A stretch of DNA of 63,702 nucleotides, the filler included, from Anaerolineae bacterium (GTDB lineage: Bacteria > Chloroflexota > Anaerolineae > B4-G1 > DUEL01), in assembly GCA_041082215.1 (NCBI GenBank). It is 6 parts of 6 records of this genome, joined end to end, with 100 filler letters (N's around TTAATTAATTAA, not from the genome) between each part and the next. Parts side by side here need not be neighbours in the genome. Positions count along the whole stretch, not along the records: positions 1 to 5,898 come from JBDOIF010000115.1; positions 5,999 to 25,112 come from JBDOIF010000137.1; 4 more parts are not named here. The stretch is one strand, 5' to 3'. The notes below the pieces were generated by a model, which worked only from the letters and a program-made list of their open reading frames with translations, was not told where the DNA came from and made no database searches. Below, piece after piece: positions 1 through 63,702 of the stretch. The number at the start of each line of letters is the position of its first letter. The stretch's first letter is position 1. The position numbers and the translations under genes are program-made.

Positions 1-61
1 AGACACCAGCCCGCCGGGCCACATCGGCGATCGTCGCCCGTTTGGTTACCGCACCATGCAT
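1..61 (-). CDS. LacI-family transcriptional regulator, 5' fragment (runs off window start)
   Basis: My translation from ATG at 61: MHGAVTKRATIADVARRAGV(S), the LacI HTH signature; not in the ORF track. Confidence 0.85.
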   Translation of the reverse strand, partial: MHGAVTKRATIADVARRAGV

Positions 62-98
62 CGAGCGGACCCCCCAGGGGAGAACGGGAACAGGGTTC

Positions 99-140
99 TG
101 AAAGCGCTTTCATTATAGCAGATGAAAAAACTACTGTCAA
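99..140 (-). promoter_or_regulatory. sigma70 promoter with LacI/cre-type operator
   Basis: TTGACA(140-135)-17 nt-TATAAT(117-112); perfect palindrome TGAAAGCGCTTTCA at 99-112 over the expected start site. Confidence 0.85.
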
Positions 141-147
141 GCCAGAC

Positions 148-221
148 ATTCGGGCCATTCGTGGGATTCGCGATCCACCGGCGGGCGAGAGGGCCACTCG
201 CCCCGAAATTGAAATGTGCCC
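148..221 (-). mobile_element. Truncated MITE copy (left ~74 bp, reversed)
   Basis: Reverse complement of the left part of the element at 12964-13155. Confidence 0.85.
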
Positions 222-244
222 AGGATGGGGATTTTCGAATCCTC

Positions 245-919
245 TCAAATGATCCCCAGCTCCCCGGTCAGCGGAATCGGTTCTTTGCAGAGAAAGCCCT
301 CCCCATAGGCCGCCGTGATCATCATCCCATAATACCGGGCGACGATCTCCACGGCGAAAAGGATGGGGGTGTATTGAGAGCCGTGGGCCTGAAGGGCCTT
401 CTGCTTCACCCCATAGACGTCGGTGATATCGAGGACAAAGCTCGGACGACAGACCCGCTGGAAAGAGAGGGGAAAAGTGAGGTGAGCAGGCCTGGGGATC
501 AGCGGCTCAAACTCCGGGAACAGAGCTGGCCGCGAAGCAAGGTAAATCGCTCTCTCCACCAGGCGTGCCGTCGCCTCGTGGTCAGGATGATGGTCATCGA
601 AGTGGGGGGAGAGAACCAGGCGAGGGTGCAGCTCTTTCAGCTCTCGAACAATCCGAAGGGTCGTCTCATAGTCAAACTCCAGCCGGGCATCCGGCAGGTC
701 CAGCATACGGAACACGTCCACGCCCAGGACCTCCGCTGCGACGCGGGCCTCCGCCGCCCGCGTCTCCCGGTCCCCGAAAGTCCCCATCTCCCCCTGCGTC
801 AGCACCAGAATGCCGGTCCGCAAACCCCGCGCCCTGGCCTTCAGGAGAAGACCTGCACAACCTACTTCTGCATCGTCGGGATGAGCTCCAATAGCGAGAA
901 TGTCAACGGCCATCATCAC
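245..919 (-). CDS. bshB1: PIG-L/LmbE deacetylase, BshB1-like
   Basis: AHPDDAE, LTQGEMGT, DHHPDH and AHGSQ motifs; specific substrate is inferred. Confidence 0.7.
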   Translation of the reverse strand: MMMAVDILAIGAHPDDAEVGCAGLLLKARARGLRTGILVLTQGEMGTFGDRETRAAEARVAAEVLGVDVFRMLDLPDARLEFDYETTLRIVRELKELHPRLVLSPHFDDHHPDHEATARLVERAIYLASRPALFPEFEPLIPRPAHLTFPLSFQRVCRPSFVLDITDVYGVKQKALQAHGSQYTPILFAVEIVARYYGMMITAAYGEGFLCKEPIPLTGELGII

Positions 920-949
920 CGCTCCAGAAGAGGGGTATTCAGGTTTCGA

Positions 950-1549
950 CTATACTGCCTTGACTGCAGAGCCACAGTAGGGACACTCGGCCGTGTCGGG
1001 GCTATGCCACTCCAGCTCGTCGGGCAGAAGAGGCCCCCCACAGGAAGGACACTTGCCTGGCAATGCCCCCAGCCTCCCCTCACGGGCACGGGCGAAGCGG
1101 ATGGCCATCTCCCGACGGCTGGTACCCACCCTTTCGAGAGCCTCTTCCAGCCTCCTCTCCACCTCCTCGGCCTCTGCTACATACCCTTGCTTTCGTAGCG
1201 TATCTGCTACCCGCTCCGCAGCGGCTATAACCCGCTCCGGGAGGGGACGGTCGGCCAGTCCCTTCAAAGCCTGCAGTGAGTCGTCCACCGCCCTGCGGCC
1301 CTCGCCTCCCAGCGCCTCGGTGTAAGCAGCCTCCAGCAGCAACCCCGCTGCCCGCAGAGGCATCCCTCTACGGGCCGCGTTCTGAGCCAGCCGGTGGAAG
1401 ATGCTGGCTGCCTGGACAGTATCCCCATTTTCCAGGGCCTGATGGGCCCGGATCAGCGCCTCCCGCACTCCTGGCTCAACCGTGCCAGGAGGCAGCCCAC
1501 CCAGCGGGGGAGGCCCAAACGGTCGCAACGGTCGTCGCCTACGAAACAT
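950..1549 (-). CDS. Hypothetical helical protein with C-terminal zinc ribbon
   Basis: CPSCGG...CPYCGS; overlaps the trmI stop, operonic. Confidence 0.75.
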   Translation of the reverse strand: MFRRRRPLRPFGPPPLGGLPPGTVEPGVREALIRAHQALENGDTVQAASIFHRLAQNAARRGMPLRAAGLLLEAAYTEALGGEGRRAVDDSLQALKGLADRPLPERVIAAAERVADTLRKQGYVAEAEEVERRLEEALERVGTSRREMAIRFARAREGRLGALPGKCPSCGGPLLPDELEWHSPDTAECPYCGSAVKAV

Positions 1550-2372
1550 CTCCTTCCTCCATCCTTCTTGCGTCTTCTTCCCCCTCCGCCACCAGCGACC
1601 GGGCGAAGATCAGATAGCCGGTGTGCGCCACCATCCGGTCCGCCGGACGGAACCGGGCTGCAACCGTCTTGTAGGGGCGAAGCAGGATCTCCTCCACCTC
1701 TGGAAGGCCAAAGGGCGTCTCTTCCAGGGCCGCCAGCAGTTGAGCGACCTGGTTGGCGGTCGGCAAGATGGCCCCCAGGTATCCGCCGTTGACCAGCGCA
1801 GCGTGGGCCTGTTCCAGATAGTCCCACGGCGCGGGCACATCCAGGAAGAGGGCGTCCACCTCCCGCTCGTCGAACCCCTCGCCGATGTCCTTCAATTTGA
1901 ACTCCACGATCTCCGCCAGCCCGGCTCGCTCCAGGTTCCGCCGGGCCATCTGCTGCATCTCTGGACGGACCTCGTAGGAGTAGACCCGCCCATCTGGCCG
2001 CACCGCGTGGGCAAGCACCAGCGTCATCCCGCCACTGCCCGTGCCCGCCTCGATCACCCGACTGCCAGGGCCGATGTTCATTTTAAGAAGGACGTAGCCC
2101 GCCTCTTTGGGATAGACGATCTGGGTGATCCGACGCACCTGGAGAGCGAGGTCGTGGATAGAGGGAGTCAGGAGGAGATAGGGCTGGCCGAGGTGGGTGA
2201 CAACCCGGCTACCCCATGGGCGGCCGATCAGGTCGTCGTGGGCCAGAATCCCGTGATGGGTCTGAAGGGTCTGCCCGGGCGTCAGGCGGACGATCCGCCA
2301 TCGCCGCCTGGCGTCCACCACCATAGCCAGGTCGCCAGCCTGAGCACACCGTTGTTTCCCGGGAAGCGCCAT
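1539..2372 (-). CDS. trmI: tRNA (adenine-58-N1)-methyltransferase
   Basis: RITQIVYPKE, IEAGTGSG, LFLDVPAPW, MVAHTGYL motifs; start placed at ATG 2372, 9 nt after a TATAAT. Confidence 0.9.
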   Translation of the reverse strand: MALPGKQRCAQAGDLAMVVDARRRWRIVRLTPGQTLQTHHGILAHDDLIGRPWGSRVVTHLGQPYLLLTPSIHDLALQVRRITQIVYPKEAGYVLLKMNIGPGSRVIEAGTGSGGMTLVLAHAVRPDGRVYSYEVRPEMQQMARRNLERAGLAEIVEFKLKDIGEGFDEREVDALFLDVPAPWDYLEQAHAALVNGGYLGAILPTANQVAQLLAALEETPFGLPEVEEILLRPYKTVAARFRPADRMVAHTGYLIFARSLVAEGEEDARRMEEGDVS

Positions 2373-2381
2373 AGCGGTAGG

Positions 2382-2410
2382 ATTATAGCCCACTCAAGGC
2401 CAGCCTGCAA
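2382..2410 (-). promoter_or_regulatory. sigma70 promoter for trmI (probably near-leaderless)
   Basis: TTGCAG(2410-2405)-17 nt-TATAAT(2387-2382). Confidence 0.6.
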
Positions 2411-2426
2411 CCTTCAGCCCACCTTG

Positions 2427-2532
2427 GGGCGTATTTCAATTTCGGGCGGTATTCGTTTCCATTCGCGCCATTCGTGCTTCCCCAGGTCCGGCCCAGGCCA
2501 GGGACATCCCGCCCCCAGACTGAAATACACCT
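2427..2532 (+). mobile_element. MITE, internally deleted 106-bp copy
   Basis: Both termini retained (GGGCGTATTTCAATT...ACTGAAATACACCT); perfect 9-bp target duplication CCCACCTTG at 2418-2426 and 2533-2541. Confidence 0.92.
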
Positions 2533-2538
2533 CCCACC

Positions 2539-2567
2539 TTGTAAACCGCTTCACCCTGCGGTATAAT
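2539..2567 (+). promoter_or_regulatory. sigma70 promoter for the glycosylation cluster
   Basis: TTGTAA-17 nt-TATAAT; RBS-like GGAG before ATG 2597. Confidence 0.65.
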
Positions 2568-2596
2568 CCCCCCGACTCTAGCGACAGGAGCAGGCT

Positions 2597-3538
2597 ATGC
2601 GGATCCTGATCACGGGCGGAGCCGGTTTTATCGGCTCCCATCTCTGCGACCGCCTCCTGGCCGAAGGCCATGAAGTGATTGCGATGGACAACCTGAGCAC
2701 CGGCAGCGTGGAAAACATCGCCCACCTGGCCGGCCACGACCGTTTCCTGTTCATCAAGCACGACGTCACCAACTACATCTACATCCCCGGCCCACTGGAC
2801 GCGGTGCTCCACCTGGCCAGCCTTCCCAGTCCGGTGGATTACCTGAACTACCCCATTCAGACCCTCAAGGTGGGGGCCCTGGGCACGCACAAGACGCTGG
2901 GGCTTGCTCTGGAAAAGAAAGCCCGCTATCTCCTGGCCTCCACCTCCGAGGTGTACGGCGACCCGCTGGTCCATCCCCAGCCAGAGGATTACTGGGGCAA
3001 CGTCAACCCGGTCGGCCCACGGGGGGTCTACGACGAGAGCAAGCGGTTCGCCGAGGCGCTGACGATGGCCTACCACCGCTACCACGGGCTGGATACCCGG
3101 ATCGCCCGCATCTTCAACACCTACGGCCCCCGGATGCGGGCGGACGACGGGCGGGTGGTGCCCAACTTCATCTGCCAGGCACTGCGGGGCGAACCCCTTA
3201 CCGTCTACGATGAAGGCTCCCGCACCCGCAGCTTCTGCTACGTTGACGACCTGGTGGAAGGGATGCTGCGCCTCCTCTTCTCGGACGAAATCCGTCCGGT
3301 CAACCTGGGCAACCCGCAGGAGATGACCATCCTGGAGTTCGCCCACAAGGTACTGGAAGTGACGGGCAGCTCTTCCAAGATTGTCTTCATCCACCCCACC
3401 GACGAACGGACAAAGGACGACCCCAAGGTCCGTTGCCCCGACATCACCCGCGCCCGCCAGGTACTGGGATGGGAGCCGAGGGTCCCTCTTGAGGAAGGTC
3501 TCCGGCAAACGGCCGCCTACTTTCGGGAGCGTCTGTGA
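2597..3538 (+). CDS. UDP-glucuronate decarboxylase (extended SDR)
   Basis: [43 protein letters not shown]. Confidence 0.92.
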
Positions 3539-5040
3539 ACCGTAGAGAGACCACCCACCTGCTGGCCTGGAACGCTCCCCTCTCTGCCGGACTGGGGCTG
3601 GCTCTGGCCCTGGCCGGAGGGCTGCTGCTGATCCGACTTTCCCCCACAGCAGCGGCGGTGCTGATGGGGCTTGCGGCGCTGGCAGCAGCAACTCTGATCG
3701 AGCCGTTGACGGGCCTCCTCGGCGGCCTCTTCCTCGGCCTTCTGCGCGCATACCTCCAGGCGGAGGTCCCTCAGATCCCCGCCCAGATCGGCCACCTCTA
3801 CATCGCCCTGGCAGCAGGGGCCTGGCTTGCCCGCGGGCTGGCCCGACGTGAGCTGAGGATACCCGCCAGGAAGGAGGCGGTGCCGCCGCTGCTTGGGCTT
3901 CTTGGCTTCATCGCCGCGGCCTGGCTCTCGCTGTGGGAGCCAGCGGACCTGGCCGGATACGGCCTTCCGGAACTGGTCAAATGGGTGGAAATCCTGCTGG
4001 TCCTGCTCCTGGCGGTCGAGCGGGCCTCCCCCCGTCAACTCCCCTGGCTGACGGCGGGGGTGCTCCTGGTGGGCCTCTTCCAGGCCGGAGTGGGCCTCTA
4101 CCAGTTCGGGCTGCGCGGCGAGGGGCCGGAGCACTTCCTGATCCCCGGCACCGATTTCTATCGGGCCTACGGCACCTTCGAACAGCCCAATCCCTACGCT
4201 GGCTATATCGGAATGACGCTGGCGGTAGCGGTGGGGGTGATGGCGGGAGGGAGAGACGTGGGGACGCGGGGACACGGGGACACGGGCGATCTCCCCATCT
4301 CCATGCCCCTGTGTCTCCGCGTCCTCCTGCCGGTTGTCGCGCTTGCCCTGGCGGGGGGACTGGTCGCCTCCTGGAGCCGGGGGGCGTGGATCGGTTTCGG
4401 GGCAGCGCTGGCGGTGATGGCAGTTGCTCTGCCCCGCCGGAGCCGGTGGGGATTGTTGCTGGTGGGAGCGCTGGCAGCCGTTGCCCTGGCCCTCTATGTG
4501 TCCGGGCTGCTCCCCCCTGCCATCGTCGTCCGCCTCACCGATTTCGCTGCAGGCCTGCGGCTGGAGGACGTGCGGGGGGTGGGGATCAACGATGCCAACT
4601 ACGCCGTGATCGAACGGCTGGCCCACTGGCAGGCTGCGCTGGAGATGTGGCGGGCCAACTTCTGGACCGGGGCGGGGTTGGGTTGCTACGAGCCAGCCTA
4701 TCCTCGCTACGCTCTCATCAACTGGCCCAACGCCCTGGGGCATGCCCACAACATCTACCTCAACCTGCTGGCAGAGACGGGGTTGATCGGCCTGATGGCC
4801 TATCTCGCCTTCTGGTCCATCCTCTTCTGGCAGACCTGGCAGGCGACCCGTTGCCTTTCGGGCCTCCCCCGCGGGCTGGCCCTCGGCCTTCTGGGAGCCT
4901 GGACCCACCTCGCCGTCCACAACTTCTTCGACAACCTCTACGTCAACAACGCCCACCTCCTCATCGGCCTCCTCATCGGCCTCCTCCCAGCCACCCAATC
5001 ACCCAATCACCCAATTACCCAATTACCCAATGACCAATGA
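3535..5040 (+). CDS. O-antigen ligase (Wzy_C)-family membrane protein
   Basis: Multi-[38 protein letters not shown]. Confidence 0.88.
4993..5040 (+). repeat. Octamer tandem repeat (ACCCAATH x5 plus a partial unit)
   Basis: ACCCAATC x2, ACCCAATT x2, ACCCAATG, ACCAATGA; contains the ligase stop and the gtrA start. Confidence 0.85.
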
Positions 5041-5495
5041 ACCGTAAGGAACTCACCCGCTTCATCAAATTCTCTATCGTCGGCACCATCGGCGCGGTAG
5101 TGGATTTCGGAACGCTGTATCTGTTGCATGTGGTGGCAGGGCTGCCGATCGTCCTGGCAAACACCTGCTCTTTCACTGCCGCGGTGCTCAGCAATTTCAC
5201 CTGGAACCGGCTCTGGACCTACCCCGACTCCCGCTCCAAGCCGATCCGGACCCAGCTCCTCCAGTTCTTCGTCGTCAACGCAGCCGGATGGGGGATCAAC
5301 ACCGGCATCCTGGTCCTGCTGCGTTATCCCTGCGTGTCCCTGGTGACCCAACTGACCGGCTGGGCGTCGCTGACACTGGGGGCGGAGCTTCTCTACAAAC
5401 TGGGCTACAACCTGGCCAAAGCAGTCGCCACCGGCGTCGTCCTTTTCTGGAACTTTTTCGTCAACCGGTACTGGACCTATTCGGATGTGACCTGA
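5037..5495 (+). CDS. GtrA-family protein
   Basis: RFIKFSIVG, NFTWNRLWTY, WNFFVNRYWTY; about 4 TM helices. Confidence 0.9.
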   Translation: MNRKELTRFIKFSIVGTIGAVVDFGTLYLLHVVAGLPIVLANTCSFTAAVLSNFTWNRLWTYPDSRSKPIRTQLLQFFVVNAAGWGINTGILVLLRYPCVSLVTQLTGWASLTLGAELLYKLGYNLAKAVATGVVLFWNFFVNRYWTYSDVT

Positions 5496-5898
5496 TGCGG
5501 GTCGGCATTGATTACACAGCCGCGGTGCGGCAACAGGCGGGGATCGGACGGTACACACGGGAGCTGGTCAGTGCACTCCTGGCCCTGCCCAACCCCCATC
5601 GGTACATCCTCTTCGCCGCGACCGGCCGCCGGCAAACGGCCACACGTCATACGTCATACGTACGTCATACGTCATACGTCAGTAACAGCCAGCGACCGGC
5701 CACTGGCTGCCAGTTGCGTACCATCCCGCTCACGGATGACTGGCTCGCCCGCATCTGGCACCGCCTTCGCCTCCCCATCCCCGTCGAGGTGGTCATCGGG
5801 CGGGTAGACCTCTTTTATTCCCCTGACTTCGTCCTCCCTCCCACCCTGCCCCGCACCCACACCCTCCTTACTGTCCACGACCTTTCGTTTCTCCACTA
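5495..5898 (+). CDS. Glycosyltransferase family 4, N-terminal part (cut by gap)
   Basis: MRVGID..., GIGRYTRELV, DLFYSPDFVLPP, LTVHDLSF. Confidence 0.85.
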
Positions 5899-5998
5899 NN
5901 NNNNNNNNNNNNNNNNNNNNNNNNNNNNNNNNNNNNNNNNNNTTAATTAATTAANNNNNNNNNNNNNNNNNNNNNNNNNNNNNNNNNNNNNNNNNNNN
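5899..5998. other. Artificial contig linker (same at 25113-25212, 41559-41658, 61390-61489, 62531-62630)
   Basis: 100-nt N runs with central TTAATTAATTAA (stops in all frames). Confidence 0.97.
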
Positions 5999-6383
5999 GA
6001 TTGAAACCGCAGCAGACGTGACGTCCGTCCACGCAGAACCGTTTGTGGTCCAAACGCCCAGAATCCCGACTGAGGGATTGAAACATTCGTCTGTTGTCAT
6101 CTATGATAAAGCTGCCGAGCAGGTCCAAACGCCCAGAATCCCGACTGAGGGATTGAAACACCTGCCCGCAAGCAAGAACATCGCTGAGGATTTCCAAGTC
6201 CAAACGCCCAGAATCCCGACTGAGGGATTGAAACACCTTCAGCGATTCAATCCCCGCCTCTACAAGGCCCGGTCCAAACGCCCAGAATCCCGACTGAGGG
6301 ATTGAAACACAGAGGATGGCCGGATCGTCCCCGAGGAGAGCTCCGGGTCCAAACGCCCAGAATCCCGACTGAGGGATAGGGAA
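5999..6383 (+). CRISPR. CRISPR array, trailer end: 37-bp repeat GTCCAAACGCCCAGAATCCCGACTGAGGGATTGAAAC, 5 spacers visible
   Basis: Partial repeat 5999-6007; identical repeats 6048-6084, 6123-6159, 6198-6234, 6272-6308; degenerate terminal repeat 6347-6383; spacers 40, 38, 38, 37, 38 nt; stem AATCCC/GGGATT and 3' ATTGAAAC typical of Cas6-processed class 1 repeats. Confidence 0.98.
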
Positions 6384-6468
6384 AACAAAAGTGCCTAGGA
6401 AAACAGTCCGGGGCACTACTGTTTCTTCTGCCTGTGTGAATCCATGTCCTCCTTAGAAACGCTTTCGC

Positions 6469-6497
6469 TTGACGGAATGGCAAATCGGGTTTATTCT
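6469..6497 (+). promoter_or_regulatory. sigma70-like promoter pointing into the tRNA-Gln fragment
   Basis: TTGACG-17 nt-TATTCT. Confidence 0.55.
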
Positions 6498-6517
6498 TAA
6501 AGTTGCGGCACGGCCAG

Positions 6518-6566
6518 ACAGACTTTGGATCCGTGATTCGCAGGTTCGAATCCTGCCGCCCCAGCC
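6518..6566 (+). pseudogene. 3' half of tRNA-Gln(TTG); probable att site
   Basis: Anticodon loop CTTTGGA, T arm GCAGG-TTCGAAT-CCTGC, 3' acceptor CGCCCCA-G-CC; no 5' acceptor strand (TGGGGCG) or D arm upstream. Confidence 0.8.
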
Positions 6567-6601
6567 TGGGGTTATTCTGTTGTGCTACCTCTAAAGAGAC
6601 G

Positions 6602-7960
6602 ATGAGATATCCGGTCGAACCGGCGGACTCCTCCTCCGTCTGTATGCGAAGTGTGGCGGCAGCGCTCCGGGGCGCTTTCCTGGACCCCTTCCAGATTCCT
6701 CCTGTCCAGCGGTGGGGCCTCTCCCTGATGGCCCCTCTCGGCCCCGAGGCGGTCCGGCGGGCGGTGGGATGGGGAGTCCGGTTTCGGGGCACTGCACCGG
6801 CCTGGGCGGACCGGATCACGGCTGATGGATTGGCCCGCTGGGCTGTCTCTCTATACGCTGGCCTGCAAGGCCCCTTCGATGCTGTCCTCCTCGGTGCCCC
6901 CAACGGCGGCGTGGCCCATCTGGCCGCGGCTCTCGGAGTCCCCTTCCTTTCCCAGCACTTCCTCATCAGCTTCCGCGACCCCACCGACCCCGACGACATC
7001 CGCACCTACTTCGACCACGGCACAGCCCTGGCCCGCCGTATCCTCCAGCGGGAGCCGATGGTGGCGGTGATCAACCACTACGATCCTCTCCACGATCGGT
7101 ATCTGGTCCGGTGGGTCAACCATATCCGCCTCAAGCTGCTCGATCTGCCGGAGGCGTACCGGACCTTTATCCAGGAGCGGCTCCGACCCGGCGGCACGCT
7201 GATCTTCACGGATTGCCGGTACTCCTGGCTCCAGTATCGGGTGGGGCCACGCCACACCTTCCAGGTGGGAGGACTGGGGGATGTGGCCGACCGGGAGTTC
7301 CTGGAGGGGAGGCCGGAGATCGAAGCCGTGCGCGGAGCACCAGGCGGGTGGAGATTGGAGGGCATGCCCTTAGAAGAGCGGCCCGAGTCGGAATGGGGGG
7401 CAGAGCCGCCACTGCGGGAGGTGGTGGAGACCTTCGCCCATGCCCACGGCTACCGGTTCGTCGCCCTGGAGGGGGATCATCCGGAAGGGTACGCCCGGCT
7501 GGCGCTGGAGGCCCACCGATGGCTGAGTGAAGTGGAAGGACGGAACCCCCAGGGAACGCTGGTCGAGGTGTTCACCCAGACCAATCCGACCGCCCCTCTG
7601 GCCTCGCGGCTTCTCCCCCTCTGGCTGCCCTTCAACTGCACCGACAGCCTCCGCTTCCTGCAACAGATGCGGGGGGAGTTGCCCGCCGACAGGCCGGTGC
7701 TCCTCACCCCCCTTTCCAATTTCGTCCAAACCTTCGATACGGCAGGATGGGAGGCTTATCAGGAGGCACTGACGGGGATGGACCTGCGGGTGCTGGGGGT
7801 GCGGGAGCGGCTGTTCCCTTCCGATCCGGCGGGGCTGTGGAAGCCAGCGCGGATGCTCTCCCGCTGGTGTGCAAAACACCCGGACCCGGTCCGGGTGCGG
7901 CTGGATGCGGCTCAGCTCAGGCTCCTCGGGCAGGACTCGAACCTGCAACCAACCGGTTAA
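6602..7960 (+). CDS. Hypothetical protein (~452 aa)
   Basis: Long ORF with host-like codon usage; LLGAPNGGVAHLAAALG motif; start uncertain; 3' end overlaps tRNA-Asn on the opposite strand. Confidence 0.75.
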   Translation: MRYPVEPADSSSVCMRSVAAALRGAFLDPFQIPPVQRWGLSLMAPLGPEAVRRAVGWGVRFRGTAPAWADRITADGLARWAVSLYAGLQGPFDAVLLGAPNGGVAHLAAALGVPFLSQHFLISFRDPTDPDDIRTYFDHGTALARRILQREPMVAVINHYDPLHDRYLVRWVNHIRLKLLDLPEAYRTFIQERLRPGGTLIFTDCRYSWLQYRVGPRHTFQVGGLGDVADREFLEGRPEIEAVRGAPGGWRLEGMPLEERPESEWGAEPPLREVVETFAHAHGYRFVALEGDHPEGYARLALEAHRWLSEVEGRNPQGTLVEVFTQTNPTAPLASRLLPLWLPFNCTDSLRFLQQMRGELPADRPVLLTPLSNFVQTFDTAGWEAYQEALTGMDLRVLGVRERLFPSDPAGLWKPARMLSRWCAKHPDPVRVRLDAAQLRLLGQDSNLQPTG

Positions 7961-7994
7961 CAGCCGGCCGCTCTACCTGTTGAGCTACCGAGGA
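7922..7994 (-). tRNA. tRNA-Asn(GTT)
   Basis: TCCTCGG/CCGAGGA acceptor stem, GCTC-AACAGGTA-GAGC D arm, CCGG-CTGTTAA-CCGG anticodon arm, GCAGG-TTCGAGT-CCTGC T arm; CCA not fully encoded. Confidence 0.97.
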
Positions 7995-8008
7995 TCGCTT
8001 GCGCTCAC

Positions 8009-8037
8009 ATTATACCTCGAACCCCGACACACGTCAA
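8009..8037 (-). promoter_or_regulatory. tRNA-Asn promoter
   Basis: TTGACG(8037-8032)-17 nt-TATAAT(8014-8009). Confidence 0.85.
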
Positions 8038-8053
8038 GCACCTTTCAGAACGC

Positions 8054-8245
8054 GGGCGTATTTCAATTTCGGGGCGAGTGGTCCTCTCGCCCGCCGGTGG
8101 ATCGCGAATCCCACGGATGGCTCGAATACGGCGAACAGGAGGGATACCTGCTCCATTCGCGGTATTCGTTTCCATTCGCGCCATTCGAGTTTCCCCAGGT
8201 CCGGTCCGGCCCAGGGACATCTCGCCCCCAAACGGAAATACACCT
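8054..8245 (+). mobile_element. MITE, full-length 192 bp
   Basis: ~25-bp imperfect TIRs; flanks TCAGAACGC / TTAGAACGC (9-bp TSD, 1 mismatch); near-identical to 12964-13155. Confidence 0.92.
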
Positions 8246-8384
8246 TTAGAACGCTGAGGGCGCTGAGGACCGGAGGATTTTCTGCGCCTCTGTGCCCTCC
8301 GTGTCTCTGAGGTCCTTCTTTTGAACGGGAATGGCGCGAATGGGGAGGAGTGATGCAACTGGTCGGGGCAGCAGGGGAGGAGAG

Positions 8385-10862
8385 GTGCGAAAGCGGCTCC
8401 TTCTAGCTGTTGTATTGACCCTCCTGATGCTTGGCACAGGAGCGGGAGGGACCTTTTTTCGCAAACTGGTAGTCGCTCTTCCTTCCCCTGATACGCTCTA
8501 TGAACACCAGACCGGCGCCTCCGCCCGCATCCTTGACCGGCATGGCCGTCTCCTCTACGAGATCGCCGACCCCCACGTGGGCCGCCACTTCCCGATCCCC
8601 TTGCAGGAAATCCCTCTCCCCTGCCGACAGGCTACCATAGCTACAGAGGATGCCAGCTTCTATGCCAACCCCGGCGTGGATGTGATGGGCATCCTCCGCG
8701 CCGTCTGGATCAACCTGCGGGGCGGAGAGGTGCTGGCCGGAGGTTCCACCATCACCCAGCAACTGGCCCGCAACCTCCTCCTGACCCCTCAGGAGCGGGG
8801 CGAGCGGACCCTGCTCCGCAAGCTGCGGGAGTCCATCCTCGCCTGGCGCATCGCCCGCACCTACTCCAAAGACGAGGTGCTGGCCCTCTACCTCAACGAG
8901 GTGTACTACGGCAACCTGGCCTACGGGATCGAGGCCGCAGCCCGCGCCTATTTCGGTAAGGGGGTGGCGGAGCTGGACCTGGCGGAATGTGCCCTGCTGG
9001 CCGGACTCCCCCAGTCCCCCGCCACCTACGATCCTCTCAGCGACCTCGAGGCAGCGCGGAAGCGGCAAAGGACGGTCCTCCGCCTGATGGTTGAGCAGGG
9101 GTATATCACCGAGGAACAGGCCCGACTCGCCGCTCAGGAGCGGCTCCATTTCGCCGCCACTCCTTTCCCCATCGAAGCACCCCACTTTGTCATGTTCGTC
9201 CGCGCCTGGCTGGAGGAGACCTTCGGCCTGGAAGCGCTCTACACCGAGGGGCTGGTGGTGACGACCACCCTGGACCTGGACCTTCAGCATACGGCGGAGC
9301 GGGTGGTGCGTCGCCACCTGGCCCGGCTGTCCCGGGCCACAGAGGGCAGCCCACTGCACGACGTGAACAACGCGGCACTGGTGGCCCTCACCCCCTACAG
9401 GGGGGAGATTCTGGCGATGGTGGGTAGCCCCGATTATTTCGACCCGGTCATTGACGGGGCGGTCAACGCGGCGCTGGCGCTTCGCCAGCCGGGGTCGGCC
9501 ATCAAGCCGATCGTCTATGCCGCTGCCTTCGACCCACGCCGCGACACTCCCCTCACCCCCGCCTCGGTCCTCCTGGACGTGCGGACCGTCTTCCCCACCC
9601 GGGAGGGACGCCCCTACGTGCCGACGAACTATGACCGTCGCTTCCACGGCCCTGTCTCGGCGCGGGAAGCCCTGGCCTGTTCTTACAACGTCCCGGCCGT
9701 CCGCGTCCTTCAGGAGGTGGGGGTGGAGCAGATGGTCACCCTGGCCCACGACCTGGGACTCTCCAGCTTCGGCGGAGGGGGACGGTTTGGCCTGGCGCTG
9801 GCGCTGGGGGGTGGGGAGGTGCGGCTGCTGGAGCTGACCGGCGCCTATGGGGCCTTCGCCAGCGGCGGCCGACGGGTAGATCCGGTGGCGGTGCTGGAGG
9901 TGCGGGACGCGGCCGGAAAGCTACGTTACCGCGCCCCCTCCGGCCCCGGTCCCCAGGTGATGGACCCCCGGGTTGCCTATCTGATCACCGACATCCTCTC
10001 CGACAACGAGGCCCGCGCCCCCGCTTTCGGCCCGGCCAGTGTGCTGGCCCTCTCCCGCCCGGCGGCGGCCAAGACCGGCACCACCTCCGACTGGCGGGAT
10101 AACTGGACGGTGGGATACACGCCGCAGCTTGTGGTGGGGGTGTGGGCCGGCAACGCCGACGGGAGGCCCATGGTCTACGTTTCCGGCATAGAAGGGGCAG
10201 GCCCCATCTGGCACGATTTTATGGAGGCGGCCCTGCGGGGCCAACCGGCGCTCTCCTTCCCCGAGCCGCCGGGCCTGGAGCGGGTGCGGGTCTGCCTCCC
10301 CTCCGGCCTCCTTCCCACTCCCTACTGCCCCCGGACCCGGGCGGAGCTCTTCATCGCCGGCACGGCCCCCACCCGGCCCGACGACTGGTACCGTCCGGTG
10401 CGGACCGACGCGGCGACGGGACTGCCCGCCGGAGCGGATACCCCGCCGGAGCGGATAGTGGAGCGGGTTTACATCTTTCCCCCGCCAGAGGCATGGGAAT
10501 GGGCGCGGGAACAGGACTGGCCCCTGGGGCCGGTGTCCCAAAGCCGCCCGCCGACCGGAGGGCAACCGGAGGCCGGAGGACTTGTCCTCACCTCGCCGGA
10601 CCCTGGCTCCATTTACCGGCTGTCTCCGGTCGTCCCGGCCCCGTATCAGTCCGTCCGTGTGGCGGCCCGTCCGACCGGAGAGGTAGCGGTGGCGCAGGTC
10701 GCTTTGTACGTAGACGGGGAGTTGCTGGCGAGCTTCCAGGCTCCACCTTTTGAGACGTTCTGGCAACTGGTGCCCGGAGAGCACGTCTTTCTGGCGGAGG
10801 GGGTGGATGAGGAAGGCCGCCCCCTTCGGAGCAGCCCGGTCACTGTTTACGTCTACCAGTAG
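8385..10862 (+). CDS. pbpC: Class A penicillin-binding protein (PBP1C/1A-like)
   Basis: Transglycosylase TEDASFY, GGSTITQQLARN, RKLRE; transpeptidase SAIK, SYN, KTGT; C-terminal Ig-like domain; GTG start after GGAGG. Confidence 0.85.
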   Translation: MRKRLLLAVVLTLLMLGTGAGGTFFRKLVVALPSPDTLYEHQTGASARILDRHGRLLYEIADPHVGRHFPIPLQEIPLPCRQATIATEDASFYANPGVDVMGILRAVWINLRGGEVLAGGSTITQQLARNLLLTPQERGERTLLRKLRESILAWRIARTYSKDEVLALYLNEVYYGNLAYGIEAAARAYFGKGVAELDLAECALLAGLPQSPATYDPLSDLEAARKRQRTVLRLMVEQGYITEEQARLAAQERLHFAATPFPIEAPHFVMFVRAWLEETFGLEALYTEGLVVTTTLDLDLQHTAERVVRRHLARLSRATEGSPLHDVNNAALVALTPYRGEILAMVGSPDYFDPVIDGAVNAALALRQPGSAIKPIVYAAAFDPRRDTPLTPASVLLDVRTVFPTREGRPYVPTNYDRRFHGPVSAREALACSYNVPAVRVLQEVGVEQMVTLAHDLGLSSFGGGGRFGLALALGGGEVRLLELTGAYGAFASGGRRVDPVAVLEVRDAAGKLRYRAPSGPGPQVMDPRVAYLITDILSDNEARAPAFGPASVLALSRPAAAKTGTTSDWRDNWTVGYTPQLVVGVWAGNADGRPMVYVSGIEGAGPIWHDFMEAALRGQPALSFPEPPGLERVRVCLPSGLLPTPYCPRTRAELFIAGTAPTRPDDWYRPVRTDAATGLPAGADTPPERIVERVYIFPPPEAWEWAREQDWPLGPVSQSRPPTGGQPEAGGLVLTSPDPGSIYRLSPVVPAPYQSVRVAARPTGEVAVAQVALYVDGELLASFQAPPFETFWQLVPGEHVFLAEGVDEEGRPLRSSPVTVYVYQ

Positions 10863-10885
10863 GACAACTCGCAAGAGTTATCCTG

Positions 10886-12853
10886 CTATTCCATTGCCGG
10901 AAGCACAAAGGTGAAGACGGAGCCGACGCCCGGCCAGCTCTCCACCCAGATGCGCCCCCCGTGCCGGTCAATGACCGATTTGACAATCGCCAGCCCCAGT
11001 CCCGTTCCTTCCACCTCTTCCGTCTCGGGCGCATGGACCCGGTAGAACCGCTCGAAGATATAGGGCTGATCGGGCAGGGGGATCCCGATGCCGTTGTCGG
11101 CCACGCGGACGACGACGTGGCCGTCGTCCTCCGTCGCTTCTACTGCGATCCATCCTCCTTCCTGGGTGTACTTGATGGCGTTGCTCAGCAGGTTCTCCAC
11201 CGCTTGCCGCAGCCGGCGAGGGTTGCCCCGGATCAGCGGCAGGGGCCGTCGCTCCCAGCGCAGTTCCTGGTTTTTCTCTTTGGCCAGCGGCTGGAACTCT
11301 GTCACGACGGCGTCAATGATCCCTTCCAGGTGGAGCGGCTCCAGCTCCAGATCGTAACCGGCTTCGATCCGCCCCAGGTCCAGGAGGTCGCTGATCAGGT
11401 TGGTGATATGCCGGATGCTATCCCGCACCCGCTCGACGAAGAGCTGTTGCTGTTGGTTCAGCGGTCCTGCCTTCTCCAGAAGGTCCACATATCCCCGGAT
11501 GGTGGTCAGGGGTGTCCGCAGATCGTGGGAGACGGTGAAGACGAATTCCGTCTTGATCCGGTCCAGCTCCTTCAGATGGGTGATATCCTGCATCATCAGG
11601 GCGTAGCCCACCCCTTCCACTGGCGTCAACTGGGCGCTGTAACTCTGGCCGGTGGAGGTGGTCACTTCGGCATGGAGCGTCCGGTCCGCCTTTCGCGCAG
11701 CCTGAAAGAGGTCCCGCAGGACAGGGTGGGAGATCAGCTTGGGGGCCGGGCTGCCGATGGACTCGGTGGAGATCCCCAGCGCCACTCTGGCGGCGGGGTT
11801 ACAGAGGAGGATCCGCAGCTCGGGGTCAAGGATCACCACCGCCTCTTCGGATTCCCGCAGCACGGCCTCCAGTTTCCGCCGTGCCGTCTCGGTTTCCTCA
11901 TAGAGGCGGGCGTTCTCCACTGCGACGGCCGCGTAGTCGGCGAGGGCACAGAGAAGCCGGACGTCGTGGGTGGTGAAGGGGCGTTCCGACTCCCGATTGC
12001 TCACACCCAGGATACCGATAACCCCCCGGTCCGGCACACTCATAGGGGCGTAGACGAGGGAACGGACCAGGTAGCCCGTCACGACCTTGGAGGGGCTGTC
12101 TACCACAAGGAGCGGTTCGCCGCTCTCCACCACCTGACCGGCAAGCGAGTCCTGGACGCGGATGCGAAGACCCCGCGCTTTCTTCTCGTCTACGTTCTTG
12201 GCTGCCCGCAGGACCAGCTCGCCGCTTTCCGGCTCTCTCAGCAGCAGCAATCCCTCCTCGGCCCTGGTGAGAAAGACAGCCGCTTCCACTACACGGGTAA
12301 GGACCACCTCCAGGTCCAGGCGGGAGGTCACCGAGCGGCCGATGGAGTAGAGTGTGTTCAGCTCCTGGATCTGCTGCTGGAGCTGCCGGTTGCTCTCCTC
12401 GAGCTGCTCGACCAGGCGGTCCCGTTCCCGCCGCAGCCGGACCTCTTCCAGGGCCCTTTCGACCGATTGGGCCATCTCCTCCGGCTCGAAGGGTTTGATG
12501 ATGTAGTCCCGCACTCCCAGCCGGAACGCCTGGACGGCCAGCCCCTCAGAGCCGTGGGCCGTCATAAAGATAACGGGGATGGAAAGCCCCCGTTTTCGAA
12601 GTTCACGGAGGAGCTGGATGCCGGTCAGCCCTGGCATCTGTTCATCCAGTATGATCAGGTCGGGTCGCTCCTCCTCTGCCAGGCGCAGCCCTTCTGTCCC
12701 GTCGCTGGCCAGCAACGCGCGGTAGCCAGCCGGCTCGAGGACCATCTCGCGGAGGACGGCCTGAATTTCTGCGCTGTCGTCCACGACCAGAACGCGCTCG
12801 CGTGCCGGAAAGTCCTCTCCGGAGTGCTCAGGGCCTGTAATCTGTGCTTGCAC
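10886..12853 (-). CDS. Hybrid sensor kinase REC-GAF-PAS-HisKA-HATPase
   Basis: VLVVDDS, LIILDEQMPG, SHDLRTPL, NLLSNAIKY, DNGIGI, GTGLGL. Confidence 0.93.
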   Translation of the reverse strand: MQAQITGPEHSGEDFPARERVLVVDDSAEIQAVLREMVLEPAGYRALLASDGTEGLRLAEEERPDLIILDEQMPGLTGIQLLRELRKRGLSIPVIFMTAHGSEGLAVQAFRLGVRDYIIKPFEPEEMAQSVERALEEVRLRRERDRLVEQLEESNRQLQQQIQELNTLYSIGRSVTSRLDLEVVLTRVVEAAVFLTRAEEGLLLLREPESGELVLRAAKNVDEKKARGLRIRVQDSLAGQVVESGEPLLVVDSPSKVVTGYLVRSLVYAPMSVPDRGVIGILGVSNRESERPFTTHDVRLLCALADYAAVAVENARLYEETETARRKLEAVLRESEEAVVILDPELRILLCNPAARVALGISTESIGSPAPKLISHPVLRDLFQAARKADRTLHAEVTTSTGQSYSAQLTPVEGVGYALMMQDITHLKELDRIKTEFVFTVSHDLRTPLTTIRGYVDLLEKAGPLNQQQQLFVERVRDSIRHITNLISDLLDLGRIEAGYDLELEPLHLEGIIDAVVTEFQPLAKEKNQELRWERRPLPLIRGNPRRLRQAVENLLSNAIKYTQEGGWIAVEATEDDGHVVVRVADNGIGIPLPDQPYIFERFYRVHAPETEEVEGTGLGLAIVKSVIDRHGGRIWVESWPGVGSVFTFVLPAME

Positions 12854-12963
12854 CTTGTCCTCTCGGCCAGAGAATCAACGAAGAGGTCCCCCGAAGGGCT
12901 CCCCCAAAACCTGTTCCTGCCCTATATCATAACACAGCTTTTGTATAAAGGGTAGTGCCTTAT

Positions 12964-13155
12964 GGGCGTATTTCAATTTCGGGGCGAGTGGTCCTCTCGC
13001 CCGCCGGTGGATCGCGAATCCCACGAATGGCCCGAATACAGCGAACAGGAGGGATACCTGCTCCATTCGCGGTATTCGTTTCCATTCGCGCCATTCGTGT
13101 TTCCCCAGGTTCGGCCCGGGCCAGGGACATCTCACCCCCAAACTGAAATACACCT
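12964..13155 (+). mobile_element. MITE, full-length 192 bp
   Basis: Flanks GTGCCTTAT / GTGTCTTAT (9-bp TSD, 1 mismatch); same TIRs as the other copies. Confidence 0.92.
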
Positions 13156-13282
13156 GTGTCTTATTCTCAGCGTCCTCGACCTCGAATGAGGGCAGAAACT
13201 TGCACGGAAATCGGTCGCGTGTAAAATGGACCCTGTGTGGAGGCTTCCGGCAGCCGCTTCAACGGCGGATGCCTCCTGAACT

Positions 13283-14596
13283 GTGGAGGAAAATGTGGAA
13301 GAGGAGATTGACCTCCGAAAATATGTCCAGGTGCTAGTTCAATACTGGAAATGGATAACAGGCGCGGCTCTCATTGCGGCCACGGCTGCGCTGGTGGTGA
13401 GCTTCCTGCTTCCCCCCACCTATGAGGCCACGGCTCTGGTGGCGGTGACGAAGCCCCGTTACGTGATGCAGTTCGATCCCCGTTTTGAGACGCTGGATAA
13501 CATCCAGCCGGCATACAAGGCGTATCCAGAGCTGGCCTCCAGCGATGACCTGCTCCGGGATCTGATGGAGCGCCTCGACCCTCTCCCCCGGGGCGTTCAG
13601 ACGCTTCGAGATGTAAAGGAAATGGTGGAAGCAGAGGGGGGAGCGGACCCCAGCATAATTCGCCTGACCGTGCGGGCACGGGACCCGGAGGAGGCGGCCC
13701 GGATCGCCAACGTCTGGGCTGCGTTGTTCGTTGAACGGGCCAATGAGCTTTACGGGACCCACAATGAGGCCGAGCTCCACTTCTTTGAAGAACAGCTACA
13801 GCGGGCAGAGGCCGAGCTTCAGTCGGCGGAACAGGCGCTGATCGAGTTTCAGGCCCGCAATCAGCAGGCGATCCTGGAGGCCCAGCTCTCTTCGGCCCAA
13901 CGGGACCTGGAGGACTATCTGATCGAGCAGCGAGAGCTCGAGCGGGTGGTCCGCAACGCCCGGATGCTACAGGATCGGGTCGCCGATTGGCCAGCGGAAG
14001 CCCAGGCAACTCCGGGCGACGATCTGACGGCACTGCTGCTGGAACTGCGGGCCTTTGACGTCCAGACGTCCAGAGAAGGCTCCGAGGAGGTCGAGCTGGG
14101 CACAGGCTCTTCCATCTGGCTGCAGATCTCTGATGCGACGCTCCTTGCGTCGGGGCGGACGGCCGGCGAGTTGAGGGCCTTTCTGGACGGGCTGGCGACG
14201 ACGCTGGAGGCCAGGTCCGCGGAGATCGAAACTCGCATCGCGGCGCTGGAGCCCCGGATCCTGAGCCTGCAGCAGCAGTTGCAGGAAATGGAGGCCGAGC
14301 GGGATCGGTTGACGCGGGCACGGGATGTAGCCCAGGAGACGTATATGACGCTGGCCCGGAAGGTGGAGGAGACGCGGATCGCTGTGGAAGAAGTCAGCGG
14401 CGAGGTGCGGCTGGCCAGCCAGGCGGCAGCACCCCAAAAACCAGCAGGTCCCAGAAAGCTGCTCAACACCGCCGTGGCGGGGGTGTTAGGGTTGATGCTG
14501 GGGGTGTTGGGAGCCTTTGTCGTCGAATGGTGGCGGCAGGAGCCTCCCACCGAACCCTCAGGCCGGCAGGAAGCCGAACCTGTGGATGAGAGATGA
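13283..14596 (+). CDS. Polysaccharide chain-length determinant (Wzz/GumC family)
   Basis: EEEIDLRKY, N- and C-terminal TM helices, coiled coil, P..P..P motif before the last TM. Confidence 0.85.
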   Translation: MEENVEEEIDLRKYVQVLVQYWKWITGAALIAATAALVVSFLLPPTYEATALVAVTKPRYVMQFDPRFETLDNIQPAYKAYPELASSDDLLRDLMERLDPLPRGVQTLRDVKEMVEAEGGADPSIIRLTVRARDPEEAARIANVWAALFVERANELYGTHNEAELHFFEEQLQRAEAELQSAEQALIEFQARNQQAILEAQLSSAQRDLEDYLIEQRELERVVRNARMLQDRVADWPAEAQATPGDDLTALLLELRAFDVQTSREGSEEVELGTGSSIWLQISDATLLASGRTAGELRAFLDGLATTLEARSAEIETRIAALEPRILSLQQQLQEMEAERDRLTRARDVAQETYMTLARKVEETRIAVEEVSGEVRLASQAAAPQKPAGPRKLLNTAVAGVLGLMLGVLGAFVVEWWRQEPPTEPSGRQEAEPVDER

Positions 14597-15405
14597 ACAA
14601 GGACCCCATCGAGAGGCTTGTAGCGCTCGGTTTTTCTGAGTACGAAGCAAAGGCCTATGTGGCCCTGCTTCGGAAGAGCCCCGTCACCGGTTATGAGCTG
14701 GCCAAGCTCTCCGGCGTCCCCCGCTCGATGATCTACGAGGTCCTGGGCAAGCTCGTGGCCCGTGGAGCGGCGATGACGCTCCATCAGGAGGATAGCGTCA
14801 AGTACGCGCCGGTGCCTGCGGAGACCTTCCTGGAGTTGCTCCATCGCGAACACGAGACCCTCATTACCTCTCTTAAAGCAGACCTTGTTTCCCTTGCGTC
14901 ATCTTCCGACCTGGAATATGTGTGGAACATCGAAGGGTACGATAACATCCTGGCCCGGGCGAAGGAGATGATCAGGAGAGCGGGAAAGTGCATCTATATT
15001 TCCCTGCTTCCCTCCTCCTTCCCTCCCCTCCGCTTCGCCCTGGAAGAGGCTGTTGAGCGCGGCGTGCGCGTCATTGTCTATACGACCCAGGCCCTTGCCT
15101 TCCCGGGCGGGCGGGTAGTCGTTTCTCCCATATCCGAAAAGGCCCTCGGTCAGGCCGGCGGGCTGGGCTTGATCCTGGTGGTGGATGGGGAGGAGGTCCT
15201 CATCGGCGAATGGATCTCCGTCACCCGCGCCCGCGCCTCCTGGACACGCAGCCCTCTCTTCGTCTTCATCGCCGAGCACCACCTCCGGACCGACCTCTAC
15301 CTCCCCCAGGTCCTGGCTTTGCTGGGGGAGCGGGCACGAGAGGTGATCCGGGAAGAGGATTGGGAGCTGTTCGCCCGGGCGATGGAAAGCCACATTGACG
15401 AATAG
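14593..15405 (+). CDS. TrmB-family transcriptional regulator
   Basis: LGFSEYEAKAYVALL, SGVPRSMIYEVL, C-terminal effector domain with VVDGEEVLIG. Confidence 0.9.
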   Translation: MNKDPIERLVALGFSEYEAKAYVALLRKSPVTGYELAKLSGVPRSMIYEVLGKLVARGAAMTLHQEDSVKYAPVPAETFLELLHREHETLITSLKADLVSLASSSDLEYVWNIEGYDNILARAKEMIRRAGKCIYISLLPSSFPPLRFALEEAVERGVRVIVYTTQALAFPGGRVVVSPISEKALGQAGGLGLILVVDGEEVLIGEWISVTRARASWTRSPLFVFIAEHHLRTDLYLPQVLALLGERAREVIREEDWELFARAMESHIDE

Positions 15406-15467
15406 TCCCCCATGGGCTGGCCGGTGGCTGGTCCCTCTCCTGTTTCCCGGTGATCCGGACCTGATGC

Positions 15468-15517
15468 TTGACAGCCGGAAAAATCTGTGTATAATCGTGC
15501 GTAGTTATTATTATAAC
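15468..15517 (+). promoter_or_regulatory. Promoter of the exporter operon with candidate operator
   Basis: TTGACA-16 nt-TATAAT; inverted repeat GTTAT-TATT-ATAAC at 15504-15517. Confidence 0.65.
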
Positions 15518-15653
15518 GTCTATTGAAGGGCCTCCGTCTATCATCGGACCCGGTTGGAGGGCAGTGCCCTGCGGAGGGATTCGCTGGCTACTGCGACGAT
15601 GCCATGCCAGCGCGGTGTCGGTTTCTGCCCGGTGTGGGTGAGGAGATAGCCCT

Positions 15654-17885
15654 ATGATCTGGAAGAACCTCTTTCGCCGCAAAGGTCGTACCATTCTCAC
15701 TCTGATCGGGATCTCCGTTGGCGTGACCGCCATCATCGCGCTGGGCGCCGTGGCACAGGGCCTGAGGTCCGGCTTCACGGCGATGACCCGGAGCAGCCAG
15801 GCGGACCTGGTGCTCAGCCAGGCGGGCGCTATGAGTGCGCTGCTCAGCAGCGTGGATGAGGCGGTGGCCGACGAAGTAGCTGTCCTGCCGGGGGTGGCTG
15901 ACGTGGACGGCATGCTCTACACCAATGCCCTGATTGACGAAAAGACGTATCTCATCCTCTTCGGCTACGACCCCGACGGCTTTGCCATAGGCCACTTCCG
16001 CATCGTCGAGGGGCAGTCGCTGGCCGACGCACGGGCGGTGCGGGGCAAGCCCCTCATCCTGGGCAGACACGCAGCACAGAGCATGGACCTGCACGTGGGC
16101 GATTCCCTGCACGTCACTGGCAAAGTGTTCCGCGTCGTCGGCATCTATGAGACGGGGAATGGGTTGGAGGACCGCGCGGCGATCATCCCGTTGCAGGAGG
16201 CCCAGGCGCTGGCCCTGCAGCCCCGTCGTGTCTCTATGCTGTATATCAAGCTGGACGACCCCGACATGGCTGAACAGGTGCGGGCACGGATCGAGCGCCG
16301 TTTCCCGGACCTCAACGTGGCTACATCGGCAGGGTTCGCCAGCGAGGAGCAGTTGTTCGAGATGCTGGACGCGATGGCGATGGCGGTTGCAGCTCTGGCG
16401 GTCGTCATCGGCGGCGTCATCATGACCAACACGCTCTGGATGTCGGTCTTCGAGCGCACACGCGAGATCGGCGTGTTGCGCTCTCTGGGCTGGCGACGGC
16501 GGCAGGTGGTGGGTCTGATCCTGGGGGAGGCCCTCCTCCTGGCCCTGCTGGGTGGGCTGATAGGCAGCACCCTGGGAGTTCTGTCGGTCCTGGCGCTGGG
16601 GCGTTCCAGCTCCATCCTGGGTGTCTTCGGGTCCCAGTTGACCCCTGCCCTCTTTGCCCGCGCGCTGACCACCGTGATTGTGCTGGGATTGGTCGGCGGG
16701 GCTTACCCGGCCTGGTGGGCCAGCCGGTTGCTGCCGGTAGAGGCTTTGCAGTACGAAGGCGGCGACGGCCGGCATGCGGCCCGTCTGCCCGGTGGGATGG
16801 CGGTGCGCAACCTCTGGCGCAGACGGACGCGCACGGCGCTGACACTGCTGGGCATCGGGGTGAGCATCGCTGCTATCATCGCCCTGGGAGGATTGGCCGA
16901 GGGCATGCTGGGCGCGTTTACCAGGATGGTGCTGGATAGCCAGACCGACCTGTTCGCCGCCGAGGCAGGGGTTGATGCCGACTTCAGCGCCATTGACGAA
17001 CGGGTGGGGGCACGTATTGCCGCCTTCCCCGAGGTGAGAGCTGTCTCCGGCATGTTCTGGACCGGCACCAGCACCGATAAGATGCCGATGCTCATCGTTG
17101 CCGCCTTCCACCCCCGCGAGGTCGCTATCCGCCGTTACCGCATCATCGAGGGTAGATCGCTCGAGGGTCGTCGGGAAGTCATCGTCGGTAGGATGGCGGC
17201 GGAGCAGATGGGGCTGGAAGTGGGGGACACCCTTCGTATGATGAACAGCACCTTCCGCGTCGTCGGCATCTACGAGACCGGACAGGCCCTTGACGATGCT
17301 GGTGTGGTCATCGGGCTGCGGGAGGCTCAGGCCCTGATCGGAAAGCCTCATCAGGTGCAGTTCTACTTCATCAGCCTGCACGATCCCACCCGGGCCGCGG
17401 CGGTGAGGGAAAAGCTGGCTGCGGCTTTCCCCGAGGTCGAATTCTCCCTGACCTCTGAGCTGGGTGAGGCGGTCAGCGACTTCCGGGTGCTTCAGGAAGG
17501 GGTGGACCAGATCTCGTTTCTGGCCGTGCTCATCGGCATGGTTGGGATATTGAATACGATGTTGATGAGCGTGCTGGAGCGCACGCGCGAGATCGGCGTG
17601 TTGCGCTCCCTGGGCTGGCGGCGATGGCAGGTGATGGGGATATTCCTGCGGGAGTCGCTGGTGTTGGGGATAAAGGGCGGCCTGTGTGGAATTCCCCTGG
17701 GACTGGCGCTGGGTGCGATGGCCGGCTCGGCGGGGATATGGGGAGGGGCGGTGGAGCCAGCCTATACCCCCCGGATGTTCGTGCAGGCAGTTGTGGTGGC
17801 AGCCGTAGCTGGTATCCTGGGCGGCCTCTACCCGGCCTGGCGGGCCACCCGCATGCGGCCGGTGGAAGCGCTGCGGTATGAGTAG
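15654..17885 (+). CDS. ABC transporter permease, tandem MacB/FtsX modules
   Basis: Two copies of NL.RR..RT.LT...ERTREIGVLRSLGW...P.EAL.YE. Confidence 0.92.
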   Translation: MIWKNLFRRKGRTILTLIGISVGVTAIIALGAVAQGLRSGFTAMTRSSQADLVLSQAGAMSALLSSVDEAVADEVAVLPGVADVDGMLYTNALIDEKTYLILFGYDPDGFAIGHFRIVEGQSLADARAVRGKPLILGRHAAQSMDLHVGDSLHVTGKVFRVVGIYETGNGLEDRAAIIPLQEAQALALQPRRVSMLYIKLDDPDMAEQVRARIERRFPDLNVATSAGFASEEQLFEMLDAMAMAVAALAVVIGGVIMTNTLWMSVFERTREIGVLRSLGWRRRQVVGLILGEALLLALLGGLIGSTLGVLSVLALGRSSSILGVFGSQLTPALFARALTTVIVLGLVGGAYPAWWASRLLPVEALQYEGGDGRHAARLPGGMAVRNLWRRRTRTALTLLGIGVSIAAIIALGGLAEGMLGAFTRMVLDSQTDLFAAEAGVDADFSAIDERVGARIAAFPEVRAVSGMFWTGTSTDKMPMLIVAAFHPREVAIRRYRIIEGRSLEGRREVIVGRMAAEQMGLEVGDTLRMMNSTFRVVGIYETGQALDDAGVVIGLREAQALIGKPHQVQFYFISLHDPTRAAAVREKLAAAFPEVEFSLTSELGEAVSDFRVLQEGVDQISFLAVLIGMVGILNTMLMSVLERTREIGVLRSLGWRRWQVMGIFLRESLVLGIKGGLCGIPLGLALGAMAGSAGIWGGAVEPAYTPRMFVQAVVVAAVAGILGGLYPAWRATRMRPVEALRYE

Positions 17886-17991
17886 GCGACTTGCAATACA
17901 GAGACACGGGGACGCGAGGACGCGGAGACGGGGAGATAAGTGATCCGAAACACATAACACACAAGACGAAAAACAGGCGAGGAGGCGGAAG

Positions 17992-19161
17992 ATGAAGAGA
18001 GCTGTAATGGCAGGCCTGGCAGCGTTCCTGATAGCAATGCTCGTCGGTTGTGGGACCGTGGAGCGGGAGACGTTGACGCCGGAGCCACAGGCAGGGTTCA
18101 GGCAGGTCGTCTCCGTCTCCGGCAAAGTGGTGCCGGCAGTGTGGGCCACCCTCAGCGCCCAGACCGGCGGTATGGTGACGGAGGTGCTGGTGGAGCCGGG
18201 CGAGGAGGTGGAGGCGGGCGACCTGCTCATCCGGCTCGACCCCACCGACGCCCAACTGGCCGTTCGGCAGGCGGAGGCTCAGCTTTCAGCAGCCCAGGCC
18301 CAACTGGCGCTCCTTCAGGCTGGCGCCCGGCCGGAGGACATCGCCGCTGCCGAGGCCCAGCTTCACGCAGCCGAAGCGGCGCTGGCCCAGGCTGTGGCCC
18401 AGCGGGATCAGGTGGTCGGCGGAGCGACAGAGGCGGAGATCGCCGCTGCCCGCGCCCAACTGGCTGCCGCCCTTGCCGGAGAGAAGGCCGCCCGCGACGC
18501 CTATGACCAGTTGCGCCAGGCCGGGATTCACGGCTGGGTGGAAGAAGAGGCAGTCCTGCGGTTGCGCTCTGCAGAGGAAGCCCGTGCTGCAGCCGAGGCG
18601 CAACTGTCCCATCTGGAAGCAGGCGCTCCCGCCCAGGTCCAGGCAGCAGAGGCAGCCGTCTGGGCGGCGGCAGCCCAGCGGGACGCGGCCCAGGCCCAGT
18701 TGGACCGGCTCCTGGCAGGTCCCACCGCTGAGGAAATCGCCGCCGCGCAGGCAGCCGTGGCCCAGGCAGAAGCCCAGCTCTCGGCAGCCCGCGTCGCCCT
18801 GGCCCGCTGCGAGGTCCGCGCCCCCTTCGCCGGTACCGTCGGCCTGGTCCACGTGCGGGTCGGCGAGCTGGTCGCTCCGGGACAGCCCCTGCTGACCCTG
18901 GGCGACCTGACCGTCCTGCGGGTGGAGACCACCGACCTGGATGAGGTGGATGTAGCGCGGGTCCAGGTCGGCCAGAGGGCAACCGTCACCTTCGACGCCC
19001 TGCCCGACCGGCTCTTCACGGGCCGTGTGGCCCGCATCTCCCCGATGGCCGAGCCGGGCAGCGGCGGGGTCCATTACACTGCCATCATCGAGCTGGAGGA
19101 ACTGGCTCCATCCATCCGCTGGGGAATGACGGCGTTTGTGGATATCGAGGTGACGGAATGA
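17992..19161 (+). CDS. Efflux periplasmic adaptor (HlyD/MacA-like) lipoprotein
   Basis: LVGC lipobox, lipoyl halves, Ala/Gln-rich helical hairpin, RAPFAGTV. Confidence 0.9.
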   Translation: MKRAVMAGLAAFLIAMLVGCGTVERETLTPEPQAGFRQVVSVSGKVVPAVWATLSAQTGGMVTEVLVEPGEEVEAGDLLIRLDPTDAQLAVRQAEAQLSAAQAQLALLQAGARPEDIAAAEAQLHAAEAALAQAVAQRDQVVGGATEAEIAAARAQLAAALAGEKAARDAYDQLRQAGIHGWVEEEAVLRLRSAEEARAAAEAQLSHLEAGAPAQVQAAEAAVWAAAAQRDAAQAQLDRLLAGPTAEEIAAAQAAVAQAEAQLSAARVALARCEVRAPFAGTVGLVHVRVGELVAPGQPLLTLGDLTVLRVETTDLDEVDVARVQVGQRATVTFDALPDRLFTGRVARISPMAEPGSGGVHYTAIIELEELAPSIRWGMTAFVDIEVTE

Positions 19162-19259
19162 CGTATGACGTATGACGTATGACGTATGACGTATGACGAA
19201 TGGCGTCAAACGTCAAACGTCATACGTCACACGTCAGGCGTCGAACGTCAGGCGTGAAG
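19151..19259. repeat. Inverted pair of heptamer arrays
   Basis: (TGACGTA)x5 at 19159-19193 followed by 8 degenerate CGTCANN units at 19204-19259, the reverse-complement orientation. Confidence 0.9.
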
Positions 19260-19271
19260 TGGGGTGGAGTT

Positions 19272-20093
19272 ATGGAGAAAGAGATCATCGTCGAAACGCG
19301 GGACCTGGTCAAGGTGTACGGCGACGGAGCGGAGGTGCGGGCACTGGACGGAGTGAACCTGCGGGTGGCCCGGGGGGAGTTCGTCTCGGTGATGGGACCC
19401 TCCGGCTCCGGGAAGTCCACCCTGCTCAATATGATCGGCGCCCTGGACCGGCCCACGAGCGGGCAGGTGCTGGTGAATGGGGAGGACCTCGCCCGGGTGC
19501 GCGATCTGGATACCTTCCGCGCCCGGACCGTCGGCTTTGTCTTCCAGCTCCACAATCTGATCCCCACCCTCACCGCCCGGGAAAACGTCGAGGTGCCGAT
19601 GATGGGGCAGCCGGTGGGCCGGGGGGAGCGGCATCGGTGGGCAAAGGAGCTGCTGGAGATGGTGGGGCTGGCGGATCGGATGGACCACCTGCCCAACCAG
19701 CTCTCCGGCGGTGAGCGACAGCGGGTCGCTATTGCGCGGGCGCTGGCCAACCGCCCCGCCCTGGTCCTGGCCGATGAGCCTACAGGCAACCTGGACTCTC
19801 AGAGCGGGGCGGAGGTGATCGAGCTGATGCACCGGCTTAACAGGGAGCTGCACACCACTTTCATCATCGTCACCCACGACCCGGCGGTGGCCCGACGGAC
19901 GGAGCGGGTGCTGATTATGCGGGATGGGCGCGTCGTGCACGAATATGCGGTGGGGACCCCATTCGAGGAGGACCTGGCCGCTTTCCGGCGTTCCGAGCTG
20001 GGGCGGGCGATCCTGGCAGGGGACGAAGGGGCGATGGCCCGGTTCGGCCCCGATGAGCGGGCCGTGCTGCGACGGTTGCTGGAAGGGGTATAA
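19272..20093 (+). CDS. ABC transporter ATP-binding protein (LolD/MacB-like)
   Basis: [31 protein letters not shown]. Confidence 0.93.
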
Positions 20094-20123
20094 CGGTATA
20101 CGGCGGCAAAAGCCAGTGGAAGC

Positions 20124-20170
20124 GCGGACTCCCGAAGCCCCGGGGCACCCGAAAGGCTTCGGGAGTCCGC
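20124..20170. terminator. 16-bp perfect hairpin between convergent genes (REP-like or bidirectional terminator)
   Basis: GCGGACTCCCGAAGCC ... GGCTTCGGGAGTCCGC. Confidence 0.7.
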
Positions 20171-20193
20171 TTGGTCTTCCGCGCCGGGAACCG

Positions 20194-23100
20194 TCAGCGT
20201 GCACTCCTCAGGATGAGGGGCAGGTAGATGGTGTGATCACCGGCCATCGGATCGAGGGGGAGGCTGACGTTGTTATACTCGTTCCGTTCGGGCACCAGCC
20301 CATACTGCAGCGCCTCCGGCTGGCCCTGGGAGTTCATGCGCTGGTGGTTATCCACCTTGGCGTAAAAGGCTTCGATGGATGCGATCTGTTGCTCGGAAAA
20401 GCCGGCATGGTGGATTGTAATAATCTGGCTTTCCCCGGGCGGGATCGGGTTCACGCCAGCGTAGGTGAACCCCCACCCGTCCCACGGGTAAGAGAGGACA
20501 GGAGCGGTAAACAGGTCCAGCCAGAAGCCGCCCAGGTTATCCGGGTTCCAGGCGATCCCGGCGCCCTGGTTTTCCACCACAACGGTGAAAGTGACTGGCC
20601 GGTTCGGGACAAGCGGCCGGGGCTCGAAGGTGAAATCGGTCACGACCAGGTCGGGGACGCCGATGGATAGGTAGACCGAGTTGTTCGTTGGGTTGGCATC
20701 CTCGCTTAAGCCCCCGCTTCCGGTGATGGAAAAGGGTGTGCTCACCGTCAGGGCGCCGATCTGGGGATCGGCGGCATAGGAGATCACGAGCTGGACGGTG
20801 AGGCCGGCGGAGCCAGCAGGCAGGTTGCCGACCGTATAGGAGTAGGTCCGCCCTCCGGCAGGGTTCCAGTTGTATCCGACATAGGTGGTGCTGAGGGGTA
20901 GCCTGGCCTGTATCCAGACGTTCTCTGCGTCCATCCGGCCTGCGTTGCTGTAGGTGATGGTGTAGGTCATCGGCTTGCCGGGGGAGAAGAGGCTGGGGGT
21001 ATGGACGACTGAGAGGGTGAGGTCGGGTCGCGTGGTGATGGCGTCCACGTCCTCCACCTCGATAGGCGACGAGAGGGCCGGCCCGTTCATCACAGCCCGG
21101 TTGATCACAGTGCGCGCGCCCGCCGGCAGCGGATCGAGGACGCGCACTGTGAGGCGGGCCTGCACGCTGGTCTGCGCGACCAGGATGGGGATCGAATAGA
21201 CCACCCGGCCCCCTGAGATCAGTGAGCAGCTCCCCGGGCTGATGCTGCAGCCGAGGTACTGGATGTAGTTGGGCAGGGTGTCGGTGATCACCAGGCTGTA
21301 AGCGTTCTCGTTGCCCGAGTTGGTGGCGACGAGGGTGTACGTCAGCGTCTGGCCAGCCTCAACCGTCGAGGTGCCGTCGCTCTTGGAGAAGGAAAGGATT
21401 GGCGCGCTGTGGACGGTGGTCCCTTCCGCGGCCTGGAGGGCTGCCCCCTCCGCATAGCTCAGCCGGGCTGTCGTCGTCAGCATTGTGCCGTTGGGGAGAG
21501 GAAGCTCGACCCCGGTGCGGATGGTGATCTGGCCCGTTCCCCCCTCGCCGGGGATCGTATCAACATTCCAGTACCAGGTCCGCCCGCCTCCGTTCGTCGG
21601 CGGCGGTGTGGCGCTGAGGAAGTTGAGGTGGCTGTCCAGCGTGGCCGTGATGAGCACGCCGGTGGCGTCGGCGTTGCCGGTGTTGGTGTACCGCAGCGTG
21701 TAGGTAAGCTGTGCCCCCGCCTCCACAGGGTCAGGCCGATCAACCAGGCTGAAGGCGACCTGAGGGGAGGAGGAGACCTGCGTGGGTTCGGTGAAGCTGG
21801 CCGGAGGGGACTCATTACTGGAGACGGTGACGGTGTTGATCAGGAAGGTGCCGTTGGGCAGAGGGCTGTCCACGCTCACCTGCACCAGGATCGTGCGGCT
21901 CTGCCCGGCGTTCAGCGTCCCCAGATACCAGACGTTGTTCCCCGCACTGGGAGGGGGATTGGCGGAGAGGAAGTTGACCCGGCTGTCGTAGGTATCGGTG
22001 AGGATAACGTTCGTCGCCGGGGCCGAGCCGTTGTTCTCGCAGACGATGGCATAGGCCAGCTGGCCGCCCGCCTGGACCGGGTCGGGGACGTCGGTCTGAT
22101 TCACGTCCAGGTCGGTCTCCGAGAGGGCCTGGGTGGTCTCTGTAACGCTGATGGGGCTGGTCTGATCGGTGTCCAGGGTGACCACGTTGGTCAGCACGGT
22201 CCCCACCGGAAGCGGCGTATGGACCCGCACGAGCACCTCTATGGTCCGCGAGTGGTCCACCTCCAGCAGGCTGAAGTGCCACTCGTTATCGGTGCCTGGT
22301 GCAGGGGCCGGGTTGGCGGAGATGAAGGAGACGTTGGGATCGTAATCCTCGACCACGGTGACGCCGGTGGCGTTTTCATTGCCGGTGTTGGTGAAGACAA
22401 TGGTGTATTGGAGAATCCCGTCGGCCTGCACCGGGTCGGGCCAGTCGTCCTTGGTGATGGAGAGGACCGGCCGGGAGTGGGCCGTCGTCACCTGGGTGGT
22501 GGAGATGGGCGTGGTCTGGTCCGTATCCAGCCAGGCGGTGTTGGTCAACAACGTGCCGTTGGGCAGGGGGCGGTCAACCGTTGTGGTGATGATGATCTGC
22601 CCGGGCGTGTCCAGCGGGAGCGTCGGGAAGGTCCAGTAACGGACGTCCCCCATTCCCTGGGCGGGAGGGTTGGCGGAGACAAAGTTGATGTGGGGGTCCA
22701 GAACGTCGGTGATGAGGACGCCCGTAGCGACCTCGTTGCCTGTGTTGGTATAGGTAAGCGTGTAGACCAGCACGGCCCCCGCCTCCACCGGGTCCGGCCC
22801 GTCTTTCTTTATCAGCGTCAGCACCGGCTGGGAATGGACCGTGGTCTGTTCGGTGGCGGTGACCGGCCCGGTCTGGTCGCAGCCCAGGATGGCGTTGTTA
22901 GTGAGGAGGGTGCCGTTGGGGAGCGGCTTTTCCACGTGTACCCGGAGAAGGACCTGGCCGGACTCCTGCGGCGCAAGCGGGTTCAGGTGCCAGTAGGGGT
23001 TGCCAGCGATGAAGCCGGTGGGGGAGGGGACGGCGCTGGCATAGACGGTGTTGGAGTCCAGTGTGTCGGTGAGAGCCAGGCCGGTGGCGGTCTGATTGCC

Positions 23101-24804
23101 GGTGTTGGAGTAGGCCAGGGTATAGGTGAGATATGCCCCTGCTTCCACCAGGCCGGGCTCTCCGGTCTTAAGCAGATGGAGGACGGGGGCCAGGACGGTG
23201 AGGGAGGCGTTGTCCGTCTTCTCCTGATATTCGCTGTGGACCGTCCAGTTGCCGGGGTTGCGGGAGGTGTAGACGTTGCCGTCCCAGGAGCCGCCGTGGC
23301 CAGGTTCGATAATGCTGAAGGAGGTGCCGGCAGTGACATCGCCCCGGCTGTTGCCGAAGGCGTCGAACGCCTCGACGGTGTAGGTCTGTACGCTGCCTGC
23401 CTGAATGGTCGCCGAGATAGGGGAAAGGACGATGTGGTCCAGCTCCCCCGGTCGGACGGTAAGGGTAGCGATGTCGAAGAGGGCGTCCAGGGAACCGGTG
23501 ACGGTCCAGGAGCCGGCGACCTGGGCGGTGTAGACGTTGGCGGTCCAGGAGCCGCCGGCGGCGGGGGTGATGGTGTAGGCGCCGGAATCGGTCACGTCCC
23601 ACCCGTTGCCGTAGGCGTCCTGGGCGGTAAGAGTGTAGGTGATGGAGAGGCCGGCGTTGAGGGAGGCGGTGGGTGGGGAGAGGGAGACGGCGGTCGGGTC
23701 GGCGTGGGTGACGGTGAGGGTGGCGGTGTCGGCAAGGGCGCCGAGGGTGGCGGTGACGGTCCAGGAGCCGGCGACCTGGGCGGTGTAGACGTTGGCGGTC
23801 CAGGAGCCGCCGGCGGCGGGGGTGATGGTGTAGGCGCCGGAATCGGTCACGTCCCACCCGTTGCCGTAGGCGTCCTGGGCGGTGAGAGTGTAGGTGATGG
23901 AGAGGCCGGCGTTGAGGGAGGCGGTAGAGGGAGAGAGGGTGATGAGGACCGGGTCGCCGTGGGCGGTTACAGTGGTCGTCTGGACCGTTGAAAGGGGCGC
24001 GGTCTCCTGACTGTCAATGAAGGCGGTGTTGGTGAGGACCGTCCCCTCCTCCAGGCCACTCTGCACCGTCACAGTGACGATGACATCGCCGGAGGAGGAG
24101 GGGGGGAGGGAGCCGAGATGCCAGTAGCGGGTCTGTCCCTCTCCCCCTGCAGGGGCAGGGGAGGCGGCGACGAAGATAACGCGGCTATCCAGCACATCGG
24201 TTACGACGGCATCCCCGGCCGGGGCGTCGCCTGAGTTGGTGTAAGTCAGCGTGTAGATTAGCGTCGCTCCGGCGATCACCGGGTCGGGCGCGTCCTGTTT
24301 GCTCAGCGCCAGGACCGGGGCGGCGACGGTCGTGGTGATCTGGGTGGAGAGGGGATCGGTCTGGTCGCTCCCGATGGTGGCGGTGTTGGTGAGGAGCAAG
24401 CCGTTGGGCAGCGTGATAGGAACACTGACCGTGAGGACAATCGTGCCCGATACCGTGCCTGTGAGCGTGCCGAGGGACCAGTAGGGGGCGTTCGGCAGGC
24501 CCCCGTCCGGCTCCGGCTCGGCGGAGACGAACTGGACGTTGGGGTCAAGGGTGTCGGTGATGACGGCGGCGGTCACGGTCTCTGTGCCGGTGTTCTCATA
24601 GGTCAGTGTATAGACCAGATGGGAGCCGACCTGCACAGGATCGGCGCTCTCGACCTTTGAGAGGGAAAGGCTGGCCGACTGGAGCACCAGCCTGGCCTGA
24701 GCTCCCTGGGAGAACAGGATAAGGACTGTAACCGTGCTGGCGCACCCCAGCAGTACAGCGAGCAGGAAATGGATCAGAAGCTTCCGATCGTTTTTCGTAC
24801 TCAT
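20194..24804 (-). CDS. Large secreted DUF11/Ig-like repeat surface protein (1536 aa)
   Basis: Signal peptide; about 9 repeats of K.D.PDPV.AG..L.YTL.Y.N.G; CARDB-like C-terminal domain; terminal IYLPLILR motif. Confidence 0.9.
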   Translation of the reverse strand: MSTKNDRKLLIHFLLAVLLGCASTVTVLILFSQGAQARLVLQSASLSLSKVESADPVQVGSHLVYTLTYENTGTETVTAAVITDTLDPNVQFVSAEPEPDGGLPNAPYWSLGTLTGTVSGTIVLTVSVPITLPNGLLLTNTATIGSDQTDPLSTQITTTVAAPVLALSKQDAPDPVIAGATLIYTLTYTNSGDAPAGDAVVTDVLDSRVIFVAASPAPAGGEGQTRYWHLGSLPPSSSGDVIVTVTVQSGLEEGTVLTNTAFIDSQETAPLSTVQTTTVTAHGDPVLITLSPSTASLNAGLSITYTLTAQDAYGNGWDVTDSGAYTITPAAGGSWTANVYTAQVAGSWTVTATLGALADTATLTVTHADPTAVSLSPPTASLNAGLSITYTLTAQDAYGNGWDVTDSGAYTITPAAGGSWTANVYTAQVAGSWTVTGSLDALFDIATLTVRPGELDHIVLSPISATIQAGSVQTYTVEAFDAFGNSRGDVTAGTSFSIIEPGHGGSWDGNVYTSRNPGNWTVHSEYQEKTDNASLTVLAPVLHLLKTGEPGLVEAGAYLTYTLAYSNTGNQTATGLALTDTLDSNTVYASAVPSPTGFIAGNPYWHLNPLAPQESGQVLLRVHVEKPLPNGTLLTNNAILGCDQTGPVTATEQTTVHSQPVLTLIKKDGPDPVEAGAVLVYTLTYTNTGNEVATGVLITDVLDPHINFVSANPPAQGMGDVRYWTFPTLPLDTPGQIIITTTVDRPLPNGTLLTNTAWLDTDQTTPISTTQVTTAHSRPVLSITKDDWPDPVQADGILQYTIVFTNTGNENATGVTVVEDYDPNVSFISANPAPAPGTDNEWHFSLLEVDHSRTIEVLVRVHTPLPVGTVLTNVVTLDTDQTSPISVTETTQALSETDLDVNQTDVPDPVQAGGQLAYAIVCENNGSAPATNVILTDTYDSRVNFLSANPPPSAGNNVWYLGTLNAGQSRTILVQVSVDSPLPNGTFLINTVTVSSNESPPASFTEPTQVSSSPQVAFSLVDRPDPVEAGAQLTYTLRYTNTGNADATGVLITATLDSHLNFLSATPPPTNGGGRTWYWNVDTIPGEGGTGQITIRTGVELPLPNGTMLTTTARLSYAEGAALQAAEGTTVHSAPILSFSKSDGTSTVEAGQTLTYTLVATNSGNENAYSLVITDTLPNYIQYLGCSISPGSCSLISGGRVVYSIPILVAQTSVQARLTVRVLDPLPAGARTVINRAVMNGPALSSPIEVEDVDAITTRPDLTLSVVHTPSLFSPGKPMTYTITYSNAGRMDAENVWIQARLPLSTTYVGYNWNPAGGRTYSYTVGNLPAGSAGLTVQLVISYAADPQIGALTVSTPFSITGSGGLSEDANPTNNSVYLSIGVPDLVVTDFTFEPRPLVPNRPVTFTVVVENQGAGIAWNPDNLGGFWLDLFTAPVLSYPWDGWGFTYAGVNPIPPGESQIITIHHAGFSEQQIASIEAFYAKVDNHQRMNSQGQPEALQYGLVPERNEYNNVSLPLDPMAGDHTIYLPLILRSAR

Positions 24805-25212
24805 CTCTCACTCCCCCATTCGCCCATACGGAACAGACAGGGCGTGGGGCAAGGCCCCGGAGCTGTCTGTTGTGGATTCTCTCCATCCTTACTATCTTAG
24901 TGGATGGGGGTAGATAAAAGGTGAGAGAGATTCCTAAAAAAGGATTAAAAGGAGGTAATTGTGTTAAACTGGAGGTAACCGTGAAGTGTGGATTCCTAAC
25001 CGCCCTGGGGGGTCGGGGTTGGACGGGTCGGCGTGTCTGTAGGAGGTGGGAGGGGTGTATCCGTTGGCGGCACAGGGGTATCGGTTGGCCGGGGCGGCGA
25101 TGTGGGCGGGGGNNNNNNNNNNNNNNNNNNNNNNNNNNNNNNNNNNNNNNNNNNNNTTAATTAATTAANNNNNNNNNNNNNNNNNNNNNNNNNNNNNNNN
25201 NNNNNNNNNNNN

Positions 25213-25706
25213 TGCTGGTGAGCCACCCCCGCCTGCTCCGGCAGGCTGCCCGGATGCTGGCGACAGTGGCCCAATCCCTCCCCTTCGACCGCATCGCTGC
25301 CGTTCCCTACGCCGGGATCCCCATCGGCGTCGCCCTGGCGCTGGAGATGGACCGCCCCCTCATCTACCCCCGCCGGGAGGCCAAAGCCCACGGCACCGGC
25401 CGGTCCATCGAGGGGAGCTACAGGGCTGGGGAGCGGGTGCTTGTGGTGGACGATCTGATCACCCGGGGGGACAGCAAGCTGGAGGCCATCGCCCCGCTGG
25501 AGGAGGCGGGCCTGGTCGTGCAGGACGTGCTGGTGCTCATAGACCGGGAGCAGGGAGGGGCAGAGGACCTGGCCCGGAGAGGCTACCGGCTCCACGCCCT
25601 CCTTCCGCTCTCTCAACTGCTGAAGACGCTGCGAAATTCAGGCCACATCACCCCGGATCAGTACGCTGAAGTGATGGAGTACCTGAACGGAACACGGAAT
25701 ACGTAA
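25213..25706 (+). CDS. pyrE: Orotate phosphoribosyltransferase (5' truncated by gap)
   Basis: RREAKAHGTG and VLVVDDLITRGDSK PRPP motif; upstream of pyrD. Confidence 0.9.
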
Positions 25707-25742
25707 TACGTCATACTTCATACGTCATACGTGTTGCGGCTG

Positions 25743-26672
25743 ATGAGCGTAGACCTGACCACCACCCTCTGTGGCGTCCACATGCCCAACCCGACGGTGC
25801 TGGCCTCGGGGATTCTGGGGCTGACCTGCGAGGTGATGGCGCGGGTAGCGGAGGCCGGAGCCGGAGCGGTGACGACCAAGTCGGTCAGCCTGGCCCCCCG
25901 TGACGGCTATCCCAACCCGGTCATTCTGGATTGGGGGCCAGGGCTGATCAACGCCGTCGGCCTCTCCAACCCCGGCGTGGAGGTGATGGTGGAGGAAATC
26001 CGGGCCGCCAAAGAGCGGCTGGCCCCACTGGGAGTGCCGATCATCGCCAGCATCTTCGCCGATACCATCTACGACTTCGGCACCCTCGCCCGCTACATCT
26101 CCGAGGCAGAGCCAGACCTGATCGAGGTCAATATCTCCTGCCCCAACCTGGACGACGAATACCTGCGGATGTTCGCCGCCGACCCCTACGTCTCCGCCCA
26201 GGTGACCCGTCGGGTGAAGCAGAACACCCACATCCCGGTGCTGGTGAAGCTCTCCCCCAACGTGACCGACATCGTCGAGATCGCGCGGGCAGTGGTGGAA
26301 GCTGGCGCCGACGGGATCACCGCCGTCAACAGCCTGGGACCGGGGCTGGTGCTGGACATCGAGACCCGGCGACCGATCCTCTCCCATACCACCGGCGGGA
26401 TCAGCGGCCCTCCCCTCCGCCCCATCGCCGTCCGTTGTGTGCGGGACATCTGCCGGGCGGTGGATGTGCCCGTGATCGGGGTAGGCGGCGTGACGACCGG
26501 ACGGGACGCGGTAGAAATGCTCCTGGTCGGCGCCACCGCTGTCGGCATCGGCACCGCTGTCCATTATCGGGGTATGGGGGTCTTCCGCCAGGTCTGCCAG
26601 GAGCTGGCCCAGTATATGGAACGACACGGGTACGAAAGCCTGGAGGCGCTGAGAGGGAAGGCGGTGGTCTGA
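25743..26672 (+). CDS. pyrD: Dihydroorotate dehydrogenase family 1B catalytic subunit
   Basis: [37 protein letters not shown]. Confidence 0.95.
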
Positions 26673-26796
26673 GCGGGAGAGGCATGGAGAGGGGGAGACG
26701 CGGGAAAAGGGAGACGCGGAGAGAGAAGAGTTCAGGCCGTCTGCGGGATTCGTGATCCCCGGCTGCGCGGGGAATTTTTATCCAGGAGGATATGAG

Positions 26797-28203
26797 ATGG
26801 CAGCAAGCGACTTTTCCAGCTACCTGGAGGAACTGGGCCGTGCCCTCAAGCCATATCGGGAAGAGGTCCCCACCTTCTCCCGCATCCCCGAAACCGGCCT
26901 CAGCAAAGAGGAGGTCATCCGCCTGATGGAGGGGCTCTGGCAGAGGGAGGAGGCCCGGTGGAAAGAGGGATTTGCCTCCGGAGCCGTCTATCACGGCGAC
27001 CAGGAGCACATCGGGTTCCTGAACCGGGTGTACGGCATTAACTCCCAGAGCAACCCCCTCCACTTCGACCTGTGGCCCAGCACCGTCAAGTACGAGGCGG
27101 AGATTGTCTCCATGACGGCCCATATGCTGGGGGCGGACAGGACGACGGACAGGATCGTGGGCACGATCTCCTCTGGAGGGACAGAAAGCATCCTCCTGGC
27201 GATGAAGACCTATCGGGATTGGGCCAGGGACCGGTTGGGGATCACCGAGCCGGAGATGGTCGTCCCCTCCACCGCCCATGCTGCCTTCGATAAGGCAGCC
27301 CAGTATTTTAACATCAAGATCATCCGCGTGCCGGTGGGCGAGGATTACAGGGCGGACGTGAAGGCAACCCGCCAGGCGGTCACAGAAAACACCATCGTCC
27401 TGGTAGGCTCCGCCCCCTCCTTCCCCCACGGCATGATTGACCCCATCGAGGAGCTTTCCGAACTGGCCCGGGAACGGGGGATCGGCTTCCACACCGACGC
27501 CTGCCTGGGCGGCTTCCTCCTCCCGTGGGCCGAGAAGCTGGGATACGACGTGCCCCCCTTCGACTTCCGGCTGCCCGGTGTCACCTCCATCTCCGCCGAT
27601 ACCCATAAATACGGCTACGCAGCTAAAGGCTCCTCCGTTATCCTCTACCGGAGCAAAGAGCTGCTCCACTACCAGTATTTCATCACAACCGACTGGTCCG
27701 GTGGCCTTTATCTTTCCCCCACCCTTGCCGGCAGCCGTCCGGGTGCGCTGAGCGCCACCTGCTGGGCGGCGATGGTCGCCACGGGCCAGCAGGGGTATAT
27801 GGAAGCGGCCAGCAAGATCCTCCAGACCGCAGCGACGATCCGCGCGGGGATCGAGGAGATTCCAGAGCTGAAGGTCTTTGGCAATCCGCTCTTCGTCATC
27901 GCCTTCGGGTCGGACGTGGTGGATATCTACGCCGTCAACGAGTACATGACCCGGAAGGGATGGGGGCTGAACGCCCTCCAGGACCCGCCTGCGGTCCACA
28001 TCTGTGTAACGCTCCGGCATACCCAGCCGGGTGTTGCCGGACGTTTCATCCAGGACCTGCGGGAGGCGGTAGCTTATGTGAAGGAGCATCCGGGGGAGGG
28101 CGCGGGGATAGGGGCGATCTACGGGATGACGGCCAACGTGGCCCTCCGGGGAGCAGTAGAGGAATTCCTGAAGGCGTTTCTGGATATAGTATACGAACCG
28201 TAG
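26797..28203 (+). CDS. Sphingosine-1-phosphate-lyase-like PLP enzyme
   Basis: [73 protein letters not shown]. Confidence 0.85.
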
Positions 28204-28287
28204 AAGCCGACCTTGTGTTGGCTGACCCTGTGTCGGCTGGCTTTTGTGGAGCGGACACAAAGGGCAGACACAAGGTCCGTCTGTACA
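28200..28287. repeat. Degenerate GTAG-type REP-like palindrome
   Basis: GACCTTGTGTTGGC ... GCAGACACAAGGTC arms with internal duplicated units. Confidence 0.55.
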
Positions 28288-28304
28288 GCACCGGGATTGC
28301 GGAG

Positions 28305-29090
28305 ATGTCCCTTCCTGCCATCGTTTCTATCCGGGAGATTCATAACGAAACCCGTCGGGTCCGCACCTTCGTGCTGGATATGGAGCTTCCGGAGGCGGAG
28401 CCGGGCCAGTTTGTGATGCTCTGGCTGCCCGGGGTGGACGAGAAGCCGATCTCCATTGCCTATCCCAGCCCGCTGACCCTCACCGTGGCGCGTGTAGGCC
28501 CCTTCTCCACCGCCCTCCACCGGGCGCGGGAGGGGGATCCGGTGGGAGTACGGGGGCCGTTCGGGCGGGGTTTCACCCTTCTGGCGGACCGGCCTGCCCT
28601 GATCGTCGGAGGAGGATACGGCGCGGCTCCCCTTTACTTCCTCGCCGCCCGTGCCCTCCAGCGCTCTATCCCCACCACTGTGGCCCTGGGCGCCCGCCGC
28701 GCCAGCGACCTCATCTACGCCGACCGATTCTACAAGCTGGGGGTCCATCTTATCCTCTCCACCGACGACGGGTCCATAGGCTACCATGGCTATGTCACCG
28801 AAGCCATATCTTCCCTGCTCACCCCCACACCCCCGCCTGTCCTCTACGCCTGCGGCCCCGAACCGATGCTCGTCGCCCTCCTCCGCCTCTGCCTGGAACA
28901 CGGGCTGGAGGGTCAGCTCAGCGTCGAGCGGTATATGAAATGCGGCTTCGGCATCTGCGGCCAGTGCGCCCTCGACGGACTCCTGGTCTGTCAGGATGGC
29001 CCGGTGTTCAGCGTGGAGCAGCTCCGGGGGCTGGAGGAGTTCGGCCGGTTCCGCCGCAGCGGTACGGGCCGTCGCCTCCCCATCCGCTGA
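28305..29090 (+). CDS. pyrK: Dihydroorotate dehydrogenase electron-transfer subunit
   Basis: PGQFVMLW, RGPFGRGF, VGGGYG, CGPEPM, MKCGFGICGQC...C [2Fe-2S] motif. Confidence 0.93.
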   Translation: MSLPAIVSIREIHNETRRVRTFVLDMELPEAEPGQFVMLWLPGVDEKPISIAYPSPLTLTVARVGPFSTALHRAREGDPVGVRGPFGRGFTLLADRPALIVGGGYGAAPLYFLAARALQRSIPTTVALGARRASDLIYADRFYKLGVHLILSTDDGSIGYHGYVTEAISSLLTPTPPPVLYACGPEPMLVALLRLCLEHGLEGQLSVERYMKCGFGICGQCALDGLLVCQDGPVFSVEQLRGLEEFGRFRRSGTGRRLPIR

Positions 29091-29129
29091 CGCCTGACGT
29101 TTGACGCCTGACGTTTGATTCCTGACACT
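29088..29129 (+). repeat. Heptamer array starting at the pyrK stop codon
   Basis: TGACGCC TGACGTT TGACGCC TGACGTT TGATTCC TGACACT. Confidence 0.8.
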
Positions 29130-29165
29130 TAGTGTCCCAACTTCCACCTTCCAGGATTCATAACT

Positions 29166-29762
29166 ATGGCCAATCCCAAACTCAAAAAGAAATCCCGTCT
29201 CCGCGACCACTTCTGCACTCTCCGCGAATGCCTGCCTCCCGATGAGGTGGCTGCTGCATCCGCCGCCCTCTGCCGGAAGCTGGCCGCCTGGCCTCCCCTG
29301 CGGGAAAGCCGCACCGTGATGGCTTATCTGGCCTTCCGCAACGAGCCGGACCTGGGGCTTCTCTTCCAGCTCCTGCCGGAGATCCGCTGGACCGTACCCC
29401 GCATCGAGGGGAAGCGGCTGGTCGTCCATCCCTACGATCCATCCCGGCTGATCCGCCATCCATACGGCATGCTGGAGCCGGCGCCGGACCTGCCGGTGGT
29501 GGAGCCGGCCGGGCTGGACCTGGTGCTGGTGCCCGGGGTGGCCTTCGACCGGCGGGGGGGGCGGTTGGGGTTTGGGGGGGGGTTCTACGACCGGTTCCTT
29601 CCCACCACGCCTGCGCTGCGGGTGGGGGTGACCTACGACGAGTGCCTGGCCGACGAGCTGCCCTGCAGCGAGGCCGATCAGCGGATGGACTGGGTGATAA
29701 CGCCCACCCAGGAAATCTACTGCGCTCCCTTCTGGAAGACCACCTGCCCCACCCCATTGTAG
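29166..29762 (+). CDS. 5-formyltetrahydrofolate cyclo-ligase
   Basis: DLVLVPGVAFD, RLGFGGGFYDRFL. Confidence 0.93.
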   Translation: MANPKLKKKSRLRDHFCTLRECLPPDEVAAASAALCRKLAAWPPLRESRTVMAYLAFRNEPDLGLLFQLLPEIRWTVPRIEGKRLVVHPYDPSRLIRHPYGMLEPAPDLPVVEPAGLDLVLVPGVAFDRRGGRLGFGGGFYDRFLPTTPALRVGVTYDECLADELPCSEADQRMDWVITPTQEIYCAPFWKTTCPTPL

Positions 29763-29786
29763 GGCAAGCTGAAAGCTTGCCCTACA
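29758..29786. repeat. GTAG-type REP palindrome / terminator between convergent genes
   Basis: TGTAGGGCAAGCT-GAA-AGCTTGCCCTACA, perfect 13-bp stem. Confidence 0.8.
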
Positions 29787-29796
29787 GGACAGGGCG

Positions 29797-30666
29797 CTAC
29801 CGCATCAGCGCCAGTGCAGGGTTCTCCTCAAACCGCCGGAACCAGTCCAGGACCTCCATGATCTGGTCGGCCAGGTAGCGGGCCCGACCGGGATCGCTCT
29901 GGACAAAGGACAGCAGCTGGCGGTAGGTCTCCCGGCAGGCATCGCTCTCCTCATGGTCCGGCATCTCCGTCCGCCGCCCTGCCTCGATGACCCCTGTCGT
30001 GGCCGAGCGGGCCGAGAGGTTGGACACCCTCGGCGGACGGGGTACACCCGGGGCGCGGAGGAGCGGCGGACGGTTCACCTCGAATCGGAAGTCCATCTCG
30101 TCGGCAACCACCTGATCCACCACTTTGCGGATCGTCATCCCCAGCCCGGCCCGGCGGGCGAACGCCCCCTCCAGGCTGAGGACCTGCCCATCCCACCAGC
30201 GGCCCTCGCCCCAGTAGAACCCCTCCCCATCCGGAGCCGGTTCCAGCTGGCAGTACCCCTCCTGAACCAGGTAAGCGATGGCGGAGAAGAGCAGCGCTGC
30301 TGCCATTCGCTGAGGATTGGCTGGCACGCCGAACAGCTCAACCAGCACCGTCCGCCGCTGGCCGTCGTCGAAGAAGAAGCCGGAATGGTATCGAACGACC
30401 ACCCCGCTCGCCACCAGCCGGGCCCGCCGCCGATCCTCCGCCAGTTGGGCCACATCGGGGTGCAGCTCCACCGCCTCCCGCACCGCCTCCAGACGGTCGG
30501 GCACGAGCGGTGCGCCACAGTGCTGGCAGACAGCCCCCTGATCGTCGGTGTACTGCTTGCAGGCGGAGCAGATGACCATAATGGTCTTACCACACCACGG
30601 ACACCTGGACGCCGGCACAGCGATCGGCCGGCCACAGTACCGACAGTGCAGTCCTTCCTCTCCCAC
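29797..30666 (-). CDS. Hypothetical protein with N-terminal double zinc ribbon
   Basis: CRYC, CPWC, CSAC, CQHC; GTG start just after the lepA stop. Confidence 0.75.
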   Translation of the reverse strand: MGEEGLHCRYCGRPIAVPASRCPWCGKTIMVICSACKQYTDDQGAVCQHCGAPLVPDRLEAVREAVELHPDVAQLAEDRRRARLVASGVVVRYHSGFFFDDGQRRTVLVELFGVPANPQRMAAALLFSAIAYLVQEGYCQLEPAPDGEGFYWGEGRWWDGQVLSLEGAFARRAGLGMTIRKVVDQVVADEMDFRFEVNRPPLLRAPGVPRPPRVSNLSARSATTGVIEAGRRTEMPDHEESDACRETYRQLLSFVQSDPGRARYLADQIMEVLDWFRRFEENPALALMR

Positions 30667-30671
30667 CTTCC

Positions 30672-32474
30672 CTACTCCTCCTCCAGCCGAAGGATCGCCA
30701 GAAACGCCTCCTGCGGGATGGAGACCTGCCCGAACTGCTTCATCCGCTTCTTGCCCGCCTTCTGCCGCTCCAGCAGCTTCCGCTTGCGGGTCACGTCCCC
30801 TCCGTAACACTTGGCCAGCACATCCTTCCGCAGCGCCTTCACCGTCGCCCGGGCGATTATCCGTCCGCCGATGGCCGCCTGGATGGGAACCGGGAACAGC
30901 TGGCGGGGGATCAGCTCCTTCATCTTATTTACCAGAGCCGACCCCTTCTCATAAGCCTGGTCCCGATGGACGATGAGCGCCAGAGCGTCCACCGGTTGCT
31001 GGTTGACCAGAATGTCCAGCTTGACCAGATCGCCCGGCTGATAACCGTCGAAGTCATAGTCGAAGGAGGCATAGCCCCGCGAGACCGACTTCAGCCGGTC
31101 ATGCAGGTCCACGATCATCTCCGAAAGCGGCATGCGGAAGTGGAGCACCACCCGCTGGTTGTCCAGGTACTCCGTCGTGCCGACCTCCGCCCGGCGGCGG
31201 GTCATCAGTTCCAGGATCGGCCCGATGTAGTCGGTGGGGGTGAAGACCTGCACCCTCATCCAGGGCTCCCGAATCTCCCGGATGACGGCGGGGTCGGGCA
31301 GATCGGCCGGGCTGGAGACCTCCATCACCTCCCCCCGGGTGGTGACCACCTGATAGGCAACGCTGGGGGCCGTGGCAATCAGGTCCAGCCCGTATTCCCG
31401 CTCCAGCCGCTCCTGGACGATTTCCATATGGAACAGGCCCAGGAAGCCGCAGCGGAAGCCAAACTGGAGCGCCTGAGAGGTCTCCGGCTCGAAGACCAGA
31501 GCGGCGTCGTTCAGGCGGAGTTTCTCCAGCGCGTCCCGCAGCTCGTTGTAGTCCTCCGGCTCGACGGGATAGATGCCAGCGAAGACCATCGGCTTGACCG
31601 GGCGGTAGCCTGGAAGCGGCTCGGCGGCCGGGGCGGAGGCATCGGTGAGGGTATCCCCTACCCGGCATTCCCGCACCGTCTTGAGGCCGGTGGCGACATA
31701 CCCCACCTCCCCGGCCTCCAGCCAGCCGGTGGGCTGCATCCGGGGGGTGAAAACCCCGATCTCCACCGGCTCCGTCTCCGCGCCGGTGGACATCAACATC
31801 AGCGGCTGTCCCTTTTTCACTGCCCCGTCCACCACACGGACGTAGGCCACCACCCCTTTGTAGGGGTCGTAGTGGGAATCGAAGATGAGGGCACGGAGGG
31901 GAGCCTCAACGCGGCCCGAGGGTGGCGGAATGCGCTCCACCACTGCCTGCAGCACCGCCCCCACATTGGTCCCCTCTCTGGCAGAGACCCGAAGCACCTC
32001 ATCCGTCGAACCGCCCAGCAGGTCGGCCAGCTCCGCAGCCACCTCGTCGGGCCGGGCCATCGGCAGGTCAATCTTATTGACCACGGGGATGATCTCCAGG
32101 TCCGCCTCCAGCGCCAGATAGAGGTTGGCCAGGGTCTGGGCCTCGATCCCCTGAGAGGCGTCCACCACCAGCAATGCCCCCTCACAGGCAGCCAGCGCCC
32201 GGCTGACCTCGTAGGAGAAGTCCACATGGCCCGGCGTGTCGATCAGATTCAGCTCGTATTCCTGCCCGTCGGCGGCCCGGTAGCGCATCCGCACCGCCGA
32301 CGCCTTGATGGTAACTCCCTTTTCCCGCTCCAGGTCCATCGAATCCAGGACCTGGGAGACCATCTCCCGCGCGGGGATCGTGCCGGTCGCCTCCAGAAGC
32401 CGGTCGGCCAGGGTGGACTTGCCGTGGTCAATATGGGCTATAATGCAGAAATTCCGAATCCGTGCAGGATCCAT
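30672..32474 (-). CDS. lepA: Elongation factor 4
   Basis: [50 protein letters not shown]. Confidence 0.98.
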
Positions 32475-32479
32475 GTTCT

Positions 32480-33727
32480 TCACTCTTCGGCAACGCCAGA
32501 CCGGGCAAGCGGGAGGAGGACTGTGAAACGGCTCCCTCTGCCGAGCACACTCTCGACCCACACCCGTCCGCCATGCAACTCCACCAGCCCCTTGACGATG
32601 GAGAGGCCCAGCCCCATCCCCCCATACCGGCGGGTCAGCGGGTCTTCCACCTGCTGGAACCGTTCGAAGATGCGGTTCAGCGCCTCCCTGGGGATGCCGA
32701 TCCCCGTATCCGCCACGGAGACCTCGATCCGATCCCTGTATTGTGCCGCGCTGACCTGCACCCGTCCCCCCGACGGGGTGAACTTGACCGCGTTGGAGAG
32801 GAGGTTATCCATCACCACCCGGAGCTTGCCGGGGTCTGCCCGGAGGGTGAGGGCCTGATCGGGAAGTCTCGTTTCCAGGCGAAGTCCCTTGCCCTCTGCC
32901 ATCGAACGGTAATCTTCGCAGGCTTCCTCGATCACCTCCCGGAGATCGAAGGTCTCGCAGCTCAGGACCAGCTCACCGGTCTCCAGGTAGCGCAGGTTGA
33001 GCATCGTCTCCATCAGGTGCTTGAGACGGAGGGAAGCGCGGAGGACCGCATCGAGTTGCGGCCCGGCGGCGTCCCCCAACTGTTCCCGGAGCATCACCGC
33101 GTACCCCAGGATCAGGCTGAGAGGGGTACGCAGTTCATGGGAAGCGATGGCGATAAAATCCGACTTCAGCCGGTCCAGCTCCCCCAGCTTTTTGTGGGCC
33201 TCCTGCAGCGCTCCGACGAGTCGGGCGTTCTCGATGGCGACCGCTGCCTGGGCGGCCAGGGCCATAAGCATCTCCACGTCCTCCTCGGAAAAGCCGCATT
33301 CTCCCTGCTTGTTCACCGCCTCCAGGACACCGATCCGGCGGTCCCGGAACTGTAACGGGACTGCCAGAAGCGAGTGGGTCTCAAAGCCGATGCGATCTCC
33401 CACCTCCCGGCAGTGGCGGGGGTCGGTCCGGGCATCGGCCACGATCATCGGCTCACCCGAGGTGAAGACCAGGCCAGCGATGGAGCCTTCGATGGGGACA
33501 GGGATACTGGCCAGCTCTTCGATGGACTCGCGGGCCGCCGCCCGGAACCGCAGCTCGCCACTTCGGGCATCTTGAAGGAGAAGAGAGGCCCCTTCACTAT
33601 CGGTCAGCTCCGCCGCCTTCTCAACGATTTTCTTCAGGAGCGGCTCCAGTGCCGTTGTCGAAGTGAGCTCCAGGCTGACCTCGAGGATCTGCTGCAGGCG
33701 TTGCAGCCGTGTTTCCAGCTCGCTCAC
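32480..33727 (-). CDS. GAF-domain sensor histidine kinase
   Basis: GAF region, [29 protein letters not shown]. Confidence 0.92.
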
Positions 33728-34506
33728 TTTTCCTCACCCTCCAGGCAGGCCTCGATCGCGCGCTCCACATCGGTGCTCCCGGCCTGCATCTTCCACCAGC
33801 CCAGGAACTCCCGGTTGCCCGCTGGCCCCAGGAGCGGCGAGGCTATCAGCCCCTGCATCCCCAGACCCAGCGACGCAGCGGCGCTCACAACCTTCTGGAG
33901 AACCTGCCGATGGACTGCCGCATCCCGCACAACGCCGCCCTTCCCCACCTCACGGCGGCCCGCCTCGAACTGCGGCTTGATCAACGCCACCACCTCTCCC
34001 CCAGGCCCCAGCCACCCCACCACGCGGGGAAGGATAAGCTCCAGCGAGATAAAAGAGACATCCATCGTCACCAGGTCCACCGGCTCCGGCAGCCGCTCCA
34101 GGTAGCGGGCGTTGGTCCGCTCCATCACCACCACCCGTGGGTCGTTGCGCAGCTCCCACGCCAGTTGCCCGTACCCGACATCTATGGCATAGACCCGCGC
34201 TGCACCGTGCTGGAGGAGGCAATCGGTGAAGCCACCTGTGGAAGCCCCCACATCCGCCGCTACCCGTCCCTCCACCCTCAGCCCGAACCGGACCAGAGCC
34301 GCCTCCAGCTTCTCACCGCCCCGGCTGACAAAGCGGGGCCGTGCGGCCAGGACGATCAGCGCACCCCCCGACACCTCCGCGCCGGGCTTATCCACCACCT
34401 GCCCGTCCACCCGGACCTGGCCCGCACGGATAAGCCGCTGCGCCTGGGACCGGTTATCGGCCAGGCCCCGCTCCACCAGCAACCGATCGAGCCGTTCCTT
34501 CTTCAC
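33724..34506 (-). CDS. tlyA: TlyA-family rRNA methyltransferase
   Basis: S4 domain, [36 protein letters not shown]. Confidence 0.95.
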
Positions 34507-34661
34507 CCTTCCTAAGCATACCGCAAGGACCTCTTTTGGTCAAGGCGGCTCCCCGGGCCTCGGACATTCGAAGCAAATTCTCACCACAGAGACACAGAGG
34601 ACACGGAGTTCTATCCCTGTCCCCTTCCCTCCCAGCCCCTATCGTGTTACAATACGGTCCG

Positions 34662-35879
34662 ATGCGCATCCGTTCCCTCAGCCTGGAAAATTTCCGCAAT
34701 TACGTCCGCCTGGAGCAGGAGTGGCCGGAACAGCCCGTGCTGCTGTGCGGGGCCAACGCCCAGGGGAAGACCAGTCTCCTGGAGGCGATCTATTACCTGG
34801 CCACATCCCGCTCTCCCCTCACAGCTACGGACCGGCAGTTGATCAACTGGACAGCGGAGCGGGAAGGGCTGGCTTACGCCCACCTGCAGGCCGAGGTGGT
34901 GCAGCGGGACCGGGTGCGGGAGGTGGCGATCGCCCTCTCCCTGGCCCGCGCCACCAACGGGGCAGAGCGGCTTCAGAAGCGGATCCGCATAGACCGGCAG
35001 GTGCGCCACCGGCAGGACCTGGTGGGATGCCTGAACGTGGTCCTCTTCCTGCCCCAGGATGTGGAGCTGGTGGCAGGCCCCCCGGCGGGGCGGCGGCGGT
35101 ATCTGGACGAGACGCTCTGTCAGGTGGACCCCGACTACTGCACGGCTCTGGAAAGGTATGAGGAGACGCTGCGGCAGCGGAACGCCCTGCTGCGCCACCT
35201 GGCAGAAGAGGGAGGGGACCCCGATCAGTTGGACCCGCTGGACGGGCGGCTGGCGGCGACCGGTGTGGTCGTCTCCCAGGGCCGCCGCCGGCTGATCGCC
35301 GAGCTTTCCCGCCACGCCTCCCGGCTCCACGCCGACCTGACCGGCGGAGAGGAGTGGCTCCGGCTCCTCTACCAGCCCAACTTCGACCCCGCCCGCCCTC
35401 CGCTGCTGAAGTATCAGATGGGACTGACCCTGGAAGAGCCGTCCGCCCCACCGGAGGGGATCGGCGTCGAGGAGCTGGTGGCCGCCTTCCGGGAACGGCT
35501 CCGCCAGCGGCGGCGGGAGGAGATCGAGCGGGGAATGACCCTCACCGGCCCACACCGGGACGAGATGCGGTTCCTGGTGGGAAGGACGGACCTGGGGACG
35601 TTCGGCTCCCGGGGACAGCAACGGACGGCAGTGCTGGCGCTCAAGATGGCGCAGGTGGCATGGATGCGGGAAACGACCGGAGAGGCCCCCGTCCTCCTTC
35701 TGGATGAGGTGATGGCCGAGCTGGACCGCCGCAGAAGGTCGTTCCTGCTTGCACAGGTAGACGGGGTTGAACAGGCCCTGCTGACCGCTACCGACCCGGA
35801 GATGTTCAGCCCTGCCTTCCGCCAGCGGGCAGCGCTGTTGTGGGTGGAGGGAGGGATCATCCAGCCGTACCGGCCCTGA
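34662..35879 (+). CDS. recF: DNA replication/repair protein RecF
   Basis: NFRNY, GANAQGKTS, GPHRDE, GSRGQQR, LLLDEVMAELD; extended -10 TGtTACAAT 8 nt before the ATG. Confidence 0.95.
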   Translation: MRIRSLSLENFRNYVRLEQEWPEQPVLLCGANAQGKTSLLEAIYYLATSRSPLTATDRQLINWTAEREGLAYAHLQAEVVQRDRVREVAIALSLARATNGAERLQKRIRIDRQVRHRQDLVGCLNVVLFLPQDVELVAGPPAGRRRYLDETLCQVDPDYCTALERYEETLRQRNALLRHLAEEGGDPDQLDPLDGRLAATGVVVSQGRRRLIAELSRHASRLHADLTGGEEWLRLLYQPNFDPARPPLLKYQMGLTLEEPSAPPEGIGVEELVAAFRERLRQRRREEIERGMTLTGPHRDEMRFLVGRTDLGTFGSRGQQRTAVLALKMAQVAWMRETTGEAPVLLLDEVMAELDRRRRSFLLAQVDGVEQALLTATDPEMFSPAFRQRAALLWVEGGIIQPYRP

Positions 35880-37122
35880 GCCCCTTCAGACTCTGGAACA
35901 GGTTGAGGTAGTCCCTCAGGTGGCGCGTGACGAGGAAGCGGCGACGAACATGCTCCCGGCCCGCCGCGCCCATCCGCGCCGACTCCTCCGGGTGCTGCAG
36001 CAGGTAGAGGACCCGATCGGCACACGCCTCGACCGACTCCACCAGAAAGCCGGTCTCCCCCTCGATGACCTGGAGCGGGATCCCCCCGGCGTTGCCGCCC
36101 ACCACGGGCTTGCCCTTCCACAGCGCCTCTGCCACCACCAGCCCAAACCCCTCACGGATGGACTTCTGGACGATCACATCGCTGACCGTCTGGAACGCGC
36201 CCACTTCGGCTGGCCCCACGCCATGGAAGTTGTGCAGAATGTGGATGTCGAAGTCCTCCCCGGCGTGGCGGATCGTCTGATCCAGAAAGGTCCATCCCTC
36301 GGGGTCATCCGACGCCATCGAGCCGACCAGCGCCAGTTGCACTTCGGGGACCTCCCGCTTCACGATGCGATAGGCATCAATCACCCCCAGGGGGTCCTTC
36401 CAGGGGTCGAAGCGGCTGACCTGGGTGACGAGGGGCCGGTCCACATCCACCCCAAACCGCGCCACGGTCTCCCGTGCCTGCTCCACACCCATCGGCGCGT
36501 TCTTGGGGGAAAGGGGATCAATGGTAGGAGGTATGATCGCCAGATGGCGGAAAGCCAGCCCCGGCCCCACATACTGCTCCATCGTGAAGACGCCAGCGTC
36601 GTAGAGGTGGAGGTACGGGACGAAGAAATCCCAGTAGGCGGGGTTAGGGCGCGATGTGTCAATATGGCAGCGCCATATCCAGCAGGAGCGGAGCGGTCCT
36701 TCGCCTCCGTAATAGTACCTCAGCCCCGCCGGCTGGGGGTCATGCACGACCACGAAGTCGTAGTCGCCCTCGAAACGGCGGGCGTTGGCCTCGTTATACC
36801 GCCGCCAGATCTCCTTCATCCCCTCCGTGAACGGGAGGTCCATCCCCTGCAGCCCGTTGTGGCAGGCCTTGGTCACATCGAAGAACTCATCCGCCCCCTC
36901 GATCACCTGCCACTCCGCCTCCAGCCCCACGTCCCGCATCAGCGGCACCAGGGTCTGGAGGATCTCCGCCACCCCGCCGCCGTAGGCAGTGGCGTTGATA
37001 TGGACCACCCGCGCCCCACGGAGGGGTTCCGCCAGCCGCCGGATCTCGGCGATGATCTCCTCCCCCACGATCGGACCGTAGGCCTCCAGCCGTTTCTTCT
37101 CTACCTCGACCCGTCCCAGCAT
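35857..37122 (-). CDS. treT: TreT-type glycosyltransferase (trehalose synthase, GT4)
   Basis: NATAYGGGVAEIL, HNGLQG, HDPQP, WRCHID, SRFDPWKDP, EGFGL. Confidence 0.85.
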   Translation of the reverse strand: MLGRVEVEKKRLEAYGPIVGEEIIAEIRRLAEPLRGARVVHINATAYGGGVAEILQTLVPLMRDVGLEAEWQVIEGADEFFDVTKACHNGLQGMDLPFTEGMKEIWRRYNEANARRFEGDYDFVVVHDPQPAGLRYYYGGEGPLRSCWIWRCHIDTSRPNPAYWDFFVPYLHLYDAGVFTMEQYVGPGLAFRHLAIIPPTIDPLSPKNAPMGVEQARETVARFGVDVDRPLVTQVSRFDPWKDPLGVIDAYRIVKREVPEVQLALVGSMASDDPEGWTFLDQTIRHAGEDFDIHILHNFHGVGPAEVGAFQTVSDVIVQKSIREGFGLVVAEALWKGKPVVGGNAGGIPLQVIEGETGFLVESVEACADRVLYLLQHPEESARMGAAGREHVRRRFLVTRHLRDYLNLFQSLKGLRAGTAG

Positions 37123-37168
37123 AGCCTGCTCCCAGATAAGCGCCTCAGTGCGTTCAGCGCTCTCAGCG

Positions 37169-38029
37169 TTACCCTTTCACCGACCCCGCAAGGATACCAC
37201 GCACGAAGTATCTTTGCAAGGAGAAGAAGACCACCAGCGGCAGGGCCATCGAGACGAACGCCGCCGCCGTCAGAAGGTGCCAGTTCTGTCCCAGCGAGTT
37301 GATCAGGCTGCTCAGCTTCAGCGTCAACGGGGCCACCTGCTCCGTCCCGCCCAGGTAGATGAGCGCCACCAGCAGGTCGTTCCACACCCACAGGAACTGG
37401 AAGATCGCCAGCGACGCCAGGGCAGGCACGGAGAGGGGAAGGGCCAGGCGGAGGAAGGCGGTCAGCTCAGACGCGCCGTCCAGATAGGCCGATTCGAAGA
37501 TATCCCGCGGGAGGGCGCCGAAAAAATTGCGCAGGAGATACACGGCGAAGGGGAGGCCGTAGCCGGTGTGAGCCAGCCAGATGCCGATATACGTGCCGGC
37601 CAGGCCCAGCCGATTGTACACCCGCAACAGAGGGATCAGGGTCATCTGGAGGGGGACCACCAGCAGGCCGACGACAATGACAAAGAGGGCCTGCCGGCCC
37701 GGGAACTCCATCCAGGCGAAGGCGTAGGCGGCGAAGGCGGCGATGGCGATGGGGATCAACGTGGAGGGAATGGTGATGAACAGGCTGTTACGGAAGGCCA
37801 TTGCCATTCCCTGGGCGGTGAGGATCTCCCGGTAGTTCTGCAATGTGTACTGGGAGAGGTCGAAAGGGCGGGTCAGGACGGTCCACCAGCCGGTACGGAA
37901 CACCGCATCGGGAGGCCGGAAAGAACTGACCCAAAGCCCCACCGAGGGGGTCAGCCAGAGCAGCGCCACCCCGATCAGGACGAGGTGGAGAGGAAGCCGG
38001 GATAAGACCCTCGCTACGTGTTCTCTCAT
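37169..38029 (-). CDS. Carbohydrate ABC permease (AglG-like)
   Basis: AAYAFAWMEFPGR, ESAYLDGAS EAA loop, FQFLWVWND. Confidence 0.9.
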   Translation of the reverse strand: MREHVARVLSRLPLHLVLIGVALLWLTPSVGLWVSSFRPPDAVFRTGWWTVLTRPFDLSQYTLQNYREILTAQGMAMAFRNSLFITIPSTLIPIAIAAFAAYAFAWMEFPGRQALFVIVVGLLVVPLQMTLIPLLRVYNRLGLAGTYIGIWLAHTGYGLPFAVYLLRNFFGALPRDIFESAYLDGASELTAFLRLALPLSVPALASLAIFQFLWVWNDLLVALIYLGGTEQVAPLTLKLSSLINSLGQNWHLLTAAAFVSMALPLVVFFSLQRYFVRGILAGSVKG

Positions 38030-38898
38030 CGGAGCGCCTCCTGTTCCTGGAAGCGGCGGATGTTCACCACCATCACCGGCACGATAGCCAGGAGGAGGAC
38101 GATCGCGATGGCGCTGGCCCGGCCAAAGTGGCGGAAGTGGAACATCTCTTTATACATCCGGTTGGCGATCACCTCGGTATCGTAGTTGCCGTTGGTCATC
38201 ACATAGACGATATCAAAGACTTTGAGGACGTTAATAATCATCGTCGTTGTGACGACGGCCAGGGTGGGCTTCATCGCCGGGATGATGATCTTCCAGAAAA
38301 CCTGCCACTCGTTCGCCCCGTCCACCCGGGCTGCTTCCAGCAACTCCCTGGGGATGCCCTTATAGGCAGCGGAGAGAATCACCATACAGAAGCCGGTCCA
38401 GATCCAGACGCCGACGGCGATCAGGGCAAAGTTGTTCGTCGCCCGGTTCTGCAGCCAGCCGACCGGCTCCCGGTGGAACAGCCCGGCCCAGACACCGTTA
38501 AGGAGACCGATCTGGGGGGTGTCGGGCGGGCGGAAGGCATAGACGAAGAGCCAGATCACCCCCGCGCCGACGAAGGAGATCGCCATAGGGAGGAAGATGG
38601 CCGATTTGACGGGCGATTCGTACCGGACCCGGTCGGCCATCACGGCCAGAACCAGCCCCAGCGAGACAGTCAGGCCGGTGAAGAGGACGATCCAGAGGAG
38701 GTTATTGCGGAAGGCGATGTGCATGGCTGAGGAGGTGAACACCCACCGGTAGTTTTCCAGCCCGACGAAGCTGTCCGAGCGCTTGTCGAAGAAGCTGAGA
38801 TAAAGGGTGCTCAGCGCAGGATAGACCAGGTAAGCGCCCAGAATCAGGAGGGTTGGCCCGATGTAGAGCCAGGGTGCCACTCGGCTTTTCCACCGCAT
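38026..38898 (-). CDS. Carbohydrate ABC permease (AglF-like)
   Basis: FLPMAISFVGAGVIW, EAARVDGA. Confidence 0.9.
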   Translation of the reverse strand: MRWKSRVAPWLYIGPTLLILGAYLVYPALSTLYLSFFDKRSDSFVGLENYRWVFTSSAMHIAFRNNLLWIVLFTGLTVSLGLVLAVMADRVRYESPVKSAIFLPMAISFVGAGVIWLFVYAFRPPDTPQIGLLNGVWAGLFHREPVGWLQNRATNNFALIAVGVWIWTGFCMVILSAAYKGIPRELLEAARVDGANEWQVFWKIIIPAMKPTLAVVTTTMIINVLKVFDIVYVMTNGNYDTEVIANRMYKEMFHFRHFGRASAIAIVLLLAIVPVMVVNIRRFQEQEALR

Positions 38899-38917
38899 CG
38901 TTGTCCTCCTCGCGGTG

Positions 38918-38951
38918 GTTTGGGGGCGACCCCGGGGGGCCGCCCCCAAAC
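38918..38951. other. Intercistronic stem-loop downstream of the binding-protein gene
   Basis: GTTTGGGGGCG...CGCCCCCAAAC. Confidence 0.6.
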
Positions 38952-38987
38952 GCTCTGTGACAGCAATGGATGGCCGCGCCAGCGCCC

Positions 38988-40346
38988 CTACTGGCCGTAT
39001 GCGTCCACCGCCGAAGCCTCGATCTCCTCGAGGACCGCCTCCAGGTCCGCCCCGCCCACGTAGTCCAGCACGCCGGTCCAGAAGGAGCCGGCGCCTACCG
39101 CCGCGGGCATCAGGTCAGAGCCGTCGAAGCGGGCCACCTCAGCCTCGACGATAGCCCGGGCCATGTTGCGCGTCAGGTCGTCGGGGTAGGCGTCCAGGCT
39201 GACGTTCTTGTTGGCGGAGATAAAGCCGCCCTGAGCAGCCCAGATCTCCTGCGGATCGGGGCTGGCCAGGTACTGGACGAACTGGCGGACCTCCGGGGTG
39301 TCGTTGAGCATCACGACAACGTCGCCGGCGATGAGGGCCGGGGTACCCCACTGCGGGTCAATGGGGGGCAGCGTGAAGAAGTTGTAATCCTCCCCGGCCG
39401 TAAGCCCCGCCGGGAAGAAGCCGGTGATGAAGGAGGCCTGCCGGTGCATGTAGCATCCGGGCGGCTCCTCGAACATCGGCGCTGGCGAGTTGCCGAAGTT
39501 GGTGCTCAGGACGCCCGTGGTGCCACCCCAGACGTAGTCCTCATTGCGGGCGATCTGGCCGAAGGTCTCCCAGGCCGCCACGACCGCCGGATCGGTCCAG
39601 GGGATCTCGTGGTTCACCCACTGGTCATAGACCTGGGGGCCGGCGGTGCGAAGCATGATGTCCTCGATCCAGTCGGTGCCGGGCCAGCCAGAGGCCGGGC
39701 CGCTCTCCAGGCCGATGCACCAGGGGGTGCCCCCGTCGGCGACGATCTGATCCGAAAGGGCGATCAGCTCGTCCCAGGTGGTGGGCACCTCGTAGCCGGC
39801 GGCCTCGAACGCCTTGGGGTTGTACCAGACCAGGCTCTTGATGGCGACCTTGTAGAAGATGCCGTAGAGGTGGCCGTCGTAGCTGCCCAGGTCAACCCAC
39901 GACTGGCCGTAGTCGGCGGCAACCTGGTTGACGTCCATAAAGGAATCGAGGGGGATCAGGTGTCCGGCTGCTGCCAGTTCGTACAACTGACCGGGGTTGG
40001 GGAGGATGGCTATATCCGGTGGGTTGCCGGCCTCCACCCGCGTGGTCAGCACCGCCGCCAGGTCCCGCGTGCCCTCAAAGGCGACCCCGATGCCGGTCTG
40101 CTCGCTGAAGGGGGCCACGGCGTCCTGGAAAGCAACCCGCTCGTCCCCACCCCAGACGCCCAGCACCGTGATCGTCCCCTTCGGGGCCGGCACTGTCACC
40201 TCCACTGTCCGCTCCACAGGGACCTCGACCGTCCGCTCGACAGGGACCTCAACGGTCACGGTGACGGTCCGGGGAGCGCAGCCTACCAGGAGCAGGCCAG
40301 CCACCAGTACAACGCTCACAATCATCCACCACATTCTGCGCGACAT
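38988..40346 (-). CDS. Sugar ABC substrate-binding lipoprotein (alpha-glucoside AglE-like)
   Basis: LVGC lipobox, KSLVWYNPK, WCIGLESGPASGWPGTDWIED, RFDGSDLMP. Confidence 0.9.
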   Translation of the reverse strand: MSRRMWWMIVSVVLVAGLLLVGCAPRTVTVTVEVPVERTVEVPVERTVEVTVPAPKGTITVLGVWGGDERVAFQDAVAPFSEQTGIGVAFEGTRDLAAVLTTRVEAGNPPDIAILPNPGQLYELAAAGHLIPLDSFMDVNQVAADYGQSWVDLGSYDGHLYGIFYKVAIKSLVWYNPKAFEAAGYEVPTTWDELIALSDQIVADGGTPWCIGLESGPASGWPGTDWIEDIMLRTAGPQVYDQWVNHEIPWTDPAVVAAWETFGQIARNEDYVWGGTTGVLSTNFGNSPAPMFEEPPGCYMHRQASFITGFFPAGLTAGEDYNFFTLPPIDPQWGTPALIAGDVVVMLNDTPEVRQFVQYLASPDPQEIWAAQGGFISANKNVSLDAYPDDLTRNMARAIVEAEVARFDGSDLMPAAVGAGSFWTGVLDYVGGADLEAVLEEIEASAVDAYGQ

Positions 40347-40421
40347 CTTTCTCCTCCTGCAAATATTGAGTCAGACAACATCCTGCCCGGTCGATCGAAG
40401 GCCCTAATCTGTCCCCCTGCC

Positions 40422-41471
40422 TCACCTCCTTTCACCAGATCGTTCCACAGCTCCGCACGATTGGCGGACGATCAGCTCGGTTTCCAGCATCACCTCTGTT
40501 TCCCTCGGCGGGTCTCCCTCGACAATACGGATCAGCAGCTCCCCCGCCGCCCAGCCCAGGCCGATGGCGGGGACCCGGATGGTGGTGAGAGGGGGAGTGA
40601 TGAAGCGGGCAGCGGTGATATCGTCGAAGCCCACGATGGCGATGTCCTGCGGGACGCGCAGGCCGCGATCCCGGATCGCCTTCAGGGAGCCGATGGCGAC
40701 CATGTCGCTGGCGACAAAAATGGCGGTGGGCGGCTCGGGGAGGTCCAGTAAGGAATCCGCCGCTTCCTGACCGCTCTCCTCGTCGAAGTTCCCGTAGCGC
40801 ACCAGCCCTTCGTCGAAGGGGATGCCAGCGGATTCCAGTGCCAGGCGGTATCCTTCGAGCCGTTGCTGGCTGGCGGTATAGGCGGGGGGGGCGTTGGTGA
40901 TCAGCCCGATCCGTTTGTGCCCAAGGGCGAGGAGATGGCCGACGGCCTGCACCGCTCCACGGGCGTTATCCACATCCACCGAAGGGATGTCCGCACCGGG
41001 CAGTCGGCCGTGGAGGACGAGGGGGAAGCCATCCCGGTGCAGTTCGAGGAGGCTGGGGTCGTCGGAGCGGGGGCCGGAGAGGATGAGGCCGTCGGTATGG
41101 CGGCCGCGGGCCAGTTCAACGTAGGCGTCGTCCGGCTCGTCCGGCTCGATGGGGCGGAAGAGGAGATGATAGCCGTAATGGCGGGCGGCACGGGTGATGC
41201 CCTGCAGGAGACCCGGCAGGAAGGCATCCCGGTAGGTGGCGTCGGGGCCCCGGTGCCAGACGAGGGCGATGGTGCGGGTGCGGCCGCTAGCCAGGCGGCG
41301 GGCGGAGACGTGGGGGTAGTAATCGAGCTGGCGGGCGGCATCGAGCACCCGCTGCCGGGTCTCCGGGCTGATTTTGACGTCGGGGACGTTGTTGAGGACA
41401 AAGGAGACGGTAGTGCGGGAGACGCCAGCCAGATTTGCGACATCGCGGGAGGTTGGCCTTTTCCGGCCCAT
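40422..41471 (-). CDS. LacI-family regulator
   Basis: TSRDVANLAGVSRTTVSFVLN, VPQDIAIVGFDD, LIVRQS. Confidence 0.95.
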   Translation of the reverse strand: MGRKRPTSRDVANLAGVSRTTVSFVLNNVPDVKISPETRQRVLDAARQLDYYPHVSARRLASGRTRTIALVWHRGPDATYRDAFLPGLLQGITRAARHYGYHLLFRPIEPDEPDDAYVELARGRHTDGLILSGPRSDDPSLLELHRDGFPLVLHGRLPGADIPSVDVDNARGAVQAVGHLLALGHKRIGLITNAPPAYTASQQRLEGYRLALESAGIPFDEGLVRYGNFDEESGQEAADSLLDLPEPPTAIFVASDMVAIGSLKAIRDRGLRVPQDIAIVGFDDITAARFITPPLTTIRVPAIGLGWAAGELLIRIVEGDPPRETEVMLETELIVRQSCGAVERSGERR

Positions 41472-41485
41472 TCCCCCTCCTGTGA

Positions 41486-41544
41486 TTAACACGTGTCAGT
41501 AACGCGCTTTACTTAAGTATACTCGAAAATCGTCCGGTTGTCAA
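41486..41544 (-). promoter_or_regulatory. Promoter with two LacI-type operator candidates
   Basis: TTGACA(41544-41539)-17 nt-TATACT(41521-41516); GTAAAGCGCGTTAC (41512-41499) and ACACGTGT core (41489-41496). Confidence 0.7.
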
Positions 41545-41783
41545 GGCCGTTTTGTCGGNNNNNNNNNNNNNNNNNNNNNNNNNNNNNNNNNNNNNNNNNN
41601 NNTTAATTAATTAANNNNNNNNNNNNNNNNNNNNNNNNNNNNNNNNNNNNNNNNNNNNAACTCCTGCTTACGAAGAATTTTAGCCAGGAGGGATGGTTTT
41701 GTCAAAGCCGGCTCACAGGCCTGCCTTGAACTCCTCCCCGCTGGTGTTATAATGCAGCTCGATGACCCATAAGGAGGTACAGT

Positions 41784-42425
41784 ATGGCCCCCCTCTTCTA
41801 TCCATCCTTCCAGGCCCTGAATCTGGCCGACGTGATCTTCCGGGAGGTTGCCAGCCGTGTGGAGGGCTTCATCGGCCGCATCGGCGCTGCCTGGTACTGG
41901 AGGCTGGCCGGCGGGACGCTGGTCACCTTTCGCCTCGACTACACCGTCACCGAAGAGCGATGGGACGTGATCCGCGGTCAGGCGACGAACCCCCGCGTCG
42001 GCCTCTTCAACTTTGCCGACTACCCCTTCGCCCTCTACGCCACAGCCCTCTCCTCCCCACCCTACATCCACGACCTTCAGGGGGTTGCCGAATGGGCCAA
42101 CCGTCTCTACTTCAATATGGGCCATATGATCATCGAGATGGCCCAGTGGCTCCAGATGCTCCAGGCAGCGGTCATCGCCCCTCACGTCGCCCCTCCCTCC
42201 GCCTTCCCCTACCTGAATCCTGTGGAACGGGAGCTGGTCCGCTACGCCCTGAACGAGCTGGACGGCCGCTTCGACCTGGCAAGGCTCCAGGCCGTCTTTG
42301 GTGACCGCATCTCCCGCCGTCGGCTGAGCCGCCTGGCCCAGGAGTGGGAAGCCCTGGGCCTGCTGACCTCCCGCCCCCGCCGGGTGACCTACGCCCTGCA
42401 GGCCCTGATCGCTTCGGAAGAATGA
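41784..42425 (+). CDS. Hypothetical protein, possible C-terminal winged helix
   Basis: AAGGAGG RBS, upstream TGtTATAAT, host codon usage, ATGA overlap with the next gene. Confidence 0.75.
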   Translation: MAPLFYPSFQALNLADVIFREVASRVEGFIGRIGAAWYWRLAGGTLVTFRLDYTVTEERWDVIRGQATNPRVGLFNFADYPFALYATALSSPPYIHDLQGVAEWANRLYFNMGHMIIEMAQWLQMLQAAVIAPHVAPPSAFPYLNPVERELVRYALNELDGRFDLARLQAVFGDRISRRRLSRLAQEWEALGLLTSRPRRVTYALQALIASEE

Positions 42426-43132
42426 GCACACTTCTGGAGAACGCCTTCGTCGTCGAGGCCGTGCCGGGGGACCCCTACCACTGCTTCCGCCTTCATACCC
42501 CCACTATCGCTCGCTCCATACGGCCCGGCCAGTTCGTCTCCGCCGACCTGGGCGGCCTTCTCCGCACCCCTCTCCTGCCTGCCGCTGTCGGGGAGGAGGG
42601 GCTGGACCTGCTGGTCCCTCCCGATCACCCCGCCGTGGCCCTCCTTCCGGGCCAGGAAGTCAGCCTCCTCGGCCCCCTGGGCACCCCTTTGCCCCACCCC
42701 ACCCCTCTCACCCGGCTCCTGCTCATCGCCGACCTCCATCGCCTCCCCGCTCTCCTGCCTCTGGCCCACCGTGCCGTGGCCGCCGGCTGTTCGGCTGCCC
42801 TGGCCCTCTCCACCCCCGCCACCGGGGCCCTTTTCTCCTTCCTCCCACCGGCCCTCGAGGTCCACACCCTTCAGTTGCACGACCCGTCTCTGCTGGAGTG
42901 GGCGGGCTGGGTGGTGGCCGCGGCGGACCCGGCCCTCTACCCTGTCCTGGCGGAGGAGATGCGGGCGGTGCGGATGGAGCCAGCGACAGGCTTTGCCCAC
43001 GCCCTCCTCCTCCCACCCCTCGCCTGCGGCGTGGGAGCCTGCCGGGGCTGCGCCGTTGCCACCCGCCGGGGCTACCGCCTGGCCTGTACAGGCGGTCCCT
43101 TCTTTGACCTGATGGAGCTGGAGGTGGCGTGA
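42422..43132 (+). CDS. Divergent PyrK-like FAD/[2Fe-2S] protein
   Basis: RPGQFV, LGPLG, ACGVGACRGC...C retained; GGG nucleotide loop and CGP motif absent. Confidence 0.8.
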   Translation: MSTLLENAFVVEAVPGDPYHCFRLHTPTIARSIRPGQFVSADLGGLLRTPLLPAAVGEEGLDLLVPPDHPAVALLPGQEVSLLGPLGTPLPHPTPLTRLLLIADLHRLPALLPLAHRAVAAGCSAALALSTPATGALFSFLPPALEVHTLQLHDPSLLEWAGWVVAAADPALYPVLAEEMRAVRMEPATGFAHALLLPPLACGVGACRGCAVATRRGYRLACTGGPFFDLMELEVA

Positions 43133-43133
43133 G

Positions 43134-43934
43134 TTGATCGAGCTCGCCCCTCGCCACAAGATTGGCCTTTCTCTCCCCAACCCCGTGATGGTCGCCGCCG
43201 GATGCTGGGGGATGGGAAGCGAGTACGGGGGGCTGGTGGATGTGGCTTCCCTCGGCGCGGTGGTGGTGGGGCCGCTGACGGCAACCCCCCGGCGGGGGGC
43301 CTCCCCACCCCGCCTCGTGCCCGTCCCCGGCGGCCTTCTCCTGCACACCGGCCTGGACAACCCCGGCCTCCCCGCCGCTATCCGGCGCTACGGCCGCATC
43401 TGGGCACGGAGTCCGGTGCCGGTGCTTCTCCACCTGGCCGCCACCACCTCCGCCGAGGTGACGGCTGCCTGTGAGCAGTTGGGTGGAGTGGAGGGGGTGG
43501 CAGGCATCGAGCTGGGGCTGTGGGACAGGATCGGGCCGACGGAGGCCGGTGCGATGGTGGCGGCGGCGGTCGCTGCCGCCTCCCAGCCCCTGCTGGTCCG
43601 TCTTCCCCTGGCCCAGGCCCATGAACTGGCCCCCATCGTCGTCCAGGCCGGGGCCGTCGCCCTCACCGTCGGAGCGCCGCCCCGGGGCACCGCTTTCCAC
43701 CAGGGCCGGTTCGTCACCGGCCGGCTCTACGGCCCCTTCGTCCTCCCGCTGGCGCTGCGGGCGCTGCGGCAGGTGGTTGGGCTGGTGGATGTGCCGCTGA
43801 TCGGCTGCGGGGGGGTCTATTCGGCCGCCGACGCCCAGGCCTTCCTCCGCGCCGGGGCTACGGCAGTGCAGGTGGACGCCGCCATCTGGCAGGACCCGAC
43901 CGCTCCGGCCCGGATTGGCCGGGAGGTGGGGTAG
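43134..43934 (+). CDS. Divergent PyrD-like FMN barrel protein
   Basis: NPVMVAAG, GLDNPG, GRLYGP, IGCGGV, GATAVQV; NxSCPN catalytic loop absent. Confidence 0.8.
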   Translation: MIELAPRHKIGLSLPNPVMVAAGCWGMGSEYGGLVDVASLGAVVVGPLTATPRRGASPPRLVPVPGGLLLHTGLDNPGLPAAIRRYGRIWARSPVPVLLHLAATTSAEVTAACEQLGGVEGVAGIELGLWDRIGPTEAGAMVAAAVAAASQPLLVRLPLAQAHELAPIVVQAGAVALTVGAPPRGTAFHQGRFVTGRLYGPFVLPLALRALRQVVGLVDVPLIGCGGVYSAADAQAFLRAGATAVQVDAAIWQDPTAPARIGREVG

Positions 43935-44006
43935 GACAACCGCTACGGGCTTCGTGGGACAAAGGGAAGTGTGGTATAATGGCGTAATGGAGGGGGAAAG
44001 AGAAAA

Positions 44007-44213
44007 ATGAGACAAGTGATAATCTATCCCGGCGAGGACGGCTACTGGGTCGCCGAGTGTCCCAGCCTGCCAGGGTGCATCAGTCAGGGTCGAACAAGAG
44101 AGGAAGCGATCACAAATATCAAAATCGCTATCCAAGAATATATCGCTGCACTGGAAGAGGATGGTCTGCCCGTGCCGAAGGAGAACTTTGACACCATGCT
44201 GGTTGCTGTATGA
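44007..44213 (+). CDS. hicB: HicB-family antitoxin (short, no DNA-binding domain)
   Basis: YWVAECPSLPGCISQGRTREEAITNIKIAI. Confidence 0.9.
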   Translation: MRQVIIYPGEDGYWVAECPSLPGCISQGRTREEAITNIKIAIQEYIAALEEDGLPVPKENFDTMLVAV

Positions 44214-44430
44214 GCAGGCTTCCACGGATCTCCGGCCGCGAGTGCGCCAAAGCGCTGATAAAGGTTGGCTTCTACCTGAAAAGGCAAAGAGGCAGCCACA
44301 TAATTCTGCGGCGGGATGAACCTTTCGCCCAGGTCATCATACCGGACATGAAGAGCTGGACAGGGGCACGCTGCGGGCAATCATCAGACACGCCGGACTT
44401 ACTGTGGATGAGTTCAGAGGCCTGCTCTGA
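44210..44430 (+). pseudogene. hicA: HicA-family toxin with 1-nt frameshift
   Basis: RQRGSHIIL..IIPD, then the family C-terminus HEELDRGTLRAIIRHAGLTVDEFRGLL* is in another frame from ~44347. Confidence 0.85.
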
Positions 44431-44438
44431 GGATTGAA

Positions 44439-47400
44439 ATGGCAAGAGGACTCAAGGGACTGGTTGGAAAGCTGATCGGCGACGCCAACGCGCGGGAGAT
44501 CGCGCGGCTCCAGAGGACTGTCGAGCGGATCAACGCGCTGGAGCCGCAGATGGAGGCGCTCTCCGACGAGGCACTGCAGGCCAGGACAGTGGAATTCCGC
44601 CGTCGGCTGGCCCGGGGAGAGAAACCAGACGACCTGCTAGTGGAGGCCTTCGCCGCCGTGCGGGAGGCCAGCAGACGGACGACCGGCCTGCGCCACTACG
44701 ACGTCCAGCTCATCGGCGGGATGATCCTCCACCAGGGGAAGATCGTCGAGATGAAGACGGGCGAAGGGAAGACCCTCGTCGCCACCCTGCCCCTCTACCT
44801 GAACGGGCTGACCCTCAACCCGGAGTGGGTGGAGCGGGCACGGAAGCGGTGGGGGAATAACCCCGACCGCTGGGAGTTTGCGCCGATAGACGGCGTGCCG
44901 GTGGGCCGGGGAGTCCACCTGGTCACCCCCAACGACTACCTCTCCAAGTTCGGCGTCCAGTGGATGGGCCCCATTTACCACGCCCTGGGGATGACCGTCG
45001 GCGTCATCCAGTCGGCGGCGGAGCGGCCGGAGCTGGGCTCCTTCCTCTTCGACCCCGAGTACCCCTCCACCGACGACCGCTACCTGAACCTGCGCCCCGT
45101 TCCCCGCCGCGAGGCCTACAACGCCGACATCACCTACGGCACCAATAACGAGTTCGGCTTCGACTACCTGCGGGATAACCTGGTACGGGACCTCAGCGAT
45201 CAGGTGCAGCGGGAGCTCTTCTACGCCATCGTTGACGAAGTAGATAACATCCTCATTGACGAGGCCCGCACTCCTCTCATCATTTCCGGGCCGGCGGAGG
45301 AATCGTCGGAACTATACCGCCGCTTCTCCGACATCGCCCGCCAGCTCCGCCGGGATGTCCACTACGAGGTGGACGAGCGGTCGCTGAACGTCACCCTCAC
45401 CGAGGAAGGGGTCAACAAAGTCGAATCGTTGCTGCCGGAGATCGGCCCCGAAGAGAGCCTCTACGACCCCCAGCATGCCTACATGCTCCCCTACCTGGAC
45501 AACGCCCTCCGCGCCCACGCCGTCTACAAACGGGATAAAGACTACATCGTCAAAGACGGCGAGGTGATCATCGTGGACGAATTCACCGGCCGGCTGATGT
45601 ACGGCCGGCGGTACGCCGAAGGGCTCCACCAGGCCATCGAGGCGAAAGAAGGGGTGACGGTCCGGGAGGAAAGCCTGACCTACGCCACCATCACTTTCCA
45701 GAACTACTTCCGCATGTACGGGAAGCTGGCGGGGATGACCGGGACGGCGGCAACGGAGAAGGAGGAGTTCCAGAAAATCTACAACCTGGACGTGGTGGTG
45801 CTGCCCACCAACGTCGAGTACCGGGCCATGTTCGGCGACCTGACGGCCCGGGAGGTGCCGGTACGGGAACTGCCCGAGGTCGCCTTCGCCGGCGTGCTGA
45901 ACGGACGGGACGACATCCCTGTAACGATCTACGAAAATCGGAGGGGAGAACGATACTACCGGCGCCTCGACCTGGACGACGTGGTCTACCAGACCGAGCG
46001 AGCCAAGTTCCGGGCGGTGGTCGAGGAGATCGAAGCCCTCCACAAAGCGGGACGGCCGGTCCTGGTGGGTACGGTGGCTATTGAGACCTCCGAGCGGCTC
46101 TCCCAAATGCTGAAAAAACGGGGAATCCCCCACAATGTCCTCAACGCCAAGTACCATGAGCAGGAAGCGGTCATTATCGCCCAGGCCGGACGGTCCGGCG
46201 CGGTGACGATCGCCACCAACATGGCTGGCCGGGGCGTGGACATCCTGCTGGGAGGGAATCCGGAGGGGCTGGCCCGAGAGCGGCTCCGCCAGGAAGGGTA
46301 TGATCTGACCCAGATCCGGCAGGCCCACTGGAATGAGGCGGTGGAGATGATCCGCCGCGGGGAGGACCCCACAGAGCGCTTCCCCGAGCGGTGGGCGGAG
46401 GTGCTGGCCCGGTCCGCTGCCGAATGCGCGGCGGACCGGCAGAAGGTGGTGGCGCTGGGCGGCCTTCACGTCCTCGGCACCGAGCGGCACGAGGCCCGCC
46501 GTATAGATAACCAGCTCCGCGGCCGGGCCGGGCGGCAGGGAGACCCCGGCTCCTCCCGCTTCTATCTCTCCCTGGAAGACGAGCTGATGCGCCGCTTCGG
46601 CGGCGAGCGGGTCCAGGCCTGGATGTCCCGCACCGGCATGGAGGACACGCCTCTGGAATTCAGCATCCTCAGCAAGACCATCGAGTCGGTCCAGAAGCGG
46701 GTGGAGGGGTACAACTTCGACATCCGCAAGCATGTGCTGGAATACGACGACGTCGTCAACAAGCAGCGGGAGGTGATCTATACCCAGCGGCGGGAGGTGC
46801 TCACCAAGCGGGACCTCAGGGAGCAGGTGCTGCGGATGGTCCGCCACGAAATAGAGGGGCTTCTGGCCCTTCATTGCCCAGGGGAGGACCCGGAGGAGTG
46901 GAGCCTGAAGGAGCTGTACGGGGAGCTGCGGGGCTTCCTCCCTCTCCCGCCCCAGTTCGACTACCGCCAGTGGGCCACCCTCTCCCGCGCTGAGCTCCAG
47001 GAGCAGTTGACCAGGCAGGCCGAGCAGGCCTACGAGGCATTGAACCACGCCCTCGGTCACCAGCTATATCGGGAAGCGGTGCAGCAGGACGCAACGCTGG
47101 AGCTGATACGCGCCAGCAATGACCCTCTCCGCCGGTTGATCTACGAGCGGGTGGTCGAGCAACTCGGCGGGGAGCCGGACGAAGCCGTGCGAACCGTCCC
47201 CCTCCGCCGCCTGCCGACGGAGATGGGGGAGAAGGTCGAGCAGGCCTTTGTCGAAGCGGTGCGTGTCTATCGGGACCGCCAGATTATCCTCAACGCGGTG
47301 GATTCCCTCTGGATCCGTCATCTGACCGACCTCTCCGTCCTCCGGGAGGGGATCGGCCTCCGGGCCTTTGGCCAGCAGAACCCGCTGGTCGCCTACCGCA

Positions 47401-47771
47401 AGGAGGCCCACGAGATGTACCAGGAGCTGCTGGGCCGGATCCAATCCCAGGTCGCCCACACGCTGTTCCTGGTGCCGGCGGAGGCCCTCCCCCGGCCCCG
47501 GCAGCGGCTGCCTTTGAGGACCGTGCGGCCAGGCGTGCCGGTCGGCGCTCCCCCTCCCCGCCCCGCTCCCCAGCGGCGGCAGGCCCCCGACACCTCCCTG
47601 CCCGCCGGACAGCCGGCCCGCAAGCTCGGCCGCAACGATCCCTGCTGGTGCGGAAGCGGGAAGAAGTACAAGAACTGCCACCTGCGGCAGGATCAGGAAG
47701 CTCAGCGAGAGCATGTCGTATCTGTTCGTCCGCCCCAGACCCCCGGCCGCCCAAGGCGGCGCAGGGGCTGA
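44439..47771 (+). CDS. secA: Preprotein translocase ATPase SecA
   Basis: MKTGEGKT, DEVDNILIDEARTPLIISG, ATNMAGRG, GRQGDPG, SEC-C CWCGSGKKYKNCH. Confidence 0.98.
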   Translation: MARGLKGLVGKLIGDANAREIARLQRTVERINALEPQMEALSDEALQARTVEFRRRLARGEKPDDLLVEAFAAVREASRRTTGLRHYDVQLIGGMILHQGKIVEMKTGEGKTLVATLPLYLNGLTLNPEWVERARKRWGNNPDRWEFAPIDGVPVGRGVHLVTPNDYLSKFGVQWMGPIYHALGMTVGVIQSAAERPELGSFLFDPEYPSTDDRYLNLRPVPRREAYNADITYGTNNEFGFDYLRDNLVRDLSDQVQRELFYAIVDEVDNILIDEARTPLIISGPAEESSELYRRFSDIARQLRRDVHYEVDERSLNVTLTEEGVNKVESLLPEIGPEESLYDPQHAYMLPYLDNALRAHAVYKRDKDYIVKDGEVIIVDEFTGRLMYGRRYAEGLHQAIEAKEGVTVREESLTYATITFQNYFRMYGKLAGMTGTAATEKEEFQKIYNLDVVVLPTNVEYRAMFGDLTAREVPVRELPEVAFAGVLNGRDDIPVTIYENRRGERYYRRLDLDDVVYQTERAKFRAVVEEIEALHKAGRPVLVGTVAIETSERLSQMLKKRGIPHNVLNAKYHEQEAVIIAQAGRSGAVTIATNMAGRGVDILLGGNPEGLARERLRQEGYDLTQIRQAHWNEAVEMIRRGEDPTERFPERWAEVLARSAAECAADRQKVVALGGLHVLGTERHEARRIDNQLRGRAGRQGDPGSSRFYLSLEDELMRRFGGERVQAWMSRTGMEDTPLEFSILSKTIESVQKRVEGYNFDIRKHVLEYDDVVNKQREVIYTQRREVLTKRDLREQVLRMVRHEIEGLLALHCPGEDPEEWSLKELYGELRGFLPLPPQFDYRQWATLSRAELQEQLTRQAEQAYEALNHALGHQLYREAVQQDATLELIRASNDPLRRLIYERVVEQLGGEPDEAVRTVPLRRLPTEMGEKVEQAFVEAVRVYRDRQIILNAVDSLWIRHLTDLSVLREGIGLRAFGQQNPLVAYRKEAHEMYQELLGRIQSQVAHTLFLVPAEALPRPRQRLPLRTVRPGVPVGAPPPRPAPQRRQAPDTSLPAGQPARKLGRNDPCWCGSGKKYKNCHLRQDQEAQREHVVSVRPPQTPGRPRRRRG

Positions 47772-47798
47772 GACGGCGTAAGGAAGCAGGAGGAAAGG

Positions 47799-48167
47799 AT
47801 GGAGCAGGACCTGGTGAGCCGATTGATGGCCGATATGGATCCCGATCTGCTGGCATTTCTGACCACAAAGGTCAACTCCTTCGTCAAGTGGGACCTGATC
47901 CGCTTCTTCCACGAAAATCCCCATACCACCGACACAGCGGAAAACATCGCCCGCTATGCCGGCCGAAACGTGGAGACGACCCGGGCCGAGCTGGCCGAGC
48001 TGGCTGCCCAGGGGGTGCTCACGGAAAGCCGGCTGGGCAAAATGACCGTCTACTCGCTGACGAACGACCCAGAGATCCGGGGATTGATCCGGCGCTTCGT
48101 GGAAGCCTCCGATGATCGCCAGTTCCGGGTCAAGGCCATCTACCACATCATCCGCAATATGCGATAA
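47799..48167 (+). CDS. Small hypothetical protein, probable winged helix
   Basis: AGGAGG RBS; TAENIARYAGRNVETTRAELAELAAQGVL...YSLT pattern. Confidence 0.75.
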   Translation: MEQDLVSRLMADMDPDLLAFLTTKVNSFVKWDLIRFFHENPHTTDTAENIARYAGRNVETTRAELAELAAQGVLTESRLGKMTVYSLTNDPEIRGLIRRFVEASDDRQFRVKAIYHIIRNMR

Positions 48168-48199
48168 GATGCGGAACGCAGATGTGAAAGGGGGCTGCG

Positions 48200-48961
48200 A
48201 TGGAACGAGTGAAAACAGGTGTGACCGGCCTGGACGAGATGTTGCGCGGCGGATTGATCCCACAGACGGCCACCCTGGTCGAAGGGGCGCCCGGCACCGG
48301 GAAGACGACGCTGGGTATGCAGTTCATCCACTGCGGGATCACCCTCTACAATGAGCCCGGCATCATCCTCACCTTCGAGCAGTTCCCCAGTCAGTATTAC
48401 CGCGATGCAAACAATTTCGGTTGGGATTTCAAGAGGCTGGAACAGGAGGGGAAGCTGCGCATCATCATGACCAGCCCGGAGGTCTCTCAGGCCTACCTGG
48501 AAGAGGCCGGAGGGCAGATCGAGGAACTGGCCCGCGAGATGGGAGCCCGCCGTATTCTGGTGGACAGCATCACCCACTTCGAGCGACTGGCCAGAGACCC
48601 GGTCCAGCTCCGACAGATGATCTACAGTTTCATCAACGGCCTTAAACGGGAAGGATTGACCGCCGTCCTGACCCGCGAAAGCCCTGTCCTTCTGGGAGAA
48701 GCAGAGGGGATGGACGAAAGCGTCCCCTTCCTGGTAGATACCTACATCCTCCTGCGGTACGTTGAAATGGAGAGCGCCATCCGTAAGGCGCTCCTGGTGC
48801 TCAAGATGAGAGGCAGCGACCACGATAAGGACATCCGCCAGTTCACGATCACCGACCACGGGATCGAAGTTCAGTCCAGATTTGAGGGACAGGAGGGGAT
48901 CATGAGCGGCAGCCCGCGCCGCATGGCCGACTCTTTTGTCCAGGCCTTCGTCCGCCGTTGA
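48200..48961 (+). CDS. Single-domain KaiC/RAD55-family ATPase
   Basis: TGVTGLDEML.GG, GAPGTGKT, ILVDS, KMRGSDHD. Confidence 0.92.
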   Translation: MERVKTGVTGLDEMLRGGLIPQTATLVEGAPGTGKTTLGMQFIHCGITLYNEPGIILTFEQFPSQYYRDANNFGWDFKRLEQEGKLRIIMTSPEVSQAYLEEAGGQIEELAREMGARRILVDSITHFERLARDPVQLRQMIYSFINGLKREGLTAVLTRESPVLLGEAEGMDESVPFLVDTYILLRYVEMESAIRKALLVLKMRGSDHDKDIRQFTITDHGIEVQSRFEGQEGIMSGSPRRMADSFVQAFVRR

Positions 48962-48971
48962 GGAACAGGGT

Positions 48972-49262
48972 ATGAGAACGGCGATTATCGTCATCGGGAT
49001 GGTGACCGGCATCGAGATCTGGCTGCTGCTCTTTCTGCTCTGGCGGATCGCCCGTTTCTACGAGCGCTCGTCGGGCCGTCGTGTCTTCTCTTTCCTGTTC
49101 CTCCCCTCCATGCTGTTCCTCGCCGGGGGAGGGGTGTACTACCTGATCGCCGACTCGGGCTTCGTCGGCAACAGCCTGGCGGACTTCATCCTCTTCCTGG
49201 GCGGAGCTTTGCTGGTTATCGCGACTACCCTTATGGAGCAGATTATGATGGGAGGGAAATGA
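48972..49262 (+). CDS. Small membrane protein (3 TM)
   Basis: Three hydrophobic segments; operonic spacing. Confidence 0.75.
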   Translation: MRTAIIVIGMVTGIEIWLLLFLLWRIARFYERSSGRRVFSFLFLPSMLFLAGGGVYYLIADSGFVGNSLADFILFLGGALLVIATTLMEQIMMGGK

Positions 49263-49636
49263 GGGAGACGCTGCTCGAGGTCATCGTCACACCTCTGGGG
49301 CCAACAGGGCTGATCGGGCTGCTGTTTGCCCTCTTCCTCTACATCAACCTCAGCAGAAGGCTGGGGGAAGTGACGAAAATGCCCCCCCGCTACCGGTGGC
49401 TGTGGGGCGGCGTTGTTTTCGTTGGAGTGGCGCTGGTCGTATCTATCCTTGGACGGGCAGCCCACCTCTCGTCCAGAGCAGAGGTTACCCCCCTCACCTC
49501 GCCAGAATTCGCTCTCTTCTTCTACCACATCCCGCTCTTCATCGGCGTCACGATCAGCCTGATCGCTATCTGGAAATACTGGTCGTGGCTACTGACCGGA
49601 GAGCAGGAGGGAGAAGATAGAAGGAAGAAAAAGTAG
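49259..49636 (+). CDS. Small membrane protein (3 TM)
   Basis: Three hydrophobic segments; ATGA overlap with the previous gene; YWSWL tail. Confidence 0.78.
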   Translation: MRETLLEVIVTPLGPTGLIGLLFALFLYINLSRRLGEVTKMPPRYRWLWGGVVFVGVALVVSILGRAAHLSSRAEVTPLTSPEFALFFYHIPLFIGVTISLIAIWKYWSWLLTGEQEGEDRRKKK

Positions 49637-49638
49637 AT

Positions 49639-50709
49639 ATGGGAACGCCGCGACCACAAAGATGGGACAGCCTGACCGAGCTTCGGAACCTCCTGCGGCA
49701 AACGCCCAAGGTGGACCTCCACCGACATCTGGAGGGGTCGCTTCGACTGCAGACGCTGGCGGAGATCGCCACCGAACACGGCCTGGATCTGCCCGCCCAG
49801 AGCATTGAGGAACTGCGGCCCTACGTCCAGGCGACCAGCGACGAACCGGACTTTCACCGTTTTCTCGCCAAGTTCCGTCTGCTGCGCCAGTTCTACCGCA
49901 GCAAAGAGGCAGTAGAGCGGGTCGCCTACGAAGCCGTCGCCGACGCCGCTGCCGATCAGATCCGCTATCTGGAACTTCGCTTTAACCCGGTCGCCCTCTC
50001 CCGCGCCCAGAATTTCTCCCTGGATGAAGTGACCGAATGGGTCTGTAATGCCATCGCCCGTGCTCAGAAGGACCACGACATCTGGGTCCGCCTGATCCTC
50101 CAGATCGGGCGGGAGGAGCCGCTCAGCATCGCCGAAGAGATCGTCTCGCTGGCGATCGCCTATCGGGATCGGGGGGTGGTCGGCATTGACCTTGCGGGGG
50201 ATGAGGCCAGCTTCCCCTCCCACCGCTTCGCCCCTTCCTTCCATCGGGCCTGGCAGGCAGGCCTGGGCATCACCATCCACGCCGGAGAGGCAGGGGGAGC
50301 CAGGAACGTCCGCGACGCCATCCGGCTGCTCCACGCCCGCCGTATCGGCCACGGCATACGGGTAGTGGAGAACTCAGATGTTGTCCGTTTCGTCCGCGAA
50401 CAGGGAGTGACGCTGGAGGTCTGCCCCACCAGCAATATGCAGACCGGCGTGGTCCGTACTTTCAGCCAGCACCCGTTGCCCGACCTGATGGCCCTGGGTG
50501 TCCGGGTCACCATCAACACCGATGACCCCAGCGTCTCCGATACGACGCTGACCGATGAGTACATCGTCGCCATCACCGCCCTCGGCCTGGAGCTGGAACA
50601 TGTCCAGCAGACTATCCTCAACGCGGTGGACGCGGCCTTCCTTCGGGAAGAGGAGCGGCCGGAGCTGCGCAGACGGTTTGAAGGATGGCTGGCAGAACAG
50701 GAGGGATGA
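49639..50709 (+). CDS. add: Adenosine deaminase family protein
   Basis: DLHRHLEGS, DLAGDE, HAGE, RIGHG, CPTSN, NTDDP. Confidence 0.93.
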   Translation: MGTPRPQRWDSLTELRNLLRQTPKVDLHRHLEGSLRLQTLAEIATEHGLDLPAQSIEELRPYVQATSDEPDFHRFLAKFRLLRQFYRSKEAVERVAYEAVADAAADQIRYLELRFNPVALSRAQNFSLDEVTEWVCNAIARAQKDHDIWVRLILQIGREEPLSIAEEIVSLAIAYRDRGVVGIDLAGDEASFPSHRFAPSFHRAWQAGLGITIHAGEAGGARNVRDAIRLLHARRIGHGIRVVENSDVVRFVREQGVTLEVCPTSNMQTGVVRTFSQHPLPDLMALGVRVTINTDDPSVSDTTLTDEYIVAITALGLELEHVQQTILNAVDAAFLREEERPELRRRFEGWLAEQEG

Positions 50710-50836
50710 GCCTGACAGCAAGTTGAAGAAGGCCGGCGATGGCTGGATCAGGTCAGGGAGGACTCCCGATGGGCCCGCTACCTGGCCCGGCAAGGCGGCT
50801 ATCACCTGGCCCGCTTCCTGTGATTAAAGAGGGCAA

Positions 50837-52531
50837 ATGCATCGAACTTTACGCGACCAGATTGCCGATCTGATCATTCAGGCCATCCAGATCGCCCAGG
50901 CGGCAGGGGACCTGCCCGCATTCGAGACACCGGAGCCGCCCGTCGAACGGAGCCGGAAGCCGGGGTGGGGAGACTATGCCTCCTCCGTCTGCCTGAAGCT
51001 GGCCCGGGAGGCCAGGATGGACCCGCTGGAGATCGCCCGACGGACGATCGCCCACCTCCCTCCGGCCCCCCTCATCGGTCGGGCCGAGCCGGTCGCGCCG
51101 GGCTACATCAATCTCTGGCTGGATGAGGGCTGGCTTGCAGGCCAGGTCGAAGCTATCCTCGCTGCCGGGGAGACGTTCGGAGCGCTGGAGATCGGCCGCG
51201 GCCAGCGGGTACAGGTGGAGTTCGTCAGCGCCAACCCCACCGGCCCCCTCACCATCGGCTCCGCCCGCAACGCCGTCCTGGGAGATGCGCTGGCGTCGGT
51301 GCTGGAAGCCGCCGGCTACGGGGTGGAACGGGAGTATTATGTCAATGACGCTGGCTCCCAGGTACGCAAGTTCGGCGAGAGCGTCCTGGCCCGCTACGCC
51401 GAGGCGCTGGGAGAGGCCGTCCCCTTCCCGGAAGATGGCTACCGGGGACGGTACGTCACCGAACTGGGCCGGCAGCTCGCCGAACAGACGGGCCGAACCT
51501 ATCTGGAGATGGACCGCCAGGAGGCCATCCGCGCCGTGACCGACTGGGCGGTGGAGCGAATGCTGGAGACGATCCGGAAAGACCTGGCCGACCTGGGGGT
51601 CCATTTCGATTCCTGGCGGCACGAGCGCTCCTTCTACGAAGAGGGCCTGTTCGACCAGGTGCTGGAAAAACTGCGAGAGCGGGGCTACATCGTCGAGTAC
51701 GACGACGCCATCTGGTTCCGCCACCCGGACCTGGAGAAGGACGCGGTGCTTGTCCGTTCCCCCAAGGTTATCCCGGAGCCCTCGGAGCGGCCCACCTACC
51801 TGGCCTCCGACCTGGCCTACCTGTGGGATAAGCTGGTGGAACGGGGCTTCGACCGGGCCATCTACATCTGGGGGGCCGACCACCACGGGGATGTGCCCCG
51901 GGTCAAGGCGGGAGCCAGGGCGCTGGGGCTGGACCCCGACCGGCTGGTGATGATCCTCTACCAACTGGTCACCCTCTGGCAGGGAGGCGAGGAGGTCCGC
52001 ATGTCGAAGCGGACCGGGGAGTTTGTCACCCTGCGGGAGCTGCTGGATGAAGTGGGGCCGGACCCCATCCGCTTCCTGCTGCTGGCCCGCACCGCCGACG
52101 CAACGGTGGACTTCGATCTGGACCTGGCGGTAGAGCAGTCGGAACGGAACCCGGTCTACTACGTCCAGTACGCCCACGCCCGCATCGCCAGCATCCTCCG
52201 TCACGCCCAGGAGCGGGGCTGGTCGCTGGACGATCCGGCGGACCTGTCCCTCCTCCACCATCCCAGCGAGATGGCCCTGATCCGCAAGATGCTGGAGCTG
52301 CCGGAGGTGGTCGAGCAGGCGGCAGCAAAGCTCAGTCCCCACTTCCTCCCCTTCTACGCCCAGGAGCTGGCCGCCATCTTCCACGCCTTCTACCGGGACT
52401 GTCGCGTGGTCTCCTCCGACCCCGCCGAGGCCGATCTCACCCGCGCCCGGCTGCGGCTGGTACGGGCAGCCCGGCTCGTCCTGGCCCGCGTGCTCCGCCT
52501 GATGGGGATGAGCGTGCCGGAGAGGATGTGA
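50837..52531 (+). CDS. argS: Arginine--tRNA ligase
   Basis: EFVSANPTGPL, REYYVND.G.Q, GADHHG, MSKRTG, YYVQYAHARI, PERM. Confidence 0.97.
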   Translation: MHRTLRDQIADLIIQAIQIAQAAGDLPAFETPEPPVERSRKPGWGDYASSVCLKLAREARMDPLEIARRTIAHLPPAPLIGRAEPVAPGYINLWLDEGWLAGQVEAILAAGETFGALEIGRGQRVQVEFVSANPTGPLTIGSARNAVLGDALASVLEAAGYGVEREYYVNDAGSQVRKFGESVLARYAEALGEAVPFPEDGYRGRYVTELGRQLAEQTGRTYLEMDRQEAIRAVTDWAVERMLETIRKDLADLGVHFDSWRHERSFYEEGLFDQVLEKLRERGYIVEYDDAIWFRHPDLEKDAVLVRSPKVIPEPSERPTYLASDLAYLWDKLVERGFDRAIYIWGADHHGDVPRVKAGARALGLDPDRLVMILYQLVTLWQGGEEVRMSKRTGEFVTLRELLDEVGPDPIRFLLLARTADATVDFDLDLAVEQSERNPVYYVQYAHARIASILRHAQERGWSLDDPADLSLLHHPSEMALIRKMLELPEVVEQAAAKLSPHFLPFYAQELAAIFHAFYRDCRVVSSDPAEADLTRARLRLVRAARLVLARVLRLMGMSVPERM

Positions 52532-52539
52532 AAGCCATC

Positions 52540-52609
52540 ACCACAGAGATATAGAGGCCACAGAGAAAACAACAAAAGAGAAACTCTGTGTTCCCAGTGT
52601 CTCCGCGGT
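52540..52609. repeat. CACAGAG-type imperfect palindromic intergenic repeat (related half-copies at 8288-8313 and 34583-34608)
   Basis: ACCACAGAGATATAGAGGCCACAGAG ... CTCTGTGTTCCCAGTGTCTCCGCGGT. Confidence 0.7.
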
Positions 52610-52633
52610 TTTCAACCTTTTATGGAGAGAGGT

Positions 52634-53194
52634 ATGGGACTTAAGCCCGACCACTGGATCCGCAAGATGGCCCGGGAGCACAGGATGATCGAACCCTTTG
52701 TGGACCATCAGGTTCGAGAAGGGCTGATCTCCTTCGGGCTATCTTCCTACGGCTACGACATCCGCATCGCCGAGGAGTTCAAAATCTTCACCCCCGGCCT
52801 GGGGGACCTGACGGTGGTGGACCCAAAGCGGTTCGACACGCGGGCGATGGTGGATTTCAAAGGGGATGTATGCGTCATCCCCCCCAATTCTTTCGCCCTG
52901 GGCCGTTCGGTGGAGTATTTCCGCATCCCCAGGAACGTGCTCTGCATCTGCCTGGGGAAGTCCACCTACGCCCGCTGCGGCATCATCGTCAACATCACTC
53001 CCTTCGAGCCGGAGTGGGAGGGGTACGTCACCCTGGAGATCAGCAACACCACCCCGCTGCCAGCCAAAATCTACGCTGGCGAAGGGATTGCCCAGGTCCT
53101 CTTCTTCGAGGCAGACGAAGCGTGCGAGATCTCCTACGCCGACAAGAAGGGGAAATACCAGCGCCAGCAGGAGATCGCGCTGCCCCGGTTGTGA
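52634..53194 (+). CDS. dcd: dCTP deaminase
   Basis: [32 protein letters not shown]. Confidence 0.95.
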
Positions 53195-53198
53195 AGGG

Positions 53199-54359
53199 CT
53201 ATTCCCTCAAGCTGTAGGCCTGTTCGACCCGCTCGACCAGCCGCTCCCATGAGCGGCGGGCCTGGATGTCGCGGGCGGCGGCCTGTCCCAGCCGCTTCCG
53301 CAGCGGCTCGTCCCGCAGCAGGCGCACGACCCCCGCGGCAAACCCGTCCACATCCCCCGGCTCCACCAGCCAGCCTGTCTCCCCGTGGCGGATCACCTCC
53401 CGCACCTCTCCCACCCCCTCCGCCACCACCGGAACCCCCGTCGCCAGGAGATCGAGCAGCTTGACCGGACACTTGGCCCGATTGACCAGGGTGTCGTCGA
53501 AGGGATAGACGGCCAGGGCGGCACGGGCAAAGTAACCCGGCAGCGCCTCCGGCTCCACCCACCCGACGTATTCCACTGCCTCTTCCAGCCCAAGCCGCTC
53601 TGCCTCCCGCAACAGGACCTCCTCCTCGCCGAACAGCCCCTTCCCCACCACCAGCAGCCGGGCCTCCGCCACCTCCTCCCGCACCCGCCGCACCACCTCC
53701 AGCACACGAGAGAGGGAAAACTCGAAGAAGCGGGTGTAGAGAAGAATGCAGGGGGCAGGAGGCGCTGAGCGTTGCGGGGGGTGGGCCACAGGGGGCACCC
53801 CGTTGGGGACGTAGAAGACGCGGGAGGGTGGCACACCGAGGGACCAGACCAGGCTTTCCAGAGTTCGGCTGGCGACGGTGATGGCGTCGGCGTGGGTCAG
53901 CCCCCACCGCTCCTGCCAGGCGAAGAAGGCCCGCTGGGCGGATGTGTAGGGGGCCAGGTCGTTCCACCCCCCTGGCCCTTCCCAGTCGTCGGTGTCCACC
54001 ACCAGCCAGGGGCGGCGACGGCGCGGCAGGCGGACCAGCAGCCAGTGGGCCAGCCCGGCGTAGGCTTTCGGCTTGAAAAGATGGACCACATCGGGCCGGA
54101 GGGCCAGGGCACGCCGGACCAGCCGCAGGCCGGTCTGGAGATGAAAAAGGACGGGAAGGCGGAGGGGAAGGCGGATATTCTCCACGGCGACCCCCCCCTC
54201 CTCCCACCGTCTCCCCTCGTCCTCCGGGTTCTGCCAGGGAGGGAGGAGGACCGTCACCCGATGGCCTCGCGCCGTCAGTGCGTGGGCCATCGGAAGCGCC
54301 CGCACCGCCATCGTGCCCCTGGGTCGCAAGCCGAAGGGGCCCACCATCACCACCCGCAT
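53199..54359 (-). CDS. Glycosyltransferase family 4
   Basis: GT-B features: DTDDWEG, PNG, CPVKLLDLLATGVPVVA. Confidence 0.85.
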   Translation of the reverse strand: MRVVMVGPFGLRPRGTMAVRALPMAHALTARGHRVTVLLPPWQNPEDEGRRWEEGGVAVENIRLPLRLPVLFHLQTGLRLVRRALALRPDVVHLFKPKAYAGLAHWLLVRLPRRRRPWLVVDTDDWEGPGGWNDLAPYTSAQRAFFAWQERWGLTHADAITVASRTLESLVWSLGVPPSRVFYVPNGVPPVAHPPQRSAPPAPCILLYTRFFEFSLSRVLEVVRRVREEVAEARLLVVGKGLFGEEEVLLREAERLGLEEAVEYVGWVEPEALPGYFARAALAVYPFDDTLVNRAKCPVKLLDLLATGVPVVAEGVGEVREVIRHGETGWLVEPGDVDGFAAGVVRLLRDEPLRKRLGQAAARDIQARRSWERLVERVEQAYSLRE

Positions 54360-54361
54360 CC

Positions 54362-56152
54362 CTAATCCACCGTCAAGGTCTTGCTCAAATTGCGCGGGAA
54401 GTCGGGGTCGTACCCCCGGGCCAGGCTGAGCCGGTAGGCCAGGAGCTGGAGGGGCAGCGTGGCCAGAAGCGGGTTAAAAAGCGGCCCTGCCTGGGGCAAA
54501 AGGATCAGATCGTGGGCGTTGGCCCGCAGACGGGGGTCCTCCTCGGCGATGGCGATGGCCCGCCCGCCCCGACAGGTGGTCTCGTTGATCCCGCTCACCA
54601 GAAGCGGCACATCCTCCGGCCCGACGACGAAGAGGACCGGATACCCTTCGTCCACGGCGGAGAGGGGGCCATGTTTGAACTCGGTGGAGAGCATCCCCTC
54701 GCAGTGGGCGTAGGTGACCTCCTTGAGCTTCAACGCTCCCTCCAGGGCGATGGGATAGGTCAGGCCGTAGCCCAGGCAGTAGAGGTCGTCCTGGTCCGCC
54801 AGCGCCAGCTCCAGCGCCCCCACCTGCGGCTCGACCACCCGCAACGTCTCCTCCAGGAGATCAGGAAGGTAGGCCAGCTCCGATGTGAGGTGGCCCCCCA
54901 TCCGTAACGCCAGGAACAGGAAGGCCACCGCCTGGTTGGTGAAGGTCTTGGTGGCAGGGACGCTGATCTCATAGCCGCATGCCAGGGGGAGATACCGCTC
55001 GCTCTCATTCATCAGGGTAGAGCCGAGCACGTTGACCAGCCCCAGGGCCCCCATCCCCCGCTCCCGCGCTACCTCCAGAGCGTTGAGCACATCTTTGGTC
55101 TCCCCACTCTGGCTGACGAACACCCCCACATCCTCCGGCCCCACCGCTGGCCCGTACTGGGCGATGAACTGGGGGGCCAGGATGGGGATGGCGGGCCGAT
55201 GGGCCAGACGGGCCAGGTAGATGGAGCCGAGAAGGCAGGCGTGGTAACTGGTGCCACAGCCGATCAGATAGAGGTGGCGAGCCGAGGCCATCCGCTCGAC
55301 CATCGGCGCCACGTGCGGTGAGGCTTCCAGAAGGTGGATCAGCTCCCCGGCTACCTGGGGCTGCTCGTGGATCTCCTTCAGCATGAAGTGGGGATACCCC
55401 CCCTTCTGTGCCAGCTCCATGCTTTCGGGGACCACCTCCACCTCTCGCTCGACCACGCTCCCATCCTCGACGCGCCGCAGTTCGACCCTGCCCGCCTCGA
55501 GGACCACGATCTCCCCATCCCGCACCCGCAGGATACGGCGGGTGAGGGGCAGGATGGAGGGCAGGTCGGAGGAGACGCAGGCAGCCCCGTCGGCCAGGCC
55601 GGCCACCAGACCCGACCCCTTCTTGATGGCGTACAGCCGGTCCTCCCCCACCCTTCCGATGACGAAGGCATAATCCCCTTCCAGGTCCCGGTAAGCCCGA
55701 CGGATCGCCTCCAGCATGTCGTACCCCCGGTCCACATACCGCTCCACGGCGTGGACGCAGGACTCGCCGTCGTTGGTGGAGCGGACCGTCATACCTTCGG
55801 CGATGAACTGCTGGCGCAATTCGACGTTGTTGACCACGTTGCCGTTGTGGGCGCCCACCAGGTCGCCGTCGGAATCCAGGTGGGGCTGGGCGTTCGCCGC
55901 AGAGGGCGCGCCGAAGGTGGCCCAGCGGAGCTGGACGATGCCCCGCTGCCCGACCATCTCGGCAAAGCGAAGCCGCCCTGCCACCTCGTCCACCTTCCCC
56001 ACATCCTTGCGCAGGTCTATGGTCCCATCCTCCCGCAGGGTCGCACATCCCACCGAGTCGTATCCCCGGTAGGATAGGCGTCGGCCTGCTTCGATCAGAA
56101 TTTCCCCAAGCGGCTGTTCCCGCTCCACGACGATGCCGAAAATCCCGCACAT
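54362..56152 (-). CDS. Second, divergent glutamine--fructose-6-phosphate aminotransferase homolog
   Basis: MCGIFG, YRGYDS, QLRWAT, HNG, SQSGET, ALKLKE, PRNLSKTLTVD. Confidence 0.88.
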   Translation of the reverse strand: MCGIFGIVVEREQPLGEILIEAGRRLSYRGYDSVGCATLREDGTIDLRKDVGKVDEVAGRLRFAEMVGQRGIVQLRWATFGAPSAANAQPHLDSDGDLVGAHNGNVVNNVELRQQFIAEGMTVRSTNDGESCVHAVERYVDRGYDMLEAIRRAYRDLEGDYAFVIGRVGEDRLYAIKKGSGLVAGLADGAACVSSDLPSILPLTRRILRVRDGEIVVLEAGRVELRRVEDGSVVEREVEVVPESMELAQKGGYPHFMLKEIHEQPQVAGELIHLLEASPHVAPMVERMASARHLYLIGCGTSYHACLLGSIYLARLAHRPAIPILAPQFIAQYGPAVGPEDVGVFVSQSGETKDVLNALEVARERGMGALGLVNVLGSTLMNESERYLPLACGYEISVPATKTFTNQAVAFLFLALRMGGHLTSELAYLPDLLEETLRVVEPQVGALELALADQDDLYCLGYGLTYPIALEGALKLKEVTYAHCEGMLSTEFKHGPLSAVDEGYPVLFVVGPEDVPLLVSGINETTCRGGRAIAIAEEDPRLRANAHDLILLPQAGPLFNPLLATLPLQLLAYRLSLARGYDPDFPRNLSKTLTVD

Positions 56153-56172
56153 ATCCCGTTTCCTGCCTCTTT

Positions 56173-58017
<1,845 letters not shown>

Positions 58018-58018
58018 C

Positions 58019-59287
58019 TTACGTACTCCGTATTGCGTGTTGCGTGCCGTGTACCACTACCTTCCTACTCAGTTCCTGTTCGATCTCCTCCGGCCTCACC
58101 TCGTCCAGCGATTGCCCTTCTGGCCCGCCGAACATCGCCGGAGGGAGCATCACCACATCGCCCAGCTCCCGTTCCCGGAGCTGCTCGACCACATCGCGGC
58201 CGGTGAGCAGCCCCGCCACCGTGACCGTCTCCCCGAAGAACCGGTTCTTCACCGCCACCACCTCCACACCGGCTATCCCTGCCACCGCCCGGCGAAGCTC
58301 CGGCGCGAAGAGCGTCCCCGTTACCAGAGTGGCAGACCTGAGATCCCCGCCCCCTGCATCCCGCACCCTGCACCTTGCATCCTGCGACTTGCACCCTGCC
58401 ACCATCCCCACCCCGTTCTCCTTCAGGTCCAGCCCGTCGTAGGCAGCCAGCGGTGGTATCTCCTCCCCCAGCCGCAGATACCACTCGTCGGAAAGGTAGA
58501 CGAAGTTCGCGCCGAGCCGCGGACGAAGGCGGGTCTGCCAGGCGGTCACCTGGTCGAAGACGGCGCGGGCCTCCTCCAGCGTGTGCACCCGGCAGCCGCC
58601 CCGGTGGTACTTCGTCAACCCCACCGGCACCACGCTGACGGACCGGACCCCCGGGTACAGCCCGCTCAGATCGGCGATGGAACGGTCCAGATGGGGGCCG
58701 TCGTTCAGGCCCGGCACCAGGACGATCTGGGTGTGGACCTCGATGCCCATTTCGACCAGGCGATGGAGCTGGGCTGTCACATCCGGCGCGCGGGGGTTGC
58801 GCAGAACCCGACGGCGGAGTTCCGGGTCGGTGGCGTGGACGGAGACGTAGAGCGGGCTCAGGTGCTGCTCCCCGATCCGCCCCCAGTCCTCTTCTGTCAG
58901 ATTGGTCAGAGTGATGTAGTTGCCGAAGAGGAAGGAGTAGCGGTAGTCGTCGTCCTTGATGTAGAGAGAGCGGCGCAGGCCGGGGGGCATCTGGGCCACG
59001 AAGCAGAACTCGCAGCGGTTGTTGCAGCGGCGGATGTCGGTGTCGAAGGTGGGGCGGACGAATTCCAGCCCCAGGGGTTCGTCGTAGCGACGGCGCACCC
59101 GGAGGCTCTGCCGTCGCCCGCCACGCCGCACCTGCAAGAGCAGCTCCTCTTCGGCTGCATAGAAGCGGACGTCTATGACATCCCGCAGAGGCTGGCCGTT
59201 GATGGAAAATAACTCATCCCCCGGTGCAAGGCCCAGCCTGTGGGCCAGGCTGCCGGGGGTTACGTGGGCGATCAGGCCCCCTCGCAT
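58019..59287 (-). CDS. DUF512 PDZ/radical-SAM-like protein
   Basis: N-terminal PDZ, CNNRCEFCF, KDDDYRYSFL.GNYITLTN, ENGVGM. Confidence 0.92.
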   Translation of the reverse strand: MRGGLIAHVTPGSLAHRLGLAPGDELFSINGQPLRDVIDVRFYAAEEELLLQVRRGGRRQSLRVRRRYDEPLGLEFVRPTFDTDIRRCNNRCEFCFVAQMPPGLRRSLYIKDDDYRYSFLFGNYITLTNLTEEDWGRIGEQHLSPLYVSVHATDPELRRRVLRNPRAPDVTAQLHRLVEMGIEVHTQIVLVPGLNDGPHLDRSIADLSGLYPGVRSVSVVPVGLTKYHRGGCRVHTLEEARAVFDQVTAWQTRLRPRLGANFVYLSDEWYLRLGEEIPPLAAYDGLDLKENGVGMVAGCKSQDARCRVRDAGGGDLRSATLVTGTLFAPELRRAVAGIAGVEVVAVKNRFFGETVTVAGLLTGRDVVEQLRERELGDVVMLPPAMFGGPEGQSLDEVRPEEIEQELSRKVVVHGTQHAIRST

Positions 59288-59964
59288 GCCCGTTCCTCGA
59301 CCAGTTGCAGGACCCTCTCCAGCACTTCCCGGATGCTCAACCTGGTGGTATCCACCACCACCGCCCCGTCCGGCACTCGAAGGGGGGAGATGGCCCGGTG
59401 GCTGTCAATCTCATCCCGGCGGCGCATCATCGCCAGCACCTCCTCATACTCTGCTGGCTCTCCCCGCTCCTGCAACTCCCGCCACCGCCGCCGTGCCCGC
59501 TCCTCCACCGTCGCATCCAGGTAGAGCTTCAGGTCGGCTTCAGGGAGGACCACCGAGCCGATGTCCCGCCCGACCATCACGATCCGCCCGCTGGCGGCGA
59601 CCCGCCGCTGCTGGCGGACCATCGCCTCCCGGACCCCTCTGTAGGCGGAGACCAGGGAGACGTTGGCGTCCACCTCCGGCCGGCGGATGCTCCAGGTCAC
59701 GTCCTCCCCGTCGGCCATGACTGTGTACTGGCGTCCGTCGTTCACTGTTGGGGGGAGCACGTCAATGTGGAGCGCCTCTGCCAGCTCCGTGACCGCCTTT
59801 TCGTCCTCCAGAGGGATTCCCCGCTCCAGCGCGATCCAGGTGACCGCGCGGTACATCACGCCGGTGTCGAAGTAGAGATAGCCCAGCCGCCGGGCGATTT
59901 CTTCACCGATGGTACTTTTGCCCGAGGCGGCCGGTCCGTCTATGGTGATGGTTGAAGGTCTCAA
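59272..59964 (-). CDS. cmk: Cytidylate kinase
   Basis: IDGPAASGKST, DTGVMYRA, GRDIG; TTG start overlapping the upstream stop. Confidence 0.95.
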   Translation of the reverse strand: MRPSTITIDGPAASGKSTIGEEIARRLGYLYFDTGVMYRAVTWIALERGIPLEDEKAVTELAEALHIDVLPPTVNDGRQYTVMADGEDVTWSIRRPEVDANVSLVSAYRGVREAMVRQQRRVAASGRIVMVGRDIGSVVLPEADLKLYLDATVEERARRRWRELQERGEPAEYEEVLAMMRRRDEIDSHRAISPLRVPDGAVVVDTTRLSIREVLERVLQLVEERACEGA

Positions 59965-60695
59965 CGCCGCTCTCTTCCTCTCTTTGTCTCCCCCTTCAAA
60001 GCCCGCACCTCCCCTGGGGAAAGGTGCCGCCACCGGCCCGGCGGAAGCCCCTCCAGGCGGACGGGGCCGATGCGCACGCGGATCAGCCGATAGACCGGAT
60101 GGCCGAGCATCGCCGCCACCCGCCGGACCTGTCGTTTACGCCCTTCCCGCAACACCACCCGCAGCCAGGTTCGTTCCTTCTCCTGCTGGAGCACCGACAC
60201 CACAGCAGGGGCCGTGGGCCGTCCTTCCAGAAGGACCCCCTGCCGCCACTTCTCCAGCACCTGCTCATCCGGCCGCCCTTCCACCAGCACGTGATACTCC
60301 CTCTCGTGGCCAAAGCGGGGATGGGAGAGCCGGAAGGCCAGGTCGCCGTCGTCGGTGAGGAGAACCAGCCCCTCGCTCCGCAGGTCCAGTCGCCCCACCG
60401 GAAAGAGATGGCCCGGCAGGTCCACCAGCTCCCGCACTGTGGGCAGCCGCCCTGTGCTGTCCCCTTCGTCGGAGAGGACCCCCGGGGGCTTATTGAGGGC
60501 AATGTAGGTGAACTCCCGCTTCAACCGGAGCGGCCGTCCGTCAACCGTGATGCGGTCCCGCTCCGGATCGGCCTTCTGACCCAGGCGGGCTATTTCCCCG
60601 TTGACAGCGACCCGCCCCTGGCGGATCAACTCCTCACAGGCCCGGCGGGACCCGAAGCCGGCACGGGCCAGGACCTTCTGTAACCGCTCCTCCAT
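59961..60695 (-). CDS. rluB: rRNA pseudouridine synthase (RluB/RsuA family)
   Basis: ERLQKVLA..G.GSRR S4 domain, VGRLD, EGRKRQVRR. Confidence 0.88.
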   Translation of the reverse strand: MEERLQKVLARAGFGSRRACEELIRQGRVAVNGEIARLGQKADPERDRITVDGRPLRLKREFTYIALNKPPGVLSDEGDSTGRLPTVRELVDLPGHLFPVGRLDLRSEGLVLLTDDGDLAFRLSHPRFGHEREYHVLVEGRPDEQVLEKWRQGVLLEGRPTAPAVVSVLQQEKERTWLRVVLREGRKRQVRRVAAMLGHPVYRLIRVRIGPVRLEGLPPGRWRHLSPGEVRALKGETKRGRERR

Positions 60696-60773
60696 CTGCT
60701 TGAGAGTTATTATAACGCAGGAGGGGAGAAGGGGCAAAGAAACGGTGTTAGGGGGCACCGACGCAAACGGGAA

Positions 60774-60801
60774 GGGGCAACGCAGTGTGCTGCGTTGCCC
60801 C
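60774..60801 (-). terminator. Hairpin, candidate terminator
   Basis: GGGGCAACGCAG-tgtg-CTGCGTTGCCCC; TTCCCGTTT follows on the minus strand. Confidence 0.55.
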
Positions 60802-60947
60802 CGAGCTGGACAGGCCGTCCTCCCGATCAGATTGCTTATACCAGAGCTTTCCCCGATGTTCCCCCCACCACCCCTGCACGCACGACCCGTCCTTTGAAGA
60901 AAAGGTAGATGAACATTGACGGTTTCATCGCTTTTCTCCCTTCCAGC

Positions 60948-61130
60948 TCATACGGCAAGCCCAGCCAGAGCCACCAGCGCGACCAGGATGCAGAGGAAGA
61001 GGCAGGCCACCACAGCAACTGCTGGGACATAGGAAGGCTCTTCCCTGGAGGCCGCCGTGCGAGCCAGAGCCAGGCAGAAAAGCACTGCAGCTATGCCGAT
61101 CCCCATTGTGAAGGCACAAATTGCGGCCAT
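60948..61130 (-). CDS. Possible small 2-TM protein
   Basis: 60-aa ORF with two hydrophobic stretches and a purine-rich RBS. Confidence 0.4.
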   Translation of the reverse strand: MAAICAFTMGIGIAAVLFCLALARTAASREEPSYVPAVAVVACLFLCILVALVALAGLAV

Positions 61131-61191
61131 TTTCGCCCTCCTTTCTCTGCTGGCCCGTGTCCCTGCCTCCCGGTCCGCCCCCGCTCAGAGG

Positions 61192-61389
61192 CTATATCGG
61201 CTCGCAGACGAGGGCAGGCACACAGGCCTCGACAGCCTGCACACTCAGTATCCGCTCCACGGCAATGGTGTGCCGACACCACCCACCGTAAGGAATTTCG
61301 CAATTTTTCCAGTACGTGTGGCAGTCACACACCCACCCACATCCATCGGCCAGCTCCAGAAAATGCCAGGAATGGTGCCCCTCCAGAGC
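61192..61389 (-). CDS. SWIM zinc-finger protein, 3' part (cut by gap)
   Basis: My translation: ...GWVCDCHTYWKNCEIPYGGWCRHTIAVERIL...* (CxC...CxH); not in the ORF track. Confidence 0.7.
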   Translation of the reverse strand, partial: ALEGHHSWHFLELADGCGWVCDCHTYWKNCEIPYGGWCRHTIAVERILSVQAVEACVPALVCEPI

Positions 61390-61489
61390 NNNNNNNNNNN
61401 NNNNNNNNNNNNNNNNNNNNNNNNNNNNNNNNNTTAATTAATTAANNNNNNNNNNNNNNNNNNNNNNNNNNNNNNNNNNNNNNNNNNNN

Positions 61490-62530
61490 TCGGATTTCCC
61501 TCCCCAGCGACGTCCGAAAGGTGGGCGCAATCACCTGCAAGCGTTCGGGATGGAATCGCCAGACGGTCAGGACGTGATCACCATCGTGATCGGCAACCCA
61601 TGCGCCAAAGATCGTAAAATTGGGCGACCAGCCAATGGCAGGCGCGAGGTGGGGAACGACCCGCATCCCCTGCGTCACCCAACGATGATTTTCCATTTCC
61701 CGGCGCTCTGGCGTCCACCAAGCAGCCGGATACATCCGCGCGCCCCGCTCACCGGGGATCAGGATCGATACGGGCAGCTCCAAAAAATAAGCGGCAGCCC
61801 CTGTCTGGACCGTATAGCTTGCTTTCCGCGGCGACTCCCGTATGGGGGTGTCTGGCGTATCTTCACCGGAGCTGAGCGTAATCGTGAAATAGTGGTTCGT
61901 CCGTTCATCCCACTCGCCGAGATGGTACCCCAACGCCTCCATACGCTCACGGATGTGGGCGGGGATGGGAAACGGAGCGATGGCGTAGTGACTCTCGGGG
62001 AGGATCGTTGCCCCTTCGTGAAGGGCGTCATAGAGCGGCCCGTAGACCCATGCCACCCGCTCAAATGGCACGTGGGGGCGGAGCAGGCCGCCCGGGATAC
62101 CCCCATCAGCCAGATCCCATCACTGGCTAGGCCGGGATGGTGCGGAATATCAGGCCGATGCAGCCGGCTAACGGGCAACGGCGACGCGATGATAGGGGAT
62201 TCGAGATGCCATCCGGGGGATTTCCAAGCGCTGGTGGGATATGAACTAAACGTGCGAGACCACGGGTCATCGAACGACCAGCGACTTGGTTGCTGGGCGT
62301 CCCAGAATCGAGTGGCCGCTGGGTCATTGAGATCCACTCCCCAGATCGGGTCATCGAACGTTTCGCCCTCCGCGCCATTGTAGAGGAGGACGACGTAGAC
62401 ACGCCCATCGACCAGATGGGTCGCCACGGCGGGCGGCCCCGATTGTCCCTGACCAACCGGCAACCACTCGAGGGCCGAGCAGGTTGACTCTTGGGCTGGG
62501 ACAGGCACCGCCGTGTTTAGGGCGAACAGG
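61490..62530 (-). pseudogene. Unidentified coding fragment, apparently frameshifted
   Basis: Two overlapping minus-strand ORFs (62508-61759 and 62071-gap) together span the contig; switch near ~62120. Confidence 0.35.
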
Positions 62531-62667
62531 NNNNNNNNNNNNNNNNNNNNNNNNNNNNNNNNNNNNNNNNNNNNTTAATTAATTAANNNNNNNNNNNNNN
62601 NNNNNNNNNNNNNNNNNNNNNNNNNNNNNNTGTTCCCGTTCCCCAATGGGACATATCTTTCCCCAGG

Positions 62668-63702
62668 AGGTGCATTTCAGTTCTATGGCGGGGCATAGAT
62701 TTCTGACCAGATTTGGTCGAAGCGCTGGCTCATCACGGCAGCCCGAACCGGCAGAAGACGCTCTGCGCCGATACGGCTCCAGCGCATCCCCGGGCCGGCA
62801 AAGCGTGCTTTGAATTGTTTGACGCCACTCTCCACCACGCCACTGCCAATGACCCATCCCTCCTCCCGCATCTCCATAATAGTTCATCCGCCGCGCGTTG
62901 TTACGGAAATAACCGGCCTCCCGGCGCAGTTCCTCCGCCTGTTGCGTTCTCCTCTCTGCTTCCCCTTCTAACTCCTGAGCAATCCGAGTGGCATGCCCCT
63001 GATACAGCGTGGTCTCCCGCTGCTGCAGCCAGCGCCGGGCTTCCTCTGTCCCTTCCCCCTTCAAGAGGCCGGCCGCACAGGCCAGGTGCTCCCGGGCGTG
63101 ATCCCAGTCCACTACCTGGCGACTGTCGTAGAAGTGATCCGCCGCCAGATTCCAAATCCAGGCCGCTCCGTCCCCTAATACCTCGGTCTCCAAACTCTCT
63201 TCCCAACCGCGCCGGCCGGCTTCGGCCCACAACCGCTCCCCAAACTCCTCCGGCCCTCCAAGATAGGCCACATAACTCTGCTGCACCGCACGGCCCACTT
63301 CAACCCGCTCCCCGGTTGCTCTATCCACCACCTGCCGCCGCCCCACCTCAAAGACGGTCCCCACCTTCACTTCCTTCCACCCCTCCCCACGAATATGGAT
63401 CATCCCCCCATCCATCGCCACCCCCATCCGTTTCCCCTTCCCCGGCCCACGTCGCTCAGACACCCCCTCCTCAGATGGAAGAGCATTCGCAGCCCGCCAC
63501 TCCGCCTCTTCCCACTGCCGAAATTGCTCCCCTCGCTCCTGCGCCAGACGCCAGGCGGTAGAATCTGAAATGGGAATCTGCCCGACCCTTTCCAACGTCT
63601 CCGCCACCTGCTCATAAGGCATCAGCGCACTCAACCAAACCACTTCCTTCACCACCCCCTCACTCCAGTGTTGATCCCTCAACCCCAGTTGCCGGTCCAG
63701 CG
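62668..63702 (-). mobile_element. ISKra4/UPF0236-type (Mutator-like DDE) insertion sequence, 3' part, frameshifted
   Basis: MDGG, WKEVKVG, LGDGAAWIW, DWDHAREHL, YFRNN..RMNY, then IGSGVVESGVKQ..RF..PGMRW in another frame; stop at 62683-62685; terminal AACTGAAATGCACCT ending at 62668. Confidence 0.9.

Follow-up and report, generated by a model that had tools for sequence, protein, structure and literature searches.

A MITE found at a fixed distance upstream of promoter-like sites in a hot-spring Chloroflexota genome

MITE copies and neighboring sites in the window

The window analyzed here is a stretch of 63,702 nt, joined from six contig parts of an Anaerolineae genome (assembly GCA_041082215.1) that represents a hot-spring Chloroflexota. 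Four copies of a MITE and a fragment of an insertion sequence were found in it. The copy at 2427-2532 (plus strand) is 106 nt long, with both ends intact and unit positions ~21-105 deleted, and is framed by a perfect 9-bp duplication, CCCACCTTG, at 2418-2426 and 2533-2541. Beside its left end, a promoter-like site on the minus strand (2382-2410) is composed of a TTGCAG −35 box at 2405-2410, a 17-nt spacer and a TATAAT −10 box at 2382-2387. The −35 box is 16 nt from the left end of the MITE and 7 nt from the duplication. The downstream gene encodes a TrmI/GCD14 protein (Pfam GCD14, E 2e-34), and its in-frame ATG at 2372 lies 9 nt past the −10 box, so that the mRNA may be leaderless. A second, divergent promoter-like site on the plus strand (2539-2567; TTGTAA at 2539-2544, 17-nt spacer, TATAAT at 2562-2567) serves an epimerase/dehydratase gene at 2597-3538 (Pfam Epimerase, E 5e-49). 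The right-hand duplication copy overlaps its TTGTAA box, which is only 6 nt from the right end of the MITE, a non-canonical distance.

The copy at 8054-8245 (plus strand) is full-length at 192 nt and carries a 9-bp duplication with one mismatch, TCAGAACGC / TTAGAACGC, at 8045-8053 and 8246-8254. It neighbors the putative promoter of a tRNA-Asn gene (7920-7994, minus strand), located on the minus strand at 8009-8037 with a TTGACG −35 box at 8032-8037, a 17-nt spacer and a TATAAT −10 box at 8009-8014. The TTGACG box is 16 nt from the MITE start at 8054. Both this copy and the one at 2427-2532 direct the same end, beginning GGGCGTA, toward the promoter and lie 39 nt from TATAAT; the distances of 16 and 39 nt given in a preliminary description of this DNA were correct when read back from the sequence.

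The same description placed all four copies next to promoters, which is clear for these two and too loose for the others. At the full-length, 192-nt copy at 12964-13155 (plus strand), used as the reference unit and flanked by GTGCCTTAT / GTGTCTTAT at 12955-12963 and 13156-13164, no promoter was found at the canonical distance of 14–17 nt, where the best score was 8/12. This copy had been flagged from the outset as not clearly fitting. Contigs from public runs part from the window exactly at 12964 and at 13155/13156. The partial copy at 148-221 (minus strand) consists of the left 74 nt only, located at a contig end, and continues into a 147-nt stretch common to three contig ends; a promoter-like site was looked for beside it and none was seen.

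The MITE and its candidate transposase

The MITE unit is 192 nt long, putatively non-coding, and folds as one long hairpin (−47.4 kcal/mol; folding-energy z = −5.2). It begins with GGGCGTATTTCA at the left, the GGGCGTA end, and closes with TGAAATACACCT at the right, the ACACCT end. Each arm of its core contains four CGAA[T/C] units at 9-nt steps, an array not found in the two related insertion sequences that were checked. Genome-wide there are 99 loci, and 77 of them have both ends intact. A target duplication of 7–10 bp with at most two mismatches flanks 64 of the 77 intact copies (the length is 9 bp for 43 of them, 8 bp for 18, 10 bp for two and 7 bp for one), and none within two mismatches was found for the remaining 13. 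The unit is short and multi-copy, with terminal inverted repeats and target-site duplications, and is a MITE by these properties. According to simple gene calls made with a crude home-made script, 72 of the 77 intact copies lie between genes, and coding sequence makes up 85% of the genome. Pairwise comparison of 174 flanks revealed no pair more than 60% alike, and the insertion sites are therefore independent.

The insertion sequence fragment is located at 62669-63700 on the minus strand, with a terminal inverted repeat, AGGTGCATTTCAGTT, from 62669. The contig end truncates its transposase gene, whose reading frame is broken near 62877, and the profile NF033572 matches this gene in two pieces in two frames (E 1e-46 and 2e-16; 162.1 and 56.4 bits). 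In a profile search the same model scored 208.1 bits, above its cut-off of 205, on contig C82 (G000:C82:656-1657). By these scores the transposase is assigned to the ISKra4 family (p-MULT 4). Its close relatives are found in Thermoflexus, Thermoflexales and Anaerolineae MAGs, all Chloroflexota, in keeping with the Chloroflexota setting proposed earlier. An ISLre2-type transposase was ruled out, as NF033529, with a cut-off of 200 bits, reached 53.8 bits, far below the score of the ISKra4 model.

The inverted repeat AGGTGCATTTCAGTTT, found in the window from 62669 and at both ends of a 1,443-bp element in L014, shares, when counted by eye, 15 of 16 positions with the right end of the MITE and 12 of 16 with the left end. 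The match between the MITE ends and an ISKra4-family repeat, together with the NF033572 score, bears out the earlier pairing of this MITE with an ISKra4-type transposase and suggests that the transposase mobilizes it. A complete autonomous element with matching ends is absent from the assembly; the copy in the window is truncated and its frame is broken, and on contig C150 only a remnant is left.

Distance from the −35 box and the need for a complete promoter

A promoter-like site was defined as at least 9/12 matches to the −35 and −10 hexamers combined. The consensus used for scoring was of the E. coli type and not derived from these data, and an unselected profile of the flanks recovers the same consensus. 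Among the intact copies, 52 of 77 have such a site with its −35 box 14–17 nt from one end, as compared to 0.64% of 20,000 random intergenic positions (p = 8e-95), so that promoters occur at MITE copies at roughly 100 times the rate at random intergenic positions. This places the earlier proposal, a fixed distance upstream of sigma-70-type promoters, on a genome-wide footing. Aligning flanks across the genome, the check that had been suggested for it, yielded TTG and TAnAAT peaks in the unselected profile of all copies and a spike of sites only at 15–16 nt. TTG is the strongest signal in this profile; in the right flanks a T is present at +17 in 59 of 91, followed by an A/T-rich TAnAAT at +39 to +45. 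At offset 15 or 16, 49 of the 91 right flanks and 14 of the 82 left flanks have a site scoring at least 9/12. Offset 14 has 4 on the right and 2 on the left, offset 17 has 1 and 3, and every other offset in the range 0–84 has 0–2.

The flanking promoters look real in their genomic context. On promoter sides the next gene is oriented away from the element in 56 of 58 cases, compared to 53 of 95 on other sides, and the median distance from element end to next gene is 80 nt. The −35 and −10 boxes of tRNA-Asn are conserved in 5 of 6 MITE-free relatives from other genera, and at least this one promoter evidently predates the insertion of the MITE.

The remaining 25 of 77 intact copies lack a site of at least 9/12 at 14–17 nt, and 20 of these score below 8. 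Several have promoter-like sites at offsets 6, 19 or 24, or a −10 box at 31–33. Either targeting is not absolute, or the sites were altered after insertion.

Between the duplication and the −35 box, 38 of 46 cases show a gap of 7 nt. Where the spacer is 17 nt, the −35 box lies at a mean offset of 15.66 nt (n = 50), and where it is 16 nt, at 15.44 nt (n = 18); as this offset stays constant across spacer lengths, it is the distance to the −10 box that shifts. A −10 box (at least 4/6 matches) accompanies all 36 of the 36 TTGAC[AGT] boxes adjacent to the MITE; the corresponding share is just 32% among 712 intergenic TTGAC[AGT] sites and 12.5% among the full set of 2,868. G is also enriched just upstream of the −10 box, resembling an extended −10, and this was not a selection criterion of the scan. 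These data show that insertion is directed at complete promoters, in which the distance is counted from the −35 box and the −10 box is required as well. Purifying selection could add to the apparent −10 requirement, and the comparison with intergenic sites argues against this.

These observations are best accounted for by a model in which the MITE would be mobilized in trans by an ISKra4-family (Mutator-like DDE) transposase that makes a staggered cut of 8 or 9 bp, with the promoter-side edge 7 nt upstream of a sigma-70-type −35 hexamer. With such an edge, 15–16 nt would separate the element end from the −35 box and 38–39 nt would separate it from the −10 box, leaving the core promoter intact. 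Because the ruler starts at the −35 box and the −10 box is nonetheless required, sensing most likely depends on RNA polymerase holoenzyme bound at the promoter, or on its sigma subunit, and not on the DNA of the −35 hexamer alone. RNA polymerase would then serve as the guide, and the insertion sites are probably harmless. For the account as a whole, from an ISKra4-mobilized 192-nt MITE through fixed-distance insertion upstream of complete promoters to probable sensing of RNA polymerase, we estimate a probability of about 0.88.

Its strongest competitor holds that the transposase reads promoter DNA directly, mainly the −35 TTGAC, with no need for RNA polymerase. It is the −35 box, not the −10 box, to which the distance is fixed, and TTG dominates the unselected profile, both as this reading would have it. 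However, the −10 boxes at 36 of 36 adjacent TTGACx sites, against 32% of intergenic ones, speak against it, although post-insertion selection could mimic part of that excess. Furthermore, a −10 box at a variable 16 or 17 nt is the pattern that sigma reads, and would be hard to follow for a transposase positioned 7 nt upstream. Direct reading is a minority possibility.

Far less probable is random or AT-seeking insertion in which selection kept only the harmless intergenic copies. Selection could yield the intergenic share of 72 in 77, but it cannot produce the spike at 15–16 nt with 0–2 sites at each offset outside 14–17, nor the 100-fold excess over random intergenic positions. Even less credit can be given to an outward-facing promoter carried or created by the element itself: the distance from promoter-like site to element end is indeed constant, yet the target duplication separates the two, no conservation is seen at flank positions +1 to +15 or in the spacer, no pair of flanks is above 60% similarity, and the tRNA-Asn promoter is kept in 5 of 6 relatives that have no MITE.

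Orientation proved to be biased, not fixed. The promoter-facing end is the right (ACACCT) end only in 34 copies, the left (GGGCGTA) end only in 12 and both in 6, a preference of about 3 to 1 (34 vs 12, p = 0.0016). A single orientation had been put forward as a rule in the preliminary description, and these counts overturn it: a GGGCGTA end always turned toward the promoter, as in the window copies at 2427-2532 and 8054-8245, is next to impossible when a promoter lies at 14–17 nt beside 50 of 91 ACACCT ends and 18 of 83 GGGCGTA ends. The end that best matches the insertion-sequence inverted repeat is the one that usually faces the promoter.

A further thought concerns function after insertion. 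The same 192-nt hairpin, with its CGAA[T/C] units, stands at about −52 of some 50 promoters, where a host factor might recognize it as a dispersed array of operators or as an insulator of transcription. Co-option of this kind seems improbable; if true, the MITE would constitute a transposon-built regulon.

Comparison with known promoter-targeting elements

Yeast Ty3, which integrates at RNA polymerase III start sites via TFIIIB/TFIIIC and was drawn on as an analogy in PMC3942029, follows the logic proposed here, in which a mobile element relies on the transcription machinery to locate a harmless position at a set distance from a promoter. The likeness is one of logic only: Ty3 uses a retroviral-type integrase, and neither this enzyme nor the polymerase nor the domain of life is related. 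Closer are the TnGBS/ISLre2 elements (p-MULT 3), which insert 15–17 bp upstream of sigma-A −35 boxes with 8–9 bp duplications, and for which docking on the transcription initiation complex, the same idea, was proposed (PMC3942029). These differ from the MITE in transposase family, as the ISLre2 profile score indicates, and in their hosts, which are mainly Firmicutes; TnGBS elements in addition carry conjugation genes. Their orientation is single, with the right repeat beside the promoter (PMC3942029), whereas that of the MITE is merely biased.

TnGBS/ISLre2 of Firmicutes had been cited as the sole precedent, which overstated the gap. Guerillot et al., 2014 (PMC3942029) describe promoter specificity for the ISKra4 group itself, including four elements of Ktedonobacter racemifer (Chloroflexi), ISKra2, ISKra4, ISKra5 and ISKra6, with p-MULT 4 Mutator-like DDE transposases. 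Their criterion was that more than 20% of repeat-genome junctions have a sigma-A promoter at 13–17 bp, and the share was 22–38% for these four elements. The corresponding share here is 39% (68 of 174 ends, at 14–17 nt), obtained with our own scoring where the paper used PPP software. The MITE and this group also share the transposase family, given the NF033572 score over its cut-off, ends that begin GGGTG or AGGTG as in the Ktedonobacter elements (PMC3942029, Table S1), duplications of 8 or 9 bp (61 of 77 copies here) and promoters on either side of the element (PMC3942029). The split transposase frame in our genome recalls the frameshifts flagged for ISMich2 and ISKra4 in Table S1. In contrast, the MITE is a 192-nt, putatively non-coding unit and the published elements are insertion sequences of 1.4–1.7 kb, and its 34 to 12 bias differs from the both-orientation insertion of those elements, which have near-perfect repeats (PMC3942029). 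The word MITE has no match in the main text of PMC3942029, and three 12-mers of the MITE inverted repeat have none in its Table S1.

As the specificity of the ISKra4 group is already published, RNA-polymerase-guided targeting is not a new inference, and this MITE is a well-documented new example of a known habit, not a new mechanism. Its value lies in an unusually large and clean natural set, 174 independent junctions of one element in one genome. For annotation, each copy flags a likely promoter, and about a tenth of the strongest-looking promoters carry one (8 of 56 perfect sites and 20 of 163 with 11/12 matches). The published model is sharpened in three respects: the promoter-side cut is placed 7 nt from the −35 box for 8- and 9-bp duplications alike, and the presence of a −10 box at all 36 adjacent TTGACx boxes fits sensing of the bound holoenzyme. 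Third, moderately unequal inverted repeats give the graded 3-to-1 bias, which lies between the oriented ISLre2 and the unoriented ISKra4 elements.

MITE copies in the window and across the genome

The MITE is a 192-nt unit that starts with GGGCGTATTTCAATTTCGGGG and ends with CCCCCAAACTGAAATACACCT. Copies in the window lie at 12964-13155, flanked by a 9-bp target-site duplication (GTGCCTTAT / GTGTCTTAT), and at 8054-8245 (duplication TCAGAACGC / TTAGAACGC). A deletion form of 106 nt at 2427-2532 carries the perfect duplication CCCACCTTG on both sides, and a partial match at 148-221 (minus strand) holds only the left 74 nt and sits at a contig end. The contigs that bear these copies, C133 (1-5898) and C134 (5999-25112), are among six contigs of one metagenome-assembled genome (MAG) that make up the window, with runs of 100 N between them; the whole genome comprises 3.53 Mb in 174 contigs with 65% G+C. 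The contig ends at 1-147 and 61243-61389 are shared exactly, over 147 nt, with other contigs (C121, C100 and C43), which suggests that the assembly graph branches there at repeats. A separate tandem duplication at 23455-23963 consists of two adjoining units of ~254 nt that are 91% identical.

The tRNA-Asn gene (7920-7994) is preceded on the minus strand by a −35 box TTGACG (8032-8037), a 17-nt spacer and a −10 box TATAAT (8009-8014), and the TrmI/GCD14 gene, on the same strand, by TTGCAG (2405-2410), a 17-nt spacer and TATAAT (2382-2387). The preliminary description placed the GGGCGTA ends of copies 8054-8245 and 2427-2532 at 16 nt from the −35 box and 39 nt from the −10 box, and these distances proved exact. 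Because the duplication accounts for 9 of the 16 nt, in both cases 7 nt separated the original target from the −35 box downstream of it. At copy 12964-13155, no promoter-like site was present at that distance (16 nt to the −35 box). The in-frame ATG of TrmI lies 9 nt past the −10 box (2372-2387, minus strand), a distance which suggests that its mRNA may be leaderless or nearly so.

Copies were collected across the genome by BLAST and end-to-end alignment, with an end considered intact at up to 4 mismatches in its terminal 20-mer. This yielded 99 MITE loci, 77 of them with both ends intact. Among these 77, duplications of 9 bp are the most frequent (43 copies), ahead of those of 8 bp (18), 10 bp (two) and 7 bp (one); in the remaining 13, none with up to 2 mismatches was found. 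The 69 full-length copies have a mean identity of 90.5% (maximum 98.4%). No two of the 174 MITE flanks are more than 60% alike, and the insertion sites are therefore independent.

The core of the element (window 13015-13100, element 52-134) carries CGAA[T/C] at element positions 52, 61, 70 and 79 and the complement at 102, 111, 121 and 130, in 9-nt steps along each hairpin arm. Neither of the two related insertion sequences checked has this phased array, only 1-3 single units at scattered positions, and a second MITE family lacks the units altogether. Along the MITE, the CGAAT units did not clearly stand out as conserved. The second family (~175-200 nt, ~12 copies, none in the window; for example C95:28263-28436, C94:18854-19019 and C150:50780-50982 of the same genome) shares the terminal GGGTGCATTTCAGTTT and differs in its interior. 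In 7/12 copies a promoter-like site (at least 9/12 matches) is situated 14-16 nt from the GGTGGCGAGTTACACC end; this is rare for the other end.

Distance, orientation and target

A flank profile built without any motif assumption shows T at +17 past the right end (ACACCT) in 59/91 flanks, within a TTG.C pattern from +16 to +21, followed by an A/T-rich TAnAAT from +39 to +45. The same unselected profile of the left flank (past GGGCGTA) contains a weak AA at −17 and −18 and nothing else. We then scanned each offset from 0 to 84 for TTGACA and TATAAT separated by 16-18 nt, at 9 or more of 12 matches. Promoter-like sites at offsets 15-16 were found 49 times in 91 right flanks and 14 times in 82 left flanks. 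There were 4 right and 2 left sites at offset 14, 1 right and 3 left at offset 17, and 0-2 at each offset beyond 14-17; the genome background for such sites is 2.7e-4 per position and strand. At least one side of 52/77 copies bears a promoter-like site 14-17 nt away; for 20,000 intergenic positions drawn at random the rate is 0.64% (p = 8e-95). The genome-wide flank comparison thus bears out the promoter enrichment proposed from the window copies, and the fixed distance between MITE and promoter is real.

The orientation proposed with it, in which the GGGCGTA end faces the promoter, turned out to be that of a minority: the site is on the left only in 12 copies and on the right only in 34, with 6 copies bearing one on both sides and 25 on neither. 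The six both-side copies (e.g. C83:92682-92873 and C7:34548-34738) have promoters at 15-16 nt on each side. Before insertion, each would have been a pair of divergent promoters whose −35 boxes lay ~23 nt apart; the MITE now holds these promoters ~200 bp apart.

The gap between duplication and −35 box is 7 nt in 38/46 cases, for 8-bp and 9-bp duplications alike. Since the mean −35 offset is the same for both spacer lengths (15.66 for 17-nt spacers, n = 50; 15.44 for 16-nt spacers, n = 18), the −35 box, rather than the −10 box, is the zero point of the ruler. All 36 TTGAC[AGT] boxes located 14-17 nt from a MITE end are accompanied by a −10 box with at least 4/6 matches. Such a −10 box accompanies only 32% of the 712 intergenic TTGAC[AGT] boxes and 12.5% of the 2,868 in total. 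As judged from these sites, a −35 box by itself is insufficient as a target. Furthermore, G is enriched immediately 5' of the −10 box, resembling an extended −10, a feature for which the scan did not select. With a ruler set at the −35 box and a −10 box alongside, we infer that the guide is the holoenzyme or its sigma factor, at a probability of roughly 0.6. Direct reading of these same motifs in the DNA, in place of holoenzyme sensing, is unlikely.

Promoter context and related insertion sequences

By crude gene calls of our own and ARAGORN tRNAs, 72/77 copies are intergenic. On 56/58 promoter-bearing sides the neighbouring gene is oriented away from the MITE, at a median distance of 80 nt, as against 53/95 other sides (p = 9e-9). 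The tRNA-Asn promoter (TTGAC., 16-17 nt spacer, TATAAT) is kept in 5/6 relatives from other genera. Apart from a faint match in one, the MITE was not found in these relatives, and similarity ends just upstream of the −35 box, an indication that this promoter is older than the insertion. As the order of tRNA-Asn followed by the PBP gene is not conserved in relatives, this comparison is confined to the tRNA side. A search of 30 other genomes found MITE DNA in one, as stretches of 50-85 nt at 78-80% identity, and yielded no orthologous empty sites. Logan contigs for 6000-15900, from three public DNA runs and an RNA run with little cover, stop at the MITE borders; none spans 8054-8245 or 12964-13155, and they yielded neither a filled or empty allele nor transcript ends. 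In a metagenome scan, most of 80 loci were chance matches from unrelated habitats because the 15-nt repeat pattern is too short; a few GGGTGCATTTCAGTTTnGGGGC-like ends had promoters at 15-16 nt.

An insertion-sequence end with the repeat AGGTGCATTTCAGTT and an incomplete, frame-broken ISKra4-family transposase lies at 62669-63700 (minus strand). Its transposase pieces match NF033572 (NCBIfam) with E values of 1e-46 and 2e-16, have no match in Pfam and reach only 53.8 bits against the ISLre2 model. A copy on contig C82 clears the curated NF033572 cut-off (208.1 vs 205 bits) and the MITE ends match the repeat (right end 15/16 positions, left end 12/16), which fits the proposed pairing of the MITE with an ISKra4-type transposase. 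The promoter is usually faced by the MITE end with the better repeat match. No intact autonomous element with MITE-matching ends is assembled in this genome. The closest transposase relatives are from MAGs titled Candidatus Thermoflexus sinensis (85% identity), Thermoflexales and Anaerolineae, and the first of these contains a complete 1,443-bp element that is bounded on each side by AGGTGCATTTCAGTT and flanked by an 8-bp duplication, as judged by eye. Insertion-sequence matches occur in only 3/25 other genomes of the same taxonomic family, too few for statistics.

Four diverged ISKra4-family elements, all outside the window (C82:660-700 and 2085-2110 in this genome; loci L014:2490-2545 and L150 near 1010), share one split point in the transposase. 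Just past ...SG(L/F)FPP the zinc-ribbon portion at the N terminus stops, and where T4-6 is followed by C5-6 the reading resumes, now in the +1 frame, with the catalytic portion (FPLDxQLGL...). At locus L015 (T4C5), a fifth element reads through in a single frame, and the window copy begins exactly past the split site, at 63700. The split marks CCC-C as a candidate site of programmed +1 frameshifting; PMC3942029 reports a −1 frameshift in the ISMich2 group and, in its Table S1, marks ISKra4 itself 'frameshift'. By eye, C82:265-3113 holds two different ISKra4-family elements in tandem, 9 nt apart; an outward TTGACA-N17-TAAGAT site lies 15 nt beyond one outer end and an outward TTGAAA-N17-TACAAT site 16 nt beyond the other. 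This arrangement seems to reflect a divergent promoter pair that was struck twice.

Comparison with published elements

For TnGBS and ISLre2, insertion is 15-17 bp upstream of the −35 boxes of sigma-A promoters, and the right repeat lies on the promoter side; 13 ISKra4-group elements, including ISKra2, 4, 5 and 6 of Ktedonobacter racemifer (Chloroflexi), target promoters in the same way from either side (Guerillot et al. 2014, PMC3942029). All of these make 8- or 9-bp duplications, and that article proposes unequal repeats as the determinant of orientation, with the transposase in contact with the initiation complex. Because it already shows ISKra4-group targeting, the promoter guidance put forward in the preliminary description repeats known biology. 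The share of junctions with a promoter is 22-38% for the Ktedonobacter elements (Table S1) and 39% (68/174) for the MITE, by scoring methods that differ.

The MITE differs in being a non-coding derivative; the word MITE appears nowhere in the main text of PMC3942029, and the repeat of the present element is not in Table S1. Searches by title or abstract, outside subscription journals and ISfinder pages, found no papers on MITEs of ISKra4/ISLre2-type families. To the published picture our analysis adds a non-coding derivative, a repeat outside the published table and a much larger sample for one element, together with the 7-nt rule, the −10 requirement and a graded orientation bias. It is well supported that the association of the MITE with promoters is real and that the element is a further member of an already known class.

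Follow-up and report, generated by a model that had tools for sequence, protein, structure and literature searches.

The CRISPR array with which contig C134 begins is probably the far, trailer end of a WYL/type I-D-family module in an island bounded by tRNA-Gln sequence, a reading to which we assign a probability of roughly 0.6 and for which we infer the joint between C134 and a second contig, C112. Throughout, G000 denotes the genome under study (genus g1), C its contigs, L loci, and X1–X5 metagenome runs. The genome is a MAG of 174 contigs and 3.53 Mb (96% complete, 3.4% contamination, genome GC 65%), with its host placed among the hot-spring Chloroflexota, class Anaerolineae, by related sequences and by the runs that carry its DNA. 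The window, i.e., the whole 63.7-kb stretch of DNA that was analyzed, consists of six of its contigs chained by N runs and a TTAATTAATTAA linker.

The sequence-only reading had taken the array to be cargo of an integrative element with the full tRNA-Gln at its other end. In favor of this claim are the intact tRNA, the WYL gene beside it, the module layout in the relative G016, an insertion at tRNA-Gln in the relative G001, and the affinity of the WYL protein; against it stand the lack of an integrase at the ends, of type I-D cas genes in the bin, of an end overlap between C112 and C134, and of an empty site for G000 in the relatives. From these comparisons of sequence, we consider the description of the array as cargo of an integrative element to be a good inference and not a demonstration.

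The array, its trailer, and the tRNA-Gln block on C134

Contig C134 occupies positions 5999–25112 of the window, and its first base falls inside the CRISPR array. The joint with C133 (5899–5998, unstranded) is artificial, consisting of N runs and the TTAATTAATTAA linker, and thus the C133 DNA to the left of the array (O-antigen ligase etc.) is no true neighbor. The assembled part of the array (5999–6346, plus strand, with the leader side off the contig) opens with a 9-nt repeat tail at 5999–6007 and holds four exact copies of the 37-nt repeat GTCCAAACGCCCAGAATCCCGACTGAGGGATTGAAAC, starting at 6048, 6123, 6198 and 6272, together with five spacers of 37–40 nt (6008–6047, 6085–6122, 6160–6197, 6235–6271 and 6309–6346). 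These are followed by a degenerate terminal repeat at the trailer end (6347–6383, plus strand), the first 31 nt of which equal the repeat while the last 6 have diverged. As the repeat ends in ATTGAAAC, the array is read from left to right on the plus strand, making the degenerate copy its old end. Both the array and the end coordinate of 6383 given in the sequence-only reading are borne out, as is its remark that C134 shows neither cas nor integrase genes, which follows from the contig beginning inside the array. The repeat occurs on C134 only, being absent from the rest of the G000 genome. The search for spacer targets that had been proposed at the same time yielded none: zero of the five spacers are present in IMG/VR (exact match of the first 28 nt), there is no self-target in the genome itself, and the spacers have no match among the fetched loci.

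Between the array and the tRNA-derived block lies a 137-nt trailer (6384–6520, plus strand), close to the earlier estimate of ~135 bp for this distance, which would be the island-side arm of attR. Its GC content is 48%, as compared to 65% for the genome, and it matches none of the other fetched loci. A further degenerate repeat, or repeat tag, had been suggested by eye within the trailer; the best repeat-like match in 6384–6620 is, however, at chance level, with 349 of 500 shuffles reaching its score.

The block itself (6521–6567, plus strand) is an exact 47-nt direct repeat, made up of 46 nt of the 3′ part of tRNA-Gln(TTG) plus 1 nt, that we propose as the attR core. It runs from the 5′ strand of the anticodon stem through the 3′ end of the tRNA and one extra base, and is identical, at 47 of 47 positions and in the same sense, to C112:15976–16022 (blastn, E 7e-20). 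The sequence-only reading had recognized a tRNA-Gln(TTG) fragment starting at the anticodon arm, and both the fragment and its starting point are real, but the span that it gave (6518–6566) is 3 nt too long at the left edge, where two of the three additional bases do match the tRNA. The fragment is not called as a tRNA by ARAGORN, and gives a sub-threshold partial tRNA match with Rfam (20.3 bits vs a gathering score of 29, E 0.69). Among the tRNA-Gln(TTG) genes compared, the block is identical to G000's own alone, and differs at 1–5 positions from those of all 25 relatives. Both copies in G000 are of the host type, and differ from the type found in genus g5 at two positions, which makes a recent arrival with a g5-type attachment site unlikely.

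We also considered whether a decayed 5′ half of the tRNA precedes the block. The candidate in the 40 nt upstream is at chance level (400 of 2000 shuffles reach the G000 score), as is the corresponding candidate before the copy in G001 (521 of 2000 shuffles); a possible promoter-like similarity was noted by eye in G001. At 6558–6582, a short hairpin, GCCCCAGCCTGGGGT, with a T-rich run behind it spans the border between the tRNA piece and the flank; its terminator-like score is no more frequent than in shuffled sequence. Rightwards of the block lies a gene of 452 aa (6602–7960, plus strand) that we take as chromosomal flank. It is without a Pfam or NCBIfam family, its product is 69–79% identical to proteins in three relatives from two other genera, and a weak Atlas lead (0.90) points to SAM-methyltransferase-like clusters. 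Its homologue in G001 (L012, G001:C24) is found 4.7 kb from the cas6 end of a type III operon. The 3′ end of the G000 gene overlaps by 41 nt with an intact tRNA-Asn(GTT) on the opposite strand (7920–7994, minus strand), which is part of the right flank and separate from the feature discussed here.

The intact tRNA-Gln and evidence for insertion at its 3′ side

The intact tRNA-Gln(TTG) that the sequence-only reading had proposed to look for in the assembly is present as a single copy in the genome, at C112:15948–16021 (ARAGORN), in the orientation that would be expected of attL. On the same strand, 135 nt 3′ of this tRNA, is a WYL-domain gene (Pfam PF13280, E 6e-7) that runs off the end of the contig, with 303 codons present vs 341 in the G016 orthologue. 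An intact tRNA with no island beside it had been named, together with relatives showing a simple local loss of a tRNA, as the outcome that would speak against integration; what adjoins the tRNA is instead a CRISPR-linked gene, and not housekeeping DNA. The further expectation of a cas operon and the same repeat next to the tRNA holds in part, in that the CRISPR-linked WYL regulator is there, whereas the type I-D cas genes are absent from the bin and the repeat is confined to C134.

With regard to the integrase expected at the same place, none is found on C112. The bin contains four PF00589 matches, on C100, C148, C31 and C24, none of them beside tRNA-Gln, and no match to PF00239 (serine recombinase). 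Neither assembled end of the proposed segment carries an integrase, and the 137 nt between the last repeat and the block and the 135 nt between the tRNA and the WYL gene leave no room for one. Among the hallmarks of a tRNA island, the direct-orientation copy of the tRNA 3′ part at the far end is present (47/47), and the integrase inside the segment is missing from the assembled ends. None of the PF00589 matches listed for 40 relatives shares a contig with tRNA-Gln(TTG), and none of those listed falls within the 17 kb from tRNA to array end in G016. The 2.6-kb contig C31 (L009) encodes a tyrosine recombinase truncated at a TAG codon and, after it, a ParA-type ATPase, and may derive from a plasmid or an integrative element; nothing was found to connect C31 with the tRNA-Gln locus. 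End overlaps of 15–55 nt were sought among C112, C134 and C38, with none detected.

In a tree of WYL proteins, the G000 protein (g1) nests inside the g5 clade with a support of 100/100, a value that refers to the nesting and not to the place of G000 within the clade. It is 78–85% identical to the g5 proteins, which are 74–91% identical among themselves, and 58% identical to that of g2 (G013). Two flank proteins, in contrast, put g2 closer to G000 than g5 (51–53% vs 39–47% identity for one, and 78–79% vs no homologue for the other). The foreign affinity expected of cargo is therefore seen in the one gene tested, and the WYL gene looks horizontally acquired. The nesting within g5, taken together with the module being found at differing sites within that genus, speaks for horizontal movement, as judged from this single gene.

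The relatives provide evidence of insertion at the same tRNA. In G001, from a sister genus, tRNA-Gln(TTG) is followed by a 3,533-nt insert and then by a second, exact copy (44+2 nt) of its 3′ part, which begins 1 nt from the point at which the G000 copy starts. What follows the G001 copy aligns to the sequence immediately 3′ of the intact tRNA in its congeners G011 and G013 (151/170 and 131/170 positions), whereas the DNA after G001's own tRNA is identical to these at 18/170 and 40/170 positions. This is a clean comparison of attL/attR with attB, by which a 3.5-kb insertion at tRNA-Gln is proven for G001, with G011 and G013 providing the empty sites. The insert (L019, G001:C119) encodes, on the opposite strand, a large secreted repeat protein of 723 aa; by eye, it also contains a truncated HicA-like ORF and a transposase-like fragment, and no integrase was seen. 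In six g5 genomes, the upstream neighbor of tRNA-Gln is common to all while the downstream contents are six different ones, the CRISPR module of G016 among them, and in four genomes of three other genera a glmU-like operon lies downstream of tRNA-Gln, an operon that in G000 is found elsewhere, on C51. Judging from these alignments, the 3′ side of tRNA-Gln(TTG) is an insertion hot spot in this family. For G000's own flanks no empty site was found, the homologues of the two flank genes being on different contigs in every relative, and the arms beside attL and attR match none of the fetched loci, including G016. In G005 (C180:69–109), the match to tRNA-Gln(TTG) near a contig start is limited to its 5′ 41 nt, which could reflect either a tRNA gene split at the corresponding position or a break in the assembly.

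The metagenome runs bear on whether the two contigs belong to one population. The right flank of C134 is present, with 99.8% identity, in four hot-spring runs. A 201-nt contig of X1 matches 6350–6550 with zero differences and extends 30 nt rightwards beyond the 6520/6521 joint, where our bridging rule asks for 31. In X2 and X5, contigs on the block extend leftwards into the exact 5′ half of the C112 tRNA, and in X2 another contig extends rightwards into the WYL-side sequence of C112. The C112 and C134 loci occur together in nature. In X2, X3 and X5, the right flank is covered while 6401–6467 is covered by no contig, and in X2 a 1,395-nt contig runs from the 5′ side of the tRNA through the block unbroken. 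We give no weight as evidence to the empty-site form that could be read into these three runs, with the intact tRNA leading straight into the right flank, as it rests on absent Logan-contig cover and on a joint that is bridged by no record.

Type I-D modules in relatives and the proposed island

The layout proposed for G000 is found unbroken in G016, which belongs to g5, another genus of the same family: tRNA-Gln(TTG), a WYL gene with 85% identity to that of G000, type I-D cas genes, and an array follow one another contiguously on one strand over 17 kb. The module encodes Cas10d/Csc3, Csc2, Csc1, an extra Cas7/Cas5-like pair, Cas6, and a Cas4–Cas1d fusion, and its array has 13 repeats with a degenerate last repeat, after which the contig stops. 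Intact tRNA and array are thus seen on one stretch in G016, and on separate contigs in G000. The contig ends of C112 and C134 are collinear with the G016 arrangement, which suggests that they are the two ends of the same layout, with ~14–15 kb missing between them if G000 is G016-like.

In all nine relatives with at least 1 kb downstream of the WYL gene (G016, G015, G017, G012, G021, G070, G034, G023 and G024), a cas10d homologue directly follows it; G025 and G056, with too little downstream sequence, were left out of this count. This is in keeping with PMC10212523, which describes WYL regulators as companions of type I-D loci. Of the seven relatives with readable upstream context, only G016 has the WYL/I-D module next to tRNA-Gln, and the g5 modules in G015, G017, G012 and G021 are at other sites, away from this tRNA. 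The 3′ 23 nt of the C134 repeat recur in many Chloroflexota metagenome arrays, the leader-side genes of which, where present, are type I-D or I-D/III hybrid: an array sharing these 23 nt in L028 is flanked by Csc2, Cas3′, Cas6, Cas4 and Cas1d, and those in L124 and L039 lie beside I-D/III hybrid loci. The latter (L124 1–9000 and L039 800–10142) combine Csx11 and a Cmr4-like RAMP with type I-D Cas3′, Cas6 and Cas1d. No tRNAs or pieces of tRNA-Gln were found beside 16 other arrays of this repeat family, nor in the other WYL/I-D loci. The Anaerolineae type I-D modules of L170 (G016:C215, 4112–8818) and L176 (G070:C7, 12491–17236) contain an extra block, located between cas10d and csc2 or after csc1, that comprises a 727-aa ORF without a family, an ORF of 150–170 aa, and the Cas7-like and Cas5-like pair, which scores weakly as type IV Csf2/Csf3. 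These modules may represent an undescribed I-D variant.

The sequence-only reading held that the subtype could not be called. The type I-D family can now be proposed from the WYL gene, the loci of the relatives, and the repeat family: the repeat belongs to the family found with type I-D loci, and a WYL gene (PF13280) of the kind followed by cas10d in nine of nine evaluable relatives stands where the operon head would be. The type I-D signature genes cas10d/csc3, csc2, csc1 and cas3′ were not found next to the array in the G000 bin, and searches of the bin for type I-D effectors (Cas10d, Csc2, Csc1 and three more) gave zero tblastn matches at E ≤ 1e-3, with cas3_core appearing below the cut-off only. 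A complete type III-A set, Cas6, Cas1 and Cas2 included, is nevertheless encoded in the bin (C161 and C38), and therefore an array without cas genes of its own could still be used. Two further arrays in G000 have different 37-nt repeats with related 3′ tags. That with repeat GTCTGAATCGCCCCAATGCCCGGAAGGGCATTAAGAC is split between the end of C38, where it lies behind csm5-csx-cas1-cas2, and the end of C157, and that with repeat CTTGCAACCAGAGTCGATCCGCAGGGGATACTGAAAG is at the start of C70.

Taking these observations together, we infer that C112 and C134 carry the two ends of one segment. The intact tRNA-Gln on C112 would form attL, with the module occupying the variable region just 3′ of tRNA-Gln(TTG). 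The WYL regulator would be followed by an unassembled type I-D operon filling the gap, i.e., cas10d, csc2, csc1, cas3′, cas6, cas4, cas1 and cas2, then by the leader and the newer spacers, and finally by what begins C134, namely the five oldest spacers and the degenerate last repeat, the 137 nt, a 47-nt attR, and the chromosomal flank. The duplicate would have come from a circular element that bore its own copy of the tRNA 3′ part and joined the tRNA gene, within or close to the anticodon stem-loop, by site-specific recombination of the tyrosine-integrase type, and the integrase presumed to have made the repeat may since have been lost, may lie in the gap, or may have been supplied in trans.

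If this is true, a whole adaptive-immunity module of an uncultured thermophilic member of the Chloroflexota travels as, or sits in, a tRNA-bounded island, extending a pattern that has been documented mainly in Vibrio to a further phylum and a further subtype (type I-D), and this would also explain the loss of such loci from metagenome bins. That defense systems ride on tRNA-gene islands is already established biology. For annotation, the lesson is that the bin alone is insufficient to label the C134 array an orphan.

Alternative explanations and known systems

Such an orphan is nevertheless the content of one alternative, in which the type I-D cas operon has been lost, leaving the WYL gene and a short old array that is either silent or served in trans by the type III-A system. 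The absence of the I-D effector genes from a bin that is 96% complete, the presence of a full type III-A set with Cas6, Cas1 and Cas2 together with two arrays with related 3′ tags, and the mere five assembled spacers would all fit a remnant of this kind. However, C112 ends within the WYL gene and C134 starts within the array, such that the joint may simply be unassembled, binning commonly loses islands and arrays, and cas10d follows WYL in nine of nine evaluable relatives, so that we regard the loss of the operon as rather unlikely. Similarly unlikely, in our estimate, is that the 47-nt copy is a scar of the hot spot, left by an earlier, unrelated element, and that the WYL/I-D module came by homologous recombination, accretion or content replacement without ever having moved with the element that made the repeat. 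Such a history would account for the assembled ends having no integrase, for none of the listed matches lying in the 17 kb of G016, for the decayed remnant in which no integrase was seen at the same site in G001, and for the highly variable content 3′ of tRNA-Gln, and it is also compatible with the module being at non-tRNA sites in six of seven relatives with readable upstream context and with both block copies being of host type. Yet all 47 nt of the block have stayed exact, with no decayed tRNA likeness in the arm flanking it, the module begins 135 nt past attL and reaches to within 137 nt of attR, the assembled parts showing no traces of another element, and G016 has the same junction between tRNA and module. 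A variant on integration, which we put forward as speculative and hold to be quite unlikely, is that the WYL/I-D locus is a self-contained cassette without an integrase, moved in trans by a helper integrase or via the tRNA-derived repeat, that lands repeatedly at tRNA-Gln(TTG) across genera of hot-spring Chloroflexota and still varies in presence between cells of the natural population.

Explanations without any integration fare worse. The 5′ half of a second tRNA-Gln could have been deleted locally, a segment could have been duplicated by chance, or C134 and C112 could come from different organisms binned together, and the lacking contiguity of C112 and C134, the bin contamination of 3.4%, and the want of a known empty site for the G000 flanks leave some room for this. 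We consider it improbable, given that the block matches only G000's tRNA among the 26 compared, that its identity stops within 1 nt of the boundary of the proven insertion repeat in G001, that both loci are held by the same runs, and that a single segment would account for the orientation and for the CRISPR-linked gene at the opposite end. CRISPR-associated transposons keep a tRNA-matching spacer beside the array, and a tRNA-identical stretch just past the last repeat recalls such a homing guide. This resemblance is almost certainly misleading, as no repeat or repeat tag precedes the block (chance level, 349 of 500 shuffles), the 47-nt block exceeds the length of a spacer, and the modules of G016 and G070 include Cas3′, Cas4 and Cas1, with no transposase-like ORF among those scanned.

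The tRNA-bounded island that we prefer can be compared with three known systems. Tyrosine integrases of the P4/P22/HP1 kind integrate into tRNA genes with a crossover in the anticodon stem-loop, and integration into tRNA genes has reportedly been classified by its sublocation (Williams, 2002). The likeness lies in the direct repeat of 44–47 nt that reaches from the anticodon stem or loop to the tRNA 3′ end (in G001 and G000, respectively), with the whole tRNA at one boundary and a lone 3′ piece at the other (for G000, the proposed boundaries); the difference is that we identified here neither an integrase gene nor arm-type sites nor an excision product. CRISPR-Cas islands at tRNA loci are described in the Vibrionaceae, with a type I-F system beside tRNA-Met in V. 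vulnificus 93U204, a type II-B system at tRNA-Met in V. natriegens, and the excisable islands VPI-6 and GI-24 in V. cholerae (PMC6360697). In both cases (for G000, as proposed), a CRISPR-Cas locus lies in a strain-variable segment beside a tRNA gene, with attL/attR-type repeats at its bounds. The Vibrionaceae islands differ in that they carry an integrase, with excision demonstrated by PCR for two of them, whereas no integrase is seen here and the middle is unassembled; the host here is, moreover, a member of the hot-spring Chloroflexota, and the system is of the type I-D family. As CRISPR-Cas loci on tRNA-linked islands are already documented in that account (PMC6360697), G000 would be a further example in an unusual host.

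CRISPR1 of Synechocystis is plasmid-borne, while the G000 module is chromosomal and beside a tRNA, and the modules of the relatives differ further in having the extra Cas7/Cas5-like pair. Sll7009 of this locus is described as a WYL-type regulator of a type I-D system (PMC10212523, PMC4012209), and the two have in common that a WYL regulator heads the type I-D operon (in G000, the proposed one) and that the 37-nt repeat ends in ATTGAAAC.
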